IMG/VR virus record: IMGVR_UViG_3300045988_172855
Strand: one strand, 5' to 3'
DNA from: a virus
DNA length: 64,000 nt
In this document: positions 1 through 64,000 of the stretch, piece by piece
How the letters are laid out: each line of letters opens with the position of its first letter
Position numbering within the stretch: the first letter of the stretch is position 1
Notes under the pieces: generated by a model
Told to the model about the DNA's origin: nothing
The model's database searches: none
The model's input: only the letters and a program-made list of their open reading frames with translations
Made by a program: the position numbers and the translations under genes

Positions 1-356
1 TCATCCCAATTCTTACCTTGAGGACAAGCAAGTAGACTTGTAAACATTAAGTTACTCTTTGCTCTTTCGATTTTCAACCACTCAACAAATTGATTAAAAT
101 TTCTCATCGTCTCATTGCGATTGTATAGAACATCTAAAGGAATGACCTCATTCGGTTGAATCTCTTTCGTCAGCTTAAACAACTCTTCGTTAGTCAACAC
201 TTCGCCTTCATCACCAACACCCGAATCCAATATTGTGAAACGACCGTCTGCAATTGCTTTTTTAGTATATTCTCGATACTCAGAACTCTTCTTATACAAT
301 TGTCCTAAGATATAAAAATTCTTATCGCCTAGTTCACTTAACTCTAAATGACTCAT
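1..356 (-). CDS. TGT-fold protein, candidate DpdA-like 7-deazaguanine DNA transglycosylase (N-terminal part only; gene runs off the window start)
   Basis: Hand translation of the minus strand from ATG at 354-356 gives MSHLELSELGDKNFYILGQLYKK...GRFTILDSGVGDEGE...LLACPQGKNWD, open to nt 1. ILDSG and the later PQG resemble the DSG and QGG motifs of tRNA-guanine transglycosylase/DpdA barrels. folE-queE-queD lie in the same window. It is not in the ORF track because it is truncated. Confidence 0.4.
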   Translation of the reverse strand, partial: MSHLELSELGDKNFYILGQLYKKSSEYREYTKKAIADGRFTILDSGVGDEGEVLTNEELFKLTKEIQPNEVIPLDVLYNRNETMRNFNQFVEWLKIERAKSNLMFTSLLACPQGKNWD

Positions 357-376
357 AGGAGGTGTTACAAATACTC

Positions 377-1294
377 TCATTCTTCAACGTTTTTTATTAT
401 AGTTAAATTATCATATTCTTCGTTTATAAGATATTCAATAAAATCATCGAAACCAATTGATTTCTCGCCACTCAAAACATCTTCGAATGATTTATCTTTA
501 TCTTTCGAAAACAATCTCTTTTCAAATCGAAGTCTTCTTTTAGATTTAGGTACAGAAAGATATATTACATGATAATCTTTTTGATCTAAACCTAATGTAA
601 CCCCTTTAAACACTTCAATCTGTCGACAACCTGTAACAATAATGTTCTCACAACCTTCAGAAATAGCTGATTTTATCAAATCGTTAAGCATCTCAACAAT
701 ACTTTCATTAAGACACTTATTAAAAATTCTATCTTGTGTGTTTGTCAAATGACGAACAATATCACCTACTTCAAATATAACATGTTTTTCACCTACATTT
801 TTCTTCTTGTCTGATAACTTTTGAGTAAAATAAGTTTTACCCGAACAACAACCGCCTACAACGAAAAGTATATTCACATTCTGTTTAGAATTACATTCAC
901 TTTGTTGTTCTTTTTCACCATCTTCAGGAACTTTTTTTACAACAGCATAGTTTTCACCATCTTCACTTACTTCCACCTCTTCGAAATCAAATTGCTTTAA
1001 CACTTTCTTAGCAATCTGTTCGCAAGATTGACTTCCGAAATCATATATTGCTGTACCTGCAATGATGGGTGTATTGTGTTTTATATAACTTTCAACTCTA
1101 TTCTTGAGTAATATAAACTCTTCATCACGATTATCGTGATTAACCCGTTTTTTACAATTAAATTTGAAAAGATGACGGTGCGGTTGCTCAAGAAACTTAA
1201 CACCATCACCGTGATTTGCTGAAGCATTTGGATAACAATGCATACCTTCGATTTCGAATTTAATCCCAACCAATGTTTCTAATTTTGTTCTCAT
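377..1294 (-). CDS. QueD/PTPS-like T-fold domain fused to a P-loop kinase-like domain
   Basis: N-terminal FEIEGMHCYP...PHRHLF reproduces the His...HxH zinc-triad layout of QueD/6-pyruvoyl-tetrahydropterin synthase (compare HGHSF in ORF 24556-25146). The C-terminal half has Walker A VVGGCCSGKTYF. ATG at 1292-1294. Confidence 0.45.
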   Translation of the reverse strand: MRTKLETLVGIKFEIEGMHCYPNASANHGDGVKFLEQPHRHLFKFNCKKRVNHDNRDEEFILLKNRVESYIKHNTPIIAGTAIYDFGSQSCEQIAKKVLKQFDFEEVEVSEDGENYAVVKKVPEDGEKEQQSECNSKQNVNILFVVGGCCSGKTYFTQKLSDKKKNVGEKHVIFEVGDIVRHLTNTQDRIFNKCLNESIVEMLNDLIKSAISEGCENIIVTGCRQIEVFKGVTLGLDQKDYHVIYLSVPKSKRRLRFEKRLFSKDKDKSFEDVLSGEKSIGFDDFIEYLINEEYDNLTIIKNVEE

Positions 1295-1295
1295 A

Positions 1296-1550
1296 TCAAT
1301 AAGTTATGTTAAATCTTTCTTTCGCTTTCTCAGGTCCTATACCGTAAGTCTTACATAGACATCTCTTCTTATATTGACATAAATTAACAGGACCTCTATA
1401 AATCACTTTTCCATCAAATACCAATCTCATTATCTTTTCGCCGTTGATATTTTTATTTCTACTTTTACGAAAATTTTTTCGTTCTTCATCAGTCATTGAT
1501 TTCGACCAACCATTTTTATGATAAATGAAATTTTTTAATGTTTCGTCCAT
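1296..1550 (-). CDS. hypothetical protein
   Basis: ORF in the track. The track start at 1556 is TTG. ATG at 1548-1550 sits 2 nt after the upstream stop. No recognisable motif. Confidence 0.5.
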   Translation of the reverse strand: MDETLKNFIYHKNGWSKSMTDEERKNFRKSRNKNINGEKIMRLVFDGKVIYRGPVNLCQYKKRCLCKTYGIGPEKAKERFNITY

Positions 1551-1552
1551 AA

Positions 1553-1882
1553 TCAATCTCCCGGCTCAATTATACATATCGGTATCGCTGGATATTGTAG
1601 AACTAAAGGAATACACCTCGAATCGACTTTAGTATTCTTTCTCTTTAGATCTGCCATTACTTGTGTAAATTTCTCTCTTTCTATTTTAATACACAATGGC
1701 TTAGGTCTATACTTCGAATCTTTCTGAGTCTCAATTCGTTCCATCTGCATGTGAATTTCAAGTGCTTCTTTACAAGGTAGGAATTTTTCAAGACTAGGAA
1801 TCTTATTCGCACTAATTAACATTACTTTATCACCGCGTACCGTTTCATTAATGACAGGTACAAACATCTTTTCTTTTTTCAT
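1553..1882 (-). CDS. hypothetical protein
   Basis: ORF in the track. The track start at 1891 is GTG; the first ATG is at 1880-1882. No recognisable motif. Confidence 0.5.
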   Translation of the reverse strand: MKKEKMFVPVINETVRGDKVMLISANKIPSLEKFLPCKEALEIHMQMERIETQKDSKYRPKPLCIKIEREKFTQVMADLKRKNTKVDSRCIPLVLQYPAIPICIIEPGD

Positions 1883-1988
1883 ATTTTTCACTTTAATTTA
1901 TATAATCATATTCATCGTCATCTTCGAGATCAAACTCTTCAAAGTCACTTTGCGTAGTAATTTCGTAATCACTCATATTCATTTGATT

Positions 1989-3446
1989 TTAAATTGAACA
2001 ATATATTAACTCACGTTTTGCTCTTGTAATTGCTACGAACTTGAGACAATATTCACTATACAGAGCTTCTTGTGTTCTGACCTTATCGCTAGGGATCAAA
2101 CCAGGATTTAAAAAGAATACTCTATCACTTTCAAGACCCTTTGACTTATGTATTGTACTTAATACAATACCTTCAACATCTTCTGTGTAAATCCTTTTAA
2201 TATTTTCCTCCATTATAGAAATATTGTTCCATATACTTGATAATCTATCTATAATGGAACATTTCTCAACAAGATTTTCATAAGATGGTTGTTGAATTGC
2301 TGATGCGCGACTCATACCTTTATCCATCAATTCTTGTATCTTCTGTTTTTTAAGAATTTCAAGATCTTGAAAATTAGTGATCTTATCTAAAATCGCACAC
2401 AGTGCATTGCCGAAGTCTTTATCTTTAATTGTAGCCTTTTTGCTGTTTTGCAAAAGATTTATAAATGCCTCTACAAGTGGTAAATTATTTCTACATAAAA
2501 CAAAATCACCTGAATTAGCCTCTTTTAATTCACCTAATCTTACACAACCTTGAATTGCATTCTCTGAAGCTTCGATACCATTTGAAAAAACAGTTTTAGC
2601 TTCATTTACAATTGACTTAGCGCATCTATATGTTATATCAAGAGGCAATGTCACTGTATTAGCAAGATTTTGTAAAAGTTTAAAATTTGATACACTCGCG
2701 CCCTGAAATGTGTAGATGTTTTGCCTTGGATCACCAACAGCTATAAATCTGCCTCCAATAGGTTTGATATATCTTAATAGAAGTTCTCTCTGAATTGTAT
2801 TCATATCTTGAACTTCATCTGCAACAACAAGATCGTATTTAGGAAAATCGTCTTCGTCAACGAGAATGTATGGAAGATACAACATATCTGTAAAATCCAT
2901 CTCAAAATCACGATTACTATTGATCTTACGAGTTCGCTTTATCCATTCCTGCTCAATATCTACGATATCTTGAACCATTCGATCACGAAATTCAATATCC
3001 TTATCAACGCATATATTGTTTATATCATTTTGATAATCAACGAGTAAATTCATACGAATAGCATTCCATATATCTTGTAATTCAAATAGATATCTCAATT
3101 GCTGCTTTTCAGGTACGTCTTCTAAATTCAATATCTGTCGTCCTATTTTAAAGCATTTGTTTTCACTTAATTTTAATTTGAAATTAAAATTACGAAGCAA
3201 TACTTTAAGTCCTTTAGAATGAAATGTACTTACTTCAACTCTTTCAGGCAATCTAGTTTTCAGTTCTTCAGCAATGCTCTTATTAAACGCTGAAAAGAAA
3301 CACTTCTTATAAGGTGCAGTTCTTCGACAACACTCTACAATCGTTGTCGTTTTTCCGGACCCTGCTGTAGCCTCTATTACTATATTTTGACTCGTTTTTG
3401 CATACGTATCAAAAACTGCATTTTGACGATCACTCCAATTTTTCAT
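1989..3446 (-). CDS. UvrD/PcrA/Rep-like superfamily 1 DNA helicase
   Basis: Walker A ATAGSGKTTT, Walker B/motif II VVADEVQD, TYRC, TIHKSKGLE and VAITRAK motifs occur in the canonical SF1 order. Confidence 0.8.
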   Translation of the reverse strand: MKNWSDRQNAVFDTYAKTSQNIVIEATAGSGKTTTIVECCRRTAPYKKCFFSAFNKSIAEELKTRLPERVEVSTFHSKGLKVLLRNFNFKLKLSENKCFKIGRQILNLEDVPEKQQLRYLFELQDIWNAIRMNLLVDYQNDINNICVDKDIEFRDRMVQDIVDIEQEWIKRTRKINSNRDFEMDFTDMLYLPYILVDEDDFPKYDLVVADEVQDMNTIQRELLLRYIKPIGGRFIAVGDPRQNIYTFQGASVSNFKLLQNLANTVTLPLDITYRCAKSIVNEAKTVFSNGIEASENAIQGCVRLGELKEANSGDFVLCRNNLPLVEAFINLLQNSKKATIKDKDFGNALCAILDKITNFQDLEILKKQKIQELMDKGMSRASAIQQPSYENLVEKCSIIDRLSSIWNNISIMEENIKRIYTEDVEGIVLSTIHKSKGLESDRVFFLNPGLIPSDKVRTQEALYSEYCLKFVAITRAKRELIYCSI

Positions 3447-3913
3447 TTCAAATGATTTTCGTTACCAACTAAAGAAATTATTTGTTGAGAATATTTGAAA
3501 ATACTTACATAATCCTTCTGTCTTTTCAAAGCAATCTTTTTCTTTAAAACACTCATTATATCGGCATAACGAATATCATCTTGACATAAGAATCTATTGT
3601 AATCAAATTCCTTAACAACCCAAACATCAAATATGATTTGATTAAAACAAAATCTAAAATGATTTTCTATTGTTGGATAACGACAGCTATCATCGTGACC
3701 TTGATATGTTGAATTTAGCAATTTCAATATCTTGATTATGTTAGGATCATCTGTTCTCAATTCCAAATCGATATCGTTCGGCTGACAATCAAATCCATGT
3801 TGGTAAAGTGCCAAACTTCCACCAACAATAAAGTCTTTGCTAATTTCTTTTTCAAATTTTTTTAACGCATCAATCATTATCGATACATTAACTGCAATTT
3901 CAAAATCTTTCAT
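3443..3913 (-). CDS. minimal nucleotidyltransferase-fold protein (pol-beta superfamily)
   Basis: GGSLALYQHG...NDIDLEL matches the G[GS]-x9-13-DxD signature of pol-beta-type nucleotidyltransferases. 156 aa. Confidence 0.45.
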   Translation of the reverse strand: MKDFEIAVNVSIMIDALKKFEKEISKDFIVGGSLALYQHGFDCQPNDIDLELRTDDPNIIKILKLLNSTYQGHDDSCRYPTIENHFRFCFNQIIFDVWVVKEFDYNRFLCQDDIRYADIMSVLKKKIALKRQKDYVSIFKYSQQIISLVGNENHLK

Positions 3914-4392
3914 TCTGCTTCAATTTTATCTAGTTCGTATTCAGTAAAATTCTTATAATTAGCTAATATATCAGCTACTGCATTACCATAAACAATTGGA
4001 TCGTTTATATTCTTTTTGTGACCTGGATGCCATATTAATCTTAATCTAAGTTTCTTACGATCTTTGAGTTCCTTTAATATAGCTTTCCACAGATCAACAT
4101 TCATACATCCTTTCCAATCATTATCAACCCATTCTTTAATGTTTTTAACAAGACCATCGACAACATATTGACTATCACTATAAACCGTAGCACTTATAGG
4201 AATATCTTTTCTTAGAGATTGAATTGCTGTCAATAATGCTCTCATTTCACATCTACCAATTGTAGTTTTCTTATAACCTTTTGAAATGAAAGTTTCTTCA
4301 CCGTCACAAATCATATAGACGCCAATTCCTCCCTTTTTGATTTTCCAATAACAGCTTCCGTCTGTAAAAATTGTTATCTCTTTTCTTTCCAT
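3910..4392 (-). CDS. rnhA: ribonuclease HI
   Basis: ITIFTDGSC...GGIGVY...E..A...YSDSQYV...HPGHK...NAVADILA reproduces the RNase HI DEDD catalytic layout. 160 aa. Confidence 0.8.
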   Translation of the reverse strand: MERKEITIFTDGSCYWKIKKGGIGVYMICDGEETFISKGYKKTTIGRCEMRALLTAIQSLRKDIPISATVYSDSQYVVDGLVKNIKEWVDNDWKGCMNVDLWKAILKELKDRKKLRLRLIWHPGHKKNINDPIVYGNAVADILANYKNFTEYELDKIEAE

Positions 4393-4395
4393 GCC

Positions 4396-4426
4396 TAAAG
4401 ATACTACTTTGTTATCGATAAATCAA
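4396..4426 (-). promoter_or_regulatory. promoter-like TTG-N20-TATCTTTA element abutting the RNase H start codon
   Basis: The minus strand reads TTG (4426-4424), 20 nt, then TATCTTTA (4403-4396), followed by GGC and ATG (4392). Only 3 nt separate the box from the start codon. Confidence 0.3.
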
Positions 4427-6111
4427 GACTTCGTGTTCTTATTCTTTGACTTTAACCTCTTAATTAAGGCCCAATCTGTCGATTCGTCGTTATTAGAAAC
4501 TGTATCGTGACCTTTAATTACTGCATTCGTTATCACAGTCTTTTCATCAATAACTTCCTTTAAATCTGCATCAATAGTTTCGCTCGATAATATATAATAT
4601 ATATTCATCTCCTGTTTTTGACCCATTCTATCTATACGAGCTTTAGCTTGATCAAGATCTGAAGGTCTAGGAGGCAATTCTAAAAACAACATATTACTAC
4701 AATGTTCTTGTAATCCATCTACACCTGTAGAAAGTGTTGCAATATTAGCAAAAACAAACTGTTTATCTCTTTTAAATTCTTCAACTCTCCTCATCTTCTC
4801 ATCTGTTGTTTGTTCACCGATCACCAATACACTATCTTTTGCAAATTCTTTTTGCAATTGTTTTAGAGGCTCGGTTCTTACACCAAAAACGATTAATTTT
4901 TCATCTTCTGCAATCTCTTTCCATTCTTTTAAAAATGCGGTAATGAATTTCATCTTACCTTTAATGGATAGATCTTTCAAATTCGCTAATTTAACTAAAT
5001 GTTCAGCTCGTCTCGCTCTCTCTGCAGCCTCAAGGTCTATATCTTCAAGATACTCAATGAAATTTTCTTCGGCTTTTTGATACTCTTTCTTATTCGTTAT
5101 CTCGCATTCGATTGTTTGTTCTATAACATTAGGAAGCTCTTTCAAAACATCGTTTCTTTCTTTTCGATAGTAACAGTAATGTTTCAATATATTGTGTAAC
5201 TCTAATGTGTATGTAGCTCCTGAGCAATCTAATCCAAATCTCGTTATTTTTGCATTACAATATCTATTTAAAAAATATTTCATATTCGGAAATATTTCGT
5301 CAAATCGTCCTAATATCCTTAGAATATTTATAAGCTCTTGAGGTCTGTTCTGAATAATCGTTCCGCTCAATGCAAAGACTTTATGTGCTTTTTTCACAAT
5401 TTTTTCAACAGCCTTCGACCTCATTGTTTTGGGATTTTTACATAAGTGTATCTCATCGAGAATAACACATCCCCATTTTTTAGACAAACTTCTGCTATAC
5501 CTTAATTTTAACTCTTCGCCCCTTTTTGTTTTTTTAAACAAGTAATCGTAGTTTATAATAGTAACGTCTACTTTCCAATCTAAATCATCACCATCTTTAG
5601 AGTCTATAATATGTATTGTCCTATTAGGATTACACCTTTTCCATTCTCTCTCCCAAGATGTCTTGACTGTAGACGGACATATAACTAAACACGGGAAAAG
5701 ATCAAGTAATTCAACTGTTGCAATTGATTGGCGTGATTTACCTAATCCCATAGAGCAACCGTTGATACAATTATCGTGATTTATCATATAAGTTACTCCC
5801 TCAATTTGATAATCTCTCAAATTAAGAGGTAACTTAAGAAAGTCAATTAATTGTTTCACTTCACTTTCTTCAACATAATTGTGTATAGGATTTAATTTGA
5901 TTTCTTGAGGCCGATAAATTCGTTTATTTTCAAAATTATTTTCCTCAAGAAATCCCTTTAATCTAGACGATATCTCTAAATTAAGTTGTAAATACCATTC
6001 TTTAGTTGCATTATTATATTTAGCTTTGAATCTCTTCATAGCTTCAACTAAATGCGGTCTATAATCAAAACCTATATATATCCAATCTTTTTCTCTATAG
6101 TAATATCTCAT
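4423..6111 (-). CDS. SNF2/RAD54-family helicase-like ATPase
   Basis: LRDYQIEGV, GLGKS (motif I), ILDEIH (motif II), LSGTIIQNRPQEL (motif III) and a C-terminal helicase domain with QAKARIDRMGQ. The track start 6135 is TTG and overlaps a hairpin, so ATG at 6109-6111 is preferred. Confidence 0.8.
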   Translation of the reverse strand: MRYYYREKDWIYIGFDYRPHLVEAMKRFKAKYNNATKEWYLQLNLEISSRLKGFLEENNFENKRIYRPQEIKLNPIHNYVEESEVKQLIDFLKLPLNLRDYQIEGVTYMINHDNCINGCSMGLGKSRQSIATVELLDLFPCLVICPSTVKTSWEREWKRCNPNRTIHIIDSKDGDDLDWKVDVTIINYDYLFKKTKRGEELKLRYSRSLSKKWGCVILDEIHLCKNPKTMRSKAVEKIVKKAHKVFALSGTIIQNRPQELINILRILGRFDEIFPNMKYFLNRYCNAKITRFGLDCSGATYTLELHNILKHYCYYRKERNDVLKELPNVIEQTIECEITNKKEYQKAEENFIEYLEDIDLEAAERARRAEHLVKLANLKDLSIKGKMKFITAFLKEWKEIAEDEKLIVFGVRTEPLKQLQKEFAKDSVLVIGEQTTDEKMRRVEEFKRDKQFVFANIATLSTGVDGLQEHCSNMLFLELPPRPSDLDQAKARIDRMGQKQEMNIYYILSSETIDADLKEVIDEKTVITNAVIKGHDTVSNNDESTDWALIKRLKSKNKNTKS

Positions 6112-6134
6112 CACATCAATTTTTATATAAAGCA

Positions 6135-6166
6135 AAGTGGATCTTATTTCACAACAAAATCCACTT
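6135..6166 (-). terminator. candidate intrinsic terminator after the ligase gene
   Basis: Arms aagtggat (6135-6142) and atccactt (6159-6166) form an 8-bp stem with a 16-nt loop, followed on the minus strand by a T-rich tract. Confidence 0.35.
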
Positions 6167-6204
6167 CAATACTCAATTTATAAATTTAAAGCAAAATGTT
6201 AAAG

Positions 6205-8145
6205 TCAGCAGAGGAATTTCTCTTTGAACTCCGTGGCTGTAAAGATCGGAATTCCTAGACTCTCTGCCTTCAATTCCTTTGTCGAATTGCTTCCCTTTTC
6301 TTTTACCACCACGCACGTTGTTTTCTTACTCACCGAAGATCCTATCTTATGACCCATTTCAGTAAGTTTTCTCTCCCAATCTTTATTTCTGAATCCGGTA
6401 AAAACAATTGTCATCTGACCATCAAACGATTTCTCTTCAAGACCGTAATATGTAATAGGAATTGTAAACAAATCTGATGTCCATGACATCCACCAATCCA
6501 TAATCCCCATGATGAAAGCGTAAGCTGTATTAAAACCCACTCCTTCTACACATCCTTCAATCTCAGATGCCCAATTCTCATTACACTCCTTGGCAAAAGA
6601 AGATATGTCTTCGTAAGTATATAGTTTCAATCCATTGAGAATCTTTTGACACGTTTTCTCAGCTATAACTCCTTTAAAAAAATTATAAGCTGTCATCATT
6701 TTTGCAAAATTAGTACCTTTCTTTCTCAGCTCTTCAAATTGTTTCGAAAGTACTTTTGCCGCAACATTACCAAGACCTTCAATGTTTTTGAGTTCATTTT
6801 CATTCAATCTAATAATGGATGTAGGATCTTTATATCCTGCATTAAAAATCTTCTTGATAGTTGGTTCTCGAAACTCTTTAAAGTCAAGTATAGAGAAAAA
6901 ATAAACACATCTAGATAATAATACGCCTTCACATTGCGAATTCGTACACATCAAGTCTACATTATTCGAATCCCACACTAATTCTTTACCACATATTGGA
7001 CAAACTGTAGGAGTCTTTGAATATGTATTTGTATACGAAACTGTTTTAAGATGTTTTGGAATAACGTCTCCTGAACGACATATCACTACTCTTGCTCCCG
7101 GAACAATATTGTTCTCAACGATATAACGAGCATTATATGCAGTACATTTTGATACAGTCGCGCCACACAATTCAATCGGTTCAATCTCAACAACAGGAGC
7201 TAATCTTCCGTCCTTAGAAATTTGCCAACGAACCTCTTTTACAACAGTTTCTTCTCTTTCTGACCATTCAGGATTTTTATAAGCAATAGCATATCTAGGA
7301 TTATTATTCGCAAGTCGTCCTAATTCTCTTCTTTTCTTTGCATTGTTTACATCAATCACAAGACCGTCACATTTATAACCTTTTGTCAATTTTTCAAATA
7401 AACTATTCATAAGATTGACAAAACCGTCTTCGTCTTCAAGTGATTTTACTGTAATTGTTGAGAAATTAACTCTACTTTGTTCGCAACTACACTCGTTTAA
7501 AATTTCGAGTTGCTTCTTCTTATCCCAATCCTCATTGTCACATCCATATCTTACATAATTAACGTATTTTACAAACTCACTAACATTTGGTGAGTTGAGA
7601 AGACCTGCAACAGCATTTCTTGCAGATTTATATCCTGCTTCATCTTTGATTTTCAAAAAATCTGCTGTTTTAAAAATCGCTTCACCGAATGAGAAAATCG
7701 GAAGTTCGTTGTCAAGAGATTGTGTATAAATTGCATTGTTTATACATTTTTCAAAATGTTCAGTACAATTTTGTCCAAATTCTCCATCACCACGAGTCCA
7801 AGCATTTCCAACTGTCTCTAATACACATAATGAAATCCCGTCATATTTAGGTGTAACAATCAATTCATCTGTAGATTTTAAATCAATAGATTTGATCCAT
7901 CTCAAAATCTCTTCGTGCGACTTCACCTTCTCAAGTGAGAACATAGGAATCGGAAGTTTCTCCTTTCTATCTTCAGACACTTTGTCTTGTACACCTTTCT
8001 TAAACCATTCAGAATCCGGATTTAATTCTTGTAATTGATCAACAAGTTGATCAAATTCTTGATCCGTTACTAATGGATTACCTTTTCGATACGCATCATT
8101 ATATCTACGTATCAAACATTCTAATTCTAAAACTTCTTTATCCAT
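6205..8145 (-). CDS. ligA: NAD-dependent DNA ligase
   Basis: N-terminal Ia-like YRKGNPLVTDQEFDQL, adenylation motif TPKYDGIS (KxDG), Cys4 zinc finger CPICGKEL...C..C, helix-hairpin-helix region and a C-terminal BRCT-like IVFTG...K. 646 aa. Confidence 0.85.
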   Translation of the reverse strand: MDKEVLELECLIRRYNDAYRKGNPLVTDQEFDQLVDQLQELNPDSEWFKKGVQDKVSEDRKEKLPIPMFSLEKVKSHEEILRWIKSIDLKSTDELIVTPKYDGISLCVLETVGNAWTRGDGEFGQNCTEHFEKCINNAIYTQSLDNELPIFSFGEAIFKTADFLKIKDEAGYKSARNAVAGLLNSPNVSEFVKYVNYVRYGCDNEDWDKKKQLEILNECSCEQSRVNFSTITVKSLEDEDGFVNLMNSLFEKLTKGYKCDGLVIDVNNAKKRRELGRLANNNPRYAIAYKNPEWSEREETVVKEVRWQISKDGRLAPVVEIEPIELCGATVSKCTAYNARYIVENNIVPGARVVICRSGDVIPKHLKTVSYTNTYSKTPTVCPICGKELVWDSNNVDLMCTNSQCEGVLLSRCVYFFSILDFKEFREPTIKKIFNAGYKDPTSIIRLNENELKNIEGLGNVAAKVLSKQFEELRKKGTNFAKMMTAYNFFKGVIAEKTCQKILNGLKLYTYEDISSFAKECNENWASEIEGCVEGVGFNTAYAFIMGIMDWWMSWTSDLFTIPITYYGLEEKSFDGQMTIVFTGFRNKDWERKLTEMGHKIGSSVSKKTTCVVVKEKGSNSTKELKAESLGIPIFTATEFKEKFLC

Positions 8146-8265
8146 ATCATTTCATTATTTGAGACAATTCTGCTTTTGAATTTTCTTTGATGGGATTTGT
8201 GATATTCTTTACGATAAAATCACGATCTGAATTTGTTAATTTTTGACTTGCCATAATTATATGTA

Positions 8266-8586
8266 TTAATAAACATTTTCTTTATTCGAAATCATCCATA
8301 TATAATTCTCATGTCCAAATTTGAAATCCTTTTTTGGTCTACTTTGAACACGATCTTCAAGAGTTATAGGATTTAATTCTGCCATCTGAAATGGTAAATG
8401 AATTGAAAAATCTGTAATATCTTGAGCTCCTCGAACTTCGTTAAAGAAAACATCTCTCACTTTAGGTGAGAAGCTCTCGACAATATAAGCTCTCAAGTCT
8501 CCAAAAAAATCTATAACGATTACTTGCTTCTGTGTCGCAGCAACAAGTGTCCATAGATTGTCTAATGCTTTTTGACTTATTTCCAT
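8266..8586 (-). CDS. hypothetical protein
   Basis: ORF with an ATG start, co-oriented. No motif recognised. Confidence 0.5.
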   Translation of the reverse strand: MEISQKALDNLWTLVAATQKQVIVIDFFGDLRAYIVESFSPKVRDVFFNEVRGAQDITDFSIHLPFQMAELNPITLEDRVQSRPKKDFKFGHENYIWMISNKENVY

Positions 8587-8603
8587 CTCTTTTATTTTTG
8601 TTG

Positions 8604-8635
8604 TAAAGATACTATTTTATTATGTCAATTGCAAC
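8604..8635 (-). promoter_or_regulatory. promoter-like GTTG-N20-TATCTTTA element
   Basis: The minus strand reads GTTGCAATTGACATAATAAAATAG-TATCTTTA, 17 nt upstream of ATG 8586. It resembles the Bacteroidota -33 TTTG / -7 TAnnTTTG architecture. Confidence 0.4.
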
Positions 8636-8968
8636 TTAATCGAGACCAAAAAATTGTTTAGTTACTTGTTCTCGCTTATGTTTGATGACCTCTGAAATAT
8701 TTTCCTTTTTTAAATTATCTCGATAACGCTTTTTAAGCATACTTGCTTTATCTTCATTACTCTTTGAATTAAACGAAGTAAAACTAACATTTATACCATT
8801 TCCTTTTCGCAATTCTTCTCTATAAGACATCTCTTTTCCACATATAGGACATCTTGGTATATTAGAGAGAACTGTTTCACCATTCTCATACTTAAATTCT
8901 GCTTTAACTAGAATATCTTCTTTAGCATGATTTGAACATGCTTCGTTATTACACCATACGTATATCAT
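8636..8968 (-). CDS. zinc-ribbon protein, function unknown
   Basis: CNNEACSNH ... CPICGKEM Cys pairs. 110 aa. Confidence 0.5.
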   Translation of the reverse strand: MIYVWCNNEACSNHAKEDILVKAEFKYENGETVLSNIPRCPICGKEMSYREELRKGNGINVSFTSFNSKSNEDKASMLKKRYRDNLKKENISEVIKHKREQVTKQFFGLD

Positions 8969-8971
8969 ATC

Positions 8972-9460
8972 TTATAAATTTTTTCTACGACCATATTCTG
9001 CAATTAACAACGAATCTGCAAAATTATCGTCTTCATTTTTACATCTTTCTGTTCTTCTTAAATCTACAGTTGGAAATAACTTGTGACAAGCCATAAAACT
9101 CATTACCTTTTTATCGTCATTCTTAGCAATACCTTGGTGCATCACCTTTTGCCATGTTTTAGGTGCAACCTTTGTATATGGTAATCCTAATGTTGATAAA
9201 GTACCTTCTATCACTCCTACGATCCAACCGAAATTAAAATTTGATTTCGCAGATGAACCAAAAATCGAATGTACGTCCTCGAGTACAACATGACACCTTC
9301 CTTCGTAAATGCTCAAGTCGAATAAGTTTTGACTTATTTCAACAACGTCAACGACTTTTGAATTTTTCAATAAAGGGAAAGATTTAATCACTTTCCCATC
9401 TACGTTTACAATCGATACAAATCCTTTTTGACCAGGATCGATCCCTATATACACTTTCAT
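8972..9460 (-). CDS. RuvC-like Holliday junction resolvase
   Basis: N-terminal VYIGIDPGQKG (RuvC catalytic Asp motif), an internal E, and a C-terminal DDNFADSLLIAEYG acidic motif. 162 aa. Confidence 0.7.
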   Translation of the reverse strand: MKVYIGIDPGQKGFVSIVNVDGKVIKSFPLLKNSKVVDVVEISQNLFDLSIYEGRCHVVLEDVHSIFGSSAKSNFNFGWIVGVIEGTLSTLGLPYTKVAPKTWQKVMHQGIAKNDDKKVMSFMACHKLFPTVDLRRTERCKNEDDNFADSLLIAEYGRRKNL

Positions 9461-11463
9461 TCTTCTAGTCTACTTATTCCGTTTTCTTTTATAATTCGAA
9501 TTTGACTTATCTCTTCATTAATTTTAGGTACATGCGTAACAATTATAGACGATTGTTTCAAAAATTTAATTGAAGAGATGATGTTTTCAATTCCCAACGA
9601 GTCAGCACTCTCAAGTATTTCGTCAACTAACAAAAATTGCATTCCACCATATTGCTTCGTCGCATTGATCATTTGTTGGATTGCTAATATTAATGCAATT
9701 TCTGTTCTCGCCTGTTCTCCTCCTGAGTAATAGAAAAAAGACTCCATCTCATCGCGAAATACATAAGGAGTTATTTCTTCTTTAACTTTTCCTTTTGCAT
9801 CAACTTTAAAACCTTCAATCATTAATCTAAGATCACTTCCCATTGATTTAAGTATCTCGTTAGCACGAGATTGGATATTTTTTAATTGCTCCATAGCGAG
9901 ATACATTTTAAAATCTTTAAATCGTTGTGTCCACCTTTGAATTTTAAAGATTTCATCATTTTTGTTTGTAATCTTCTTACATTGATCATCAATAAGATGT
10001 TCGGTTTCTTTGATGGTGTTTTCAATCTCATCAGTACTTTTCTTTACCACCTTAGTGTTTTTCAGATCCTTAATGTAAGCTAATTTCAAAGAAATTAAAT
10101 TCTCACCATTTTCAATCTCATTTTGCAGTGTCTTTACAAGATTTTCTTTTGATTTTATCTGTTGATCTAAACCTCCTATATTGTGTTCGAGTTCAAGGAT
10201 CTTCTTTTTCAAACTTCTCTGTTGATTTGCAACTTCATCAAACTCTTTATCAGTCTGAGATTTCAAAGACATATATTCATCTAAAACGGAATCAAGCTCT
10301 TCAATTGATTTTTCTGCAATCTTCTTTTCTTCAGACTCTTTATTTAACTCAATTTCAGCAGCTTCCTTTTGTTTTTTAATCTCTTGAACCGTTTTATCTG
10401 TTTTAAGAAAAAACTCGTGTTGACAATTAGGGCAAACTATAATTCCCGAAAGTAAAACTTCTATTTTATTAAGAGTTCTCTTAATGTCAACAATTCTATT
10501 TTGAATAACATTTAGAGAGTTCTCTTTAGTCCGCTTTTCTTGTCTACACACATCTACATCTTCGTCAATTTCTTTGTAAATTGTATCAAAATTAGAAGTA
10601 TCTATGTTCGAGAGTTCCTCTGAAACCTTTGTACGTAATTTTTCCAATTCACTTAAAGAATGCTTTAAACCTAAAGCAGATTGTTGCTCTTTTGAAATAC
10701 GAAGTTCGTTTGATTCAATAGCCTTTTTAACATCTTCAATGTAATCTTCAGCTTTTTTGATTTCTTGAAGCTGCTCCTCTTCAGGATTACTATCAAGAAT
10801 TTCTTGAAGCTGTTCCTGATATACCGAAAGTTTCCCTTCATAAGACGCTTTTGATCGATCCAATGCCTGTTTTTCTTCGTTTAAAACCAAAACCTTATCA
10901 TCTATAATGGATTTTGTTTTATCTAACATAGAGAAGTTTATAAACCGACTTATTAAAGCTAACTTTTCTGTGTTAGATGATCTAAAAAACGAATTATAAT
11001 TACCTTTTGAGACAATATAATATGACTTTGCATCTTCGGCCGAAATTTCAACCCAATTAGCAATATATCTATTACCATCGAGAACTGTTGCAAATTGAAC
11101 TTTCTCGATCTCAATCTCATCACCGTCATGGATCAAATATATTGCTAACACAGAAGATCCTTTTGCTCTTAGCTCTCTTTCGATTTTTAGAGTTTGTCTG
11201 CGAATTGGACAATAAATAAACACGCAGATATATGCCGTATCAAATCCCTTGCGTATTAACTTCTTATCTTGTTTATCACGAAGATTTACTCCATAAATTC
11301 CGTAAAATAATCCTTGTTCTAAGAACGATTTACCTGATCCATTTGACAACTGATCGTCTTGAGTACGATTTTCACCAATGACAGCGATCGCCTCTTGTTG
11401 AAAATCGTACTCAATAGATTCAAATGGACCGAAATTTTTCAATACTATTCTTGTTGGGTACAT
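9457..11463 (-). CDS. sbcC: SbcC/Rad50-like SMC-family ATPase
   Basis: Walker A NGSGKSF, long coiled coils flanking a CPNC zinc hook, signature YSGGEQ, Walker B FLLVDE. Adjacent to the SbcD-like nuclease locus. Confidence 0.8.
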   Translation of the reverse strand: MYPTRIVLKNFGPFESIEYDFQQEAIAVIGENRTQDDQLSNGSGKSFLEQGLFYGIYGVNLRDKQDKKLIRKGFDTAYICVFIYCPIRRQTLKIERELRAKGSSVLAIYLIHDGDEIEIEKVQFATVLDGNRYIANWVEISAEDAKSYYIVSKGNYNSFFRSSNTEKLALISRFINFSMLDKTKSIIDDKVLVLNEEKQALDRSKASYEGKLSVYQEQLQEILDSNPEEEQLQEIKKAEDYIEDVKKAIESNELRISKEQQSALGLKHSLSELEKLRTKVSEELSNIDTSNFDTIYKEIDEDVDVCRQEKRTKENSLNVIQNRIVDIKRTLNKIEVLLSGIIVCPNCQHEFFLKTDKTVQEIKKQKEAAEIELNKESEEKKIAEKSIEELDSVLDEYMSLKSQTDKEFDEVANQQRSLKKKILELEHNIGGLDQQIKSKENLVKTLQNEIENGENLISLKLAYIKDLKNTKVVKKSTDEIENTIKETEHLIDDQCKKITNKNDEIFKIQRWTQRFKDFKMYLAMEQLKNIQSRANEILKSMGSDLRLMIEGFKVDAKGKVKEEITPYVFRDEMESFFYYSGGEQARTEIALILAIQQMINATKQYGGMQFLLVDEILESADSLGIENIISSIKFLKQSSIIVTHVPKINEEISQIRIIKENGISRLEE

Positions 11464-12431
11464 AACTCTTTCTTTACGGTTTCATATATTTCATTAAATA
11501 ACTCTTGATCCTCAATAAGCGATTCGCGAACAGAATCCATACCTTGACCTAATTTATAATCGTCTCCATAATAAAACCACGAACCTCTTTTTTGACAGAT
11601 ACCTAATTTTACAGCTAACTCAACTGCTTCTTGAATTGTATCGAATCCTATTCCGAAACGCAACATCACTTCACAGTTTCTAAATGGAGGAGCTATTTTA
11701 TTTTTAACAACTTTGATTTTTGTTTTATTTGCAACAGCAATGTCACCATCTTTATCCGTTCCGATTCGAGCAAATTCAACTCTTTGCGTTGAATAGAATT
11801 TCAATGCCTTGCCTCCAGGTGTCATTGTTGTTGCTCCTCCAAAACCAAAACCTCCACCAACCTTATCTCTTAATTGGTTAATACAGAATAGTATATTATT
11901 GTTCTTTTTACATACATTTTTCAAGATACTTAATTGAGCTGACAATAGTCGAGCAACAAGTGCTACCTTTGCATCACCACTTTCTCCTTGTAGAGTTGCT
12001 TGTGGTACAAGACCTGCAACAGAATCAAGAACAACTAAACCTATTTCAGGACACATTAACATTTCGCGAATAATTTCCATCGCTTCTTCTGCTGAGTTTG
12101 GCTGCGATAAAATCCAATTATCATTAGAAATATCTACACCAAGTTTTCTCGCATAATCCAAATCTAATGCCTGTTCAACATCAACATATCCTACAGCTTT
12201 CTTCTGTGTTTTTTGTACAGATGCACAAAGATGTAATGCACACGTACTCTTTCCACTACTTTCATTCCCAAAACACTCATGAATTCGGCCTAAAGCCCAT
12301 CCTCCACCAAGAACATTATCTAACGCTAGAGATCCTGACGATACAGTCTCGACTTCTACATTAGTTCCCACAATCGCTTCTTTTCCAAATCTCTTTTCAA
12401 TTCTACCGAATAAATCGTCCAATCTACCCAT
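11445..12431 (-). CDS. recA: RecA-family recombinase
   Basis: SSGSLALDNVLGGGWALGRIHECFGNESSGKSTCALH (Walker A), VVLDSVAGLVP (Walker B) and loop L2-like GG..LKFY. 328 aa. Confidence 0.85.
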   Translation of the reverse strand: MGRLDDLFGRIEKRFGKEAIVGTNVEVETVSSGSLALDNVLGGGWALGRIHECFGNESSGKSTCALHLCASVQKTQKKAVGYVDVEQALDLDYARKLGVDISNDNWILSQPNSAEEAMEIIREMLMCPEIGLVVLDSVAGLVPQATLQGESGDAKVALVARLLSAQLSILKNVCKKNNNILFCINQLRDKVGGGFGFGGATTMTPGGKALKFYSTQRVEFARIGTDKDGDIAVANKTKIKVVKNKIAPPFRNCEVMLRFGIGFDTIQEAVELAVKLGICQKRGSWFYYGDDYKLGQGMDSVRESLIEDQELFNEIYETVKKELCTQQE

Positions 12432-13465
12432 TATAATACTTGCTTTAAAATGTTATAACCTTCTTCGTAATTGTAATCGTTTTCTTTGCACCAATCTTTA
12501 AATTTAACAGCAATATCACTATTAGAGAGAGCTTTCACTTCTTCAGCAACTTCAATTTCTGCAACTTCAAGTTCCTTTGCCTTCAATTTAACATCAATAC
12601 CAAGTTCTTGATAAACCTTCTTATCGATTGATTTTAATTGATCTTGACTACCAACTATTTCGACACGAACATAATCATCGGGATTATTTTCTTTCAGTGC
12701 TTTAATAACCTTATCTACTTGTTTGAAAGTCATTTCATCTAAGTTCACGACCTCCTTTTTATATCTCTTACCATCAGAAGGTATTAAATTATACGAAAGA
12801 TCTTCGTATAATATCCAAAATCCCTTTCTGTCATCCTCACCAAAATTATTTTGAGTAATAGATCCCAAATGGATAACGTTTTTAGTCAACTCTTGATGAT
12901 CATGATAATGACCAAGAAATACTTTACCCCAATCTTTAAATAGAGAAGGTTTAATTTCACTTTCCACTTTAGAACCATCGTTGTTTCTACTACCTTGCAT
13001 TGCAATATGAGAAAACAGTACACTATGACCTGGCCTTTCAATTGATTGATTAGAGATTTCATCTAACCATATTTCGTTATCAAAAAACGGTAAAAAATAA
13101 CAGTGTACACCATTTACTTCACGAAAATCAAACATATCGATAAGATCAAAATTCGGATGATATTTATATACATCGAGAAAAGATTTTTCGCTATCGTAAC
13201 TTGTTTTATCGTGATTACCTGGAATACAGATTATTTTTTGTCCTTCTTCTTCATACATCTCAATTATTTCAGTCAAAGCATCGAGCGTTTCTTGTCTTTG
13301 ACTAATACGCGAATCAAATATATCGCCGAGCCATATATGAGTATCGATACCCATATCTTTAGCTATCCATATCTCTTGACGAGTCAATTCTTTAATGTCT
13401 TCAAGGTTAGAAGGTTTAAGATGCCAATCGGTACTCATTACCGCTATAGGTTTTATTTCTGCCAT
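12431..13465 (-). CDS. sbcD: SbcD/Mre11-like nuclease
   Basis: Calcineurin-like phosphoesterase motifs STDWH, GDIFD, PGNHD, SHIA and GHYH in order. Confidence 0.8.
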   Translation of the reverse strand: MAEIKPIAVMSTDWHLKPSNLEDIKELTRQEIWIAKDMGIDTHIWLGDIFDSRISQRQETLDALTEIIEMYEEEGQKIICIPGNHDKTSYDSEKSFLDVYKYHPNFDLIDMFDFREVNGVHCYFLPFFDNEIWLDEISNQSIERPGHSVLFSHIAMQGSRNNDGSKVESEIKPSLFKDWGKVFLGHYHDHQELTKNVIHLGSITQNNFGEDDRKGFWILYEDLSYNLIPSDGKRYKKEVVNLDEMTFKQVDKVIKALKENNPDDYVRVEIVGSQDQLKSIDKKVYQELGIDVKLKAKELEVAEIEVAEEVKALSNSDIAVKFKDWCKENDYNYEEGYNILKQVL

Positions 13466-14085
13466 AAATTATAAGTTAAAGTTGCTCCTACAAATAAATC
13501 GATTTTTTTAGAAAACATTCCGTAACCAACACCAATAGAAGGTCCAATAGAAAATCTAGGTTTTTTCTGTCTTTCGTTCCAGGTAATTACGTTTTCAATC
13601 TTTCCAGGAAGGTACGAATTTATTTCCAAACGATTATTATCACCAACTTGTTGACGGGTTATAGTAAATTCATTTGTAAGATTAAATATAAGTTTATATT
13701 TCCACAAATGAGAAGACCATATTTTAAGATCATATCCTATTGTATCGGTTTGAATGTTAAAATGATAGAGAGAGTCTTTTTCAATTTGTTTGTCAATAAC
13801 TTCTTCCTTACCTTCGTATTTATATTTATATTCAAATCGAATCGCTTCAACCAAAGCCTCCTTATCTTTCAGTTGCTTATAAAGCTCCTCATTCTTCTTT
13901 TTCAATTCAGAAAATTTAGACGAAGGATATAATTTGGTATATCGATTCAAAGAATCTGTATAAAATTCAATCTCATTTTGCAATGCTTTAATATCTCGAT
14001 CCTTTTTGTTCGATCTGATATTAAAAAACAACAAACCAACGAATAATCCGACTATCAAAATAATAAAAATCCACTTATCTTTCAT
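13453..14085 (-). CDS. membrane-anchored hypothetical protein
   Basis: ATG at 14083-14085 (the track start 14133 is GTG and overlaps a terminator hairpin). N-terminal hydrophobic helix WIFIILIVGLFVGLLFF. Confidence 0.5.
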   Translation of the reverse strand: MKDKWIFIILIVGLFVGLLFFNIRSNKKDRDIKALQNEIEFYTDSLNRYTKLYPSSKFSELKKKNEELYKQLKDKEALVEAIRFEYKYKYEGKEEVIDKQIEKDSLYHFNIQTDTIGYDLKIWSSHLWKYKLIFNLTNEFTITRQQVGDNNRLEINSYLPGKIENVITWNERQKKPRFSIGPSIGVGYGMFSKKIDLFVGATLTYNLWQK

Positions 14086-14100
14086 ATAAATCGAATTTAT

Positions 14101-14120
14101 GGGGAAGAAATTTCTTCCCC
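14101..14120 (-). terminator. intrinsic terminator hairpin after the SSB-candidate gene
   Basis: Perfect palindrome ggggaagaaatttcttcccc lies 10 nt downstream of the stop at 14130 (minus sense), followed by an A/T-rich tract. Confidence 0.5.
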
Positions 14121-14129
14121 ATGATTTTA

Positions 14130-15503
14130 TCACTTCTTACCTCTCTCAGCACGCAATCTTGCTAATTTATCTTTAACAGATTCAGAAACAGCTCTAGATG
14201 CCTTTGTTGCTGCTTTTTCTACAGGCGACTCATCTGCAGCGGCGGCTTCTTGTGAATCACCCTCATCAAAAGGGAGGTCTTCAACAACTTTTTCTTTATA
14301 GTCGTCAAACGGAAGCATCATCCCTTGTTTCATCAAATCGTACCACTTACGCATTTCTACGATAGGTAGATCAGGTAATACTTCAGTTCCTTCGTATTCT
14401 GTTTCGATATATTGTTTCAATTCCGCCTTCATTTTGATCAATGGAGGATAACCTGAAGTTGTTGATTTTGAAGCTGTTTGTGTTGGCTTTGCAGAAGGTT
14501 CGCGTTTGACAGAAACTCTAACTTCGTCCTCTTGCTCATCTTCTTCATCATCATTAGAAGAAACTGTAGTTTTCTTAACGTCTTCAACTTCCGGAACAAG
14601 TGCTTCCAATTGTTCCAAACGATCTAAAAATTCATCGTTTTCAAAAACATCAAAACCATACTTTTCATCAATTCTTTTAAGACCTTCAAGCTGCATATCC
14701 CAATCCTTGCGCGAAAAGACGTCTACATATTGATCTTCTAATGAAGGTAATTGATCTAATACTTCAAGAACTGAATCAGGCACTCTATTAGATTCGAAAA
14801 ACTCATCCCAAGTCTCACCTACTTCAGGCAAACCACAAGAAAGATCGTAAACATTTTTCTTCTTTTCATCCTTGTAATAGTTGATAATCAACGGATACCC
14901 TGTTTCGTGATCAGAAAATACGTCCAAACTCACTGCCTTCTTTGATCTCTCAATAGAGATTGACTTCATAGCCTTCCACCATTGAGGACGAATATCCATG
15001 CGGTGAATTTCCTTGTCATATAAAACATAAGCTACGTAATTCAATGTAGGAGCTATTCCCCATACCCATTCACCGTTTGTTTTACGAAATCCAGTAATAG
15101 GAGCTCTAAATTTCTTACGCTCATCAGAATCCTGAATTTCTGCAGCCATTTTATCTATATATTCAATATATATCGCAACAGCATCTTGACCTTGCATTCG
15201 ATCACTGTGTACATCTGATGTAAAGACGTCTTTCATTCGAATCTCTTTTTTACCAGTATCTTTACCATCTTTGTCAAAAACAGTACACTCGATAGGTAAT
15301 TTTGCACACTTGCGAGGAATATACGGTCTTTGAGTTTCAGAAGGTAAAATTCGAATCTCATAACGACCTTCTTTTGCAAGGGATAAAAAACTTGCTCGAC
15401 CGCCTTGTTTGCCGAACTGACTCATTGTTTCTTGAGCTTTATTCAAGTTTTCATCTACTTCTTCAATGTTAGCTTTTTTAAATTTCGAACGATCAAATGC
15501 CAT
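14130..15503 (-). CDS. candidate ssDNA-binding protein (gp32-like N-terminal motif, acidic C-terminal tail)
   Basis: GRYEIRILPS resembles the T4 gp32 AVIRFLPS strand. The Asp/Glu-rich tail (SSNDDEEDEQEDE, DLPFDEGDSQE) is typical of phage SSBs. It sits between the recombination and polymerase genes. Confidence 0.4.
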   Translation of the reverse strand: MAFDRSKFKKANIEEVDENLNKAQETMSQFGKQGGRASFLSLAKEGRYEIRILPSETQRPYIPRKCAKLPIECTVFDKDGKDTGKKEIRMKDVFTSDVHSDRMQGQDAVAIYIEYIDKMAAEIQDSDERKKFRAPITGFRKTNGEWVWGIAPTLNYVAYVLYDKEIHRMDIRPQWWKAMKSISIERSKKAVSLDVFSDHETGYPLIINYYKDEKKKNVYDLSCGLPEVGETWDEFFESNRVPDSVLEVLDQLPSLEDQYVDVFSRKDWDMQLEGLKRIDEKYGFDVFENDEFLDRLEQLEALVPEVEDVKKTTVSSNDDEEDEQEDEVRVSVKREPSAKPTQTASKSTTSGYPPLIKMKAELKQYIETEYEGTEVLPDLPIVEMRKWYDLMKQGMMLPFDDYKEKVVEDLPFDEGDSQEAAAADESPVEKAATKASRAVSESVKDKLARLRAERGKK

Positions 15504-15507
15504 AATT

Positions 15508-15795
15508 TTAATTTTTTAATTTGTTAATAATTTTATTTACTACTTCGTTACTGATTTCTTTATACTGATTAATATACTCTTGAAATGTTTTAAAATCTTC
15601 CTCTTTTTCAAAAATTTCAAAGTCTGCAATCTTTTTAGAAAGATGTTCAAGCGAAAGACCATAAGCAATTGCAGTTTCAACTCTCACATTCTCCTTTCCT
15701 CCTCGATTACCGTAAGAGACTTTAATCAAATCCCAATTAAAGGGTGCATGTAAACATTGTTCTATGAAAAATGTTTCAGTTAATTTTATCCTCAT
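15508..15795 (-). CDS. hypothetical protein
   Basis: ORF with an ATG start that overlaps the upstream stop by 4 nt. Confidence 0.5.
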   Translation of the reverse strand: MRIKLTETFFIEQCLHAPFNWDLIKVSYGNRGGKENVRVETAIAYGLSLEHLSKKIADFEIFEKEEDFKTFQEYINQYKEISNEVVNKIINKLKN

Positions 15796-16322
15796 TGTTT
15801 CGGTTTATGTATTATAAATGAATTAATTTTGCCTTCAACCAATTCTTGAAAAAATTCCTTTGGTACAACTTTAGGGAGTAAATTATTCAACTTTTGATCT
15901 TTACTTCTGATTGCCCAAAATAAAGAATCGAGTTTATCTCTCTTAGATTCAAGTTCAATCTGATCTAGTACCGCTTTTTGATACTCCTCATTCAAAAGAA
16001 TGATTTCATCAAGACCTTTTTCTGTCAACTTTACAGCTTCACCATCAACAGAAACTTGTCCGTGATTTTTCAGAGCTTCTCTACGATACTTTTTCTTTAA
16101 TTGAGATACAAAAACGTCACAATAAAGTTTAGCTTCTTTAGCTTTTCGCTCATACTCAGCTTTCCACATTCCAACCTTATTTAGCAAAGCTGAAATCGTT
16201 ACAGCTTCACCATATAAGTTTGAATAGTTAATCGTTGTTACTTCATCTAATTCAATATCTTCATCTGCATCAGGTGAATGTAAAACGATTGTTTTATCTC
16301 CTTCTTCTACTATGATATTCAT
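15792..16322 (-). CDS. hypothetical coiled-coil protein
   Basis: ORF with an ATG start and heptad-like charged sequence. No motif recognised. Confidence 0.5.
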   Translation of the reverse strand: MNIIVEEGDKTIVLHSPDADEDIELDEVTTINYSNLYGEAVTISALLNKVGMWKAEYERKAKEAKLYCDVFVSQLKKKYRREALKNHGQVSVDGEAVKLTEKGLDEIILLNEEYQKAVLDQIELESKRDKLDSLFWAIRSKDQKLNNLLPKVVPKEFFQELVEGKINSFIIHKPKQ

Positions 16323-16418
16323 ATCTATCTTTGTTTTATATAGGTAAAATTACTGTTTATTTTAGTTTAATCCAACAAACTTTTCTTGAATGAGTCATTG
16401 TTTGTTTTGAATTTTTCA

Positions 16419-19400
16419 TCAACTTAAAACAGTAAATGACGTATTCAAATTTGTTTGTAGAACATATTCTTGTCTCCACTTGTCAAATTGAATATATCCA
16501 TCTACCAATAGAAGATTGTTTTTACTTTCTCTCAAAAAGTCGGCATATTCAGCGAACAAATCAGGGAAAACAATTACATTTATAAATTCGTAATTACTTT
16601 CTAAAACTATTGTTGCGAACAATCCTTTCTTCGATTTACGCTCGATAATATCAATAACAAAACCTCCGATAATCGCACACTTAGAGCGATCGTTGCCATC
16701 CCAATATTTCAACTCACTTACATCAAAATATTCTGCATCTGAAAATGCATCGTCTGAATGATACTCCTCAATTAGACGTTTATAATCAAAAGACGCAAAT
16801 CCGGATAACTTCTTCTGTTGTAACGTCCACCACCAATCGTTTTTCTCCTTTCTTGCTTTTATAATGTTAGTTAAAAGATCCTTATCTTCAAGAATTTTTA
16901 CTCTCTTATTCTCACGATAAGACTCTATTAATCTCAATCGTTCGTGTGGTGCAGTGATGTTTTCAAGTTTATCGAACGCTCCACTATAAATGAGATTTTC
17001 AATAACTGACTTATTGACTGGCGAACCTTTTACAACACAACGATCAATAAATTCATCTAATGAGAAAAATTCACCATGTTTTTCTCGTTCATTGTGAATA
17101 AACTCTTGAGCTTTATCTCCACATTGCTTCACTGAATTCAAAGCCCAATACATACTACTTGTTTTGACATCAGAAACAATGTTTATATCACTTTTATTTA
17201 TATCAACAGATTTAATTGTAATATTACCTAACTTCTGAATTTCATTGATGTAAAACGGATAATCCTCAATCTTCGCATGTGAGAATGTTACAGACCAAAA
17301 CTCAATGGGATAATGAGCTTTCAGCCAAATGCAGTTATATCCATTTCTCGAGTACGCAATTGCATGACTAAAATTAAAAGCATACTTACCAAACTCCTCC
17401 ATCTGTTTCCAAAGATCTTGAGCATACTTTTCTTCAACTCCAAAACGCTCAACATAACCTTTTACAAATTTATCGCCAAAACTCTTTAATTTAGATGTAA
17501 TTTTTTTACCCATGCAATTATGAGCTAAAATTCCACCTACAAAAGCGTACGGGCTTCTATCAGATGTCATTGTAAAATCATAAACAGGAAGTTTACCAAC
17601 CCTATCGTAAGATTCTACTTTCAAAAAACAGAATTCTCTTTTTAAAATGTTTTCAAGATATTTACTTCTTCCACATCTTTTCAATATTTTTTCAGCTCTC
17701 CTATAAGTCAAGTCAAAAGGACGATTGATTCCGTAATTCAAAATATTCTTTCCTAACAACTCATTGCAATTATATCCGGAATGATCAATGAGATTTTTAA
17801 TAATAGGTTGCCAAATTTCAAAAGGTATTTTGTATTGACTATAAGAATCTAGATCAAAATCCTCTAACTTAAAATTAAATCGTTCTTTAATTTTTGTCGA
17901 ATATGGTTCGAGCATTGCTTTGATCTTCAAAGCGTCTTCAATAGAAGAAATTCCTATATCATAATATTTCTCAGGATATTCTGCAAAACTTCTTGAATTT
18001 GTTGTAGTTAAAACTCCAAGACAACTAAAAAGAATATTTATCTGATCAATCAATTCCTTTGATTTAGAAGAATAACCTATTAATAACCCTCCCTTTTTAG
18101 AAGCAACATAGCCATCAAAATCAATTAATTTCCCAAGAACAAATAATTGACATTCTTCATTTAAAGAAAAAATGTAGTCAGGTAACCTTTTTTCATCTGA
18201 TTTAACAAATTCAAGACCTAAATCTGTAACAACAGAGTCTTTTATCTTTAAGCTCGTACATCCTGTATATTGATTATAATATTCTTTAGGCTCTTCTCGA
18301 ACAAATTCTTTATAACATCTTTTAAATTCACTCAATTCTGACTCATCTTTATTAACAAAATTACACGAACCAATAGTTCCTATAGATCCTTCTGTCAATA
18401 AAGCTATCATTAAATAAAGTTCTTCTTTAGATTTAGATAGTGTTCCAAATCTTCTACTAAGATCTTTGTAAACATAGTGTCCTACACAATCCTTAGCTTC
18501 TAACCAACCAACTTCTGTTAATAATTTATGATCCGGAGTGCATGTAAAGTGATTGTCTCCTTGCATATTCAATTTAATACACTCCTTTTCTTTTTTATAA
18601 ACTCTTCTATAAACCTTATTCCATTTGAAACAACACTCTTTTTCATTATACGTAGTAACGGAAGTAAATGGTTTTATATTTTTAATTTTAACAGCTCCAT
18701 CAGGAGTCCAAAACAATTCTTCACCCCAAATACATTTTCTCACTGAATCTGTCGTTTCTAGGTCAAATCCTGCCAAATGCTGACATAATCTCATTATATC
18801 CTCCTGAGTAATCAATAATCCTAAATGTGGACGAAGAATATCTTCTGCTCCTATAGGATATTCGATTTCACTTTCACCTCTCTTTCTCAAGATATATTCA
18901 TTGTGATAATTATTTTCAATTGGACCAGGACGATATAATGCTGCACATAATCCCATTTCATCGAGACTGTGTGGTTTCATCTGTACACAATACGAAGAAA
19001 GTCCTTTTGCGCCAAAATGAAAAACGTCACCTAAATAACCTTTTTCAATGTACTCAAAAACAATTGGATCGTCTAAAGGAACGTCATTATAAAGATCTAA
19101 TTTGATACCACGATTTTTCTCAATCAATTTTAAAATATCAGCTAATTTATCAAGCTGAGCAATTCCTAAAATATCTTCTTTCAAAAAACCAGCTTCTTCA
19201 ATTTCTGCACCTTCCCATTCTGTCACTACCAGTCCATTAGACTCTCTAACTGGCACCCATTGTGCTGACGATTTCTCATCAGGATATACGACTGTACCAC
19301 ATGCGTGAATTGATGCTGATTTAGGAGAATTCAAACAAACCATAACGTCATTGATTAATTCTGTATGACTTTTAACAAACTCTCTTAACTCTGTATCACT

Positions 19401-19703
19401 GCAGATAACTCTGAAAAAATCTTCAATACTTTTCATACCCTCCTCGTCTCTCAATTTAGAAGTAATTCTTCTAACTGTTCCTATCGAAATACCTTCACAA
19501 CGAGCAAGATCTGTAATTGCAGCTTTTAATTGCATTGTCGTATATGTTCCAAGTGACGTCACTTGCGTTATACCAAATCTTTTTTCCATATACTCTTTAA
19601 CTCGAGGGCGTTGTTGGCCTTCAAAGTCTGTATCAATATCAGGCATCGATCCGAGTTGTCTTATTTCTTGAACTTCTTTTTTAAGACTTTTAATCGTTAT
19701 CAT
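16419..19703 (-). CDS. dnaE: DNA polymerase III alpha (DnaE-type), C-terminal piece: palm/fingers/OB, interrupted by an intein
   Basis: SMPDIDTDF catalytic aspartates, HACG, LKEDILG, YRPGP, (intein), MGKK, AFNFSHAIAYS and a C-terminal OB-like IIGGFVIDI. It begins exactly where ORF 19690-21315 stops matching DnaE. Confidence 0.85.
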   Translation of the reverse strand: MITIKSLKKEVQEIRQLGSMPDIDTDFEGQQRPRVKEYMEKRFGITQVTSLGTYTTMQLKAAITDLARCEGISIGTVRRITSKLRDEEGMKSIEDFFRVICSDTELREFVKSHTELINDVMVCLNSPKSASIHACGTVVYPDEKSSAQWVPVRESNGLVVTEWEGAEIEEAGFLKEDILGIAQLDKLADILKLIEKNRGIKLDLYNDVPLDDPIVFEYIEKGYLGDVFHFGAKGLSSYCVQMKPHSLDEMGLCAALYRPGPIENNYHNEYILRKRGESEIEYPIGAEDILRPHLGLLITQEDIMRLCQHLAGFDLETTDSVRKCIWGEELFWTPDGAVKIKNIKPFTSVTTYNEKECCFKWNKVYRRVYKKEKECIKLNMQGDNHFTCTPDHKLLTEVGWLEAKDCVGHYVYKDLSRRFGTLSKSKEELYLMIALLTEGSIGTIGSCNFVNKDESELSEFKRCYKEFVREEPKEYYNQYTGCTSLKIKDSVVTDLGLEFVKSDEKRLPDYIFSLNEECQLFVLGKLIDFDGYVASKKGGLLIGYSSKSKELIDQINILFSCLGVLTTTNSRSFAEYPEKYYDIGISSIEDALKIKAMLEPYSTKIKERFNFKLEDFDLDSYSQYKIPFEIWQPIIKNLIDHSGYNCNELLGKNILNYGINRPFDLTYRRAEKILKRCGRSKYLENILKREFCFLKVESYDRVGKLPVYDFTMTSDRSPYAFVGGILAHNCMGKKITSKLKSFGDKFVKGYVERFGVEEKYAQDLWKQMEEFGKYAFNFSHAIAYSRNGYNCIWLKAHYPIEFWSVTFSHAKIEDYPFYINEIQKLGNITIKSVDINKSDINIVSDVKTSSMYWALNSVKQCGDKAQEFIHNEREKHGEFFSLDEFIDRCVVKGSPVNKSVIENLIYSGAFDKLENITAPHERLRLIESYRENKRVKILEDKDLLTNIIKARKEKNDWWWTLQQKKLSGFASFDYKRLIEEYHSDDAFSDAEYFDVSELKYWDGNDRSKCAIIGGFVIDIIERKSKKGLFATIVLESNYEFINVIVFPDLFAEYADFLRESKNNLLLVDGYIQFDKWRQEYVLQTNLNTSFTVLS
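17517..18734 (-). mobile_element. intein with LAGLIDADG homing endonuclease inside dnaE
   Basis: aa 324-729 of the ORF. Block A CIWGEELF, block B CTPDH, LAGLIDADG motifs LMIALLTEGSIG and LFVLGKLIDFDGYV, and terminal GILAHN followed by +1 Cys. Exteins rejoin as DSVRK|CMGKK, matching the conserved DnaE RRAMGKK. Boundary codons were checked on the DNA. Confidence 0.85.
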
Positions 19704-21315
19704 AATCTAATAATATATCTCCTTCTTTTAATTCACCTGCTTTAACTATCATCTTTTCTTCGTTTCTAAAGATACGAACAAAACTTGTACAAGGTATAAT
19801 AATAGGTGATGAACTTTCTTCGTTAATGATAACCTCTTCAATCTTATCGTGACGTATCAAACGACCTGTTGTTAAGAATCTTTCAAATAGTAGATCGTAA
19901 TCAAGAGGATTAATATAATTCAATCCTAGTAAATACGAAATCAAACATCCACAAGCTGAACCACGACCAGACCCAATTAGAATGTCTTCTTTCTTACACC
20001 ACTTTACAATGTCTCTAAGCATTAAAAAATAGTCGACTACTTCACCATCTTCGATTACCTTCATCTCTTTTTCAAGTCTCTCAACAACTTCATCTTCAGA
20101 ATAATTTTCAAGTATCTCAGGATGTTCTTCGAGTCCTTTGATTATGAGATCTTCAAACATAGCAATATTATCTTCATATTGTAAAGCCTCTTCGTCAGTC
20201 ATGTAATATACAGGCATGTGTCTATTTTGAGTCTCTATTACAAAGTTACATTCAAAAGAAATTTCTTTCAAATTTTGAACAGCTTTTTCAAATGTATCAA
20301 AAAACGCCTCATCGTCTCCGAACAACTTACCAAGCTCTTCAAAATATTCTTGATAATTTTTCATATATTGATTATCACTTTCATAAGTAACGACCTTCGC
20401 TAAGGTATTCATTTTTCTCTTAATAGGAGACCATTCTTTTTCAACATAATACGCATCACACATTGCAACCGGATTCATTTTACTGTCAAAAAACTTTTTC
20501 AAATTTTTCAAGTAAAATTCATCACGATCATCTTTTTCGTATTCAACTGTATCTAATTGATAAAATGAAATAATTTTCTTGAGTTCTCTTGGAATCTTCG
20601 TATAATCAATTGTTTTAGGATCCCATATAAAAATCAAACCCTCTTCACTCTCAAGAATATCTTTTTCTGTTACATATTCTGTATTAGTCTTGTTCATCAA
20701 TTCATTTAGATGTAACAAATTCTCCCAGCCTTTTTGATTTTTAACAAATGCTTTGATTGTGTAACGAATATCGTTTACTTCATCGGAAACCTTAATCTCC
20801 AAACCTTGAATAGCTCGTATTCCATTTTTCTGACACGCAGTCTGAAATTTCATTGCTGCAGCAAGTGTACCTTTTTCACACAAACCTAAACTAGTGATCC
20901 CTAAAAATTTAGCTTTCTTACACCATTGATCGTATAGACACATTCCATTCATCAATTCGAACGGTCCATGAATACCAAGATATGTATCTATATAAAGACT
21001 TTCGTCTACCAATTTAGCTCTACCGATCCATTTTACAGGTTGTAGCTTTACAGACTCTTCTTTACCTTTTTCTAAAGCATACCAAACAGATCCAAAGCAA
21101 AAAATATAGTAATCGTATTCAGTTCTATCACACGCCCAATTAAAGTGTTCATCAAAATAAACACCTCTTTCATTTTTATCCCACTTAAACGGTTCAAAGA
21201 GTTGATAAACTTTATCGTTTATATCAATTAAAAATTCATCTTCGTCTTCTAAAACTTTATATTCAATAAAATTGTCTTCTAAATATTGTAGAAGTTCGGC
21301 AAACAATTCCCTCAT
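19690..21315 (-). CDS. dnaE: DNA polymerase III alpha (DnaE-type), N-terminal PHP-domain piece, a separate ORF
   Basis: IGSGRGSACGCLISYLLGLNYINPLDYDLLFERFL matches DnaE up to the ERFL motif. About 60 non-DnaE residues follow, then TAA at 19690-19692. It overlaps the downstream piece by 14 nt (ATGATAACGATTAA). Confidence 0.8.
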   Translation of the reverse strand: MRELFAELLQYLEDNFIEYKVLEDEDEFLIDINDKVYQLFEPFKWDKNERGVYFDEHFNWACDRTEYDYYIFCFGSVWYALEKGKEESVKLQPVKWIGRAKLVDESLYIDTYLGIHGPFELMNGMCLYDQWCKKAKFLGITSLGLCEKGTLAAAMKFQTACQKNGIRAIQGLEIKVSDEVNDIRYTIKAFVKNQKGWENLLHLNELMNKTNTEYVTEKDILESEEGLIFIWDPKTIDYTKIPRELKKIISFYQLDTVEYEKDDRDEFYLKNLKKFFDSKMNPVAMCDAYYVEKEWSPIKRKMNTLAKVVTYESDNQYMKNYQEYFEELGKLFGDDEAFFDTFEKAVQNLKEISFECNFVIETQNRHMPVYYMTDEEALQYEDNIAMFEDLIIKGLEEHPEILENYSEDEVVERLEKEMKVIEDGEVVDYFLMLRDIVKWCKKEDILIGSGRGSACGCLISYLLGLNYINPLDYDLLFERFLTTGRLIRHDKIEEVIINEESSSPIIIPCTSFVRIFRNEEKMIVKAGELKEGDILLDYDND

Positions 21316-21323
21316 ATCTTTTT

Positions 21324-21358
21324 CTTTAAAGAAAAGGGGTTGAGTAAACTCATATCAC
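21324..21358 (-). terminator. intrinsic terminator
   Basis: 12-bp stem aaggggttgagt/actcaacccctt with an 11-nt loop, followed on the minus strand by TTCTTT. It lies between the stop at 21392 and the start at 21315. Confidence 0.6.
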
Positions 21359-21391
21359 TCAACCCCTTCAACTAATTTTCAACTTTAACTT

Positions 21392-21877
21392 TTATTTTTC
21401 AACAGCTTCAAAGTGCTTATCGCAAACATGCTTAACAACTGTATAATATGTGCTACATGCTTTTGCAATCTGATAGAATGAACGGCCATCGTTTTTCAAT
21501 AGTTCGTCGTAAATCTTGGAAGAAATTTCACTCAGACCTTCAGGCTTTTCACCTTTCGGTTTCACATTCAAAACAACTTTCGGAGCACGCGGTTTCTTTT
21601 CTTTCGGTTCTTTTGCAGTTTTTTCTTTCTTCGCAACTTCAGGATCGGGATCTTCTGCGTCTTCAGCAACAGTTTTAGCATGCTCTTCAACCATCTGTTG
21701 TTCGTTTGCAACATCTTCATCAGAAGCAATCATTTCTTCGTCAGTAACAGTTGTAATACCAGCTTTCTTCTGTTCAATCAACTTTTCCAGTTCATCTCTG
21801 CTATACTTAGCATAATTTTGAATACCCAATTCATTTGCTTCTTTACGCAACAGCAATAATGATTTTTTTTCAGCCAT
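21392..21877 (-). CDS. Rho_N/SAP-like helix-extended-helix protein with an acidic linker
   Basis: N-terminal LLRKEANELGIQNYAKYSRDELEKLIE resembles the Rho N-terminal/SAP-type motif. The centre is very acidic then basic, and a small C-terminal domain follows. Confidence 0.45.
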   Translation of the reverse strand: MAEKKSLLLLRKEANELGIQNYAKYSRDELEKLIEQKKAGITTVTDEEMIASDEDVANEQQMVEEHAKTVAEDAEDPDPEVAKKEKTAKEPKEKKPRAPKVVLNVKPKGEKPEGLSEISSKIYDELLKNDGRSFYQIAKACSTYYTVVKHVCDKHFEAVEK

Positions 21878-21922
21878 AATTCATTTGTTTTTAAGTTATT
21901 ATTTTTGTTTCTTTTGACGCTG

Positions 21923-21954
21923 TAAAGGTCGATCTATTTCTTCAATGTAGCAAC
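21923..21954 (-). promoter_or_regulatory. promoter-like GTTG-N20-GACCTTTA element
   Basis: Minus strand GTTGCTACATTGAAGAAATAGATC-GACCTTTA-CAGCGTCAAAAGAAA, 45 nt upstream of ATG 21877. The downstream leader resembles that of the 56-bp repeats. Confidence 0.4.
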
Positions 21955-21966
21955 ATGTTGTCGAAA

Positions 21967-22539
21967 TTATTTTTCAGAAAAGACTACCTCCTTTATTTGC
22001 ATCATTCTCTGTTCTACTGTACCCGTCACCCTTAAATGTGGAATATCAGAATTTTTCAAAATCTGTTGAATCTTTTGATCAAAAGATTCACGTAATAATT
22101 CATCGACTAATCTTTCTCCGTCATTCTCTACAGGAAACTCAATAGGTGTGTACACTAGAAGTGATAAATCGTCCTTTCTTCTGATAACTTCTTTTCTTTG
22201 AAAGAACTCTTCTGTACTCATATCTATAAAATCCTCACTACCTACCGGCATCTGATCAAATAAAACAGACGTAAATGCAGCAACATCAATTATACATCTA
22301 TCAGCAACAGAAGGAGCTTCAAACATCTTCGAAAGAATTTCATTATATCGATCAAAAATCATTCGTTGAGTCTCTGAATTACTTTTTTCATTGATCTCAC
22401 GTCCTTCTTTATGAAGATCTCTTACAACATTTGTAAAAAATGACCAACCTTCAAATTGTGGATCCTTTTTCATTGCTTCAATAAGAGTTGTCTTACCTGT
22501 ACATGACGATCCGCAAAAACTTATTTTCTTGTACTTCAT
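21967..22539 (-). CDS. P-loop NTPase/kinase (NadR-kinase/AAA_28-like)
   Basis: N-terminal Walker A ISFCGSSCTGKTTL. Size 190 aa. Adjacent to the MazG and queuosine-precursor genes. Confidence 0.5.
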   Translation of the reverse strand: MKYKKISFCGSSCTGKTTLIEAMKKDPQFEGWSFFTNVVRDLHKEGREINEKSNSETQRMIFDRYNEILSKMFEAPSVADRCIIDVAAFTSVLFDQMPVGSEDFIDMSTEEFFQRKEVIRRKDDLSLLVYTPIEFPVENDGERLVDELLRESFDQKIQQILKNSDIPHLRVTGTVEQRMMQIKEVVFSEK

Positions 22540-22541
22540 AA

Positions 22542-23063
22542 TTATCTTAAATCACCTGATCCGTGTATTACATTTCTCTTTTTACGAGATGCTAATTTTT
22601 CATTATTTTTAAGAGCAATCTCTTCAATCGTTAATCCTAAAGATTTTGAAAGACCGTTCAAATAACTCCAAACATTCTTCCACGCTTCAACAGTCTGATC
22701 TTTTCTGTTTTCTGAAAAATGATTGCATGAATCCTCAGACCAATCATCTCTCAAAAACTTCTTAACTTGCTCAGCAATTTTACCAACTTCTGAAACAATA
22801 TCAAACGGAGACGGCATCCGAACATCTTCATTCCAATTCCAATCGTCTTCAATGGGAAGATTCAGTTCTATGCGAATCATTGCTAAATACCACATCATAT
22901 CTCCAATTTCTAATGCAACATCTTCAATATTCGCTTCATCTTTCATTTTTTCAAACGTCTCACCCATCTCTCCAGCTAAACCAATTACAACATAAGGAAT
23001 CGCTACTTTAGGATTGTATATAGGCGTTTGATTTGCCTTTGCTTCATATTCTTTGTAATTCAT
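22542..23063 (-). CDS. mazG: MazG-like nucleoside triphosphate pyrophosphohydrolase
   Basis: GLAGEMGE...EIGDMMWYL matches the MazG EExGE/E..D..WY metal-binding helices. ATG at 23061-23063 avoids the 23-nt overlap of the longer track ORF. Confidence 0.7.
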   Translation of the reverse strand: MNYKEYEAKANQTPIYNPKVAIPYVVIGLAGEMGETFEKMKDEANIEDVALEIGDMMWYLAMIRIELNLPIEDDWNWNEDVRMPSPFDIVSEVGKIAEQVKKFLRDDWSEDSCNHFSENRKDQTVEAWKNVWSYLNGLSKSLGLTIEEIALKNNEKLASRKKRNVIHGSGDLR

Positions 23064-23067
23064 CTTC

Positions 23068-23703
23068 TTATTTTTTAGAACAATTTTCAATCATTTTATA
23101 CACTTCATCACGGCTTCCAATTTCGTTAGTCTTGAAATAACCTGAACAGTACGTTGTTTGCATTTCCGAATTATCTTCAACACCACGAAGTTTTACACAC
23201 GTATGTTCAGCTCTGATGTGAACAAAAATACCTTGATTTTCACCGAGAATTTCATTCAAATAATCGTGAATTTGTTTACATAGATATTCTTGAGTTTGAG
23301 GTCTTCTTGACAAGAAATCTACAATACGGTTTAATTTAGACAAGCCTATAATATTACCATCTTTTTTCGGAATATAAGCCACATCGCATGTTCCAAAAAA
23401 TGGTAAAATATGATGAGCACAGAAACTATGAACCTCAACTCCTCCTTGAAAGACAATACCATCGTAACCATTTTCATTCGGAAATACAGTAATCTTTGGA
23501 GGATTATCATAAGCTCCACCGCCCAATTCTTTTACAAAAACCTTTGCAACACGATAAGGTGTCTTCTGCATACTTGGATCATTTCCCCAGTCATATCCTA
23601 ATGCTGTTAAAAACTCGCCATAAGCCTTCGTAGCTCTTGACATCATTTCTTCTCTTTCTTTTTCAGACAAAACCATATTTTGTCCTGCTTTAATTTTCAT
23701 CAT
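23068..23703 (-). CDS. folE: GTP cyclohydrolase I
   Basis: FCAHHILPFFGTCDVAYIPK...IGLSKLNRIVDFLSRRPQTQE is near-colinear with the FolE CEHHLLPFFG...GLSKLNRIV..RPQVQE core. Confidence 0.85.
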   Translation of the reverse strand: MMKIKAGQNMVLSEKEREEMMSRATKAYGEFLTALGYDWGNDPSMQKTPYRVAKVFVKELGGGAYDNPPKITVFPNENGYDGIVFQGGVEVHSFCAHHILPFFGTCDVAYIPKKDGNIIGLSKLNRIVDFLSRRPQTQEYLCKQIHDYLNEILGENQGIFVHIRAEHTCVKLRGVEDNSEMQTTYCSGYFKTNEIGSRDEVYKMIENCSKK

Positions 23704-23707
23704 AACT

Positions 23708-24559
23708 TTATCTTTCTTTTTCAGTACCCCAAATCACTATTTGTAAGCGATCGGTATAATTATATCCATGTTCAGCACAATATTCAGCAACCATTCTTCT
23801 GTTTTGATTGAGTTGGTCATTTGTTGCACCTGCCGGCATTAGAGTTATATTCCACGGTTTGATAAATTTCATATCATACCACAATTCTTCCTCATTGTTT
23901 TTGTAAAATGGTTGCCTCTTTTCTCTTCGCTGCGAGATGTCATAATCAATCAATTCACGAATATGTTTTTCAATTTCTTCGAAATCTTCTTGACCTCCTA
24001 CAACATATTTCAATCTGAAATCCTTAGCAAATGTAATCATTGTCCACAGTGCTTCTTTATTGAAACGTTTATGTGAATGTGACTTCATCGCATCACTCAT
24101 TTTTATTCCGAGTTTTTCGCACTTCTCTTGAGTAGGTTCTGATGAACTAAGTTTTGGAGAGATGTTTAAAAGATCAATTCTCTTCAAGAGCTCGCTGTCA
24201 ACTACAATACTTCCATTTGTTTCAACTATAATATACTTATCGTATTCTCCGTCACATATATCAATAAGTTCAGAAACAAATTCAGGATATAAAAATGGTT
24301 CTCCACCTGTTATCGAAACAGAAGGAGTAAGTGGATGTTTCTCTAACAAATTGATCACATCTTGATAACAATACTTACCTTTGTCAGCTTTAAAACTTGA
24401 ATATGCTGTATCACATATACTATTTGCAAACATACATCTCAAATTACAACCTGACAATCTAACGAAAATTGTCGGTTCTCCGGCTGTTACAGATTCTCCT
24501 TCAATAGAATTAAACAATTCTATAATCGGTCTTTTTTCATTTAATTGCATCTTTGTCAT
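23708..24559 (-). CDS. queE: 7-carboxy-7-deazaguanine synthase (radical SAM)
   Basis: IFVRLSGCNLRCMFANSICDTAYS (QueE-type cluster motif with a lengthened spacer), ITGGEP. Sits between folE and queD. Confidence 0.75.
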   Translation of the reverse strand: MTKMQLNEKRPIIELFNSIEGESVTAGEPTIFVRLSGCNLRCMFANSICDTAYSSFKADKGKYCYQDVINLLEKHPLTPSVSITGGEPFLYPEFVSELIDICDGEYDKYIIVETNGSIVVDSELLKRIDLLNISPKLSSSEPTQEKCEKLGIKMSDAMKSHSHKRFNKEALWTMITFAKDFRLKYVVGGQEDFEEIEKHIRELIDYDISQRREKRQPFYKNNEEELWYDMKFIKPWNITLMPAGATNDQLNQNRRMVAEYCAEHGYNYTDRLQIVIWGTEKER

Positions 24560-25146
24560 ACTTGTTTTTCGATTTTAGGATTTTCGAAATACTTTACACC
24601 TTCAGGCATTCCTTCAGCAAAAAATCGTCTGAGTTCAATCGGCCAATCTTTCTGTACTCCTTCTGAAAACTCTGCTTTCAAATCTACCGGTAAAAAACAA
24701 GCGTCATGTTCAAATGCAGTTGCACTTCCTGTTCTTGTTTCATAATATTGTACAGAATGAACGATAACATTCTTTTCTCCGTTATTGAAAATCGTTGCTT
24801 TAAGTATCTTATTTATAACATATAACATATATAAAGATAACATTTCTGCAGATGGATTCACTGGCAAAACTATCCATCTATCAGACCACTTCTTTACGTC
24901 GTTAATGTATTCAGGATAATCTTTTTTCCATAAGACAGTACAGTGATCAAATGAGTCGATAAAACTTTTAATCGTTGTTTTCATAAGACCAAAATCCATA
25001 AGCATTTGACCTCTGTCTTTCGAACTCGCTGTAAAACTCACTAACACTTTAAAAGAATGACCGTGTATAGAGTGGCGGCACCTTTGCGTAGAACAATTTC
25101 GCACAATATGTGCCATTTCTCCTTCAAATTCTTTTGTTATAATCAT
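24556..25146 (-). CDS. queD: 6-carboxy-5,6,7,8-tetrahydropterin synthase
   Basis: FEGEMAHIV...CRHSIHGHSFKV matches the QueD AAH...C..LHGHSF zinc/catalytic motif. Confidence 0.75.
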   Translation of the reverse strand: MIITKEFEGEMAHIVRNCSTQRCRHSIHGHSFKVLVSFTASSKDRGQMLMDFGLMKTTIKSFIDSFDHCTVLWKKDYPEYINDVKKWSDRWIVLPVNPSAEMLSLYMLYVINKILKATIFNNGEKNVIVHSVQYYETRTGSATAFEHDACFLPVDLKAEFSEGVQKDWPIELRRFFAEGMPEGVKYFENPKIEKQV

Positions 25147-25185
25147 AATTCTATCATTTTTAAATGTTGTCTAAAGATACAATAT

Positions 25186-25665
25186 TTATTTGAAAGAATC
25201 GATGGATATGGTGTACAACAACTTAACTTTTATATCATTATAAGGTACCTCTAAAAATCCCTTATTAACCTTAAGAATCACGATATTTTCATTAGGACGA
25301 TTTTCAATTACTTTATATTCTTTTTCGTTATAAATAACAATTTGTCCTTTCTGAAAAAGATAATACGAATCCCAATAAGAAACACTCTTTTCTGAACTAG
25401 GTACATATTGAAAGTTTGGTTTACCTGACTCTCTTAAAAAGTCTTTTTGAAAGAAGAGTTCTAAAGCAATGTCTGAGTCGAATATACTTGGAAAGTGAAA
25501 TTTTGTAGTGAGATCAATTATCTTTGCCTTTTTCTTTTCAGCAATATCACTGCTCATTTTCTTAAAGTGAGGGGTTTCGTATATAATTGCTCTAAGTCTT
25601 TGACTGAGATATTCTAATTGTAATATATTTACAAATTCTTGATTGGTTAAATTACGCGATTTCAT
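25186..25665 (-). CDS. hypothetical protein
   Basis: ORF with an ATG start. No motif recognised. Confidence 0.5.
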   Translation of the reverse strand: MKSRNLTNQEFVNILQLEYLSQRLRAIIYETPHFKKMSSDIAEKKKAKIIDLTTKFHFPSIFDSDIALELFFQKDFLRESGKPNFQYVPSSEKSVSYWDSYYLFQKGQIVIYNEKEYKVIENRPNENIVILKVNKGFLEVPYNDIKVKLLYTISIDSFK

Positions 25666-25763
25666 ATTTTCGAATTTTTCGTGTAAAATAACTAAATTAT
25701 GTTTAAAACAAAAAGAAAGAGCTACTTAATTCGTAACCCTTTCTTCTATAAAACTTTAAATAA

Positions 25764-26120
25764 CTACCAATTAATTTTAACTAATCGACCTCCCCATCCT
25801 TTCGTTGTCGAGCCATTATATCCTGTTGATGAAGTCACTAATTTTCTATCTCTCACAAATAAACCTTCTTTGTGTAATTCTTTTCCGTATCTACCATAGA
25901 TAAATTCTCCTGTGAGAAGAGTTCCGTCTTCTCTATATGCCATTGATGTAAATCTACTTTCTTTTTCAAAATAAACTTTATGTCCTTCATGTTCAATGCA
26001 ATCCATTTCAACTTCACAAAGAAATGATTCATAAACTTCTTTCATTCTTTTAGTCGGTTTTCCATTTCTCATTACTGGAACTTGAATTTTTCTAAGTTTT
26101 GGCATCATCATTGTTTTCAT
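25764..26120 (-). CDS. hypothetical protein
   Basis: The track ORF starts at TTG 26195, inside the 56-bp repeat. The first ATG, at 26118-26120, is preferred (MKTMMMPKL...). Confidence 0.5.
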   Translation of the reverse strand: MKTMMMPKLRKIQVPVMRNGKPTKRMKEVYESFLCEVEMDCIEHEGHKVYFEKESRFTSMAYREDGTLLTGEFIYGRYGKELHKEGLFVRDRKLVTSSTGYNGSTTKGWGGRLVKINW

Positions 26121-26140
26121 AATTTTCTGTTTTAAATTGT

Positions 26141-26196
26141 TGTCCTTTTCTTTTGATGTTGTAAAGGTACACTTTTGATACACGCGGTCCAACAAT
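26141..26196 (-). repeat. 56-bp perfect direct repeat, copy A (contains a promoter-like TTG-N20-TACCTTTA)
   Basis: Identical to 27622-27677. Minus strand ATTGTTGGACCGCGTGTATCAAAAGTGTACCTTTACAACATCAAAAGAAAAGGACA. It starts at the last base of the primase stop codon. Confidence 0.9.
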
Positions 26197-27203
26197 TACA
26201 GTAAATTATTTGCGAAAAAATTTATAGGCTCAATCAAATTGTCTAAAGCATCGAGTAATTCATTTGCAGTTGCATCCCCTGGGTCTTTCTTTTTATCTTT
26301 TAGAAGGGCTATTCTCACATTGAAGTATCTTTGTAGAGAGAGTGAAGCACTTTTAATCATTTCAGGTTTATCAGGATCATACATTAAAATGATATTTCGA
26401 ACACCTCTCTTCTTTCTCAATAGTTTGATCTGATCTGTACCTATGTTATTACCAAATGTGAATATGCATTTGATCTCGTCTGTTTCGTATAAATGCAATT
26501 TATTGTCAACAGATATATAATCAAACATACCCTCAACAATTATCAAAGTGTCAGTGGTATCTGTGATATTATCATATCCACCTATAACCTTAGCAAATCC
26601 ATCGGTAGAGTTTTCATAGCGCAACACTAATTTTTCTTTACCTGCTTTAAATCTCTTCAGATTGCGTTCGTGCCATTCTTTACTTTTTGTTGATCGTGCT
26701 AACCAAGCTACCGTCTTGTGATTCATGGTGAATTGGAAAACAATCTTTTCTTTTAACTTTCTTTCTAAGAAAAAATTCGTTATAGCCGGTTTAAATTCAT
26801 TGTAATATCTTTTATTGAATCCTCTTTTATCTAAATATTCATCTTTATTTAAATACTGTAATTTACTAGGTAATTTACATTCATTAAGTTCAAGAGATTC
26901 TTCAACCTCTTCTTCGTCTTCAACCAACGGAGTCAGCTTAGATGTTTTGATACTATTCTCATAATCTACTTTAGCAAGATCTAATCTAGAGATTTTGGCT
27001 AAAAAAGACCTTAAATTAGTTTTCGTTCCACATTTAAAACAATGAAATGTACCATTATTATTTTGATCATTAAATCGAATCCCCCACTTACCTCCTTTTC
27101 CACAAAAAGGACAGACTTCATCTTTGTTTTGTAACCAACCTGCCGATCCGAATAGAGTTAGTCCTAACTCTTGGACTAACTCCTCTTTGTCAACTCTAAA
27201 CAT
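26196..27203 (-). CDS. DNA primase (zinc finger plus TOPRIM)
   Basis: CPFCGKGG...CFKCG zinc-binding pairs, then a TOPRIM-like LIIVEGMFDYISV and ILMYDPD. Confidence 0.7.
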   Translation of the reverse strand: MFRVDKEELVQELGLTLFGSAGWLQNKDEVCPFCGKGGKWGIRFNDQNNNGTFHCFKCGTKTNLRSFLAKISRLDLAKVDYENSIKTSKLTPLVEDEEEVEESLELNECKLPSKLQYLNKDEYLDKRGFNKRYYNEFKPAITNFFLERKLKEKIVFQFTMNHKTVAWLARSTKSKEWHERNLKRFKAGKEKLVLRYENSTDGFAKVIGGYDNITDTTDTLIIVEGMFDYISVDNKLHLYETDEIKCIFTFGNNIGTDQIKLLRKKRGVRNIILMYDPDKPEMIKSASLSLQRYFNVRIALLKDKKKDPGDATANELLDALDNLIEPINFFANNLL

Positions 27204-27206
27204 AAT

Positions 27207-27593
27207 TTAATTCTCTTTAATTCCAAAAGTATCAAGACCAAAAGTCTCTGCAATATATATTGATTTATCTTCATAGCTCATTCCGCGATACCAACGTTGC
27301 AACTCACATGCAGAAACACAAAGTATATCGGCTACATAACAACTCATCTTCCAAAATGAACATTGGTCGTATGCCCCTATTTCTTTGAGATATTTTTTAG
27401 CAAAGTATTTAAGTGCTTTCTTAAGCATGGAAGTTTTATCTTCTATATCATAACGGTCTGTGCGTAGATAATATTTAAGACTGATGCTATTAACACCTCT
27501 TTTGTTAATCTCATCAAAAACATCTTTTGCCCAATACATTTCATCTTCTGTTAACTTCATTGCTTTTATGTCTTTGCTGTATATCCGTTTCAT
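27207..27593 (-). CDS. hypothetical protein
   Basis: ORF with an ATG start and an AGGAGA 8 nt upstream. No motif recognised. Confidence 0.5.
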   Translation of the reverse strand: MKRIYSKDIKAMKLTEDEMYWAKDVFDEINKRGVNSISLKYYLRTDRYDIEDKTSMLKKALKYFAKKYLKEIGAYDQCSFWKMSCYVADILCVSACELQRWYRGMSYEDKSIYIAETFGLDTFGIKEN

Positions 27594-27621
27594 TGCTTTA
27601 TCTCCTATTTTTAGTTAATAC

Positions 27622-27677
27622 TGTCCTTTTCTTTTGATGTTGTAAAGGTACACTTTTGATACACGCGGTCCAACAAT
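27622..27677 (-). repeat. 56-bp perfect direct repeat, copy B (contains a promoter-like TTG-N20-TACCTTTA)
   Basis: Identical to 26141-26196. It lies 3 nt downstream of the helicase stop (27681) and 28 nt upstream of ATG 27593. Confidence 0.9.
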
Positions 27678-27680
27678 AAA

Positions 27681-29111
27681 TCAGATTTTTTTCGCTTTTG
27701 TCAATTTTTTCTCTTTTTCAGGCTTTTCATTTTTTCGCGTTTTTGTAGGTAAACCATTGAATAGTTGATTGGTTCTTACTCTATCATAAAAACGCCCATG
27801 ATCATAATCCGTTGCGATAGGAATCACTTCTTGAGACTCTTTGAAGTCGCGAACCTTGTCATTGTAAATACGCATTGTATCAGTCTTTTTTTCTTCCATT
27901 GTCATATTACCTGTGAAAACATAAGAAAACGGCTTTACAAGCGTTTTATCACCCTCTGTATAACTTCTATCGATCACTCTCTCGGAATTATCCCAAACCT
28001 CAATAGGAACATCACTTGCCTGAGTTGTTGTAAATCCAACCATTTTAAATTCAACACAAATATTTTTAAATAACTGAGCGCATGTCTGTAATTTATCTTT
28101 TTTGAATTTAGGATTGTTATCTATAATCTTATTTAAACCTGTAGAAACAAGATCTAAAGAATCGAGAATTAAAACTTTTGGATAAAATCCGTTTGCTTTA
28201 TGATAATCAAGAACAAGATTTCTTATATCTACCATAGTAGCTTCGCCAAACTTTTCAAATCCATAAACATCAATGTCTTGTCCATACTCCTTCATCGTTT
28301 GATATGCTCTTAATACAGCCTCCTGATCTTCAGGTTCTAGATATCCTCGCCTAATATCGTTATACTTTTGTCCTGTCCAATATTGATCGTACTTATCAAG
28401 ACATGCCTGGACACCTCCTTCTAACTGGATATGTAAAACAGGATGTCCGTCTAATGCAGCACTCATTCCGTGATGTCTTAATACGGTGGACTTTCCGATA
28501 CCGGACCTCATTATCCACAATACAGTATCTTCTACTGCAGCACCACCATAGGATATCTCATCAAGTCTATCTACGCCAAACGTAACTTTTTCAGGTGTCT
28601 TACTAGTCTCAATTTCACTCCTCTTTCTCTGCATTCGTAAATCGAATCCCTTAAATACCTTTTGAAAAGTTCCTGCATCTTGTCTTAATGAAATTTGCAA
28701 TATTCGCTGACTTTCAGAAGCATTTGTCTGAATTGCTTCTTCTTTTTTTCCATCTTCATACAAATCGTGAACTTTTTTGCTCAACAGTTGGAATTCTACA
28801 TCCTTGATATAAGATTCTAACTGATCAATTATTAATTCACGATCTACTTTATTGGCATTTTTAACTTCTTCAATCGCTTCTTGTACAAAATCATTATCAA
28901 CATACTTTTGAGAGACTGTTCCCAAAGATGGAATAGTCTCTTTATTTGTAAAAATCTCAATCGCTTCTTTTAAAAGAAATTTATATCCAGGCCACTCTTT
29001 AGGTATCAATTGATACGTTAAATTACAGACAGCTATTCTTGTTAGATATGGATCTAAATAAATTAACTTAAATAGCTCTGCCATAAAATTGGCACTTAGT
29101 TTATTCGCCAT
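27681..29111 (-). CDS. DnaB-like replicative DNA helicase
   Basis: C-terminal RecA-like domain with Walker A MRSGIGKSTV and Walker B VLILDSLD, plus an N-terminal helical domain. Adjacent to the primase. Confidence 0.65.
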   Translation of the reverse strand: MANKLSANFMAELFKLIYLDPYLTRIAVCNLTYQLIPKEWPGYKFLLKEAIEIFTNKETIPSLGTVSQKYVDNDFVQEAIEEVKNANKVDRELIIDQLESYIKDVEFQLLSKKVHDLYEDGKKEEAIQTNASESQRILQISLRQDAGTFQKVFKGFDLRMQRKRSEIETSKTPEKVTFGVDRLDEISYGGAAVEDTVLWIMRSGIGKSTVLRHHGMSAALDGHPVLHIQLEGGVQACLDKYDQYWTGQKYNDIRRGYLEPEDQEAVLRAYQTMKEYGQDIDVYGFEKFGEATMVDIRNLVLDYHKANGFYPKVLILDSLDLVSTGLNKIIDNNPKFKKDKLQTCAQLFKNICVEFKMVGFTTTQASDVPIEVWDNSERVIDRSYTEGDKTLVKPFSYVFTGNMTMEEKKTDTMRIYNDKVRDFKESQEVIPIATDYDHGRFYDRVRTNQLFNGLPTKTRKNEKPEKEKKLTKAKKI

Positions 29112-29112
29112 A

Positions 29113-30795
29113 CTATACTAAATTTATCTCAACTTTTACTTCTTTTTCGTCTTCACGCAAACTATTGATACAAATAAATGAGGACATGCAAATATCGTCG
29201 TGTCCCGAACCAGCTTCCAATTTGCCGTTATCGCTTTTAAAAGTAATGGATGAAAATTCTCCGAACATCACATTAACTGCGTCTCTCGTCTCACCAACTG
29301 CATAAGGACATTTTAATTGTCCTCTCTCAAACATTGCAGAAAGACTTGGTAAACCTGTATAAAGATCCTTCTTATTTCCTTCTGTTGTAGTAAAAGGCTC
29401 TATATTTTTCAATCCTCTTTCTTTAGCTAAACCTGAAAGTATGGACTGAAAACCATTCGATTCACACACTATCTTATTCGGTCTAAATAAACGATCTAGT
29501 TGAACAATTTTATCTACTTGTTCATTGTGAGACATACCTCTTTGTCTATAATAATAAAGTAGATAATAATTCTTCATCGAATCAATACCCCAAATTGTAT
29601 AAACCGTATAGTCTGCGCCAATATTACCTGAAACAGCAAAATCGACTCCTATATGCACACGAGTTAATTTGATGGGGAAATCATCAATTGATGTTGCAAA
29701 TCGAATTTGCTCCATTCCTATCGTAGATCTCATAAGATACTCGTAAGGGAATATCGTTGACGAATCGCTAATAGGAACTACAAGATATTCTCGATTAAAT
29801 ACAATTGTCCCCAACTCTTCTTTCTTTTGAAGAATTTGATCAAAAGTATATCTATCAGGAGCAAGTGGACGACCGTCAGGAAAAATTACAGGATATTCAA
29901 AACAATAAAATCGCTTATCAGTTTTCAATACCTGATATAATTCATTGGGCGAAGAAGAATAAGGAGTTCCACATACAAGAAAATAACCGTAAGGTTCTAC
30001 GATAGGTTCTATAGTACCTTTGATTAATTCTTTGATCTTCTCTCTCTGTTCGTCTGAATATAACGAAGATTCATCAGGCATATCGTCACATACACAGGCT
30101 CCAACATGAAGACCGCGAATAAAACCATCTTTACCTCGAACGTGAAGTATTGAACCTGTTTCTGTCGTGATTCCTGTTTCACCGATACTTGCCTTACCAT
30201 TTGGATTAAGTTTTTCTTTTATAAGATCATTTGTCTCAATCTCTTCTCTTACTTTAGCAATCTGCACTTTCGCTAGAGTCATTGTAGATGTGATATAACA
30301 AGTCTCTTTTCGATTTTGATTATCAATTGTATTAGGTATCCATAAAGTCGGTCTACAATAACTCCATAATCTCCATAATACAAATGCGTAAGAGAAGGTA
30401 TAACTCTTACCTGAACCTCGACCACAAAGATAACAACTCCACGGAAACAACTGAATTAAATTCCCCCACTCAATATTTCTCCATCCCATTCTAAAACTAG
30501 GAAGCATAGAGACAATGAAATAATTAAGCGATTGAATTTTTAATGTCGTGTCCATAGAGGCCTTAACATTCTCTATATAATCAAGACTTTCAGAATCAAG
30601 TGTTCGTCCAAGATAAAGAGCTCTTTCAGATTGACAAAGCATCTCTTGTAACATTCGATCAACATCATTAGAATATCCTTCTAATAATTGATTTAAAGCT
30701 CTACCAGGTAGATCTTCAATTATTTTGTCGACAATATCACATAAATATCCAACTTGATTAGCTGATAATAAATCCTTTCCATCAAGTGACGTCAT
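29113..30795 (-). CDS. terL: terminase large subunit
   Basis: ATPase Walker A CGRGSGKSY, Walker B ACVCDDMPDE, and an RNase-H-like nuclease half with IGVDFAVS and SGHDDICMS. 560 aa. Confidence 0.75.
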   Translation of the reverse strand: MTSLDGKDLLSANQVGYLCDIVDKIIEDLPGRALNQLLEGYSNDVDRMLQEMLCQSERALYLGRTLDSESLDYIENVKASMDTTLKIQSLNYFIVSMLPSFRMGWRNIEWGNLIQLFPWSCYLCGRGSGKSYTFSYAFVLWRLWSYCRPTLWIPNTIDNQNRKETCYITSTMTLAKVQIAKVREEIETNDLIKEKLNPNGKASIGETGITTETGSILHVRGKDGFIRGLHVGACVCDDMPDESSLYSDEQREKIKELIKGTIEPIVEPYGYFLVCGTPYSSSPNELYQVLKTDKRFYCFEYPVIFPDGRPLAPDRYTFDQILQKKEELGTIVFNREYLVVPISDSSTIFPYEYLMRSTIGMEQIRFATSIDDFPIKLTRVHIGVDFAVSGNIGADYTVYTIWGIDSMKNYYLLYYYRQRGMSHNEQVDKIVQLDRLFRPNKIVCESNGFQSILSGLAKERGLKNIEPFTTTEGNKKDLYTGLPSLSAMFERGQLKCPYAVGETRDAVNVMFGEFSSITFKSDNGKLEAGSGHDDICMSSFICINSLREDEKEVKVEINLV

Positions 30796-31442
30796 TGCAA
30801 TTCAAATGTATTTCTAAAACGTATTTTCTTCTTATTCGACAATTGTGTCTGACCTTCTCCTCTCAATTTCTTTATATAAGAAATTAAAAGCAAAGCATTG
30901 GCTTTTGTATCTGTCAAAGCTCTATGTGCATCTACAAGATCTATCCCTGCTAATTGACAACATGTACTAAGTTTATAATCCATTTGTTCTAAAGCAGATA
31001 AATGAGCCCACGATAAAGTATCGATCCAATATTTGACATAATTATCAATATTATCTCCCATATCTTCAAAAAAGTTTCTTAAAAAAGGAATATCAAACGA
31101 TATATTGTGTCCTCCCATACTACACATTTGTCGAGGATTTTTGTATTTTTTAAATATGGCACAAACTTCTTTGTAAATTATTTTAAGTTCAACACCATTA
31201 TTTTGTCTCACTTCCTTTTTAATCCCATGTACTTCTTCTGCTTCCTTTGTGTAAATTAATTCTTCTTTATACTCATCTTTAAAAATGAAAGATTTTTCTT
31301 CAATAATTGAAAGATTTTCACAATCAATTACGACTAAAGCTAATTCAACTGCAGCTATATCGTAATATGCTCTTTGTTTACTATTAGGTAAACCTCCTGT
31401 TTCAAAATCAAACATTATAATATACTTAGCAGATGTTTTCAT
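30792..31442 (-). CDS. DnaQ/epsilon-like DEDDh 3'-5' exonuclease
   Basis: ExoI MFDFETGG, ExoII GHNISFDIPFL, ExoIII HRALTDT. Confidence 0.75.
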   Translation of the reverse strand: MKTSAKYIIMFDFETGGLPNSKQRAYYDIAAVELALVVIDCENLSIIEEKSFIFKDEYKEELIYTKEAEEVHGIKKEVRQNNGVELKIIYKEVCAIFKKYKNPRQMCSMGGHNISFDIPFLRNFFEDMGDNIDNYVKYWIDTLSWAHLSALEQMDYKLSTCCQLAGIDLVDAHRALTDTKANALLLISYIKKLRGEGQTQLSNKKKIRFRNTFELQ

Positions 31443-32175
31443 TTATTTCTTGTTTTAAAAATTCAACTAATTCTTCGATATTATCAGATACACTATTCGA
31501 TTTCTCAAGATTGTCTTTTGCCCATAGAGGCTGTAAGTTTCTGTAATTGAAACAGATACGTTGGTTTTCCTCTTTTGTCAAATCGAAATAAGAACACGGA
31601 ATGATATGATCAATCTGCCACTTTCCTTCACCTTTTCCTAAATTATCCCACGTCATTCCAGGTTCAAATTGCATCTCGAGATGAGCTTTCAGCTCATCGA
31701 TCGAGCAACCGAGAAGATTGAGAGTGTGATCTGATTTCTGATTGTTTTTAAGTGCTGTCAGAAGTCTACCTCTTAAATTAGAACTAATTTTATAATTTAT
31801 ATCACTAATTCTCTTTTCCTTGTAATATAAAGACGATTTCCCTAAAAGATTTCGTCTTTTTCTAGACTTTTCGTTAGACTTCTTTCCTTTTTCAGATCGT
31901 CTATACTCATCATTTATTTTTCTATAAACAACCTTACCTTTTTCAGAAGTTCGCCATCGTTTATTCCTCTCTCTTCTCAACAACCTTCCTCTTTCGGAAC
32001 TAACATAATTCTTTTTACAATTTTTACATTGACAATCATAACCATCTGAACAACGTTTGTTCATATAAAAATGATCAAGTGACAATTTACATTTACAAAC
32101 TGAACAAACCTTTAATCCCGTCTCACAATCAAATTTCATCTTTATAAACCTGATTATTTTCGTTCGCAAGTACAT
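31426..32175 (-). CDS. free-standing HNH homing endonuclease
   Basis: N-terminal Cys-rich region and basic repeats. C-terminal WQIDHIIPC...NYRNLQPLWAKDN is an HNH motif. It is a paralogue of 63665-64000. An alternative ATG lies at 32139. Confidence 0.75.
   Translation of the reverse strand: MYLRTKIIRFIKMKFDCETGLKVCSVCKCKLSLDHFYMNKRCSDGYDCQCKNCKKNYVSSERGRLLRRERNKRWRTSEKGKVVYRKINDEYRRSEKGKKSNEKSRKRRNLLGKSSLYYKEKRISDINYKISSNLRGRLLTALKNNQKSDHTLNLLGCSIDELKAHLEMQFEPGMTWDNLGKGEGKWQIDHIIPCSYFDLTKEENQRICFNYRNLQPLWAKDNLEKSNSVSDNIEELVEFLKQEINENIC
31641..31755 (-). repeat. 115-bp exact repeat shared by the two HNH genes (copy 1)
   Basis: aattatcccacgtcattccaggttc...gattgtttttaagtgc is identical to 63886-64000. 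The identity is cut by the window end. Flanks are related but diverged. Confidence 0.9.
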
Positions 32176-32377
32176 TGTACATTCGTATTGTACAATGTTT
32201 TTTAGGAATCACAACAATCTCATTTCCACCAAGATATTCAGGTAAATGTCCTCTTGTTATATAGGCCTGAATGTCATTTCTATTAAATTCTTTACCATTG
32301 TCTTTTTTAAAATTCTCATTCATCCAATGCAACAATCCTTGTGCATTAACCTCTCTTAATAAATACTTTTCTCCCAT
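32129..32377 (-). CDS. hypothetical protein
   Basis: ORF with an ATG start. Confidence 0.45.
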   Translation of the reverse strand: MGEKYLLREVNAQGLLHWMNENFKKDNGKEFNRNDIQAYITRGHLPEYLGGNEIVVIPKKHCTIRMYNVLANENNQVYKDEI

Positions 32378-32378
32378 A

Positions 32379-32774
32379 TCAATTTCTAGCTATTAATAAT
32401 CTTTCAAAATCAACATCTCTTTGTTCTTCGTCTTCGTAAATGATATACAAATTTTTAATAGGATTATCTTTAAACGAAGCTGTTTCATCTTCTAATTTAT
32501 TGATAATTATAACAGGCTCTCCCTTTTTATTATACTCTTTCGATTGAGATATAATAAAACCTTTCAATAAACTAAAATCGTTACCAAAGACAAAATTACG
32601 CTTTTTTATATTACCAGCAAAATTTATCCAATTATCAGCTTCCTCATAAAGTTTCATTTCATTTTCCTTATCAGGAAGTGTTTCGTAATTTTGCAATCTT
32701 GCTGCAAATCTCTTTAAACCTGCACTTTCAAATACTTTGATGCATAGATCAATTATCTTTCTATCTTGATTCAT
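32379..32774 (-). CDS. hypothetical protein
   Basis: ORF with an ATG start. Confidence 0.5.
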   Translation of the reverse strand: MNQDRKIIDLCIKVFESAGLKRFAARLQNYETLPDKENEMKLYEEADNWINFAGNIKKRNFVFGNDFSLLKGFIISQSKEYNKKGEPVIIINKLEDETASFKDNPIKNLYIIYEDEEQRDVDFERLLIARN

Positions 32775-33195
32775 CTCGTTCTTTTTCTAAAAGTTTAAAA
32801 ATCAATTCTTCAGGAATTTGCTTTATAAGTTTCGATCTATCACCAAAATCATAAATATAGTGACAATTTTGACAAGCCAAAACAATATTTTCAGAATCAC
32901 ATCTTAATGTAGGATGTGCTCCTCTTGAAAGAATGTGACTAAAAAATATAGGTTTGGGATTATTTCCCAATCTTTTACCACAATGAAAACAAATATGTTT
33001 TCTAGTTCTCCATATTTCATCGAAAACCACTTGAAGTTCGTTATTTTCTTTTTCAAGAGTATTCTTATTCAAAGAACTTTTCTTTCTATCGTCATCGCAT
33101 TTTTTACAAAGCCATTTATTCCTGTTAAAAATCTTGTGTTCTGTTTTACAACAAACACACGGTCTCACTTCTTCTTTAATTCGCTTTATATACAT
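32761..33195 (-). CDS. zinc-finger HNH-like (NinG-like) protein
   Basis: CVCC...CKKC, CFHCG, then SHILSRGAHP...ENIVLACQNCH (H-N-H arrangement). Confidence 0.45.
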   Translation of the reverse strand: MYIKRIKEEVRPCVCCKTEHKIFNRNKWLCKKCDDDRKKSSLNKNTLEKENNELQVVFDEIWRTRKHICFHCGKRLGNNPKPIFFSHILSRGAHPTLRCDSENIVLACQNCHYIYDFGDRSKLIKQIPEELIFKLLEKERDESR

Positions 33196-33434
33196 TAAAA
33201 ATTTTGATATAATTCAAGATTATTGAAAACATAACACTCTTTATCTCTTATTTGCGGATACATGTAGGATGGGATTTCTGCTATTTTACGGGCATTTCCC
33301 CAATATGATATCTGGTCTTTTACATCAAATAGAAGTTGCGGAGTATCATAAAACAGGTTCAGTTCCCCTTCCTTTTTAACATCTTCATCCCATTTACCTT
33401 CGTCACGGGCGATATATAATTTAAAATTGTTCAT
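33195..33434 (-). CDS. hypothetical protein
   Basis: ORF with an ATG start, preceded by AAGGAGTG. First gene of the higher-GC island. Confidence 0.5.
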   Translation of the reverse strand: MNNFKLYIARDEGKWDEDVKKEGELNLFYDTPQLLFDVKDQISYWGNARKIAEIPSYMYPQIRDKECYVFNNLELYQNF

Positions 33435-33443
33435 AATGATTAT

Positions 33444-33731
33444 TCACTCCTTTAATCTTTTAATTAGTGCATCAGCGCAATTAACCGCATATTTAGCGAG
33501 TGCATCAGAATTACCCCCACAGTCATCTGCTATAACAGCCTTAATAATATCTTTCGCTAATTCGTACCTACGTTGTTCCCAGTCAATAGTTTCACTAAAG
33601 AAATCAAGTTCGCATTCTCTGTAAACCATGTTATCACATACATATAAATAATTATTGTTATGTTGAGAGTTGATGTTTAATTGGGGAGTTACATCTACCA
33701 AAACTCCTGTTGATTTTATTCTTGCTTTCAT
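33444..33731 (-). CDS. hypothetical protein
   Basis: ORF with an ATG start. Shares an MKARIK start and an 18-nt identity with the next small ORF. Confidence 0.5.
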   Translation of the reverse strand: MKARIKSTGVLVDVTPQLNINSQHNNNYLYVCDNMVYRECELDFFSETIDWEQRRYELAKDIIKAVIADDCGGNSDALAKYAVNCADALIKRLKE

Positions 33732-33734
33732 CGT

Positions 33735-33905
33735 TTAATCATTTATTTTAACATAACGCTTAGTAATAGTACCGAATGAATGATACCGATGCCAAACTAT
33801 ATTTCCACGCTGAATTTCAGTAAGCCAATCACAAGCTTTAAAAACTTGTCCTACATTGTATAGGAATGGTCTTTTTTGAATTTTTCTTTTTATTCTTGCT
33901 TTCAT
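33735..33905 (-). CDS. small hypothetical protein (56 aa, not in the ORF track)
   Basis: Hand translation MKARIKRKIQKRPFLYNVGQVFKACDWLTEIQRGNIVWHRYHSFGTITKRYVKIND. The ATG overlaps the upstream TAA (TAATG) and is preceded by AGGAGG. Confidence 0.4.
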   Translation of the reverse strand: MKARIKRKIQKRPFLYNVGQVFKACDWLTEIQRGNIVWHRYHSFGTITKRYVKIND

Positions 33906-34357
33906 TATTCCTCCTTTGTTTTAAAATGTTCAATCAGTTCGTCTACGGTAGCCTTGTGAATGGTATCCGTATTAACATCAATATCACTGTAGACCCAATA
34001 GGTAGAGAACTTGGTTTTAGGACACAGAATCCACTTATCCCCATCCGTAAACCATTGGTACTTGTCTGTATCATCCCTTAATGCAGCGATAGCCAGGAAT
34101 AGTTCTTCATTCGTTCCGCAATCAATACGTCCTTTCTTAGTGACAGTATCTACATTATATATCACTCCATATAAATTACCATAAGACGTTATAATAGCTT
34201 TCCCTTCTTCGATACTTTTATGACTTCCCTTTCCGTCATAATTATGTTCATCTAATGTTGTATTACCAAAATTAAGTATGTTATACCCCAATTCTTCCAG
34301 TCCTATCCGAAGTTCCTGTGTGTTTTTGCGTATAAAGCACGGTGTTGTAAATCCCAT
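33905..34357 (-). CDS. hypothetical protein
   Basis: ORF with an ATG start. AGGAGG at 34365-34370 (complement) lies 7 nt upstream. Confidence 0.55.
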   Translation of the reverse strand: MGFTTPCFIRKNTQELRIGLEELGYNILNFGNTTLDEHNYDGKGSHKSIEEGKAIITSYGNLYGVIYNVDTVTKKGRIDCGTNEELFLAIAALRDDTDKYQWFTDGDKWILCPKTKFSTYWVYSDIDVNTDTIHKATVDELIEHFKTKEE

Positions 34358-34359
34358 AA

Positions 34360-34650
34360 TTATTCCTCCTTAATTATTCGCTCATTTATAATAAACTCTC
34401 CATGAATATCAATGGGAAGCATATTGGAAACACTCGCATGATAAGTCTTACCGTCCATTGCCTTACATAGTGGATGTATTTCTTTAGGCATAGGGGCAGG
34501 ACATTTTTTACAATGTCTTATCATTTCAAAATGTCTGTTTTCCTTATTGCCACAACATTCACAATGAATTGGATAGTAAAAATAAGTACGTTCCAACTGG
34601 GTTTCTTTTCCACATATTTCGCATCTGCCCCATTCTATTGAATTACACAT
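34360..34650 (-). CDS. Cys-rich zinc-binding small protein
   Basis: CEICGKE...CECCG...HCKKC. AGGAGG at 34659-34664 (complement) lies 8 nt upstream. Confidence 0.55.
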   Translation of the reverse strand: MCNSIEWGRCEICGKETQLERTYFYYPIHCECCGNKENRHFEMIRHCKKCPAPMPKEIHPLCKAMDGKTYHASVSNMLPIDIHGEFIINERIIKEE

Positions 34651-34653
34651 AAT

Positions 34654-34854
34654 TTATTCCTCCTTTTCTGTTTTAATATCTGTTACTTTACCACGATTGA
34701 CAAAGCACTGGTCCATGTTTGGGTTTTCATAAGCTATATCGCAAATGATTTCTGAACTATCATCACACTCATTTTGTAATGAGCACTCATCACATATTCC
34801 AACGCACAATTCATGCAACACCCCGTCTATTATTATTCCGTTCTTTATTTCCAT
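34654..34854 (-). CDS. Cys-rich small protein
   Basis: ATG at 34852-34854 (the track start 34866 is TTG), 2 nt after the upstream TGA. Multiple Cys residues (CVGICDECSLQNEC). Confidence 0.45.
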   Translation of the reverse strand: MEIKNGIIIDGVLHELCVGICDECSLQNECDDSSEIICDIAYENPNMDQCFVNRGKVTDIKTEKEE

Positions 34855-34856
34855 AA

Positions 34857-35117
34857 TCAAATACAATTTCTCATATATGTTTTCCTATCAATCATACCGT
34901 TTTCTGATTCTTCTACCAAGCCAAAGAATGTATTAGCATAACAAACATGCTTGTCTATCATTATACATATTCCATCAGACGGATAATATTCACATGAAAC
35001 ATTATCATCCCAATCTATATGTTTTTGTGCTTCTTTGGATATATCATCACAAGCAATCATATACTCTATGTATTTATTAGATGCTTTTCTTATTTTATCA
35101 AATATATTTCCTTTCAT
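34857..35117 (-). CDS. hypothetical protein
   Basis: ORF with an ATG start. Confidence 0.5.
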   Translation of the reverse strand: MKGNIFDKIRKASNKYIEYMIACDDISKEAQKHIDWDDNVSCEYYPSDGICIMIDKHVCYANTFFGLVEESENGMIDRKTYMRNCI

Positions 35118-35127
35118 GGCTTTTCAA

Positions 35128-35382
35128 TTACTCAATATATAAAACAGTCCCTCTATGTATCATATCTTCCAATTCTCTTTCCGAAAACTCATCGAATGTA
35201 TGTTTATCCATAGTGCAAAAATGATACCTTACAAGATGCTTTTCATAATTGATGTTTTTATGATAATCAATCATTACATCACTTATAACCGCCTCAACAA
35301 TCTTACCGTTTACAACAAAAGAAAAACGTGTTCCGACATCATAACACACCTTCTTAAACAAAAGAACTTTACTTTCATTCAT
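35128..35382 (-). CDS. hypothetical protein
   Basis: ATG at 35380-35382 (the track start is TTG). AAGGAGA at 35389-35395 (complement). Confidence 0.5.
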   Translation of the reverse strand: MNESKVLLFKKVCYDVGTRFSFVVNGKIVEAVISDVMIDYHKNINYEKHLVRYHFCTMDKHTFDEFSERELEDMIHRGTVLYIE

Positions 35383-35384
35383 TT

Positions 35385-36233
35385 TCAATCTCCTTTCCCA
35401 TAAACATTTACAAACTCGCTGACATCCATATAGTCTATACCGAAATTCTCGGCTGTTTTCTTGTCACTGTCCGAAAACTGCCCTTCAAGACCGCTTGCAT
35501 CACCAATCATTAGACAATCTTCTACCTCCAAACTGCAATCTTTCCATGTCTTGTAATTATCAAAAAGTTCTTCAAGCATTCCGGTATTCGGCTTTCTCAT
35601 AGGGTTGCTTCTGTCATTGCTTCCGCAATACTTAAAACGCGTATCAATGTTGCAATAATCCATTATACTGTAATTCACATACTCACATTTTACATAAATG
35701 AATGATTCCGGAAACAGACCCTTTTCTATCCCTCCCTGGTTTGTCACGATAAAAATTACTTTAGGATTCAGATTCTTTATTGCATCTAGGACGTCAAACT
35801 TAAACTTCATGTCCCATATACCATTTGGAAACGTCTCACCGCTTGCAGTTTCTATTAACGTCCCGTCCATATCACAAAACAAAACTTTATACTTTTTCAT
35901 TTTTCTATGTGTTTTACTGTTCTTATTCCTTTTTCTGCGTTTCGCAATCTGCTTTCTGACACACCTATCGTCCTTGATACGGCATTTCGTTTTAGGTGAA
36001 TCAAATGAAATCATATCAAAACCTTCAACAACAGGCTTATTGTAATATAGAATAGACGTTTCTTCATTATCAATCTTATCCTTATCCGTTACTATAACAG
36101 CATCACAATCACTGTTTCTAGCTTCCTCAACAGAATCATAACGTTCAAGGGAATATCCTGTTTCCAGATTTTCAAATAGAAGGTATTCGGATGAATTTAT
36201 CATTGAACCTACAACAGCAATCTTCTTAGTCAT
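35385..36233 (-). CDS. PNKP-type DNA 3'-phosphatase (HAD-IIIA) with an N-terminal domain of unknown function
   Basis: LFCDMDGTLIETASGETFP (DxDGT), IFIVTNQGGIEKG, RKPNTGM and MIGDASG follow the HAD-IIIA polynucleotide 3'-phosphatase motif order. A basic linker separates a ~115-aa N-terminal domain. Confidence 0.6.
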   Translation of the reverse strand: MTKKIAVVGSMINSSEYLLFENLETGYSLERYDSVEEARNSDCDAVIVTDKDKIDNEETSILYYNKPVVEGFDMISFDSPKTKCRIKDDRCVRKQIAKRRKRNKNSKTHRKMKKYKVLFCDMDGTLIETASGETFPNGIWDMKFKFDVLDAIKNLNPKVIFIVTNQGGIEKGLFPESFIYVKCEYVNYSIMDYCNIDTRFKYCGSNDRSNPMRKPNTGMLEELFDNYKTWKDCSLEVEDCLMIGDASGLEGQFSDSDKKTAENFGIDYMDVSEFVNVYGKGD

Positions 36234-36382
36234 ATTTTATTATTTTTATAATGATTACAATACTTAGGAGTTTTCCTAGCCGTTATTCTCTTCTGTAAAG
36301 CCATGCAATACATAAACGGACGAATACCTTGATAGTGTATGCACTCACTACAATGCACTCCTAAATTCATTACCTTTGCCAT
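36230..36382 (-). CDS. small Cys-rich hypothetical protein (50 aa, not in the ORF track)
   Basis: Hand translation MAKVMNLGVHCSECIHYQGIRPFMYCMALQKRITARKTPKYCNHYKNNKI. Preceded by AAGGAGT. Its stop overlaps the next ATG (ATGA). Confidence 0.4.
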   Translation of the reverse strand: MAKVMNLGVHCSECIHYQGIRPFMYCMALQKRITARKTPKYCNHYKNNKI

Positions 36383-36387
36383 AACAA

Positions 36388-36738
36388 TTACTCCTTTACT
36401 AGTTCTATCTTAGTGTTCATAAGACAAACATACAAGTTCACCTCCGACATGGTTCCATCTTTCTTCACCTTGCTAAACAATGGCTCAACGTTATCAAGAA
36501 AATCAATTTTATAATCCCTGACATAGGCGTATTGTTTTCTTTCGGGGACAGTAACACTTTCTAAGCTATCTAATTTTGTATATGTAGATGCAGGAGTGGT
36601 AATACACACCTTGCTTCCGATAGGATACTTCACATTGGATTCAATGTACTCTTTTTCTAATTTTATCATTTCGTTCTTCAATTCATTCATCTTTGAATTG
36701 ATAATTTCTCTCTTTGCTTTAAATTCTTCTTTATTCAT
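36388..36738 (-). CDS. hypothetical protein
   Basis: ORF with an ATG start and a coiled-coil N-terminus. Confidence 0.5.
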   Translation of the reverse strand: MNKEEFKAKREIINSKMNELKNEMIKLEKEYIESNVKYPIGSKVCITTPASTYTKLDSLESVTVPERKQYAYVRDYKIDFLDNVEPLFSKVKKDGTMSEVNLYVCLMNTKIELVKE

Positions 36739-37219
36739 ATCTACATGCTTTATTGTATTTACATTCTTTACATTTAATTTCGTTATAAAGAGCTCCTTCG
36801 TATTCGTCGTTACATAAAATGTATCCTCTAGGAGTATTCCAAAATTTATGTCTCAGAAAATCTAAGTATTCTTCTGAAAATCTACTTTGACTTTCTAACG
36901 GATTTCGAAGACCTCTTTGTCTAAGAATTCGAGAAACCATAAACATCTTCTCTGACGTTCTCTCGTTCCATTGTTTTATCGAGTTTAAACACAAACATTT
37001 TGCTAAAGTGATATAGAATATTCCCGAATTCTTTCTATCAGATAAAACAATCTGAAACGACAGATATTTCCATATCTCATCAGTTGTATTGATCTTAGAA
37101 TTTATCATAAACTTATTTATTAAATTTATATTTCTCTGAGATCGTTTCAATTCGTAACCTGGACTATTATTCAGTCTAGCTATCAAATATTCGTATATAT
37201 CACAAAACTCATCTATCAT
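36731..37219 (-). CDS. hypothetical protein
   Basis: ORF with an ATG start and a C-terminal CKECKYNKAC. Confidence 0.5.
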   Translation of the reverse strand: MIDEFCDIYEYLIARLNNSPGYELKRSQRNINLINKFMINSKINTTDEIWKYLSFQIVLSDRKNSGIFYITLAKCLCLNSIKQWNERTSEKMFMVSRILRQRGLRNPLESQSRFSEEYLDFLRHKFWNTPRGYILCNDEYEGALYNEIKCKECKYNKACRYE

Positions 37220-37246
37220 AACAAAATAGTATCTCTTACTCTTAAA

Positions 37247-37275
37247 GAAAAGGACGTTTTGAATTCGTCCTTTTC
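37247..37275 (-). terminator. intrinsic terminator hairpin
   Basis: 10-bp stem gaaaaggacg/cgtccttttc with a 9-nt loop, followed on the minus strand by TTTAAG. It lies downstream of the tail-module gene ending at 37306. Confidence 0.55.
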
Positions 37276-37281
37276 AATGCC

Positions 37282-37312
37282 TAAAGATACAAAAATATTA
37301 TCTATCTACAAC
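37282..37312 (-). promoter_or_regulatory. promoter-like GTTG-N19-TATCTTTA element
   Basis: Minus strand GTTG...TATCTTTAGGCAT. The 14-mer GTATCTTTAGGCAT is identical to the one abutting the RNase H start (4391-4404). Confidence 0.35.
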
Positions 37313-37884
37313 GAATCCTCCCAAATAATTTGTAATTTTAATGTCTCTTCTTGATTATGCACAATAGGTTTATATCTTGATCCTGAAAATGTAGCTAAGG
37401 GGTCTATTTCAGCAACCTTATTGTAATCTATCATAGCTCTCTCTTTATTAATACTTCTTGAAATCCATAATCCGATCATTTGACCAGGTTCAATATCGCC
37501 GATAGTAACTCTAGAATCTTCCGTAGCATCATAAAGCTGAGTATTAAACGGTTTGCTATATATAGAAGGTATTAATTCCATATATTGTTCATCGTTTGTA
37601 CTCTGAGTAAGAACTGTTGCTCCTATTTGAAAATTACAATAAGCATCTTCAGGAACTTCAAACCACATTTGAACATTTGATGCGACTTTATCACTATCAT
37701 TTTGCAAAACAATAGCTCGATATTCTGTTTTTGCGTTCTTAATTGTCAACAAACTTAATTCATCGAATAAATTCGAAAAAACATCGTTAGGAACTTGCGT
37801 TGATGAAGGAAATCCTCCTATCGAATAAATAGATTTTGTTTGAGCTGCCATATATGCTGAGCTCACTGTATATAATAGTTTCAT
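37306..37884 (-). CDS. hypothetical protein, tail-module position
   Basis: ORF with an ATG start overlapping the upstream stop (TAATG). Last gene before the terminator at 37247-37275. Confidence 0.5.
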   Translation of the reverse strand: MKLLYTVSSAYMAAQTKSIYSIGGFPSSTQVPNDVFSNLFDELSLLTIKNAKTEYRAIVLQNDSDKVASNVQMWFEVPEDAYCNFQIGATVLTQSTNDEQYMELIPSIYSKPFNTQLYDATEDSRVTIGDIEPGQMIGLWISRSINKERAMIDYNKVAEIDPLATFSGSRYKPIVHNQEETLKLQIIWEDSL

Positions 37885-38720
37885 TAGCTTTTTGATTTTG
37901 CAAAATTAGACAATGACCAATATTCACTCTTTTTTGTATTATCTACAGAAATAACTCCTCCATTATTTCTTACACGAGCTAGATAAAACTCGTTGTTTGA
38001 TTTTGTAGGAGGTTGATCAAGTGTTGTTTCTTGTACAAGGCTAAATGTGTAATAATCGTAAGTATACAATCCTTCCAACTGAGCATCTGTAAATACCTTG
38101 CCCAAAGGTATCGTTCCTAAGATTATTACTTGTAAATTTGTTTCAGCAACAAAGTCAGATTCTGACGTTAAAATCAAGTTCTGATTATCCACAACATTAA
38201 CGATTTGATAAATCCCATTATTTAACGGTTGTGATCCATCGTCTTTAGCAAAACGGATTGCAACAGGAGTTTTACCTGACTGTCCTCTTACTTTACCACT
38301 AAAATTCACAGTTCCAGTAACAGCTCCTTTTTGGTTGATACTAACTAAACCGTCTTCATAATTTTTAGTCGAATAACTAACTTTCAACCAATAATAAACG
38401 CTATCTGAAGGCACTGCAAAATTGTCATAAATATTTTTGAGATTAATAACTTGTCCAAGTGAGTTGACGGCCATACCTGGAAGTATTTTTATAGTACCTC
38501 CTTGTGTTCCTTGCTCAACTTCAAATGCTTTATTGTCTTCAAAAGTATCATTTGTAACAAAATCAGCATCAAACTTTTTAGGATTGTTTGTTATAATCCC
38601 AAAAGTATAACTTGCACCTATCAAAATTTTACCAAGCAAGGATTCTTGTAAAAATCCTTGCAAATTCATCAACTCCTCTTTTTCTAGAAAAGTATTTCTA
38701 TGTACATTTAATTGTGACAT
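37884..38720 (-). CDS. hypothetical protein, tail-module position
   Basis: ORF with an ATG start, immediately downstream of the 1809-aa fibre gene. Confidence 0.5.
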   Translation of the reverse strand: MSQLNVHRNTFLEKEELMNLQGFLQESLLGKILIGASYTFGIITNNPKKFDADFVTNDTFEDNKAFEVEQGTQGGTIKILPGMAVNSLGQVINLKNIYDNFAVPSDSVYYWLKVSYSTKNYEDGLVSINQKGAVTGTVNFSGKVRGQSGKTPVAIRFAKDDGSQPLNNGIYQIVNVVDNQNLILTSESDFVAETNLQVIILGTIPLGKVFTDAQLEGLYTYDYYTFSLVQETTLDQPPTKSNNEFYLARVRNNGGVISVDNTKKSEYWSLSNFAKSKS

Positions 38721-38736
38721 ATATTATATTTTTTAA

Positions 38737-41700
38737 TTAAAACCAATTAGGAAATTGTTGTTTAAATAAATCGTAATAAGCAGCTCCTGTACAACCACTA
38801 AAACAAGCTGTACTATCTTTAACTTGATCTATTTTAATAATATTTTTAAATATCGGAACAGATACTGTAGATATACACAATGGCATTGATAGAGCAATCT
38901 GTGTATTACCTATACCGCTATCAGAAATCCCTGGATAATAGATTATTTTAGAACAGCCTTCAAAAGCACGATCCCAATACAAACAAGTTGTATAAAGACC
39001 ACTTGTAACTGTCACTTTATCACTTCCTATAGTATATCCAAATAAATCATTAATATTTCCTTCGAGATTTGTACAATTATAAAACATTTGTGAAATACGT
39101 ATAATTTTATTCGCATTGTTAGGTGTAACAGATATTCCAACACTTCTCAAGTTTTTACAAAGAGCAAAACATCTTGTATAGTCAGAACAATCTCTACTAG
39201 TAAAGAAATTTGAAGGAATTTGTGTTACACCGCTATTCATAAACGTTTCGACACAAACATCGGCATTAACTAGATTAATCGTTGATATATTCAACAAATT
39301 TGTTGTACCTAAAAATGTTCTAGTGTAATTATTTAATTCAGTAGATGTGATAGAAAATAAATTAGAACCTACACTTGATAACCTACTGCAATTAGCAAAA
39401 GCTAATTCGAAAGTTGCATTTCGAACAGATCCTGAAAATACACTCGAAGGTATTGATGTAATTCCTGATAACTCAGCAAATTTTTTTGCTATAAAAGATC
39501 CACCTGAATAAGCTGAAATCGTACAAGGCGAAGATAAATTACCGCAACCGCTAAACATATCCTCACAACTCGTAATGTTAACAGCATTGATGTTTGCCTG
39601 AATGTTTGATAAATTACTGAGATTAAACATATTAGACACATCGCAACCTCTAGATGAAGGAGATATTGTTCCGGTAACCGAATTTAAATTCTTAGTATTT
39701 TGGAAACAATACGTATAACTCTCGATATTTGATCCACCTAATACGTCATTCAAATTAATAGATCTTGACAAGCCTGAAGATGCATAAGTATATTTATAAT
39801 TTGTTCCAAAAGAAAGACATCCCTTTGGAACGCTTCTCAAAGAAGAACATCCAAAGAAAAAACGTTCAGTTGAACCTGACATCAAACTAGTAGTCCAACC
39901 CGGTATTGATGTTAAATTTCTACATCCATCAAATGCTGATTGAGACCAAGATGTATTCACTTTCGAAGTAAACCATTTCAAAACTCTAATTAAACTTGTT
40001 TTAAAATTCGAACTTAAATCTCCCCATTGTAACGTAGCATTCATTCCGTTAAAATCAAATAAGATTCTGTAAGTTCCTTGTTTGCTGTACGTATGACTTT
40101 TCTCACCTAAAGTTTGACTTCCATCACCCCAACTTACTCTTAGATTATTTATTCCTGTTGATCCTGTATTTTTAATAGGTAGTACAACGCTACTTGTTAA
40201 GACTTCGAGTAATGCACCGTCACCTTCCATAGTAATGAAAATTGTTTTTGTTGTCTCATTAGCACCTACCGAATAACTTCCTCTTTCTGAAAAATAATCA
40301 GGCGAGGTGGCTGTCCAAGAATAAGATGCTGCACAAGGAACGTACCAAGATACTTGTCCATTACTTCCTGTTACACCTGAACTCACATTGTCTTCAACTG
40401 TTACACCTGAAATAGGCATATTATTGGTATCGACAACTCTATATGTAACCTGACAAACATTTCTTTTCAATGTCAAATTAATATAAACATCGTCGTTACT
40501 TATAGAACCCGATCCATTTTGACTTTGATATCCTGGCTTAAACGCCTGCCAATTAAATGAGAATCCTGACAAATAAGGACCAAAATTAGCCTTACCGTCT
40601 CTTGTCGTATACTTCGTTTGACTGTTTAATTGAATAGTTACATTATCGACAGGAGAACCTGAATCGTCTTTTACAGTAAAATAAACTCCGTAATAATCAG
40701 CACCTAAACCAATTTCAAAACTAGGATTCTCTGTATCGACAACAAATGATTCTGATCTAGCTCGATAAGTAGGTTCTTTACTTGCTGTACAAACTAAAGA
40801 ACTACTTGACAACGGCACATTATAAAATGTCGCATTACCACCTCCATCTGTTACACTAGATGAATTGTTAAAAGATACAGATGCGCCTGAAATTGGTAAT
40901 TTATTATTTAAATCATATACATTAATTGTAACTATAGTCGTTTTTCTGACAAAATTCAAAGGTATATTCATTTTGCCATATACTGAAAAACTTTCTGCTA
41001 AATCATAATAATATGCTCCGTATGTAGCTCGATAATTGTAATTACCTTGTTTTAAAGTCACTTTAGCTTCACCGTCAATATTTGTTGTCAATATTTGACC
41101 TGTATCTAAAGTAATTGTCGCTCCTGAAAGAAAATCGAATCCTTCTTTTGCTACAAATGTAACTTCAAATTCGGGCTCAGGTTGTTGAGAGATATAAATA
41201 GTATATCTATTATCATCTCTCTCTTCTATATTAACGTTACCTGAAGTTGAGTAATAATCTTGTTTAGAACAAGTCCATTGCCATATACCAACAACCAAAT
41301 CCCATGTTTCCGCTACACCATTAATGTTGGTGTATTTTGTTTGGCCATTAATCGTTACCGCAGCATTTTCTAGAAGAGCTTGACTTTCTTTATCTTTTAC
41401 AGTTACAGCAAGTTTTCCTCTAGCTTTTTGTAAATCAACTACAATTGCAATAGATTGATTTGTTACAACTGCAGTTCCTGTTTGGATTTGATAATCCTTT
41501 CTACTTATAGTCCAAGGATAATTACCAGGCACTTTATTAAAAGTAGCGTTACCTTTACCATCAGTCGTTAGCGTTTCTTCATCCTCTCCTATCCCTAAAA
41601 CAATAGGTTGATTTGCTACAGGTTGATTATCAATTCTAACAGTAAATACGATATTATAGGTTATCAATTTCATCGTCACCTTAACAGTCTGATTTGCTCC

Positions 41701-44166
41701 GTTCACAATAACGACTCCTTGTCGAATGTAATATCCTTCTTTGTTTACGGTCCAATTATATGAACCTGAAATCCTTACAAATTGAGCAGTCCCTTCTGCT
41801 TGAGTAGTGATTATTTCTGTTCCGATTACAACTTGTGCACCATCAAGAGGTTGATCGTCCTGATCAACAACAGTAAAGTCAATCGTATATCCTATTTGAA
41901 CAAGATTGATTTCTTTAACGACATCTTGATCGACGACCTCTATAGAACCTTCTTGTGCATAAAACTCAGTCTTAGAAACTTTCCAATTATATGTTCCTGC
42001 AATCTCAACAAAATTTGCACGACCATTATTGTCTGTCTGAATAGTAGCTCCATTAAACGTTACATTACACTTAGATACAGGTAACGAATTATTCTTAACC
42101 AGGAACGTTACATTGTACTTAGGAATTGGTTTAAACTGAACATCAATAACTGCATTACCATATATCTCAAAATCGCTTTCAACTGTAATATAACCAGGTT
42201 TAACTACCTTATAATGATATGTTCCTGCAGCTAGTACAAATCCTGTTGCTAATCCTTGCGCGTTTGACGATCCTGTTTGATCGTTTATACTCTCTCCCGT
42301 TACTAATACAGATGCACCTGAAACTGGATCAACACCATCTCTAATTCTAAACGTTACATTATAATAAGGTATAGCTTCCATTTCTACGATTATGTTTGTA
42401 CTGTCAACAATTTCGATAGTTCTTCTAATCGTATAATAATCTTCTAATTCAGCTACATATTGATAAATACCTGGAAATACATCAAACGTCAATATTCCAC
42501 TTGATTGAGTATATTTTGTTTTCCCTGCAAAAGTCAATTTAACATTTGATAAAGGTTCTTTCGTAATTTTATCTCTTACATTAAACGTAACAACCCTTTC
42601 ATAGGCAGCACCTTGTAATTGAATATATTCTACAGCATCTTCTGTTACTAATAGAGAGTTTTGTACTTCTTCGAAATTTTCAGCCTCAACTTTATATAAA
42701 TATTGTCCTCTAGGAAGAATAATTATTGCTTCTCCATTTACATCTGTTTTCAAAGATTGCCCAAATACTGTTATAGTTGCATTTGGAATATATTTATTTC
42801 TATTTGAAAAAACCTTAAATAAGATTCGATAAGACTCTTCTCCTATATATGGACGAATTAATTCGCTGCCAAAAATATTTTTATATCCTATCAAATACTT
42901 TTTCAAGTAATTTTCAAGAGTTTGTTTTCCTTGATATGAATTGTTCTTATAATATGCTGCAATAATATCTCTTTCTCCTAAATAACCTTGAGAAAACGGT
43001 AGATATAACGGTTTTACTTTAAAATCATAAACATATACATAAGGAGTATTTCCACTCGATCTATCTTGGATAAAAATAGGCGCTATATATTTCATAGTAG
43101 GCATTAATGATAATGCTCTACCTGAAGGAAAATTCAAACTTGGTACATCAACGAATTTTTCGTTATTTGACAAAATAAGTCCTCGTATATTATAATAAAT
43201 ACCTTCATTTAAAAGATTTAAAAATTCTGTCGTATGAAACCACATAGAACTTCCTGTGATTTGTCCATTTTCAATAACTCCCATTTCTATAGGATTTCCA
43301 TCTGTAGTTTCATAGCCTGCTACACCAAACTTGAGATTCTGAGTGTCTGTAGCTGCAGATATCTTAACTTGCAAACTAATTTCATAACTCATATTAGGAT
43401 CAACGATAATCAATTTGTCACGATCAACTCGTCCGTCAATACCAACAACTTGATTGCCGAAGAAGGTCATTGCATTAAAGATCTCATCACCTTCATTTTC
43501 ATCTTGCGTTATACTAACACTTTCTGAAACTAGTAGTGGGTAATTACTAAGACTCTCTACTCCTAAAGTATACTCAAATCCTTTCGTTACATTCATCACT
43601 GTATCAGTTCGATCCCATGTAGGTGAGCTATATCCCATTGACCAACCTGTACTTTCGGGTCTTAATAAAGCAAAGATAAATTCATCTACTGAATTATATC
43701 TTATAAGTCTCAGCAATTCTCCTAGAATCTCACCTTCTGTGTTTATAATATCTAATCTTCCTCTTTTGGAATACTCTTCGAGATAATTATAGAACAAATA
43801 CTCCATTTGTTCTTGACTATCAACTAAAGCTGTCACAAGACCTCTGTCCTGAATAAACAGTTCAAACAAAATTCTATTAGAATCGATTTCTTTATATTTT
43901 CGCGCATACAAAACTACGAGTGCGAACATATGTGTTACCGTACCCCAAAATGCCTTAAAATCAGGATTATCTTTTTTATTGATAAAAGTCGGAAGGATAC
44001 CATTTCCTTCCAATTTTGCCAATACATTTTCAGCCCAACCCATTACAGCTTTATCGTTGACTTCAAAAAATCTGCTGAATATGGTATTGTTATATACAGG
44101 AAACTTTGTCGGTTTAAATAAGTCTCCACAAGGATGTTGTTCTTTCGGATCAAGCGCTTTTTCCAT
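38737..44166 (-). CDS. large tail fibre/host-recognition protein: ~90-aa beta-sandwich repeats plus a C-terminal BspA-type leucine-rich-repeat domain
   Basis: About 9-10 repeats of the pattern Y.VTF.V.D...P..GA.V......TD..G.A.F....G.Y.Y.V.K.GY (CarboxypepD_reg-like). The C-terminal ~480 aa carry F.GC.NL.S.P type repeats (FDGCRNLTSIP, FFGCSSLRSVP, FANCSRLSSV). Confidence 0.7.
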   Translation of the reverse strand: MEKALDPKEQHPCGDLFKPTKFPVYNNTIFSRFFEVNDKAVMGWAENVLAKLEGNGILPTFINKKDNPDFKAFWGTVTHMFALVVLYARKYKEIDSNRILFELFIQDRGLVTALVDSQEQMEYLFYNYLEEYSKRGRLDIINTEGEILGELLRLIRYNSVDEFIFALLRPESTGWSMGYSSPTWDRTDTVMNVTKGFEYTLGVESLSNYPLLVSESVSITQDENEGDEIFNAMTFFGNQVVGIDGRVDRDKLIIVDPNMSYEISLQVKISAATDTQNLKFGVAGYETTDGNPIEMGVIENGQITGSSMWFHTTEFLNLLNEGIYYNIRGLILSNNEKFVDVPSLNFPSGRALSLMPTMKYIAPIFIQDRSSGNTPYVYVYDFKVKPLYLPFSQGYLGERDIIAAYYKNNSYQGKQTLENYLKKYLIGYKNIFGSELIRPYIGEESYRILFKVFSNRNKYIPNATITVFGQSLKTDVNGEAIIILPRGQYLYKVEAENFEEVQNSLLVTEDAVEYIQLQGAAYERVVTFNVRDKITKEPLSNVKLTFAGKTKYTQSSGILTFDVFPGIYQYVAELEDYYTIRRTIEIVDSTNIIVEMEAIPYYNVTFRIRDGVDPVSGASVLVTGESINDQTGSSNAQGLATGFVLAAGTYHYKVVKPGYITVESDFEIYGNAVIDVQFKPIPKYNVTFLVKNNSLPVSKCNVTFNGATIQTDNNGRANFVEIAGTYNWKVSKTEFYAQEGSIEVVDQDVVKEINLVQIGYTIDFTVVDQDDQPLDGAQVVIGTEIITTQAEGTAQFVRISGSYNWTVNKEGYYIRQGVVIVNGANQTVKVTMKLITYNIVFTVRIDNQPVANQPIVLGIGEDEETLTTDGKGNATFNKVPGNYPWTISRKDYQIQTGTAVVTNQSIAIVVDLQKARGKLAVTVKDKESQALLENAAVTINGQTKYTNINGVAETWDLVVGIWQWTCSKQDYYSTSGNVNIEERDDNRYTIYISQQPEPEFEVTFVAKEGFDFLSGATITLDTGQILTTNIDGEAKVTLKQGNYNYRATYGAYYYDLAESFSVYGKMNIPLNFVRKTTIVTINVYDLNNKLPISGASVSFNNSSSVTDGGGNATFYNVPLSSSSLVCTASKEPTYRARSESFVVDTENPSFEIGLGADYYGVYFTVKDDSGSPVDNVTIQLNSQTKYTTRDGKANFGPYLSGFSFNWQAFKPGYQSQNGSGSISNDDVYINLTLKRNVCQVTYRVVDTNNMPISGVTVEDNVSSGVTGSNGQVSWYVPCAASYSWTATSPDYFSERGSYSVGANETTKTIFITMEGDGALLEVLTSSVVLPIKNTGSTGINNLRVSWGDGSQTLGEKSHTYSKQGTYRILFDFNGMNATLQWGDLSSNFKTSLIRVLKWFTSKVNTSWSQSAFDGCRNLTSIPGWTTSLMSGSTERFFFGCSSLRSVPKGCLSFGTNYKYTYASSGLSRSINLNDVLGGSNIESYTYCFQNTKNLNSVTGTISPSSRGCDVSNMFNLSNLSNIQANINAVNITSCEDMFSGCGNLSSPCTISAYSGGSFIAKKFAELSGITSIPSSVFSGSVRNATFELAFANCSRLSSVGSNLFSITSTELNNYTRTFLGTTNLLNISTINLVNADVCVETFMNSGVTQIPSNFFTSRDCSDYTRCFALCKNLRSVGISVTPNNANKIIRISQMFYNCTNLEGNINDLFGYTIGSDKVTVTSGLYTTCLYWDRAFEGCSKIIYYPGISDSGIGNTQIALSMPLCISTVSVPIFKNIIKIDQVKDSTACFSGCTGAAYYDLFKQQFPNWF

Positions 44167-44185
44167 TTTACATTCTTTTAATGCA

Positions 44186-44216
44186 TAAAAATACCAAACA
44201 ATTTTATATCTACAAA
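44186..44216 (-). promoter_or_regulatory. promoter-like TTTG-N19-TATTTTTA element for the 1809-aa fibre gene
   Basis: Minus strand TTTG-TAGATATAAAATTGTTTGG-TATTTTTA, 19 nt upstream of ATG 44166 and 20 nt outside the left inverted repeat. Confidence 0.4.
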
Positions 44217-44220
44217 CAAA

Positions 44221-45696
44221 TTGCTTATTAATTCACAATCAATCACGCTCTATGCCCTCTACATAAGCTCATCAGGGTGGTTTGCTCCTGTGACGAGTAA
44301 GTCGATAGATGTAGAAAATATAAATAATTATTATACAGGTTTACAAGGTAAAGATAAATTAAAAGAAGGTACTTCTTCGTTTGGATATTATTTTGATAAT
44401 CATATCGATTATCGAGGTAATAGTCAACCCATGTTTAGTGTTGCAGATTTTGGTAGAAGTGGTATATCAATTAATTTGGGTTTTTATTATATTAATGAGT
44501 ATAATGAAATTATTTCAGATAGAAGTGAGCAATTTCATGCCAATTCTAACAAAGTTATTTTAAGAGGAAAATTATTGGTAGCTTCCAATCAAATTAACAG
44601 TATGGTTGCTGCTATAGGTTGTGTTTCGAGCTCTGATAATCAATTTTCAAGATCTATTTGGATGGTTTATAAGGGAACGGGTTATAAAGTACGGAGAACT
44701 ACGAACTTTTCCAGTTCTACTAATTTATTAAAAGCGTACAGTAGTTACACTTTACAAAATGCGATATATTGGGGACAATGGAAAGGTAGTGATAATTATA
44801 TAGGAAGTTATTCAGCTAATCCCTTAGGACATTCACTAACAGTTGGGTACATATTATCAGATCCCAATTATGGTACTAGCGGAGAAGTTGATATATCGTT
44901 AGGTGGTATAGTTGTAAATTTTCTCAAGGCGATATTAATAGAAACTGAAACAGTAACGAGTGGAACTGTAGGAATATATGCTAAAATCGTTCTTTTAGGC
45001 ATCCATGATGATCGTAGTAAAACATTGTATTACGTGAAAATACGGTGTTATAATTCAGGTAGTGTATCGTACATTCAAAAAGTAGGTGATATAGTTTCTT
45101 ATAAATCAGTCAACCGTCCAATGGGAGCTAATTTATGGTTTACGACTGATAGAAAATGGATGTTTTTTCCACCTTCAGGTGATAGTTTTTATCCTAAAGG
45201 AATAAACTCATATTATGCTAATGGTCAACAATTGATAGTAGATGGTTCAACTTCTATGCCTGATGATGTTAGTTATCTGAATTCATCTCACACATCTGCA
45301 ATGAGATCTGCTTTGCAAAATGTATACGTATTAGAGATTTTGTTTAACAAGACTCAAACTAAAATGATTGTATTAACAAATACAACTGGAGCTGCATTTG
45401 AAATTGGAGATTTTGAAGGTAATTACAATCCTGATGCTATGTATTGTTTTCAATTGGTAAATAATTCTTGGGTACAAATTTCAACTCAAGCTATAGATAG
45501 ACAAAATGTTTTAGCTTCGTATAATTCAACTGGAAATCAAGGTATCAAGTATAAATCAAGTCTTTCTCTTTGTGATAAATCAAATGATCTCGGTTCATTA
45601 GCTATGTTTGGTAGTCAATATAGTTTTAACTGGGCATTTCCTGCAAATAGCAAACCGACTGTATTTTATACATCAAAAATAACGTGGGGTGAATGA
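44221..45696 (+). CDS. silent alternative C-terminal cassette of the giant tail fibre (no ATG start; paralogue of the region encoded by 45715-47097)
   Basis: The only long plus-strand ORF not nested in a minus-strand gene. The frame opens after TAA at 44179-44181 with no ATG before IR-L (the track start is TTG). The C-terminal ~190 aa align with the giant fibre tail (YPKGINSYY, SYLNSSHTSAMRSALQNVYV.EI.FNKT..KMIVLTN). Confidence 0.7.
   Translation: MLINSQSITLYALYISSSGWFAPVTSKSIDVENINNYYTGLQGKDKLKEGTSSFGYYFDNHIDYRGNSQPMFSVADFGRSGISINLGFYYINEYNEIISDRSEQFHANSNKVILRGKLLVASNQINSMVAAIGCVSSSDNQFSRSIWMVYKGTGYKVRRTTNFSSSTNLLKAYSSYTLQNAIYWGQWKGSDNYIGSYSANPLGHSLTVGYILSDPNYGTSGEVDISLGGIVVNFLKAILIETETVTSGTVGIYAKIVLLGIHDDRSKTLYYVKIRCYNSGSVSYIQKVGDIVSYKSVNRPMGANLWFTTDRKWMFFPPSGDSFYPKGINSYYANGQQLIVDGSTSMPDDVSYLNSSHTSAMRSALQNVYVLEILFNKTQTKMIVLTNTTGAAFEIGDFEGNYNPDAMYCFQLVNNSWVQISTQAIDRQNVLASYNSTGNQGIKYKSSLSLCDKSNDLGSLAMFGSQYSFNWAFPANSKPTVFYTSKITWGE
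44236..44301. repeat. 66-bp perfect inverted repeat, left arm (IR-L)
   Basis: caatcaatcacgctctatgccctctacataagctcatcagggtggtttgctcctgtgacgagtaag is the exact reverse complement of 47032-47097. It encodes QSITLYALYISSSGWFAPVTSK in frame in both ORFs. Confidence 0.95.
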
Positions 45697-45706
45697 TTCA
45701 CCCCAC
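45684..45706. terminator. bidirectional intrinsic terminator between the two convergent fibre cassettes
   Basis: Stem gtggggtgaa/ttcaccccac with loop tga (the plus-ORF stop codon). T-runs follow on both strands (ttctttt on plus, GTTATTTTT on minus). Confidence 0.65.
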
Positions 45707-45711
45707 TTCTT

Positions 45712-48700
45712 TTACCATATTGTATTTGTATAAGATATATAATAATCCACATTATAAGCAGGTTTACCCCAAGAAAGAGTCCAATTACCGTCATTATCCT
45801 GTAATAATAACGAAGGTCTTTTTAAAGAGTCGCTTTCGTTATAAGAATTCCACAAATTAACTCTATCGACAATAGAAGAAACGTTTATCCATGATGCCGT
45901 ATTTGCTTGATAAACAAATGCAAACATTCTATCAGGATTATGAGAATCTCCGTCGAATGTAAAACTATTTGTAACAGCAAATGAACCTGAAACACTATTC
46001 GTCAATACGATCATTTTATCAGACGTCTTATTGAAGATAATTTCCTGTACATAAACATTTGATAATGCACTTCTAATTGCAGATGTATGAGATGTATTGA
46101 GGTAAGAAGCGTTATTTTCAATGTAATTTGTAACATTGCTTGTTATAAATTCTTTGTTACCATAATAGGAATTTAATCCTTTTGGATAAGCAATAGATGT
46201 ATTTTGAGATTTAGGAACAAAAAATATCCATTTTGTATCAAAACTAACCCAAATATTGGGTCCGAGATTTTGATTAAAAACATGATTTGAAGGAGTTTCG
46301 TAAAATGAAGATAAAGAACCTAAATGTCCACTACTATTGACATTGAAATTACCCGTAACAATTTCAAAAATATAAGAATCATTGCCTCTTAATATCAAAA
46401 GTGCTTTTTTATCAGCGAATCCTATCAATTTTATACCATAATAATCACTTGAAATATTGTCAGGAAGTACGTGAGCATTTGTAGAACATGATCCTGATAG
46501 CAATGCTACAGTATTTTCCCTTATTGCTCTTGATTCAAATGCTTTAGAGAGAACTAAACAATAGTCTGAATGATAAATATGACAAAATGCATGAGTACTT
46601 GTGTAAGTATTAAATACTCTTTTTATTGATCTTATACTTGTATCTCCGAATGATCTTGCTGATCGACCTTCGTTTACTCCTCTATATGTAATCGTATTCA
46701 CATAATAAACACTGTTTGCATGCCATGTAAAATGTTTAAATATATTCACACTATAACCATCAGATCCCTTTGAACTATAAATGCATCTTGTTTTAGAAAC
46801 CTGTGATGTTGTAAATTGCGAATAATTCCTAGTATTGCCGCCATCGGACGGATAAAAATATGTATCTATTGAAGAACTTGCATTTGAAACACTAGCTAAA
46901 AATAAACTAGAATTAACGCCAGGTGTATATGGGAAAAAGGCACAACAACTACTAGTATTTGCATTTTCCCTGCTATATCGATTATTATCTGATATACCGG
47001 TATATACTGTTCTAATAGCCCTAGCTACTTTCTTACTCGTCACAGGAGCAAACCACCCTGATGAGCTTATGTAGAGGGCATAGAGCGTGATTGATTGATC
47101 AGAGATGAAAGAAACTGCCGACCCGCTTCGATTAGGAACGGGGAAATTATTTGTTCCAGTTCCTCCCCAAGCAGTCGATCCCCCTGCTTCAGTCCAGTAA
47201 TTACCCGGTCTGATTTTTAAAACCAATTGACCACTTGCGTTAGTTGTTCCACTATAATTTACTGCACTATTATTATTTGACAGTTTTACGATACAACTTG
47301 CAGCAACCAATGATGTATTATCACTTCTCTTTACATTGATAGTTAAATTCATTTCAGAAGGTACTAATTTCAATGTAAAATTAGTTGTGTTCGCGTTAGT
47401 TGTGTTCAGTATATCGTATCTTGATGCACTAATGATATATCTATTAGTTAATCCTGAAACATATACAGTCGTTTGTCCATTTGAATTTGTAGTTAAATTC
47501 TGTGCTGATGCTGACGTAGCGTTACTACCATCTATACCATATACAGTAACAGTTGCTCCGCTAACATTTGCATTTGTCAAACTATTCTGAACCGTTAATG
47601 TTAAAGCCTTAATAGCTGTAAAATATTTTATTCCCGTTACATTGCTAAAATTATATGTAGGAGTGACATTATACATCGTATGAGTTGTCGTTGTACCTGT
47701 TACGAAATAAGCATTTGAAGCTCCCATTGTCGTATTCAAACCAGCTATAAACGTATAATTTGCAATAACATAATTTGAATTATGATCAATTCCTAATGTT
47801 ACAGTGGTAGCTACACCTGCAGTTGTATAAACCGGTTTAAATAAATTTACACCACCTGCTTTTAAATAAAAATCTCTTGATCCTTGAGTAGGTACTCTGA
47901 AATACCATATCAAAATAACATTCTTAGTCAATCGAACAGCACTTTTTTGAATAGAAGCTGTTGGCATTGTAATATCTACAGACTGCGCTCCCCAATAAGA
48001 AGTTCCTCCACCCCAACTCAAAGTATAAGTTCCTTGAATCATCGGACCAAACGAAACTTGACCGGAAGAGTTGGTGTTGCCACTAAATGTAATTGACGTC
48101 TTGTTTTTATTAGTGAGTTTTACAGGACAACCATTTGCATTTCCTTTATCTGCACCTTGATAATTATCTTTAATTGTTATTGTAATCGAAGAAGAAGTTT
48201 CACTTAAAGTTACATTCCAAGGAGAGGCTTGAGTAGCTGGAATCGATCCTGATGCTGTGTTATACAAACTCTTAGAAAAGCTGTAACTATAATTAGGAGT
48301 TCGTCCTCCTCTATAAACCGTAGCGTTACCACTACCATCTGTAGTTACAGTTTGTCCAAATAATGTTGCACTTACGCCACTTATATTCCATCCATAATTA
48401 GAACTCTTCACATTTGCAACGAATTGCGTTTTAGACGTCATTGTCATTGTCCACGATTCACCTTCTCTTGTCCAAACGTGAGTTTGCGTTCCGTTACTAT
48501 AATATCCGGCGTTAGCTTTTGGAGTGTAAGAGTACGTCAATCCTGCATAAACTGTATTTGATTTTCTACCACTTCCATCTAATGTTAACTCAGTTACAGC
48601 TCCTAATACAGTTCTATTTACAATTGAATTTAAAAATGCCCCTGTATAAGTTCCTAACTTTTCCATTACAGTTAGTGTTACTGTAACAGTTGTTCTCGTA

Positions 48701-51700
48701 AATGTTATATTATAAGGAGTAGATTGTCCGTGAGTTACAGTTCCGATGTAAGCATTAAAATAAGTTGCACTACCATTAATAGGTTTGTCTAAACCACTTC
48801 GATAAAATACTGCATTACCACTTCCATCTGTAGTCTTCGTCTGATTAAAATATGTCAATGAAGCTCCGCTAATATTTGTATTAGCAGGTACATTGCTCTT
48901 AACATTTACAGTTATTTGAGCAGAACATGCCAAAGACATATTAAACGTTTGATTAGCTGATGTATAAGTATAACTTTGACTAGGATTACTATAATAATTT
49001 GAATGATCAACTACCGCAAAAGTTGTTGGAATACCAAGATATGTTGTTACTGTAGTTGCACCATTTATATCCAATGTAATTTTAGAAGAACTTCCATTCT
49101 TCGTCATTGTTAATGATTTAGATGCATAAACGTTTGTTCCAGCTATATTCGGAATAGTTTCTACGACCTTTATTGATACAGTCGCTTGATTTCGACTCAT
49201 TACAATATTAAAAGGAGAAGTATTCGAAGGAGTAATTGTTCCACTATAATTTGCATGATATGTAACTGTCGAAGTTATCGATTTATCCAAACCACTTCGA
49301 TAAAATACTACGTTCCCATCCGCACCTGTCGTTTTCGTCTGATTAAAATATGTAACAGATGCGTTAGATAGATTAGCTGAAGGAGCATTACTCTTAACAT
49401 TTACAGTTATTTGAGCAGAACATGTAAGTGTCATATTCCAATTCTCATTGACTGTATTAAACGTATGTACTTGAGTTGAATTATTATAAAAATTAGCATT
49501 ATCTACAACAGTAAATGTCATTTCTGTCCCCAAATAACCGTTGAAAGTTGCGTTTCCTGAAGAGTCAAGAGTTAAAGTTCCCTTTGCACTGCCTGCAGAC
49601 CAATTTATTTTTTTAGAAGCGTAATTCCAGGTTCCTGTTACTCCTGGAATAGATTCTACAACATGAATTTTTACCGGATTGGCTGCACGAGTCAAAATTA
49701 CCTTTATAGGAGAGACCTGATCACTTGTAATTAAACCTGAATAAGATTCTAGAAAATCTGCTGATACAGATATATTCCGATTCAATCCACTTCGATAAAA
49801 TGTCGCATTTCCATCTGTATTCGTCGTCTTAGTTTGATTGAAGTATGTAACAGATGCGTTAGGTAAAGGTTCTCCAGCTGGAACATTAGCTTCTACATGA
49901 ACAACTAAAGTTGTAGAACACGTTAAGATCATTGTCCACGATTCACCTATTGTAGCAAACGTGTGACTTTGACTAGAATTACTGTAATAATTAGGATGGT
50001 CGATTACTGCAAAAGTTGTCGGAATCCCTAAATAACATTTAAATGATATTGCACCATCATCATTTAATGTCAACGTTCCGTTCCCGGCTGCATTCGTATA
50101 CGTGATCTGCTTGTTTGCATAATTTAAATTACCTTCAATGTTAGGAATCGCTTCTTTAACATTAATCGTTACTGACTGCAACTCTCTAAACAATTTGATT
50201 GCTATAGGAGATGAGTTTGTTGCTTCGATATTTCCGGTAGTTGTTCTATAATCATCTTTTGTTACAGAATAATCTTTTGTTAAAGCTGATCGATAAAATA
50301 CTGCATTACCACTACTATCTGTGGTTTTTGTTTGTAAATTATATTGTATATTTGCACCAGAGATATTAACGTTTGAATAAGTATCTTTAACGTTTAATGT
50401 AATCTGTGCAGTTACATTCAAATTCATATTCCATACAAAACCATCTTCTGTCCACGTATACGACTGCGTAGGATTGGAATAAAAATTCGCATAATCATCG
50501 ACTGTAAATGTATATTCTAATCCTTTGATCAATGTCATAACTGCAGTACCATTTTCGTCAAGGCTTATGGTAATTTCACCTGCCTTTGAATTCATCGTCA
50601 AAGTTTTATTTGACAATGCAGCAAATACTGAACTTGATCCGTATAGCTCTCGAACCTCAATCTGAGCATTAATTAACTCATATTGAACCTCTACTTCGAG
50701 TTCTGTTCCTGCTTCTGTTTGCGGATGATCAAAAACTCCTGTCGTAACTTCACCAGCTAATACAGAATATTGATATGTACCCGTCAAAACATTCGGAATA
50801 TTAGCTACACCATCGATATCTGTCGTTCCTTCGTAAACTAAAGATTCGTCTTTAGTATTCGTGATTCGCACTATTATATTTTCAGGAGGCAAAATTCCAC
50901 CAGTAGAAACTGTAAATTTTACCGGATAGCTTTTTGCTTCTAAAGTAAATTCTAATTTCGTTTCTTGTCCTGTTGGCGTTAGCGATCCTGTAAGATCGTT
51001 GTAATATTGTTTTCGGATTGTATAATTCATTGACACAGGAGACAAATAAATATAAGCAATACCTGCATTATTCGTCTCTTGTATTTGATCAACTGACATT
51101 CCTGTAAACGTAACTTGCGCTCTTTCTAAATCTCCATATAAATCACTTGAAACGTGAACAGGAATTCGTTTAGAACATGTATAAGTTAGAGTTATGTTTT
51201 GAGTTGCTCCATTAGAATAATCTAAAGTAAACGGATCTCCTTCTCCTTCGTAAAAACCAACCGGTTGAATCGCAAATCGCTCAGGTAATCCAGCGTAAAC
51301 CGTTTTTGTTACCTGTCCATTTGCATTTGTAGTTAGATTGCTTCCTGAAGAAGTATTTTTTTCAACATAAAACGGTGACAAAACCAATCCCGCTTTTACA
51401 GGATTAGCTGTCGAAGAAATTAACGGAAGAATTTCTTTAATGGTTGCAGTTACAGAAATCGTTCTTCTTACTGCAACCATTTCAACAGGATTATCTAAAG
51501 GAAGATAAATATCTTTAGTTGCAATATCGTAATTATTATTTGCACTACCAATTGTAATTCTATATTCTCCTGGCGGGATATTGAATTGTCCGTTTCCTGA
51601 CGAATTAAAATCTCCATTATCGTCTGTTGTACCTGTAAAAGTGTATTGTTGAGAAGTTGTTCCTCCCCACAAACTAGTTACACTTACAGAACAGTTGTTT

Positions 51701-54700
51701 GCAGAATGTTCGTAAGGAACAGTTGTTAAAACGGATAATTCGAAATTAATTTGACTATACTGAAAAATCAAATCCAAATAATTATTCTGTAAAGGCGGTG
51801 TAAATCGACCACTTAATACTGTATGATCTGCTACTTTTGCAGAATAATTCATTGTTACGGGAGAAATATATATACGAGCAATTCCATTTTCATTTGTAAT
51901 AACAGTTTGATCTAAACTCATTCCCGTCACTGAAACGTCTGCATCAGAAAGCGGTCTCAAAGTATTTGCTTGTTTCGCTCTTAACTCAAGTTGTTTTGAT
52001 GCAATAATTCCCATTTCAACAGTAGGATTGTTTATAAAATCCCAAGTTGAAATAAATAATCCATCGTTTTCATAAAATCCTGATTCAGCTACCGTCAATT
52101 CGTATTGAACTCCTGGCATTACAACGACATTGACTATTCCATTTGAATTCGTTGTATATTGTTTAACTGTATTATCGCGAGTACTCTTGACGTTAATCTT
52201 TAAACCTTCCTTTACAGGCAAGTAATTAATTGATCTCTTTTGATCAACTTGAATACTAGCTGTTATTTGATTGTCACCTGTAGTAACTGTTACATCAATT
52301 GCTGCACTTCTCGGTGTCACATCTCTTGTTTCAGGATTTACTTCTACAGTTGCTTGTGAGCCGTCAAGTGTAATGAATGTCTCAGCCGGAACGGTATTGT
52401 AATTTAATCTAGCTCCTCCATAAATAAAATCGTATGGCTCATCTACTCCACCTTCTTTTAATCTTCGAAAAGTTCTAACATAATCATTTAAATCAAATTC
52501 AGCACCTGAATTAGGAATTATAAGGTTTGTAGGAACATTTGCTATATAAATATATTCGTCTGTACCGGCGACTTCAATTGTATTAGAACCTGATGACCTT
52601 ACTGTAGTCGCATCACCACTTAAATTAGGAATATTTTCTGTAACGAGAACGCTGTTAGTGATCTCCTTTCTTTTCATAATAAAAGGAACTTCTTGATCTT
52701 TTAATTTCTCAAGAGTAATATTACTTGTTACAGGAAGATAGAAATTATGTGTTGCTCTCCAAGAATAATTACCTGCCTCTGCTGCCAAATCGAGAACACC
52801 GATAGCATTAGTCGTACCACTATCTACAATTAAACCAGTTCCAACATTCGTCAACTCAATCAAAACATCTTTAATCGGATTACCTGTTAGCTCATCTGTT
52901 GCTGTATATGTAATTACAGTATCTCTCAGTTCAATATAGACTGTTAATACGACATCCTGATCTTTGATTTCAACTTCACCTGTATATTTTTTATAATTTC
53001 TCGCATTAATAATAAATGTATATGTCCCGTTTCCTAATGTAATATTGGCTACACCATTCACATTCGTAACCGTAGTTATATCTTCACAAACAACTTCTGC
53101 ACCTTGAATATAGTTACCATTTTCAATGTCTCTGACAATCAATCTGAATGTATAAAATGCTTTTTCCAAAGAAATTATCTTCGAAATCGGTGCATCTTCG
53201 ACAACGAGAAAATCTGAATAAGACATGTATCCGCTCTTAAATACAGTATATTCAAACGTTCCATTTGGTAAACTAATAATAGCAACACCTTGATCGTCAG
53301 CAAGATAAGTACTATCGTTTATCTTAATTGTTGCACCGGATATAGGTCTTCCATATTCAGCATCAAGAATTGTAAATTTCACCTCATAAGGAATAGCAAC
53401 CATTTCTATAACAACACAATTAGGATCTTCACCTTGAACAACGATATTTTTTTTGTATTGTTGATATCCCTCTTTATCGACTTTTACTTCGTACTCACCA
53501 ACTTGAAGACCTAATTCAGCTTGTCCTTCTATATCTGTCAATTTACTTTGATCGATAACCTGAATATTTGCTTCAGGAACATATACACTACGCTCTCTAT
53601 CGACTACAGCAAAGTAAACCGGTAAAGTCTCTAAAAACATTCTTTCTATAATCTCAACCGGTTGATTCTCGATAGTGAGAATACTTTCTATCGTCTTAAA
53701 TCCAGCTTTAGAAATTGTATATGTATAAGTTCCTGGCTCTAATTGAATTGAAGCTTGACCTTCGTTATTCGTAAGTAAATTAGATGTACTAATTTGAATA
53801 GACGCTTCGGCTAAAGGAGCATTACCTTCGTAAACTGTAAATGATACCAAATACGGAGTTGCTGTAAAATCGTTTATAGTAATATAAATCGGTCCATTCA
53901 AAACAACAAATTCTCCTGTTTTTTGATCCCAATTTGCTTTATTTAAAGTATATTGATATTCACCATTTTCCAATAACACATTTGCTGTTCCGTTAGCATC
54001 TGTAGCAATAACTTTATTACCGATTGTAATATATGCATTTGGAACAGGAGTGTTCTTTGTATTTGTTACTGTAAATGATACAAGATATTTCTGCGACGCA
54101 ATTGTTGTTTGAGAACCTTTATAAATATCAGATTCTCCTGCTGGATAAAAAATGTTAGATAGATTTGATCCTGAATCATAAAGAATATTTCCTTCAAGAT
54201 CTCTCATTCTAAATCCTTTGATTCTTGGTAACATATTCAAAGGAACTTCTTCATCGTAATATGGGAAAAAATATTCATCAGGAACATACTTCACACCTTC
54301 TGAACTTTTAACTACTTGCAACAAATCGTCCCACTGAACAGTTTTTCCTGCATCCCAAAAACGGAAATCGAGATATTTAGTCATTGCAATTTGAATATTC
54401 TTTCTTACTGTTGCAATATCTGTATCAGAAGAAAGTTCAACTCTAAAATCAACACCATTATTCCCGCCTACAAACATCCATTTGGCGTTCTCTAATACTA
54501 CACCAACCGCTTCACCTTGTAAATTTAATTCGGTTAATCCAAAATAAGGAGTTGCCTTTTGTAATAATGTTTCTAATTCATCATCGGTAAAAAAAGATCC
54601 GTTTTGAGTAACAAGATAGATGTGTGTTTTACCATCTTCTCCTAAACCGACATTCATCACCTTCAATATTCTTGGGTCTAAATCTTGAAAAATCTGAGTC

Positions 54701-55302
54701 CAAGATTCCATTGTCTCTTCAGACAATTTATTATTGTAATTAATGATTCGATTTCTAAATGTTACATCGTCTTCGTAATCACGACCACCAATCGCAGCGT
54801 ATTCGTTGATACATTCGATATGAGTCAATGGACGAGGACTGACTTGTACGATACTATTTGCCTCTACATTTGTTGCTGAGCCTGTTATAGTACTTCTTAC
54901 ACTAACGTAACCGTATCCTGAATTATCAACAGTATAAGGTTTATCTACAACAAAACGTATACCATTTTTTGCTAAAAAAGTTGTTCCAACTTCATATTGA
55001 GTTCCAGGTTCAGCAGAAACTCTAACATAAGTAGATGATCCTAACGCCTGCTTTCTAGGACTTACTCCATACAATGCAGCGGCTTTATCTAAATATTCCC
55101 CTGTTGCTGAAGTAGGAAATATCTGTGCTTCTACAATCGCAATATCTTTAATAGCTTTTTGAGCTACTTTAGCTGTACCAAAAGCCATTGCGTTTAAAAC
55201 TGACCCGTCTGCAATATTAGAGACTTTGTCAGTTTTATTCAAAAACATTTCAACCCATAAATTTTTTAAGTTTGAAATTGTATTATTTACTTTTGTAATC
55301 AT
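45712..55302 (-). CDS. giant (3196 aa) baseplate-J-like / tail-fibre fusion protein
   Basis: The N-terminal ~390 aa are baseplate J/gp6-like (AAIGGRDYEDDVTFRNRI, compare GG.D.E.D..LR.R). These are followed by many ~90-aa beta-sandwich repeats, five 165-aa tandem units, and a C-terminal domain after the IR-encoded 22 aa (aa 2736-2757). Confidence 0.75.
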   Translation of the reverse strand: MITKVNNTISNLKNLWVEMFLNKTDKVSNIADGSVLNAMAFGTAKVAQKAIKDIAIVEAQIFPTSATGEYLDKAAALYGVSPRKQALGSSTYVRVSAEPGTQYEVGTTFLAKNGIRFVVDKPYTVDNSGYGYVSVRSTITGSATNVEANSIVQVSPRPLTHIECINEYAAIGGRDYEDDVTFRNRIINYNNKLSEETMESWTQIFQDLDPRILKVMNVGLGEDGKTHIYLVTQNGSFFTDDELETLLQKATPYFGLTELNLQGEAVGVVLENAKWMFVGGNNGVDFRVELSSDTDIATVRKNIQIAMTKYLDFRFWDAGKTVQWDDLLQVVKSSEGVKYVPDEYFFPYYDEEVPLNMLPRIKGFRMRDLEGNILYDSGSNLSNIFYPAGESDIYKGSQTTIASQKYLVSFTVTNTKNTPVPNAYITIGNKVIATDANGTANVLLENGEYQYTLNKANWDQKTGEFVVLNGPIYITINDFTATPYLVSFTVYEGNAPLAEASIQISTSNLLTNNEGQASIQLEPGTYTYTISKAGFKTIESILTIENQPVEIIERMFLETLPVYFAVVDRERSVYVPEANIQVIDQSKLTDIEGQAELGLQVGEYEVKVDKEGYQQYKKNIVVQGEDPNCVVIEMVAIPYEVKFTILDAEYGRPISGATIKINDSTYLADDQGVAIISLPNGTFEYTVFKSGYMSYSDFLVVEDAPISKIISLEKAFYTFRLIVRDIENGNYIQGAEVVCEDITTVTNVNGVANITLGNGTYTFIINARNYKKYTGEVEIKDQDVVLTVYIELRDTVITYTATDELTGNPIKDVLIELTNVGTGLIVDSGTTNAIGVLDLAAEAGNYSWRATHNFYLPVTSNITLEKLKDQEVPFIMKRKEITNSVLVTENIPNLSGDATTVRSSGSNTIEVAGTDEYIYIANVPTNLIIPNSGAEFDLNDYVRTFRRLKEGGVDEPYDFIYGGARLNYNTVPAETFITLDGSQATVEVNPETRDVTPRSAAIDVTVTTGDNQITASIQVDQKRSINYLPVKEGLKINVKSTRDNTVKQYTTNSNGIVNVVVMPGVQYELTVAESGFYENDGLFISTWDFINNPTVEMGIIASKQLELRAKQANTLRPLSDADVSVTGMSLDQTVITNENGIARIYISPVTMNYSAKVADHTVLSGRFTPPLQNNYLDLIFQYSQINFELSVLTTVPYEHSANNCSVSVTSLWGGTTSQQYTFTGTTDDNGDFNSSGNGQFNIPPGEYRITIGSANNNYDIATKDIYLPLDNPVEMVAVRRTISVTATIKEILPLISSTANPVKAGLVLSPFYVEKNTSSGSNLTTNANGQVTKTVYAGLPERFAIQPVGFYEGEGDPFTLDYSNGATQNITLTYTCSKRIPVHVSSDLYGDLERAQVTFTGMSVDQIQETNNAGIAYIYLSPVSMNYTIRKQYYNDLTGSLTPTGQETKLEFTLEAKSYPVKFTVSTGGILPPENIIVRITNTKDESLVYEGTTDIDGVANIPNVLTGTYQYSVLAGEVTTGVFDHPQTEAGTELEVEVQYELINAQIEVRELYGSSSVFAALSNKTLTMNSKAGEITISLDENGTAVMTLIKGLEYTFTVDDYANFYSNPTQSYTWTEDGFVWNMNLNVTAQITLNVKDTYSNVNISGANIQYNLQTKTTDSSGNAVFYRSALTKDYSVTKDDYRTTTGNIEATNSSPIAIKLFRELQSVTINVKEAIPNIEGNLNYANKQITYTNAAGNGTLTLNDDGAISFKCYLGIPTTFAVIDHPNYYSNSSQSHTFATIGESWTMILTCSTTLVVHVEANVPAGEPLPNASVTYFNQTKTTNTDGNATFYRSGLNRNISVSADFLESYSGLITSDQVSPIKVILTRAANPVKIHVVESIPGVTGTWNYASKKINWSAGSAKGTLTLDSSGNATFNGYLGTEMTFTVVDNANFYNNSTQVHTFNTVNENWNMTLTCSAQITVNVKSNAPSANLSNASVTYFNQTKTTGADGNVVFYRSGLDKSITSTVTYHANYSGTITPSNTSPFNIVMSRNQATVSIKVVETIPNIAGTNVYASKSLTMTKNGSSSKITLDINGATTVTTYLGIPTTFAVVDHSNYYSNPSQSYTYTSANQTFNMSLACSAQITVNVKSNVPANTNISGASLTYFNQTKTTDGSGNAVFYRSGLDKPINGSATYFNAYIGTVTHGQSTPYNITFTRTTVTVTLTVMEKLGTYTGAFLNSIVNRTVLGAVTELTLDGSGRKSNTVYAGLTYSYTPKANAGYYSNGTQTHVWTREGESWTMTMTSKTQFVANVKSSNYGWNISGVSATLFGQTVTTDGSGNATVYRGGRTPNYSYSFSKSLYNTASGSIPATQASPWNVTLSETSSSITITIKDNYQGADKGNANGCPVKLTNKNKTSITFSGNTNSSGQVSFGPMIQGTYTLSWGGGTSYWGAQSVDITMPTASIQKSAVRLTKNVILIWYFRVPTQGSRDFYLKAGGVNLFKPVYTTAGVATTVTLGIDHNSNYVIANYTFIAGLNTTMGASNAYFVTGTTTTHTMYNVTPTYNFSNVTGIKYFTAIKALTLTVQNSLTNANVSGATVTVYGIDGSNATSASAQNLTTNSNGQTTVYVSGLTNRYIISASRYDILNTTNANTTNFTLKLVPSEMNLTINVKRSDNTSLVAASCIVKLSNNNSAVNYSGTTNASGQLVLKIRPGNYWTEAGGSTAWGGTGTNNFPVPNRSGSAVSFISDQSITLYALYISSSGWFAPVTSKKVARAIRTVYTGISDNNRYSRENANTSSCCAFFPYTPGVNSSLFLASVSNASSSIDTYFYPSDGGNTRNYSQFTTSQVSKTRCIYSSKGSDGYSVNIFKHFTWHANSVYYVNTITYRGVNEGRSARSFGDTSIRSIKRVFNTYTSTHAFCHIYHSDYCLVLSKAFESRAIRENTVALLSGSCSTNAHVLPDNISSDYYGIKLIGFADKKALLILRGNDSYIFEIVTGNFNVNSSGHLGSLSSFYETPSNHVFNQNLGPNIWVSFDTKWIFFVPKSQNTSIAYPKGLNSYYGNKEFITSNVTNYIENNASYLNTSHTSAIRSALSNVYVQEIIFNKTSDKMIVLTNSVSGSFAVTNSFTFDGDSHNPDRMFAFVYQANTASWINVSSIVDRVNLWNSYNESDSLKRPSLLLQDNDGNWTLSWGKPAYNVDYYISYTNTIW
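47032..47097. repeat. 66-bp perfect inverted repeat, right arm (IR-R)
   Basis: Exact reverse complement of 44236-44301. It starts at a codon boundary (codon 2736) of the giant fibre gene. Confidence 0.95.
48200..50660 (-). repeat. in-frame tandem repeat array, about 5 units of 495 bp (165 aa), within the giant fibre gene
   Basis: For example, the 32-mer cttaacatttacagttatttgagcagaacatg occurs at 48898-48929 and 49393-49424 (offset 495). Protein units repeat ...YLG..TTFAV.D..NYYSN..Q.HTF...W.M.L.CS.QITVNVKSN...ASVTYFNQTKTT..GNA.FYRSGL. Confidence 0.8.
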
Positions 55303-55304
55303 AC

Positions 55305-56210
55305 TTATATTGGAACATTAATTAAAAAATCTTCTTTCGTTACTGTTACAGCTCGTACTTTCATAAAGAGACTATCTTCTTTCTTTTCTAAACTCAATAA
55401 TTCTGCACTAGCCCATCGATTATCTCTTTGAAACATATTCATTAATGCTTTAAATATAATAGGATATTGAATTGCATTTACTGTTGTTCCAATGAAATCA
55501 GACGGTAAACCGTAATCTTTAAATTCCGGAATACATCCTCTTATAGACTCAAGAATTATTTTCAACGCTTGATCCATAGACGGATGATATTTCACGACAG
55601 AAAGATCGTTATTTTTAAATTCAAATGAAATATCTAGGTCCTTACCAAGGATGTTTTGATCGACTAAAGTATCAACCACATTATCTACATAATTAACTCC
55701 TACGTTCTTTAAATTAATAGCAAATGTGTTGCTACCTTGGTTCACTACATAATCTTCTTCGATAATATACTGAGGAGTAACTATATCTGTCCAATCGTCT
55801 TCAGGTGAAGAAAGTTCTAATTGATTTGCAACAGTTTCAAATGTCTCTCCTGTTCTCAATTGTCTTTCCATCTGTAAAGAATTCGTTCTTCCTATAGATG
55901 CACTTCTTAGCCATCTGTCAGAATTCTTTATAGTCATAAGTTTCGTTTCTATCTCAGTAAAGTTATCAAGAATATCCCACATTGAAATGTCGTTTAAAGT
56001 GTTTTCATGCAATCTAAACAACGGTTCTATAGTATTTATCTGAGCAATCATTTTATCTAATTGATAAAACGAATCTGCATCGATTTCTCCTCCTTGATAA
56101 TAATCGACTATATAAGGATAATTATTATTACAGAAATCCACATACGACTGGAAAAACGCCTTTATGTCGTAACCTGTCACTGTTTTAAATTTTTCAAACA
56201 TATCTTCCAT
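55305..56210 (-). CDS. putative baseplate component (by position)
   Basis: ORF immediately upstream of the J-like gene. ATG at 56208-56210 (the track start is GTG). No motif recognised. Confidence 0.45.
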   Translation of the reverse strand: MEDMFEKFKTVTGYDIKAFFQSYVDFCNNNYPYIVDYYQGGEIDADSFYQLDKMIAQINTIEPLFRLHENTLNDISMWDILDNFTEIETKLMTIKNSDRWLRSASIGRTNSLQMERQLRTGETFETVANQLELSSPEDDWTDIVTPQYIIEEDYVVNQGSNTFAINLKNVGVNYVDNVVDTLVDQNILGKDLDISFEFKNNDLSVVKYHPSMDQALKIILESIRGCIPEFKDYGLPSDFIGTTVNAIQYPIIFKALMNMFQRDNRWASAELLSLEKKEDSLFMKVRAVTVTKEDFLINVPI

Positions 56211-56212
56211 AA

Positions 56213-56986
56213 TCACAATAATCCTGCAATTGTTGCGGCAAGATCATTTACTCCCTTTTGGATTGCACCTGCTGCAAGTATTTTTGTCAACGAAGTTTTT
56301 GTTTTACCTGATTTAACAGACTCTAATGGAGCAATTGCCGTCATACTCAAATTATACTCCCATATCATATTTCTCTGTAAATTTTGACTTAAATTTAAGC
56401 CCGCTGGAGGAACTACAACTAAATAACTCTCTCCTAATGCCATGTTGTAAAAAAATAATTTAAACGGCAATCCTGATTTATCAACTCCATTGCTTTTAGA
56501 AATAATTGCCTGCATCATCTTAACGCAACCAAAACCTGTTTTTATTCCAGGATCAAATTCCGGAGCCTTTAATCCACTTGTACCTTTGCCCGTAATATCT
56601 GTTAAAGAGTATTTTCCTGCAGCTAAACTAAATGCAGAACCCAATAAACTACTTGAACCACCTGACACAGAAAGCAATATCTTAAAAGTTCGTCCAAAAT
56701 CACCTCGTATATTAATTTCTTGAGGAACAAATGTAGGAGAACTCAATACTGTAATACCTCCTGCAGTATTTCTAACAGTCTCTCTCTTAGCATCTGTTTT
56801 AGATATACTATTTGGATTGATAGGAAATGTGAAAAAATCTATCGTATTGTTCTCTGAATCAGCAAGTTCGAGTGCACATAGATAAACTTCAAAATCATTG
56901 GGAAATGCGGCAGCAAGGCCCGCTTTTCCAATCGTTCCTATCATTTCAGTTGCCTTACTAATTACTGCACTTGATGTTTGTCCCAT
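56213..56986 (-). CDS. putative baseplate/tail structural protein (by position)
   Basis: ORF with an ATG start, Gly/Ala/Ser-rich. A TATCTTTA box lies 22 nt upstream (57009-57016). Confidence 0.45.
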   Translation of the reverse strand: MGQTSSAVISKATEMIGTIGKAGLAAAFPNDFEVYLCALELADSENNTIDFFTFPINPNSISKTDAKRETVRNTAGGITVLSSPTFVPQEINIRGDFGRTFKILLSVSGGSSSLLGSAFSLAAGKYSLTDITGKGTSGLKAPEFDPGIKTGFGCVKMMQAIISKSNGVDKSGLPFKLFFYNMALGESYLVVVPPAGLNLSQNLQRNMIWEYNLSMTAIAPLESVKSGKTKTSLTKILAAGAIQKGVNDLAATIAGLL

Positions 56987-57028
56987 AATTTAATTCTTCT
57001 TAATTGCGTAAAGATACAAATTTATTTC

Positions 57029-58084
57029 TTAATCAGAAAAAACTACCTTGCTTTTTATCTGATCAAAATTCAATGGAGATATCCCTGTAACAGAACTCAT
57101 TCCTGCTGATAAACCAGCTTTACCACCATCTGTACCTGGAACTGCTGCGGCTGCTGCAGTCGACCAAGCGTTTTTTAAAGTTGTTATTTGATTTTCAACA
57201 TTATTCAGTAAACTTATTAATGTATTCGCCAAAGTAAGTGGTTCAGATGCATTATTAATGTTCACCTTACTTCCTGTTAATATTTTTATCAAATTTTGCG
57301 CCAATTGAATTTGCTCTTTACCTTCATCAAAACTAATTGTAACATTTTGATCCGACATCTGTAAAGATTCTCGATTATCGTGAAATCCAAATGCAATTTT
57401 TTCATCGTCTATAACAACCAACGTTTCTTTCTCATTAGATTCTTTCGTTTTTCGTCTATACTCAAGTTTATCTAAATCAAGCGTAATTTTACGAGATTCT
57501 TTATTAGGTTCTTTGGCTTCGACTTCTGTATTAATGATTTCAGCTTCAATCTTCTTATATCCTGTTACCTTTACTTTTTCATCTGCAACAACATTAATCT
57601 CACCTGAAGTTTGCACATTAATCTTATTCTCAGTGTTCCCAACCATTCGAATGTTTAAATCTGCTTTCTCTTCTGAGAAAACATTGACGTTCATTTGCTT
57701 ATTTTTAGGATCCATACAAATCATCATTGTGGTTCCCTTGACAGTTCGTCTAAAACGAATAATGTCTTCTGACCAAGCCTGAGTTTCATCGTTTCCCTGT
57801 ATCGTTCCGATAATAACAGGTTGATTTCTAAATACTCCTGAAGCAATGATTACTTGTGTACCTTTCTTTCCTGCCTCTTTAGGAAATGAAATATTTTGAA
57901 TAGCTTCATTCGTAATATAAACATCTGTCTTAAACAATCCACCCTCAATAAGTACACATACACGATTCATTCGAAAACAATTCTGAATATAAGATTCTCT
58001 ATCTACATTTCTAGGGATCATTATATATCCATTTGTTATTGGTGGTAATTCATTTTTCTGAATTCTAGGTGAACCTCCTGCCAT
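57029..58084 (-). CDS. putative baseplate hub/spike protein (by position and beta-rich repeats)
   Basis: The N-terminal domain is followed by short repetitive beta-strand segments (NVNVFSEEKADLNIRMVGNTENKINVQTSGEINVVADEKVKVTG), as seen in spike/needle proteins. Confidence 0.35.
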   Translation of the reverse strand: MAGGSPRIQKNELPPITNGYIMIPRNVDRESYIQNCFRMNRVCVLIEGGLFKTDVYITNEAIQNISFPKEAGKKGTQVIIASGVFRNQPVIIGTIQGNDETQAWSEDIIRFRRTVKGTTMMICMDPKNKQMNVNVFSEEKADLNIRMVGNTENKINVQTSGEINVVADEKVKVTGYKKIEAEIINTEVEAKEPNKESRKITLDLDKLEYRRKTKESNEKETLVVIDDEKIAFGFHDNRESLQMSDQNVTISFDEGKEQIQLAQNLIKILTGSKVNINNASEPLTLANTLISLLNNVENQITTLKNAWSTAAAAAVPGTDGGKAGLSAGMSSVTGISPLNFDQIKSKVVFSD

Positions 58085-58086
58085 AA

Positions 58087-60243
58087 TTATAATCCTCCAA
58101 ACATTTTACGATTTAAAAAATATTCAAATTGACTTTTATCTACTACAGGACTAGATGCTGTAGTTAATTTACCTTGTTGCGCTTCTTCTGCGGCTTTTCT
58201 TAGTGCATCTAAATTCACGATTTTAAAATAAGATGGTTTCCCTTGAACTGTCGGAAATGTATTATCTAAACGTTTAATGCTATTAGTTGCAGTGCCTTCA
58301 AGGATTGGTACGTACATACCTCTTTCGACTTGTAAAATTGTTCTTCTGTCAATACCTCCTTCCATAAACATTAAAGAATTAGAAACACTTGTTACGTAGA
58401 AGAATTCATCTGTCGCTTGATTTAGTATAAATGTACCTGCTTTAATCCTGCGATCTCCATTCAATTCGATTGTTCCAGTTCTTGTAAACGGTATATATGC
58501 ATTACTTTCTACGACATAAATCAGATCGTTTAATAAAGCAGCCTGCATTGTACTGAAATCTTCTTCCTTCTGAGCTCCTTTGATCGTTCTTAATGTAGCA
58601 TAAATATCATTGACTTCCAATTTTCTATTCCCCCACAATTCAACGTATTCACTTAAATAAACAATAGGAACAAATGCTAATCCTGTTTGTTCTTTATCTC
58701 CTAATAAGGCATTGTTTTGAATATGAATCTGAAACCAAGTGTAAATTCTCGAATCATAACTCAAATTGTAAGAAAGTACGTTATCCGGCGTTATTGTTAC
58801 ATACTCTTTATTCGAAAAAGCTGATGTTATTGCTTTTTCGGTAAAAGGAGGTTGTCGAACTACAATATCTATTGTATTGACATAAGTATCCATTAAAAAC
58901 TCAACAAACGGATATTGACAAACTCGATTCATATATTCCATCAGCGTTCCATTAGGATTACCAATGGAAGAGTCTACTAAAACTCTTGTCTGAATTTCAG
59001 AGTCAACGAAACATTTGACTATTTGCCAAATACCGTTTACTGACATAGAATTTTGTCCTTCAACCGAATAACCTGTCGTTCGTTTATCACCCCAAGATGT
59101 AAAAAGACTATTCTTACAAACACCAATGTTCGACATTATATTTATAATAAACCAAACAACTTCATTTATTCTCTTATATTTATAACTCCATAAATAATCA
59201 TAACTACCCGTTATAACGTTTCGTTGATACCACGAATCTTGCGGACGTCCAAGATAAACCCAATGTTCATCACCCTCATCATTCTCTACATCTAACAATG
59301 GAATAAAATAGCTACCATCTTCTTCAAATAATTTTGAAATATCTCGACCGTAAATTGTTGTTGCTCTCGAATTGTCTTCTGCAGAATAAGATTCGTTACA
59401 ACCATCAACAAATCCAATCATATCCCAAACATTATATTCAGTTCCTGTATTAGCTAGTTTATTAGAATCTACTTTAATATTTTCTACATCAATAGAATCT
59501 CTTTCTTTTTCTAACTTTAATCGTTCATAACGAATAAAAACGATATCATTCACGGTCACTACTTTTTCTAGAAAGGATCTGACTGAATAACCTTCTGAAG
59601 TTACATTATTGAAAATATCCCAATAACTACTTCCAAAAGAATTTTTATTTTCATCGCTTCTAAACGGAGCTAATGTTATAGAAAAATTCCCTCTCTGTAA
59701 AGTCTTGTCGGTTGTACAATTCATTACATATTGACTAATATCGTATATAGTATCAGTTGATTTACAATAAATCCATATACGAACATTCATCGGCTGCATT
59801 AATGTACTCAATCCTACGGATTCGTCTAATCCTACAACATTATCAGGAACATAATCAGGATCAAGAATTAATTTTCTAAGATTTTCACTCCAATAAGACA
59901 AAAAATCTCCTTGAATTAAAAAAGACTTACTATTAGAAACATCTTCGATCTGTAACGGAGATTTTGGAATAGGAAACTCTACTTGTGTACCTGCCTTAAT
60001 ATAAGGTAAATTTTTGGCATTATATTCGTCTTCATACTTCTTCTTTTCCAAATCGTCATATTGAGCCCATATTGCATCTAAATTCGAAACACCACTTTCG
60101 TCAGAAGCAACATCCATAAACTCAGCAATAGACATTTTCTCCATATCTTTAGGCAACTTCTGCTGCCACAGACCAATTGCACCTTCAGGAGATATCTCTT
60201 CGTAAATAGTTAATACGTAATTTTTTATTTTTTGTTCTATCAT
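58087..60243 (-). CDS. putative tail tip/baseplate hub protein (by position after the tape measure)
   Basis: Large ORF directly downstream of the tape measure gene. ATG at 60241-60243 follows the TMP stop by 1 nt (the track start 60279 is TTG). Confidence 0.45.
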   Translation of the reverse strand: MIEQKIKNYVLTIYEEISPEGAIGLWQQKLPKDMEKMSIAEFMDVASDESGVSNLDAIWAQYDDLEKKKYEDEYNAKNLPYIKAGTQVEFPIPKSPLQIEDVSNSKSFLIQGDFLSYWSENLRKLILDPDYVPDNVVGLDESVGLSTLMQPMNVRIWIYCKSTDTIYDISQYVMNCTTDKTLQRGNFSITLAPFRSDENKNSFGSSYWDIFNNVTSEGYSVRSFLEKVVTVNDIVFIRYERLKLEKERDSIDVENIKVDSNKLANTGTEYNVWDMIGFVDGCNESYSAEDNSRATTIYGRDISKLFEEDGSYFIPLLDVENDEGDEHWVYLGRPQDSWYQRNVITGSYDYLWSYKYKRINEVVWFIINIMSNIGVCKNSLFTSWGDKRTTGYSVEGQNSMSVNGIWQIVKCFVDSEIQTRVLVDSSIGNPNGTLMEYMNRVCQYPFVEFLMDTYVNTIDIVVRQPPFTEKAITSAFSNKEYVTITPDNVLSYNLSYDSRIYTWFQIHIQNNALLGDKEQTGLAFVPIVYLSEYVELWGNRKLEVNDIYATLRTIKGAQKEEDFSTMQAALLNDLIYVVESNAYIPFTRTGTIELNGDRRIKAGTFILNQATDEFFYVTSVSNSLMFMEGGIDRRTILQVERGMYVPILEGTATNSIKRLDNTFPTVQGKPSYFKIVNLDALRKAAEEAQQGKLTTASSPVVDKSQFEYFLNRKMFGGL

Positions 60244-60244
60244 A

Positions 60245-62935
60245 TTATCTATCGTCAGGTTTAACTGTTTTTGTACCAATTAAAGCTCTTATTATCGCCG
60301 TCGATAATTTTTGAGCAAGTTGAGTTGTTATTAAAGTCGGAGAACCTATTATAGGAGTTCCTTGATCAATAACTTCTTTAGATTCTTTTACAAAATCTTG
60401 AAAAACTGTTTTAGGATCTTCAGGAATTCTACTTACATAATCACGAATCTCTTTTAAGACTTCTGACATACTTTCTGCACCTTGACCTATCTGTCTATTA
60501 GTATCAGATGCAGTCATTCTCGCACCGGCACCGACAGTTCTCGCAGCTTCTTCAGGTTCATAACCTTCTCTAGGTTGCTCTCGAATTCTTTTGAATGATT
60601 CGTCTACCTTATCATAAATTCGATTTATAATAGCGGTAGGATCACCTTCAGCAAATTGAGATCGAATGTCGTTCCAACTTAAATTAGGAAATACACCCTT
60701 TAAAATATTTATAAATTGTTCGTTATTTTGAGATAATCCTTGTAATTGTAAGAGAAAATCTCTCATAAATTCAGGATCAGCGTTACCACTACGTACAGCT
60801 TCAAGTCTTTCCATTGCTTCTGAATACGTACGTACATTAGGATCTGTGCTCGTTAATGTTCTAAGTAATAACGCTTGTGTTATTTCATCTTGAGAGATTC
60901 CTCCTCCTGAAAATGCTGTTTGAACTCTTTCTAATTGTCTTCCCTGTAATCCAGTTGCAGTTCTAATGCCATTCATTACAGCGAGAATTCTACCAGCATC
61001 AAATTCACCGGCTTTCGATAGGATTTCATCTGCTCTTTTATTGAATGTTTCGAGAGACTCTTCCATTGTAGATGCTATTTCACTAAATGGAAGACTTAAT
61101 TCTTTCATTCCTCTCTCAAATTCCCTTATAATTGCAGAGCCTCCATAAGAAGTATTTTCGTCACCAAATCTTAATGAACCTTGTAATCTGTTAATTGCAC
61201 TAGGACTGATCCCGTATAATCGTTCTGCAGCCATTAAAGATTGAGCTTCTCGTCTCGCTGTAGGATCTTCTTCTGTCGCTCCAGGAACACGACCTCCTGC
61301 AGCTCTTGTTAATTCAGTTCTACGTTGAATGTAAGTTCCTATATCAATTCCCAAAGCATTTGCTGCGTAAGAACCTTCTTTCGAAGCTATTCCTAAAACA
61401 TCACTTGTTCTGCCTCCAAAAGTTTGAGCATAAGGAGCAAATTTAGTTTCTGCTTCCATATACTTTTGAACGGTCGCAATCATTCTATCTGCAGCAATAT
61501 TAGCAGGCATCTCAATACCTCGTGCAATTATATCGCCAATAATAGGAATCCAACGGTACATATCTGCTTCATTTGCCGCTTGTACTCGTCTATAACTTGC
61601 GCCAGTTTCAACTGTACCCTGATATTCAGCTCTTAAAGCTGCTTCTTGATTTCTAAAATATCTATCTGTTACAGTATTCTTAATACTATTTAAAATAGCG
61701 GCTCCCCCTAAAAATTTCAAAAAAGATCCCATACCGCTACCCATCATAGCCATAATACCTGCGTCACTACCTGAACTTGACGTTGGTTGTGTAGGAGGAA
61801 TGATAGTTGGTCCTCCGCCTTGATTTCCTCCACCACCTCTTCTTACTTCAACTACCGCTGTTTCAATCTGATCTACATTATCTTCGATCAAAGAAATTGA
61901 ATTAGTTAGAGCTTCAAGATAACGTGTTATAGCTGATTGAGATGCATTTGGAGCTGAATTTTCTTTCTCAATCGATTTTAAAAGTTCTCCAATATTTTGA
62001 ATACCCTTTTCGAATGCCGACTCTAATGAACTAATAGCCTTTAATATATTTTCATCAGAAAAGACTTCTTGTTTTTGTTGCTCTACAACCCTTTCTTCTC
62101 TAACTTCACGTCTTTGCGGTTGTTGAATATCCTCTTGACGTATTTCTCGTCTTTCACTTATAAAATCAGGCTTCGCTTCAACTGGATCTTTTTCTTTTAA
62201 AGGAGCTGTATTTTCGTTGATATTAATTACATTGCGTTCAATGTTCTTAACGTTTTCTGTAATATCTTCTCTATTGTTTTCGTATCTTCTAGAGTTATCA
62301 ACAGTTTCTTCGCGATTATCTTCAATCGTTTTTGTATTATCTACTTTCGTTACAGAATTATCGATATTCTCAACATGACGATTGATTTCACGAAGCGTTT
62401 CATTTGTTGTTTCGCGAACAGTTTCTTTTTTTGGTTTAGCTCTCCATTCTAAAGCATTTGTTTCTTCATCATATTCAGGAGTAACACCTTCAAATAAATC
62501 TTCTTGAATTTTCTTTTTCTTAGGCTTTTTCTTCTTTTTAGGTCTTGGTTCTTCTACTTCTTCAGAAGGAAGTTGTTCAATCTCTTTTGTATCTTCCGGT
62601 TCTGTAGGTTGTTTTGTCAAATCCCATGTAATAGAATTTGTTTCCTGATCATAAACAAAATTTTGTTGCGTTTCACGAATCTGTCTAGTAGGAGTCGGAG
62701 TAGGTGTTGCAATTGCTGCAGCCTGTCTCTTTAGATCAATCAACAATCTCTCAAGTTCGTTCCGATCTTCCATCAACGACAATTGTTCACGAAGTTGTTG
62801 TATATTACGTTCAGTCATCTGTTGATTAGATGAACTTACTTGATCTATATCTCTATATAAAGAAACTGCCTCTTCTCTTAATTGTCTAAGAGGAGTTAAA
62901 TCAGCACTTATCCTAACTCTTTTATCCTCAGCCAT
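60245..62935 (-). CDS. tail tape measure protein
   Basis: 896 aa. Coiled-coil/charged N-terminal half, a Gly-rich hydrophobic segment (GGGGNQGGGPT...MMGSGMGSFLKFLGGAAIL) and a helical C-terminal half. Sits between the chaperone-position genes and the baseplate genes. Confidence 0.7.
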   Translation of the reverse strand: MAEDKRVRISADLTPLRQLREEAVSLYRDIDQVSSSNQQMTERNIQQLREQLSLMEDRNELERLLIDLKRQAAAIATPTPTPTRQIRETQQNFVYDQETNSITWDLTKQPTEPEDTKEIEQLPSEEVEEPRPKKKKKPKKKKIQEDLFEGVTPEYDEETNALEWRAKPKKETVRETTNETLREINRHVENIDNSVTKVDNTKTIEDNREETVDNSRRYENNREDITENVKNIERNVININENTAPLKEKDPVEAKPDFISERREIRQEDIQQPQRREVREERVVEQQKQEVFSDENILKAISSLESAFEKGIQNIGELLKSIEKENSAPNASQSAITRYLEALTNSISLIEDNVDQIETAVVEVRRGGGGNQGGGPTIIPPTQPTSSSGSDAGIMAMMGSGMGSFLKFLGGAAILNSIKNTVTDRYFRNQEAALRAEYQGTVETGASYRRVQAANEADMYRWIPIIGDIIARGIEMPANIAADRMIATVQKYMEAETKFAPYAQTFGGRTSDVLGIASKEGSYAANALGIDIGTYIQRRTELTRAAGGRVPGATEEDPTARREAQSLMAAERLYGISPSAINRLQGSLRFGDENTSYGGSAIIREFERGMKELSLPFSEIASTMEESLETFNKRADEILSKAGEFDAGRILAVMNGIRTATGLQGRQLERVQTAFSGGGISQDEITQALLLRTLTSTDPNVRTYSEAMERLEAVRSGNADPEFMRDFLLQLQGLSQNNEQFINILKGVFPNLSWNDIRSQFAEGDPTAIINRIYDKVDESFKRIREQPREGYEPEEAARTVGAGARMTASDTNRQIGQGAESMSEVLKEIRDYVSRIPEDPKTVFQDFVKESKEVIDQGTPIIGSPTLITTQLAQKLSTAIIRALIGTKTVKPDDR

Positions 62936-63269
62936 GATTCTTTTCTTTTTCTATTTCTTCTAATTTAGCCATCATCTCTGCTTCTGCTCGGAATGAAGCT
63001 ATGTCGTATTCTTCAATTTCAATGGAATTACTTCGTTTTATCCATTCTCCAATATTAGGAATATAAGGATCATTTTCTTTTTCTGTTTTTTCAGTTAAAA
63101 CTTGATTAAACATCATATCCTCTTCAAATTCCATCATCTGATGAATAAAAGAACATCCCCTATGCTCAGGTGACAAAAAAGCTACTCCATGTTTCTTTCT
63201 CCACCAACGATCATAGGGGAATTTATTATTCCATTGAATCATAAAAGTACGTAAATCATCAATGGTCAT
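62928..63269 (-). CDS. hypothetical protein (tail assembly chaperone position)
   Basis: 113-aa ORF overlapping the TMP start by 8 nt. Confidence 0.4.
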   Translation of the reverse strand: MTIDDLRTFMIQWNNKFPYDRWWRKKHGVAFLSPEHRGCSFIHQMMEFEEDMMFNQVLTEKTEKENDPYIPNIGEWIKRSNSIEIEEYDIASFRAEAEMMAKLEEIEKEKNHG

Positions 63270-63290
63270 ATCAGCCTTATTTATTTCGTT

Positions 63291-63632
63291 CTATTCAATC
63301 GGTCGACTAAGTATACGTTTAGTCTCCAAAAGAAACGGAATGATTTCTTTGTCGTAAATTTCGCGAATTTCAGTGTAATCAGCAAGACCTAAGTCTCTAA
63401 AACTTTTTACTTTCATATCCTTCACTAAATCCGGCATCATAACTGTTATTGTTGCTTCGATATCAATCATATCAAGTGCATTCTGAGCTGCAACAGAACG
63501 ATTGCCAAGCATCATGTTATAAAAACCTTTTCCTAAACTTTGTTTTAAGGCCTCAATATCATAATATTGACCTACATTAGGGAAGGAAATTCTGTATTCT
63601 CTCCCTTTTACTACTACGATTTTATCTTCCAT
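63291..63632 (-). CDS. hypothetical protein (tail assembly chaperone position)
   Basis: 113-aa ORF upstream of TMP. Confidence 0.4.
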   Translation of the reverse strand: MEDKIVVVKGREYRISFPNVGQYYDIEALKQSLGKGFYNMMLGNRSVAAQNALDMIDIEATITVMMPDLVKDMKVKSFRDLGLADYTEIREIYDKEIIPFLLETKRILSRPIE

Positions 63633-63664
63633 TTATTTCAGAAATCAATTGTTTGTGTAAATAT

Positions 63665-64000
63665 CTAACTTTCTTTTAGATTAACAACCATATCAATACT
63701 TAAATCTTCTTTGATAACTTTTAACAATTCTTCCCATCCGTCAGGTAGAGAATCTCTTTTTGCATTATTTTCCTTTGCCCACATAGGCTGAAGATTTCGA
63801 TAATTGAAGCAGATACGTTGGTTCTCAGGAATAGATAGATCGAATTTTGCACACGGTATAATATGATCGATATGCCATCTACCACAATTATCCCACGTCA
63901 TTCCAGGTTCAAATTGCATCTCGAGATGAGCTTTCAGCTCATCGATCGAGCAACCGAGAAGATTGAGAGTGTGATCTGATTTCTGATTGTTTTTAAGTGC
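63665..64000 (-). CDS. free-standing HNH homing endonuclease (C-terminal part; the N-terminus lies beyond the window end)
   Basis: HIDHIIPC...NYRNLQPMWAKENN HNH motif. The frame stays open to nt 64000, and the last 115 nt are identical to 31641-31755, so the true start is off-window rather than the track Met at 63919. Confidence 0.7.
   Translation of the reverse strand, partial: ALKNNQKSDHTLNLLGCSIDELKAHLEMQFEPGMTWDNCGRWHIDHIIPCAKFDLSIPENQRICFNYRNLQPMWAKENNAKRDSLPDGWEELLKVIKEDLSIDMVVNLKES

Follow-up and report, generated by a model that had tools for sequence, protein, structure and literature searches.

The window analysed here, 64,000 nucleotides of the IMG/VR virus record IMGVR_UViG_3300045988_172855, carries on its minus strand a giant tail fibre gene of 3196 aa (45712..55302). 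Codons 1-2735 of this gene (47098..55302, minus strand) encode a constant fibre body in which an N-terminal Baseplate_J-like wedge domain is followed by many CarboxypepD_reg/Ig-like repeats, as indicated by Pfam and PHROGs matches (Baseplate_J, E 4.7e-16; phrog_6 baseplate wedge, E 1.9e-28; CarboxypepD_reg, E 1.4e-41). Codons 2736-2757, as calculated from the gene coordinates, lie in a 66 nt sequence (47032-47097) of which 44236-44301 is the exact reverse complement, so that two arms with 100% identity are separated by 2730 nt. No further copy of this 66-mer is present in the window when up to three mismatches are allowed, and the expectation from shuffled sequence is 0. Each arm is in frame and encodes the same 22 aa, QSITLYALYISSSGWFAPVTSK; the right arm (minus strand) does so on the expressed side within the fibre gene, and the left arm (plus strand) does so on the silent side, where its 22 codons head a cassette without a start. 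The 2730 bp segment between the arms (44302..47031) has coding sequence on both strands and is composed of two opposed cassettes and a terminator. Beyond the left arm there is a non-coding flank (44167..44235) which extends to the ATG of the neighbouring gene, an 1809-aa Ig-repeat protein (38737..44166, minus strand). In further support of these observations, the only change of sign in GC skew in the window is confined to 44-46 kb.

Expressed cassette A (45712..47031, minus strand) consists of 439 codons and a stop, ends in ...YTNTIW and represents the present C-terminus of the fibre. Silent cassette B (44302..45696, plus strand) consists of 464 codons and a stop, ends in ...ITWGE and has neither a start codon nor a promoter of its own. 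Its frame opens after the TAA at 44179-44181 in the non-coding flank, no ATG occurs until about codon 84, and the sole start-like codon near the head of the ORF is a TTG at 44221, five codons upstream of the arm. All other plus-strand ORFs of at least 100 aa are nested in minus-strand genes. Each variable half is a single ORF ending at a shared two-way intrinsic terminator (45684..45706, both strands), which sits between the stop codons of the two cassettes and has a 10-bp stem with six G-C pairs and a T-run on each strand; as inferred from sequence alone, it would serve whichever cassette is expressed. The last ~150 aa of cassettes A and B are 45% identical (E 3e-35), as against no significant similarity over the proximal ~250 aa. 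All of these features had been described in the earlier note, namely the exact repeat, the shared 22 aa at fibre codons 2736-2757, the plus-strand ORF without ATG that opens after the TAA with the repeat five codons in, its status as the only non-nested plus-strand ORF, two tails of 439 and 464 aa homologous distally and diverged proximally, and a bidirectional terminator between them; all held, the uniqueness of the ORF for the length threshold given above.

A tail-fibre chaperone or U/U'-type assembly gene was not found in either half, and the silent cassette matched no family in Pfam or PHROGs. No cultured relative of the cassette was found in 50,697 GenBank phage records by DNA or protein searches: the cassette DNA gave one match, to an unannotated faecal contig fragment, and the tail protein gave none. 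An 87% identical version of cassette A (P0008) was detected as a stand-alone ORF starting inside the arm, from which we infer that the cassette A type occupies the silent position in another genome, with the reservation that P0008 could not be placed on a contig. The earlier note had also proposed predicting the structures of the C-terminal domains. AlphaFold modelling of cassette A gave a pLDDT of 34 with 12 sequences and a pTM of 0.71 with 24 sequences, the last ~240 aa being predicted with moderate confidence. Foldseek matches to this model were weak (E about 1e-4, TM 0.2-0.3) and were all to beta-propellers (Photorhabdus lectin, GH74, sialidase), and thus a beta-propeller or lectin-like fold of the tips is a possibility hinted at by a predicted model and no more. 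A receptor-binding role for the cassettes is presumed, being inferred from their position, their hypervariability and these weak fold matches.

The conservation of the locus was addressed by searching for relatives in IMG/VR, which were retrieved with a conserved 32-mer and then a 23-mer; an exhaustive protein search extended the set, a word-indexed profile search gave no additions, and the exact 66-mer had zero matches in IMG/VR. The same layout is kept in 46 related genomes belonging to three clades, in either orientation, and in 45 relatives identical arms mark this junction. The earlier note held that relatives lacking the repeat while keeping both cassettes would refute its reading; the 46 genomes keep the repeat. 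Only one strong inverted repeat pair is present per locus. The segment is far more diverged among relatives (75-87% identity) than its flanks (95-99%), and the non-coding flank beside the left arm, which is conserved in all clade-1 relatives, always adjoins the silent cassette whichever type that is. The head of the silent copy always consists of exactly the last 22-26 codons of the body and never has an ATG nearby, and the same cassette type that is silent in one genome ends, in frame, fibre genes of >3200 aa in others. L013 and L027 have the window's silent type as the fused end of the fibre body, and L004 has the sister of this type there.

Both orientations occur among close relatives. Genomes L013 and L016 have flanks collinear at 98.6% identity and a segment, arms included, that is reversed at 97.1%, and three pairs of a sister clade, clade 3, show the same at closer range (L059/L070, segment reversed at 99.8% with a distal flank at 99.9%; L051/L054, segment reversed at 99.2%; L076/L077, segment reversed at 98.9% with a distal flank at 100%); in the control pair L013/L027 the orientation is identical. 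In total there are at least eight independent close-relative pairs with opposite orientation, some at 99-99.8% identity, and the inversion breakpoints between close relatives fall within the arms. Across the 46 genomes we distinguished 22 cassette types, and 13 of the 17 types with more than one occurrence were found both expressed and silent. The claim of the earlier note that inverting 44302-47031 would splice the other tail onto the fibre body is supported by these relatives; switching inside a single population is not shown. Flipping within one population at a useful rate remains an inference for which there is no read-level evidence, and all contigs named k119 or k141 that span the locus have a single orientation. 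For some assemblies the k-mers may have been shorter than the arms, and the orientation there rests on threading of reads or pairs. Contigs ending at or near the arms (L002 and L020) were considered as a sign of mixed populations and set aside as uninformative, the assembly k-mer size being unknown. An inner crossover site at YPKGLNSYY, where L004 and L027 have a 27-nt perfect inverted repeat, was also tested for and rejected, the window's clade being without hybrids of A-proximal and B-distal parts; cassettes with 94% identical distal parts and proximal parts only 54-59% identical do exist.

Silent copies are under purifying selection, as measured in the window's clade only. In this clade, one near-identical pair apart, the dN/dS of silent copies is 0.29-0.55, a range equal to that of expressed copies, and this holds even when both of the compared copies are silent. 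Across the whole set an uninterrupted frame of at least 458 codons is kept by 45 of the 46 silent cassettes, and the one truncated cassette is that of L078. The arms undergo concerted evolution: the mean number of arm differences within a genome is 0.11 in clade 1 and 0.73 in clade 3, as compared with 2.56 and 4.00 between genomes, and none of 10000 permutations reached this contrast (0/10000). SNPs common to both arms of a genome include synonymous ones, and in a few genomes the arms differ from each other at 4-7 positions. Arm length ranges from 65 to 87 nt with a variable inner edge (65/66/72 nt; 78/80/81/86/87 nt), at which the first cassette codons (TCGATA) show conversion, and with an outer edge that is fixed inside each clade. 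Judged by eye, the arms of the three clades comprise homologous codons with shifted boundaries and ~55-60% DNA identity. The earlier note had argued for ongoing recombination as opposed to an old duplication, and the concerted evolution of the arms supports this.

The window ORFs tested gave no match to Resolvase (PF00239) or Phage_integrase, and neither did those ORFs of relatives tested from the rest of the ~105-kb genome; many of the phage ORFs have no recognised family and some short ones were not scanned. There is no recombinase gene beside the segment, its neighbours being the fibre body and the 1809-aa Ig-repeat protein, and tblastn with Hin, Gin and XerD gave zero matches in 2.87 Mb of related DNA. 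Crossover sites of the gix/cix/hix type are 26 bp long with the core AAACC-NN-GGTTT. A gix/hix-like core with one mismatch allowed is absent in or near the arms, and the only window matches, at 2098 and 13552, are at chance frequency. Diversity-generating retroelements, which combine a reverse transcriptase with a template and a variable repeat that differ by adenine-specific mismatches, were considered because they are the common fibre diversifier in gut phages. They were rejected as Pfam scans of the window ORFs gave no RT domain and as the present repeat, an inverted one without mismatches, precedes the variable region; a shufflon was rejected on the absence of a Phage_integrase match in the ORFs tested and the single strong inverted repeat pair per locus. 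The window does encode a block of recombination genes (8972..13465, minus strand) composed of a Holliday-junction resolvase (8972-9460; phrog_1770, E 5e-27), an SbcC/Rad50-like ATPase (9457-11463; AAA_23/SMC_N match), RecA (11445-12431; PF00154, E 3e-74) and an SbcD/Mre11-like phosphoesterase (12431-13465; Metallophos, E 1.8e-9). We propose this block as the inversion machinery, an inference from gene presence only without any experimental link.

The model we put forward is an invertible switch with two slots, by which a giant tail fibre anchored in the baseplate would change its distal ~440-465 residues. One cassette, in frame with a constant body of 2757 codons, would be made, and the other, opposed to it across the shared terminator and headed by the last 22 body codons without a start or promoter, would not. 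Recombination between the 66-bp arms would invert the 2730-bp segment, joining the silent cassette to the body and silencing the expressed one, and lysates would carry virions with either fibre tip, the tips being presumably receptor-binding and possibly beta-propeller or lectin-like; a change of host range through flipping is likewise inferred. Inversion would most probably take place by homologous recombination and gene conversion during replication, by means of the phage RecA, SbcCD-like and resolvase genes. We infer homology in preference to a Gin/Cin-type site-specific invertase because the arms far exceed recombinase core sites in length, because the inner edge varies with conversion of the TCGATA codons, because the arms of different clades share codons at shifted boundaries, because the arms have no gix/hix-like core and the ORFs tested include no recognised recombinase, and because RecA, a Holliday-junction resolvase and SbcCD-like proteins are among the phage's own gene products. 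Against this, the fixed outer edge and narrow range of arm lengths could possibly reflect a defined protein-binding site, and that 66 bp of homology is enough for a useful switching rate in the host is an assumption of the model. Taken as a whole, a two-slot switch run by homologous recombination is the reading to which we incline, by a modest margin.

The most serious alternative, which remains possible, is that the same switch is flipped by a site-specific recombinase at a crossover site inside the arms; the enzyme could be a phage protein that went unrecognised or an invertase supplied in trans by the Bacteroidales host. The characterised phage fibre switches all use a dedicated invertase (the serine recombinases Gin, Cin, Min and Pin, the last from e14, and the tyrosine recombinase Rin), trans-acting global invertases are known in Bacteroides (PMC6109161), and a host enzyme that works in trans, like Mpi of B. 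fragilis, cannot be ruled out; nor can a novel recombinase among the many phage ORFs without family assignment. The constancy of the outer arm edge in each clade would fit such a site, and a short dyad, TCAtCAGG-N10-CCTGtGA, can be read directly in the clade-1 arm. However, no ORF examined matched Resolvase or Phage_integrase and nothing of the kind is encoded beside the segment, there is no gix/hix-like core, arm sequence and internal dyads are unconserved across the three clades, and gene conversion would be needed in any case because the whole 65-87 nt evolve in concert with a variable inner edge.

It appears unlikely that there is no working switch at all, the second cassette being a spare paralogue with rare accidental exchange at a short repeat on evolutionary time scales and an orientation effectively fixed in each population. 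In favour of this are the fact that all differences in orientation are between separate assemblies, from different samples or contigs, and none is within one, the truncated cassette of L078 and the few genomes with 4-7 arm mismatches. It is countered by the number and closeness of the pairs in opposite orientation, by the recurrent cassette types seen in both states, by the integrity of all other silent copies under purifying selection matching that on expressed ones where measured, and by arms kept identical in three clades despite their divergence between clades. Less likely still, and in our view very improbable, is an artefact in which the assembler chose the orientation, or a separate plus-strand gene with its own TTG start. 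Orientation is indeed ambiguous in a de Bruijn graph when an inverted repeat exceeds the assembly k-mer in length, one contig (L002) terminates inside an arm, and gene callers start the ORF at TTG or GTG; but arms of 65-87 nt are shorter than typical reads, which constrain the orientation, and assembly has no bearing on the conservation of the cassettes, the homogenisation of the arms or the shared terminator. An independent gene is further contradicted by the in-frame occurrence of the same cassette type at the end of the long fibre genes and by the head of the silent copy, which always repeats the end of the body and lacks an ATG.

The phage family to which the window belongs has a genome of ~105 kb and is found in the human gut, all samples with a named source being human gut or faecal; its portal protein has 153 relatives in IMG/VR and the assembly index lists one window protein in 312 blocks. 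The terminase shares 37% identity with its counterparts in B. thetaiotaomicron phages and one relative encodes a BACON-domain protein, and together with the sample sources this makes the Bacteroidota host suggested in the earlier note plausible and only weakly supported. The phage appears to be virulent because no integrase was found. A bolder reading, which we consider slightly more likely to fail than to hold, is that a large and prevalent family of apparently virulent gut phages has a programmed switch without a recombinase, in which an inverted duplication of 65-87 bp homogenised by RecA-type recombination of the phage would give two receptor specificities per burst, and in which the arms would dock cassette exchange between co-infecting genomes, each with two slots, drawing on a population-wide library of at least 22 tips. 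Gut Bacteroidales evade phages through inversion of the promoters that drive their capsule and surface-protein genes. If true, the bolder reading would make the switch a phage counterpart of these phase-variable capsules, and the locus offers, in one widespread family, a testable answer to how virulent phages keep pace, namely a built-in two-state fibre tip. It also suggests that invertible receptor-binding cassettes need no dedicated invertase, and if so, such cassettes would escape screens for an invertase gene beside inverted repeats; a 2026 paper (PMC13501310) still presents putative invertons on gut viral genomes as a first report. For such phages, host-range prediction and phage-therapy design must take in both cassettes, and the arms represent a natural site for engineered tip swaps.

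As in the Mu G (Gin) and P1/P7 C (Cin) segments, the inverted repeats lie inside a tail-fibre gene, two opposed variable C-terminal parts take turns behind a constant N-terminal part (both fusions being seen in relatives here), only one half is expressed at a time, and the outcome would be host-range bet-hedging. In Mu and P1, however, a serine invertase adjoins the segment, recombination relies on gix/cix sites of 26 bp and on a Fis-dependent enhancer, and fibre-assembly genes (U/U') are part of the segment, whereas here no invertase was found, the perfect arms measure 65-87 nt and are homogenised without such a site, and there is no second gene per cassette. The analogy with Mu G and P1 C drawn in the earlier note thus held in part, for the anatomy alone: the locus likely works like these segments in its anatomy without being a member of the serine-invertase family, its enzymology probably being different. 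Shufflons (Min of p15B, Rci of R64, Rin) similarly swap C-terminal receptor-binding modules in frame on a constant N-terminus, and Rin of Bifidobacterium prophages places such systems in human-gut phages (PMC6109161), but shufflons have at least three segments, crossover sites of 11-31 bp and a recombinase gene next to them. The present locus has a single pair of long arms and exactly two slots per genome, no recombinase gene was found, and the diversity of at least 22 cassette types lies across the population and not inside one genome. In Anabaena cyanophages, for which homologous recombination was considered as an alternative to a recombinase, genome isomers flanked by inverted repeats have been described (bioRxiv 10.64898/2026.02.14.705889); there too a conserved segment bounded by inverted repeats occurs in both orientations among close relatives and the repeat sequence is unconserved between phages, but the repeats, of 400-700 nt, enclose complete genes over ~30 kb, with no gene splicing and no fibre-tip exchange. 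Inversion of the Campylobacter fetus sap locus is largely RecA-dependent and takes place between conserved 5' regions of S-layer gene homologues. The likeness to sap lies in silent cassettes that share a conserved N-terminal coding stretch as homology, in an inversion that changes the cassette at a single expression site, in the absence, only apparent in the present locus, of a dedicated invertase, and in the identical stretch with concerted evolution, as found here, that marks homology-driven switches. The sap system is bacterial, with ~600 bp of homology and a moving segment that bears the promoter, whereas here 66 bp of homology lie within the gene for a phage structural protein and the fibre body itself acts as the expression site.

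The switch locus lies in an AT-rich stretch (30-37% G+C in the window) where the minus strand carries nearly all of the genes. It is bounded by a perfect inverted repeat of 66 nt (44236-44301 and 47032-47097) with 2730 nt between its arms; no further copy of this 66-mer was present in the window with up to three mismatches allowed, and it never occurred in shuffled sequence. The right arm forms codons 2736-2757 of a fibre gene of 3196 aa (45712-55302, minus strand), the left arm heads a plus-strand ORF (44221-45696) which is the only one on that strand not nested in another gene, and either arm translates as QSITLYALYISSSGWFAPVTSK. The plus-strand frame opens past a TAA at 44179-44181 and continues for about 84 codons without an ATG. 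The sequences that follow the arms, an expressed tail of 439 aa and a silent one of 464 aa, share 45% identity in their final ~150 residues (E 3e-35) and cannot be aligned over the proximal ~250. Between the two stop codons there is a G+C-rich hairpin of 10 bp with T-runs on both strands (45684-45706), and 44-46 kb is the only region of the window in which the GC skew changes sign. The earlier note had described this arrangement of repeat, frames, tails and terminator, and every element held when rechecked.

Relatives of the window were gathered from IMG/VR, from metagenomes scanned with a 23-mer conserved in the arm, and from contigs encoding stand-alone copies of the cassette. All of them have the layout of the window; the arms measure 65-72 nt, and the two of any one genome are identical. 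In the clade of the window each genome carries one cassette of an A-class (ending ...NTIW) and one of a B-class (ending ...TWGE). The A-class cassette is fused to the constant body of the fibre gene in the window and in six relatives (L001, L003, L016, L017, L018 and L019), while in L004, L013 and L027 it is the B-class cassette which is fused to the body and the A-class one which adjoins the conserved non-coding flank; a silent A-class copy is also present in L020. The cleanest case is the comparison of L013 with L016, in which the flanks are collinear at 98.6% identity and the segment, arms included, matches in reverse at 97.1%. The stand-alone cassette protein P0008, 87% identical to the expressed cassette of the window, occupies the silent position, since its ORF starts within the arm. 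Within this clade the segment is 75-87% identical as against 95-99% for the flanks.

An exhaustive profile search returned 18 representative clusters, nearly all of them "orphan" ORFs of 477-498 aa, and their loci added 40 contigs of ~100-108 kb. The architecture of the window was found in 36 of these, with arms of 39-87 nt (0-1 mismatch) ~3.0 kb apart; for the remaining four loci no repeat was returned. Once oriented by their flanks, many close pairs had the segment reversed, such as L059/L070 (99.8%, distal flank 99.9%), L051/L054 (99.2%), L059/L065 (99.1%), L055/L060 (99.0%) and L076/L077 (98.9%, distal flank 100%), and the control pair L013/L027 was alike in orientation. We consider it very likely that the locus is a real and conserved invertible fibre-tip switch, as the earlier note had proposed, with the reservation that, in the absence of reads, both states have not been shown in one population. 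Orientation in short-k assemblies rests on the threading of reads or pairs, and all k119- and k141-named contigs covering the locus have the same orientation; the arguments from the arms and from selection are independent of assembly.

The two arms of one genome are identical apart from a few differences (on average 0.11 in the clade of the window, clade 1, and 0.73 in clade 3), and between genomes the means are 2.56 and 4.00, with arms differing at 7 and 20 sites respectively, synonymous ones included. The observed values were reached in 0 of 10000 permutations. The arms thus evolve in concert, and gene conversion across the whole arm is therefore required. Their outer edge is fixed in each clade and their inner edge is variable (65/66/72 nt; 78/80/81/86/87 nt); in genomes of the L013 type, conversion has given the A-class cassette the opening two codons of the B-class one (TCGATA). 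In all three clades the arms fall within the last body domain, at homologous codons (...NRS...DQSIT...GW...) but with shifted boundaries; their DNA identity between clades is about 55-60% as judged by eye, and no common core was visible on direct reading. In clade 3 (L045-L084) the arm marks a boundary of recombination between genomes. Over the 1.4 kb upstream of its body-side arm the end of the fibre body is only 74-86% identical between genomes, compared with up to 99.8% for the invertible segment and 92-100% for the downstream gene, and the repeat-rich distal body is therefore a second variable or mosaic zone.

At a threshold of 80% identity the cassettes of 46 genomes fall into 22 types; these pair up in many different combinations, and 13 of the 17 recurrent types are found both as expressed and as silent copies. 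Silent cassettes remain open for at least 458 codons in 45 of the 46 genomes in spite of the AT-rich background, and in the clade of the window the dN/dS of B cassettes silent in both genomes (0.29-0.55, one near-identical pair apart) equals in range that of expressed A cassettes. As silent copies stay intact and share the dN/dS range of expressed ones, they are used. The sole broken silent cassette (L078, 5296-8306) closes after 78 codons, and the arm of this genome has a private SNP.

Cassettes are mosaic, with distal parts that can be 94% identical where the proximal parts are 54-59%. Both cassettes contain the conserved YPKGLNSYY motif, and a second, inner inverted repeat lies there, 27 nt long and 100% identical in L004 (10916-10942/11903-11929) and L027 (10898-10924/11883-11909), 96% identical in L013 and L016, and 76% in the window (45124-45168/46219-46263). 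Recombination there would exchange only the distal ~165 aa; no chimera of this kind was seen in the clade of the window, though some cassettes do pair a near-identical distal part with a very different proximal one.

With respect to mechanism, we infer that homologous recombination between the arms is the most economical explanation, because of the long perfect arms, their homogenisation, the sliding inner boundary and the exchange of cassettes between genomes at the arms. Recombination would occur during phage replication, with crossovers leading to inversion and non-crossovers to conversion. The window has a recombination block (8972-13465) encoding a bacterial-type RecA (E 3e-74), a SbcC/Rad50-like ATPase, a SbcD/Mre11-like phosphoesterase and a Holliday-junction resolvase. 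The rival is inversion by an unrecognised phage recombinase or by a host invertase acting in trans, which remains possible but to which we would give well under an even chance. No recombinase-like gene adjoins the segment and no gix/hix-type core is present in the arms. Scans detected neither a serine nor a tyrosine recombinase domain in the window ORFs tested, in the precomputed Pfam hits for 10 kb beyond each window end (near-identical contigs), or among tested ORFs of at least about 120 aa in the ~25 kb that make up the rest of a relative's genome, and tblastn with Hin, Gin and XerD had no match in 2.87 Mb of related DNA.

The fibre gene is located in the tail module. Its product begins with a Baseplate_J/baseplate-wedge domain (Pfam E 4.7e-16; phrog_6 E 1.9e-28) followed by many CarboxypepD_reg Ig-like repeats. 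The products encoded upstream include one that weakly matches a baseplate family (phrog_975, E 3e-4), another resembling a tail-tube initiator, and a third of 896 aa which, by eye only, may be the tape measure. Downstream, adjoining the silent arm, another giant Ig-repeat protein is encoded (1809 aa; 38737-44166, minus strand), with CarboxypepD_reg, Big_1 and a weak DUF285 match. Its length is constant in all relatives of the window's clade, the 3 kb adjacent to the arm is 95-96% identical in DNA, and it is possibly a second, non-switching fibre. The cassettes matched no Pfam or PHROG family and nothing in any cultured phage. A second AlphaFold run gave a cassette model with a pTM of 0.71 and a pLDDT of 70-95 for residues ~200-439, with which Foldseek returned only weak matches (E about 1e-4, TM 0.2-0.3), every one to a beta-propeller (Photorhabdus lectins, GH74 and sialidase among them). 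Because these matches are weak, a carbohydrate-binding propeller tip is a hint and not a result.

A Bacteroidota host is plausible but only weakly supported. Judged by terminase, the closest cultured phages are those of B. thetaiotaomicron (37% identity), and samples with a named source are human gut or faecal. Directly upstream of the portal gene in the relative L085 (8497-9981, outside the window) is a protein of 494 aa in which three BACON domains accompany an fn3 domain; BACON-type carbohydrate-binding modules are known from crAssphage and Bacteroidales. The DnaE-type DNA polymerase III alpha gene (16419-21315, minus strand) is split, directly ahead of the catalytic PDIDTDF motif, into two overlapping minus-strand ORFs, 19690-21315, which covers the PHP domain and the beginning of the NTPase domain, and 16419-19703 with the rest and an insertion of intein-like appearance (CIWGEE...ILAHN|C) with a LAGLIDADG match. 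A block of likely 7-deazaguanine (queuosine/archaeosine-type) DNA-modification genes at 377-1294 and 22542-25146 was identified solely by eye. Its products are GTP cyclohydrolase I-like, QueE-like, QueD-like and MazG-like proteins and a fusion of another QueD-like domain with a kinase-like ATPase, where the AAA_18 part alone was checked; the genome may thus be modified. Two paralogous HNH-type ORFs (31426-32175, with a phrog_1035 "endonuclease VII" match, and 63665-63919) share by eye FEPGMTWDN...IDHIIPC...NLQP(L/M)WAK(D/E)N and could be homing endonucleases; among the relatives, L021 alone has a GIY-YIG gene.

Nothing in the full-text literature searched describes a switch in this phage family. 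Systematic surveys of gene-altering inversions have covered bacterial genomes and prophages (PMC9881135), and a 2026 paper which presents putative invertons of gut viral genomes as a first report (PMC13501310) does not describe the locus. Functionally the locus resembles the Mu G and P1 C segments, whose logic the earlier note had invoked, as well as the Min and Rin shufflons (PMC6109161); unlike these it has no adjacent invertase, short crossover sites or chaperone genes, and it therefore fails their defining tests. It is similar to the sap system of C. fetus, in which cassette inversion is RecA-dependent, and to the IR-flanked isomers of cyanophages, for which a recombinase-free route has also been discussed (bioRxiv 10.64898/2026.02.14.705889). 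Invertible switching of fibre tips is known; what would be new here is a mechanism which we infer to be homology-driven and apparently recombinase-free.
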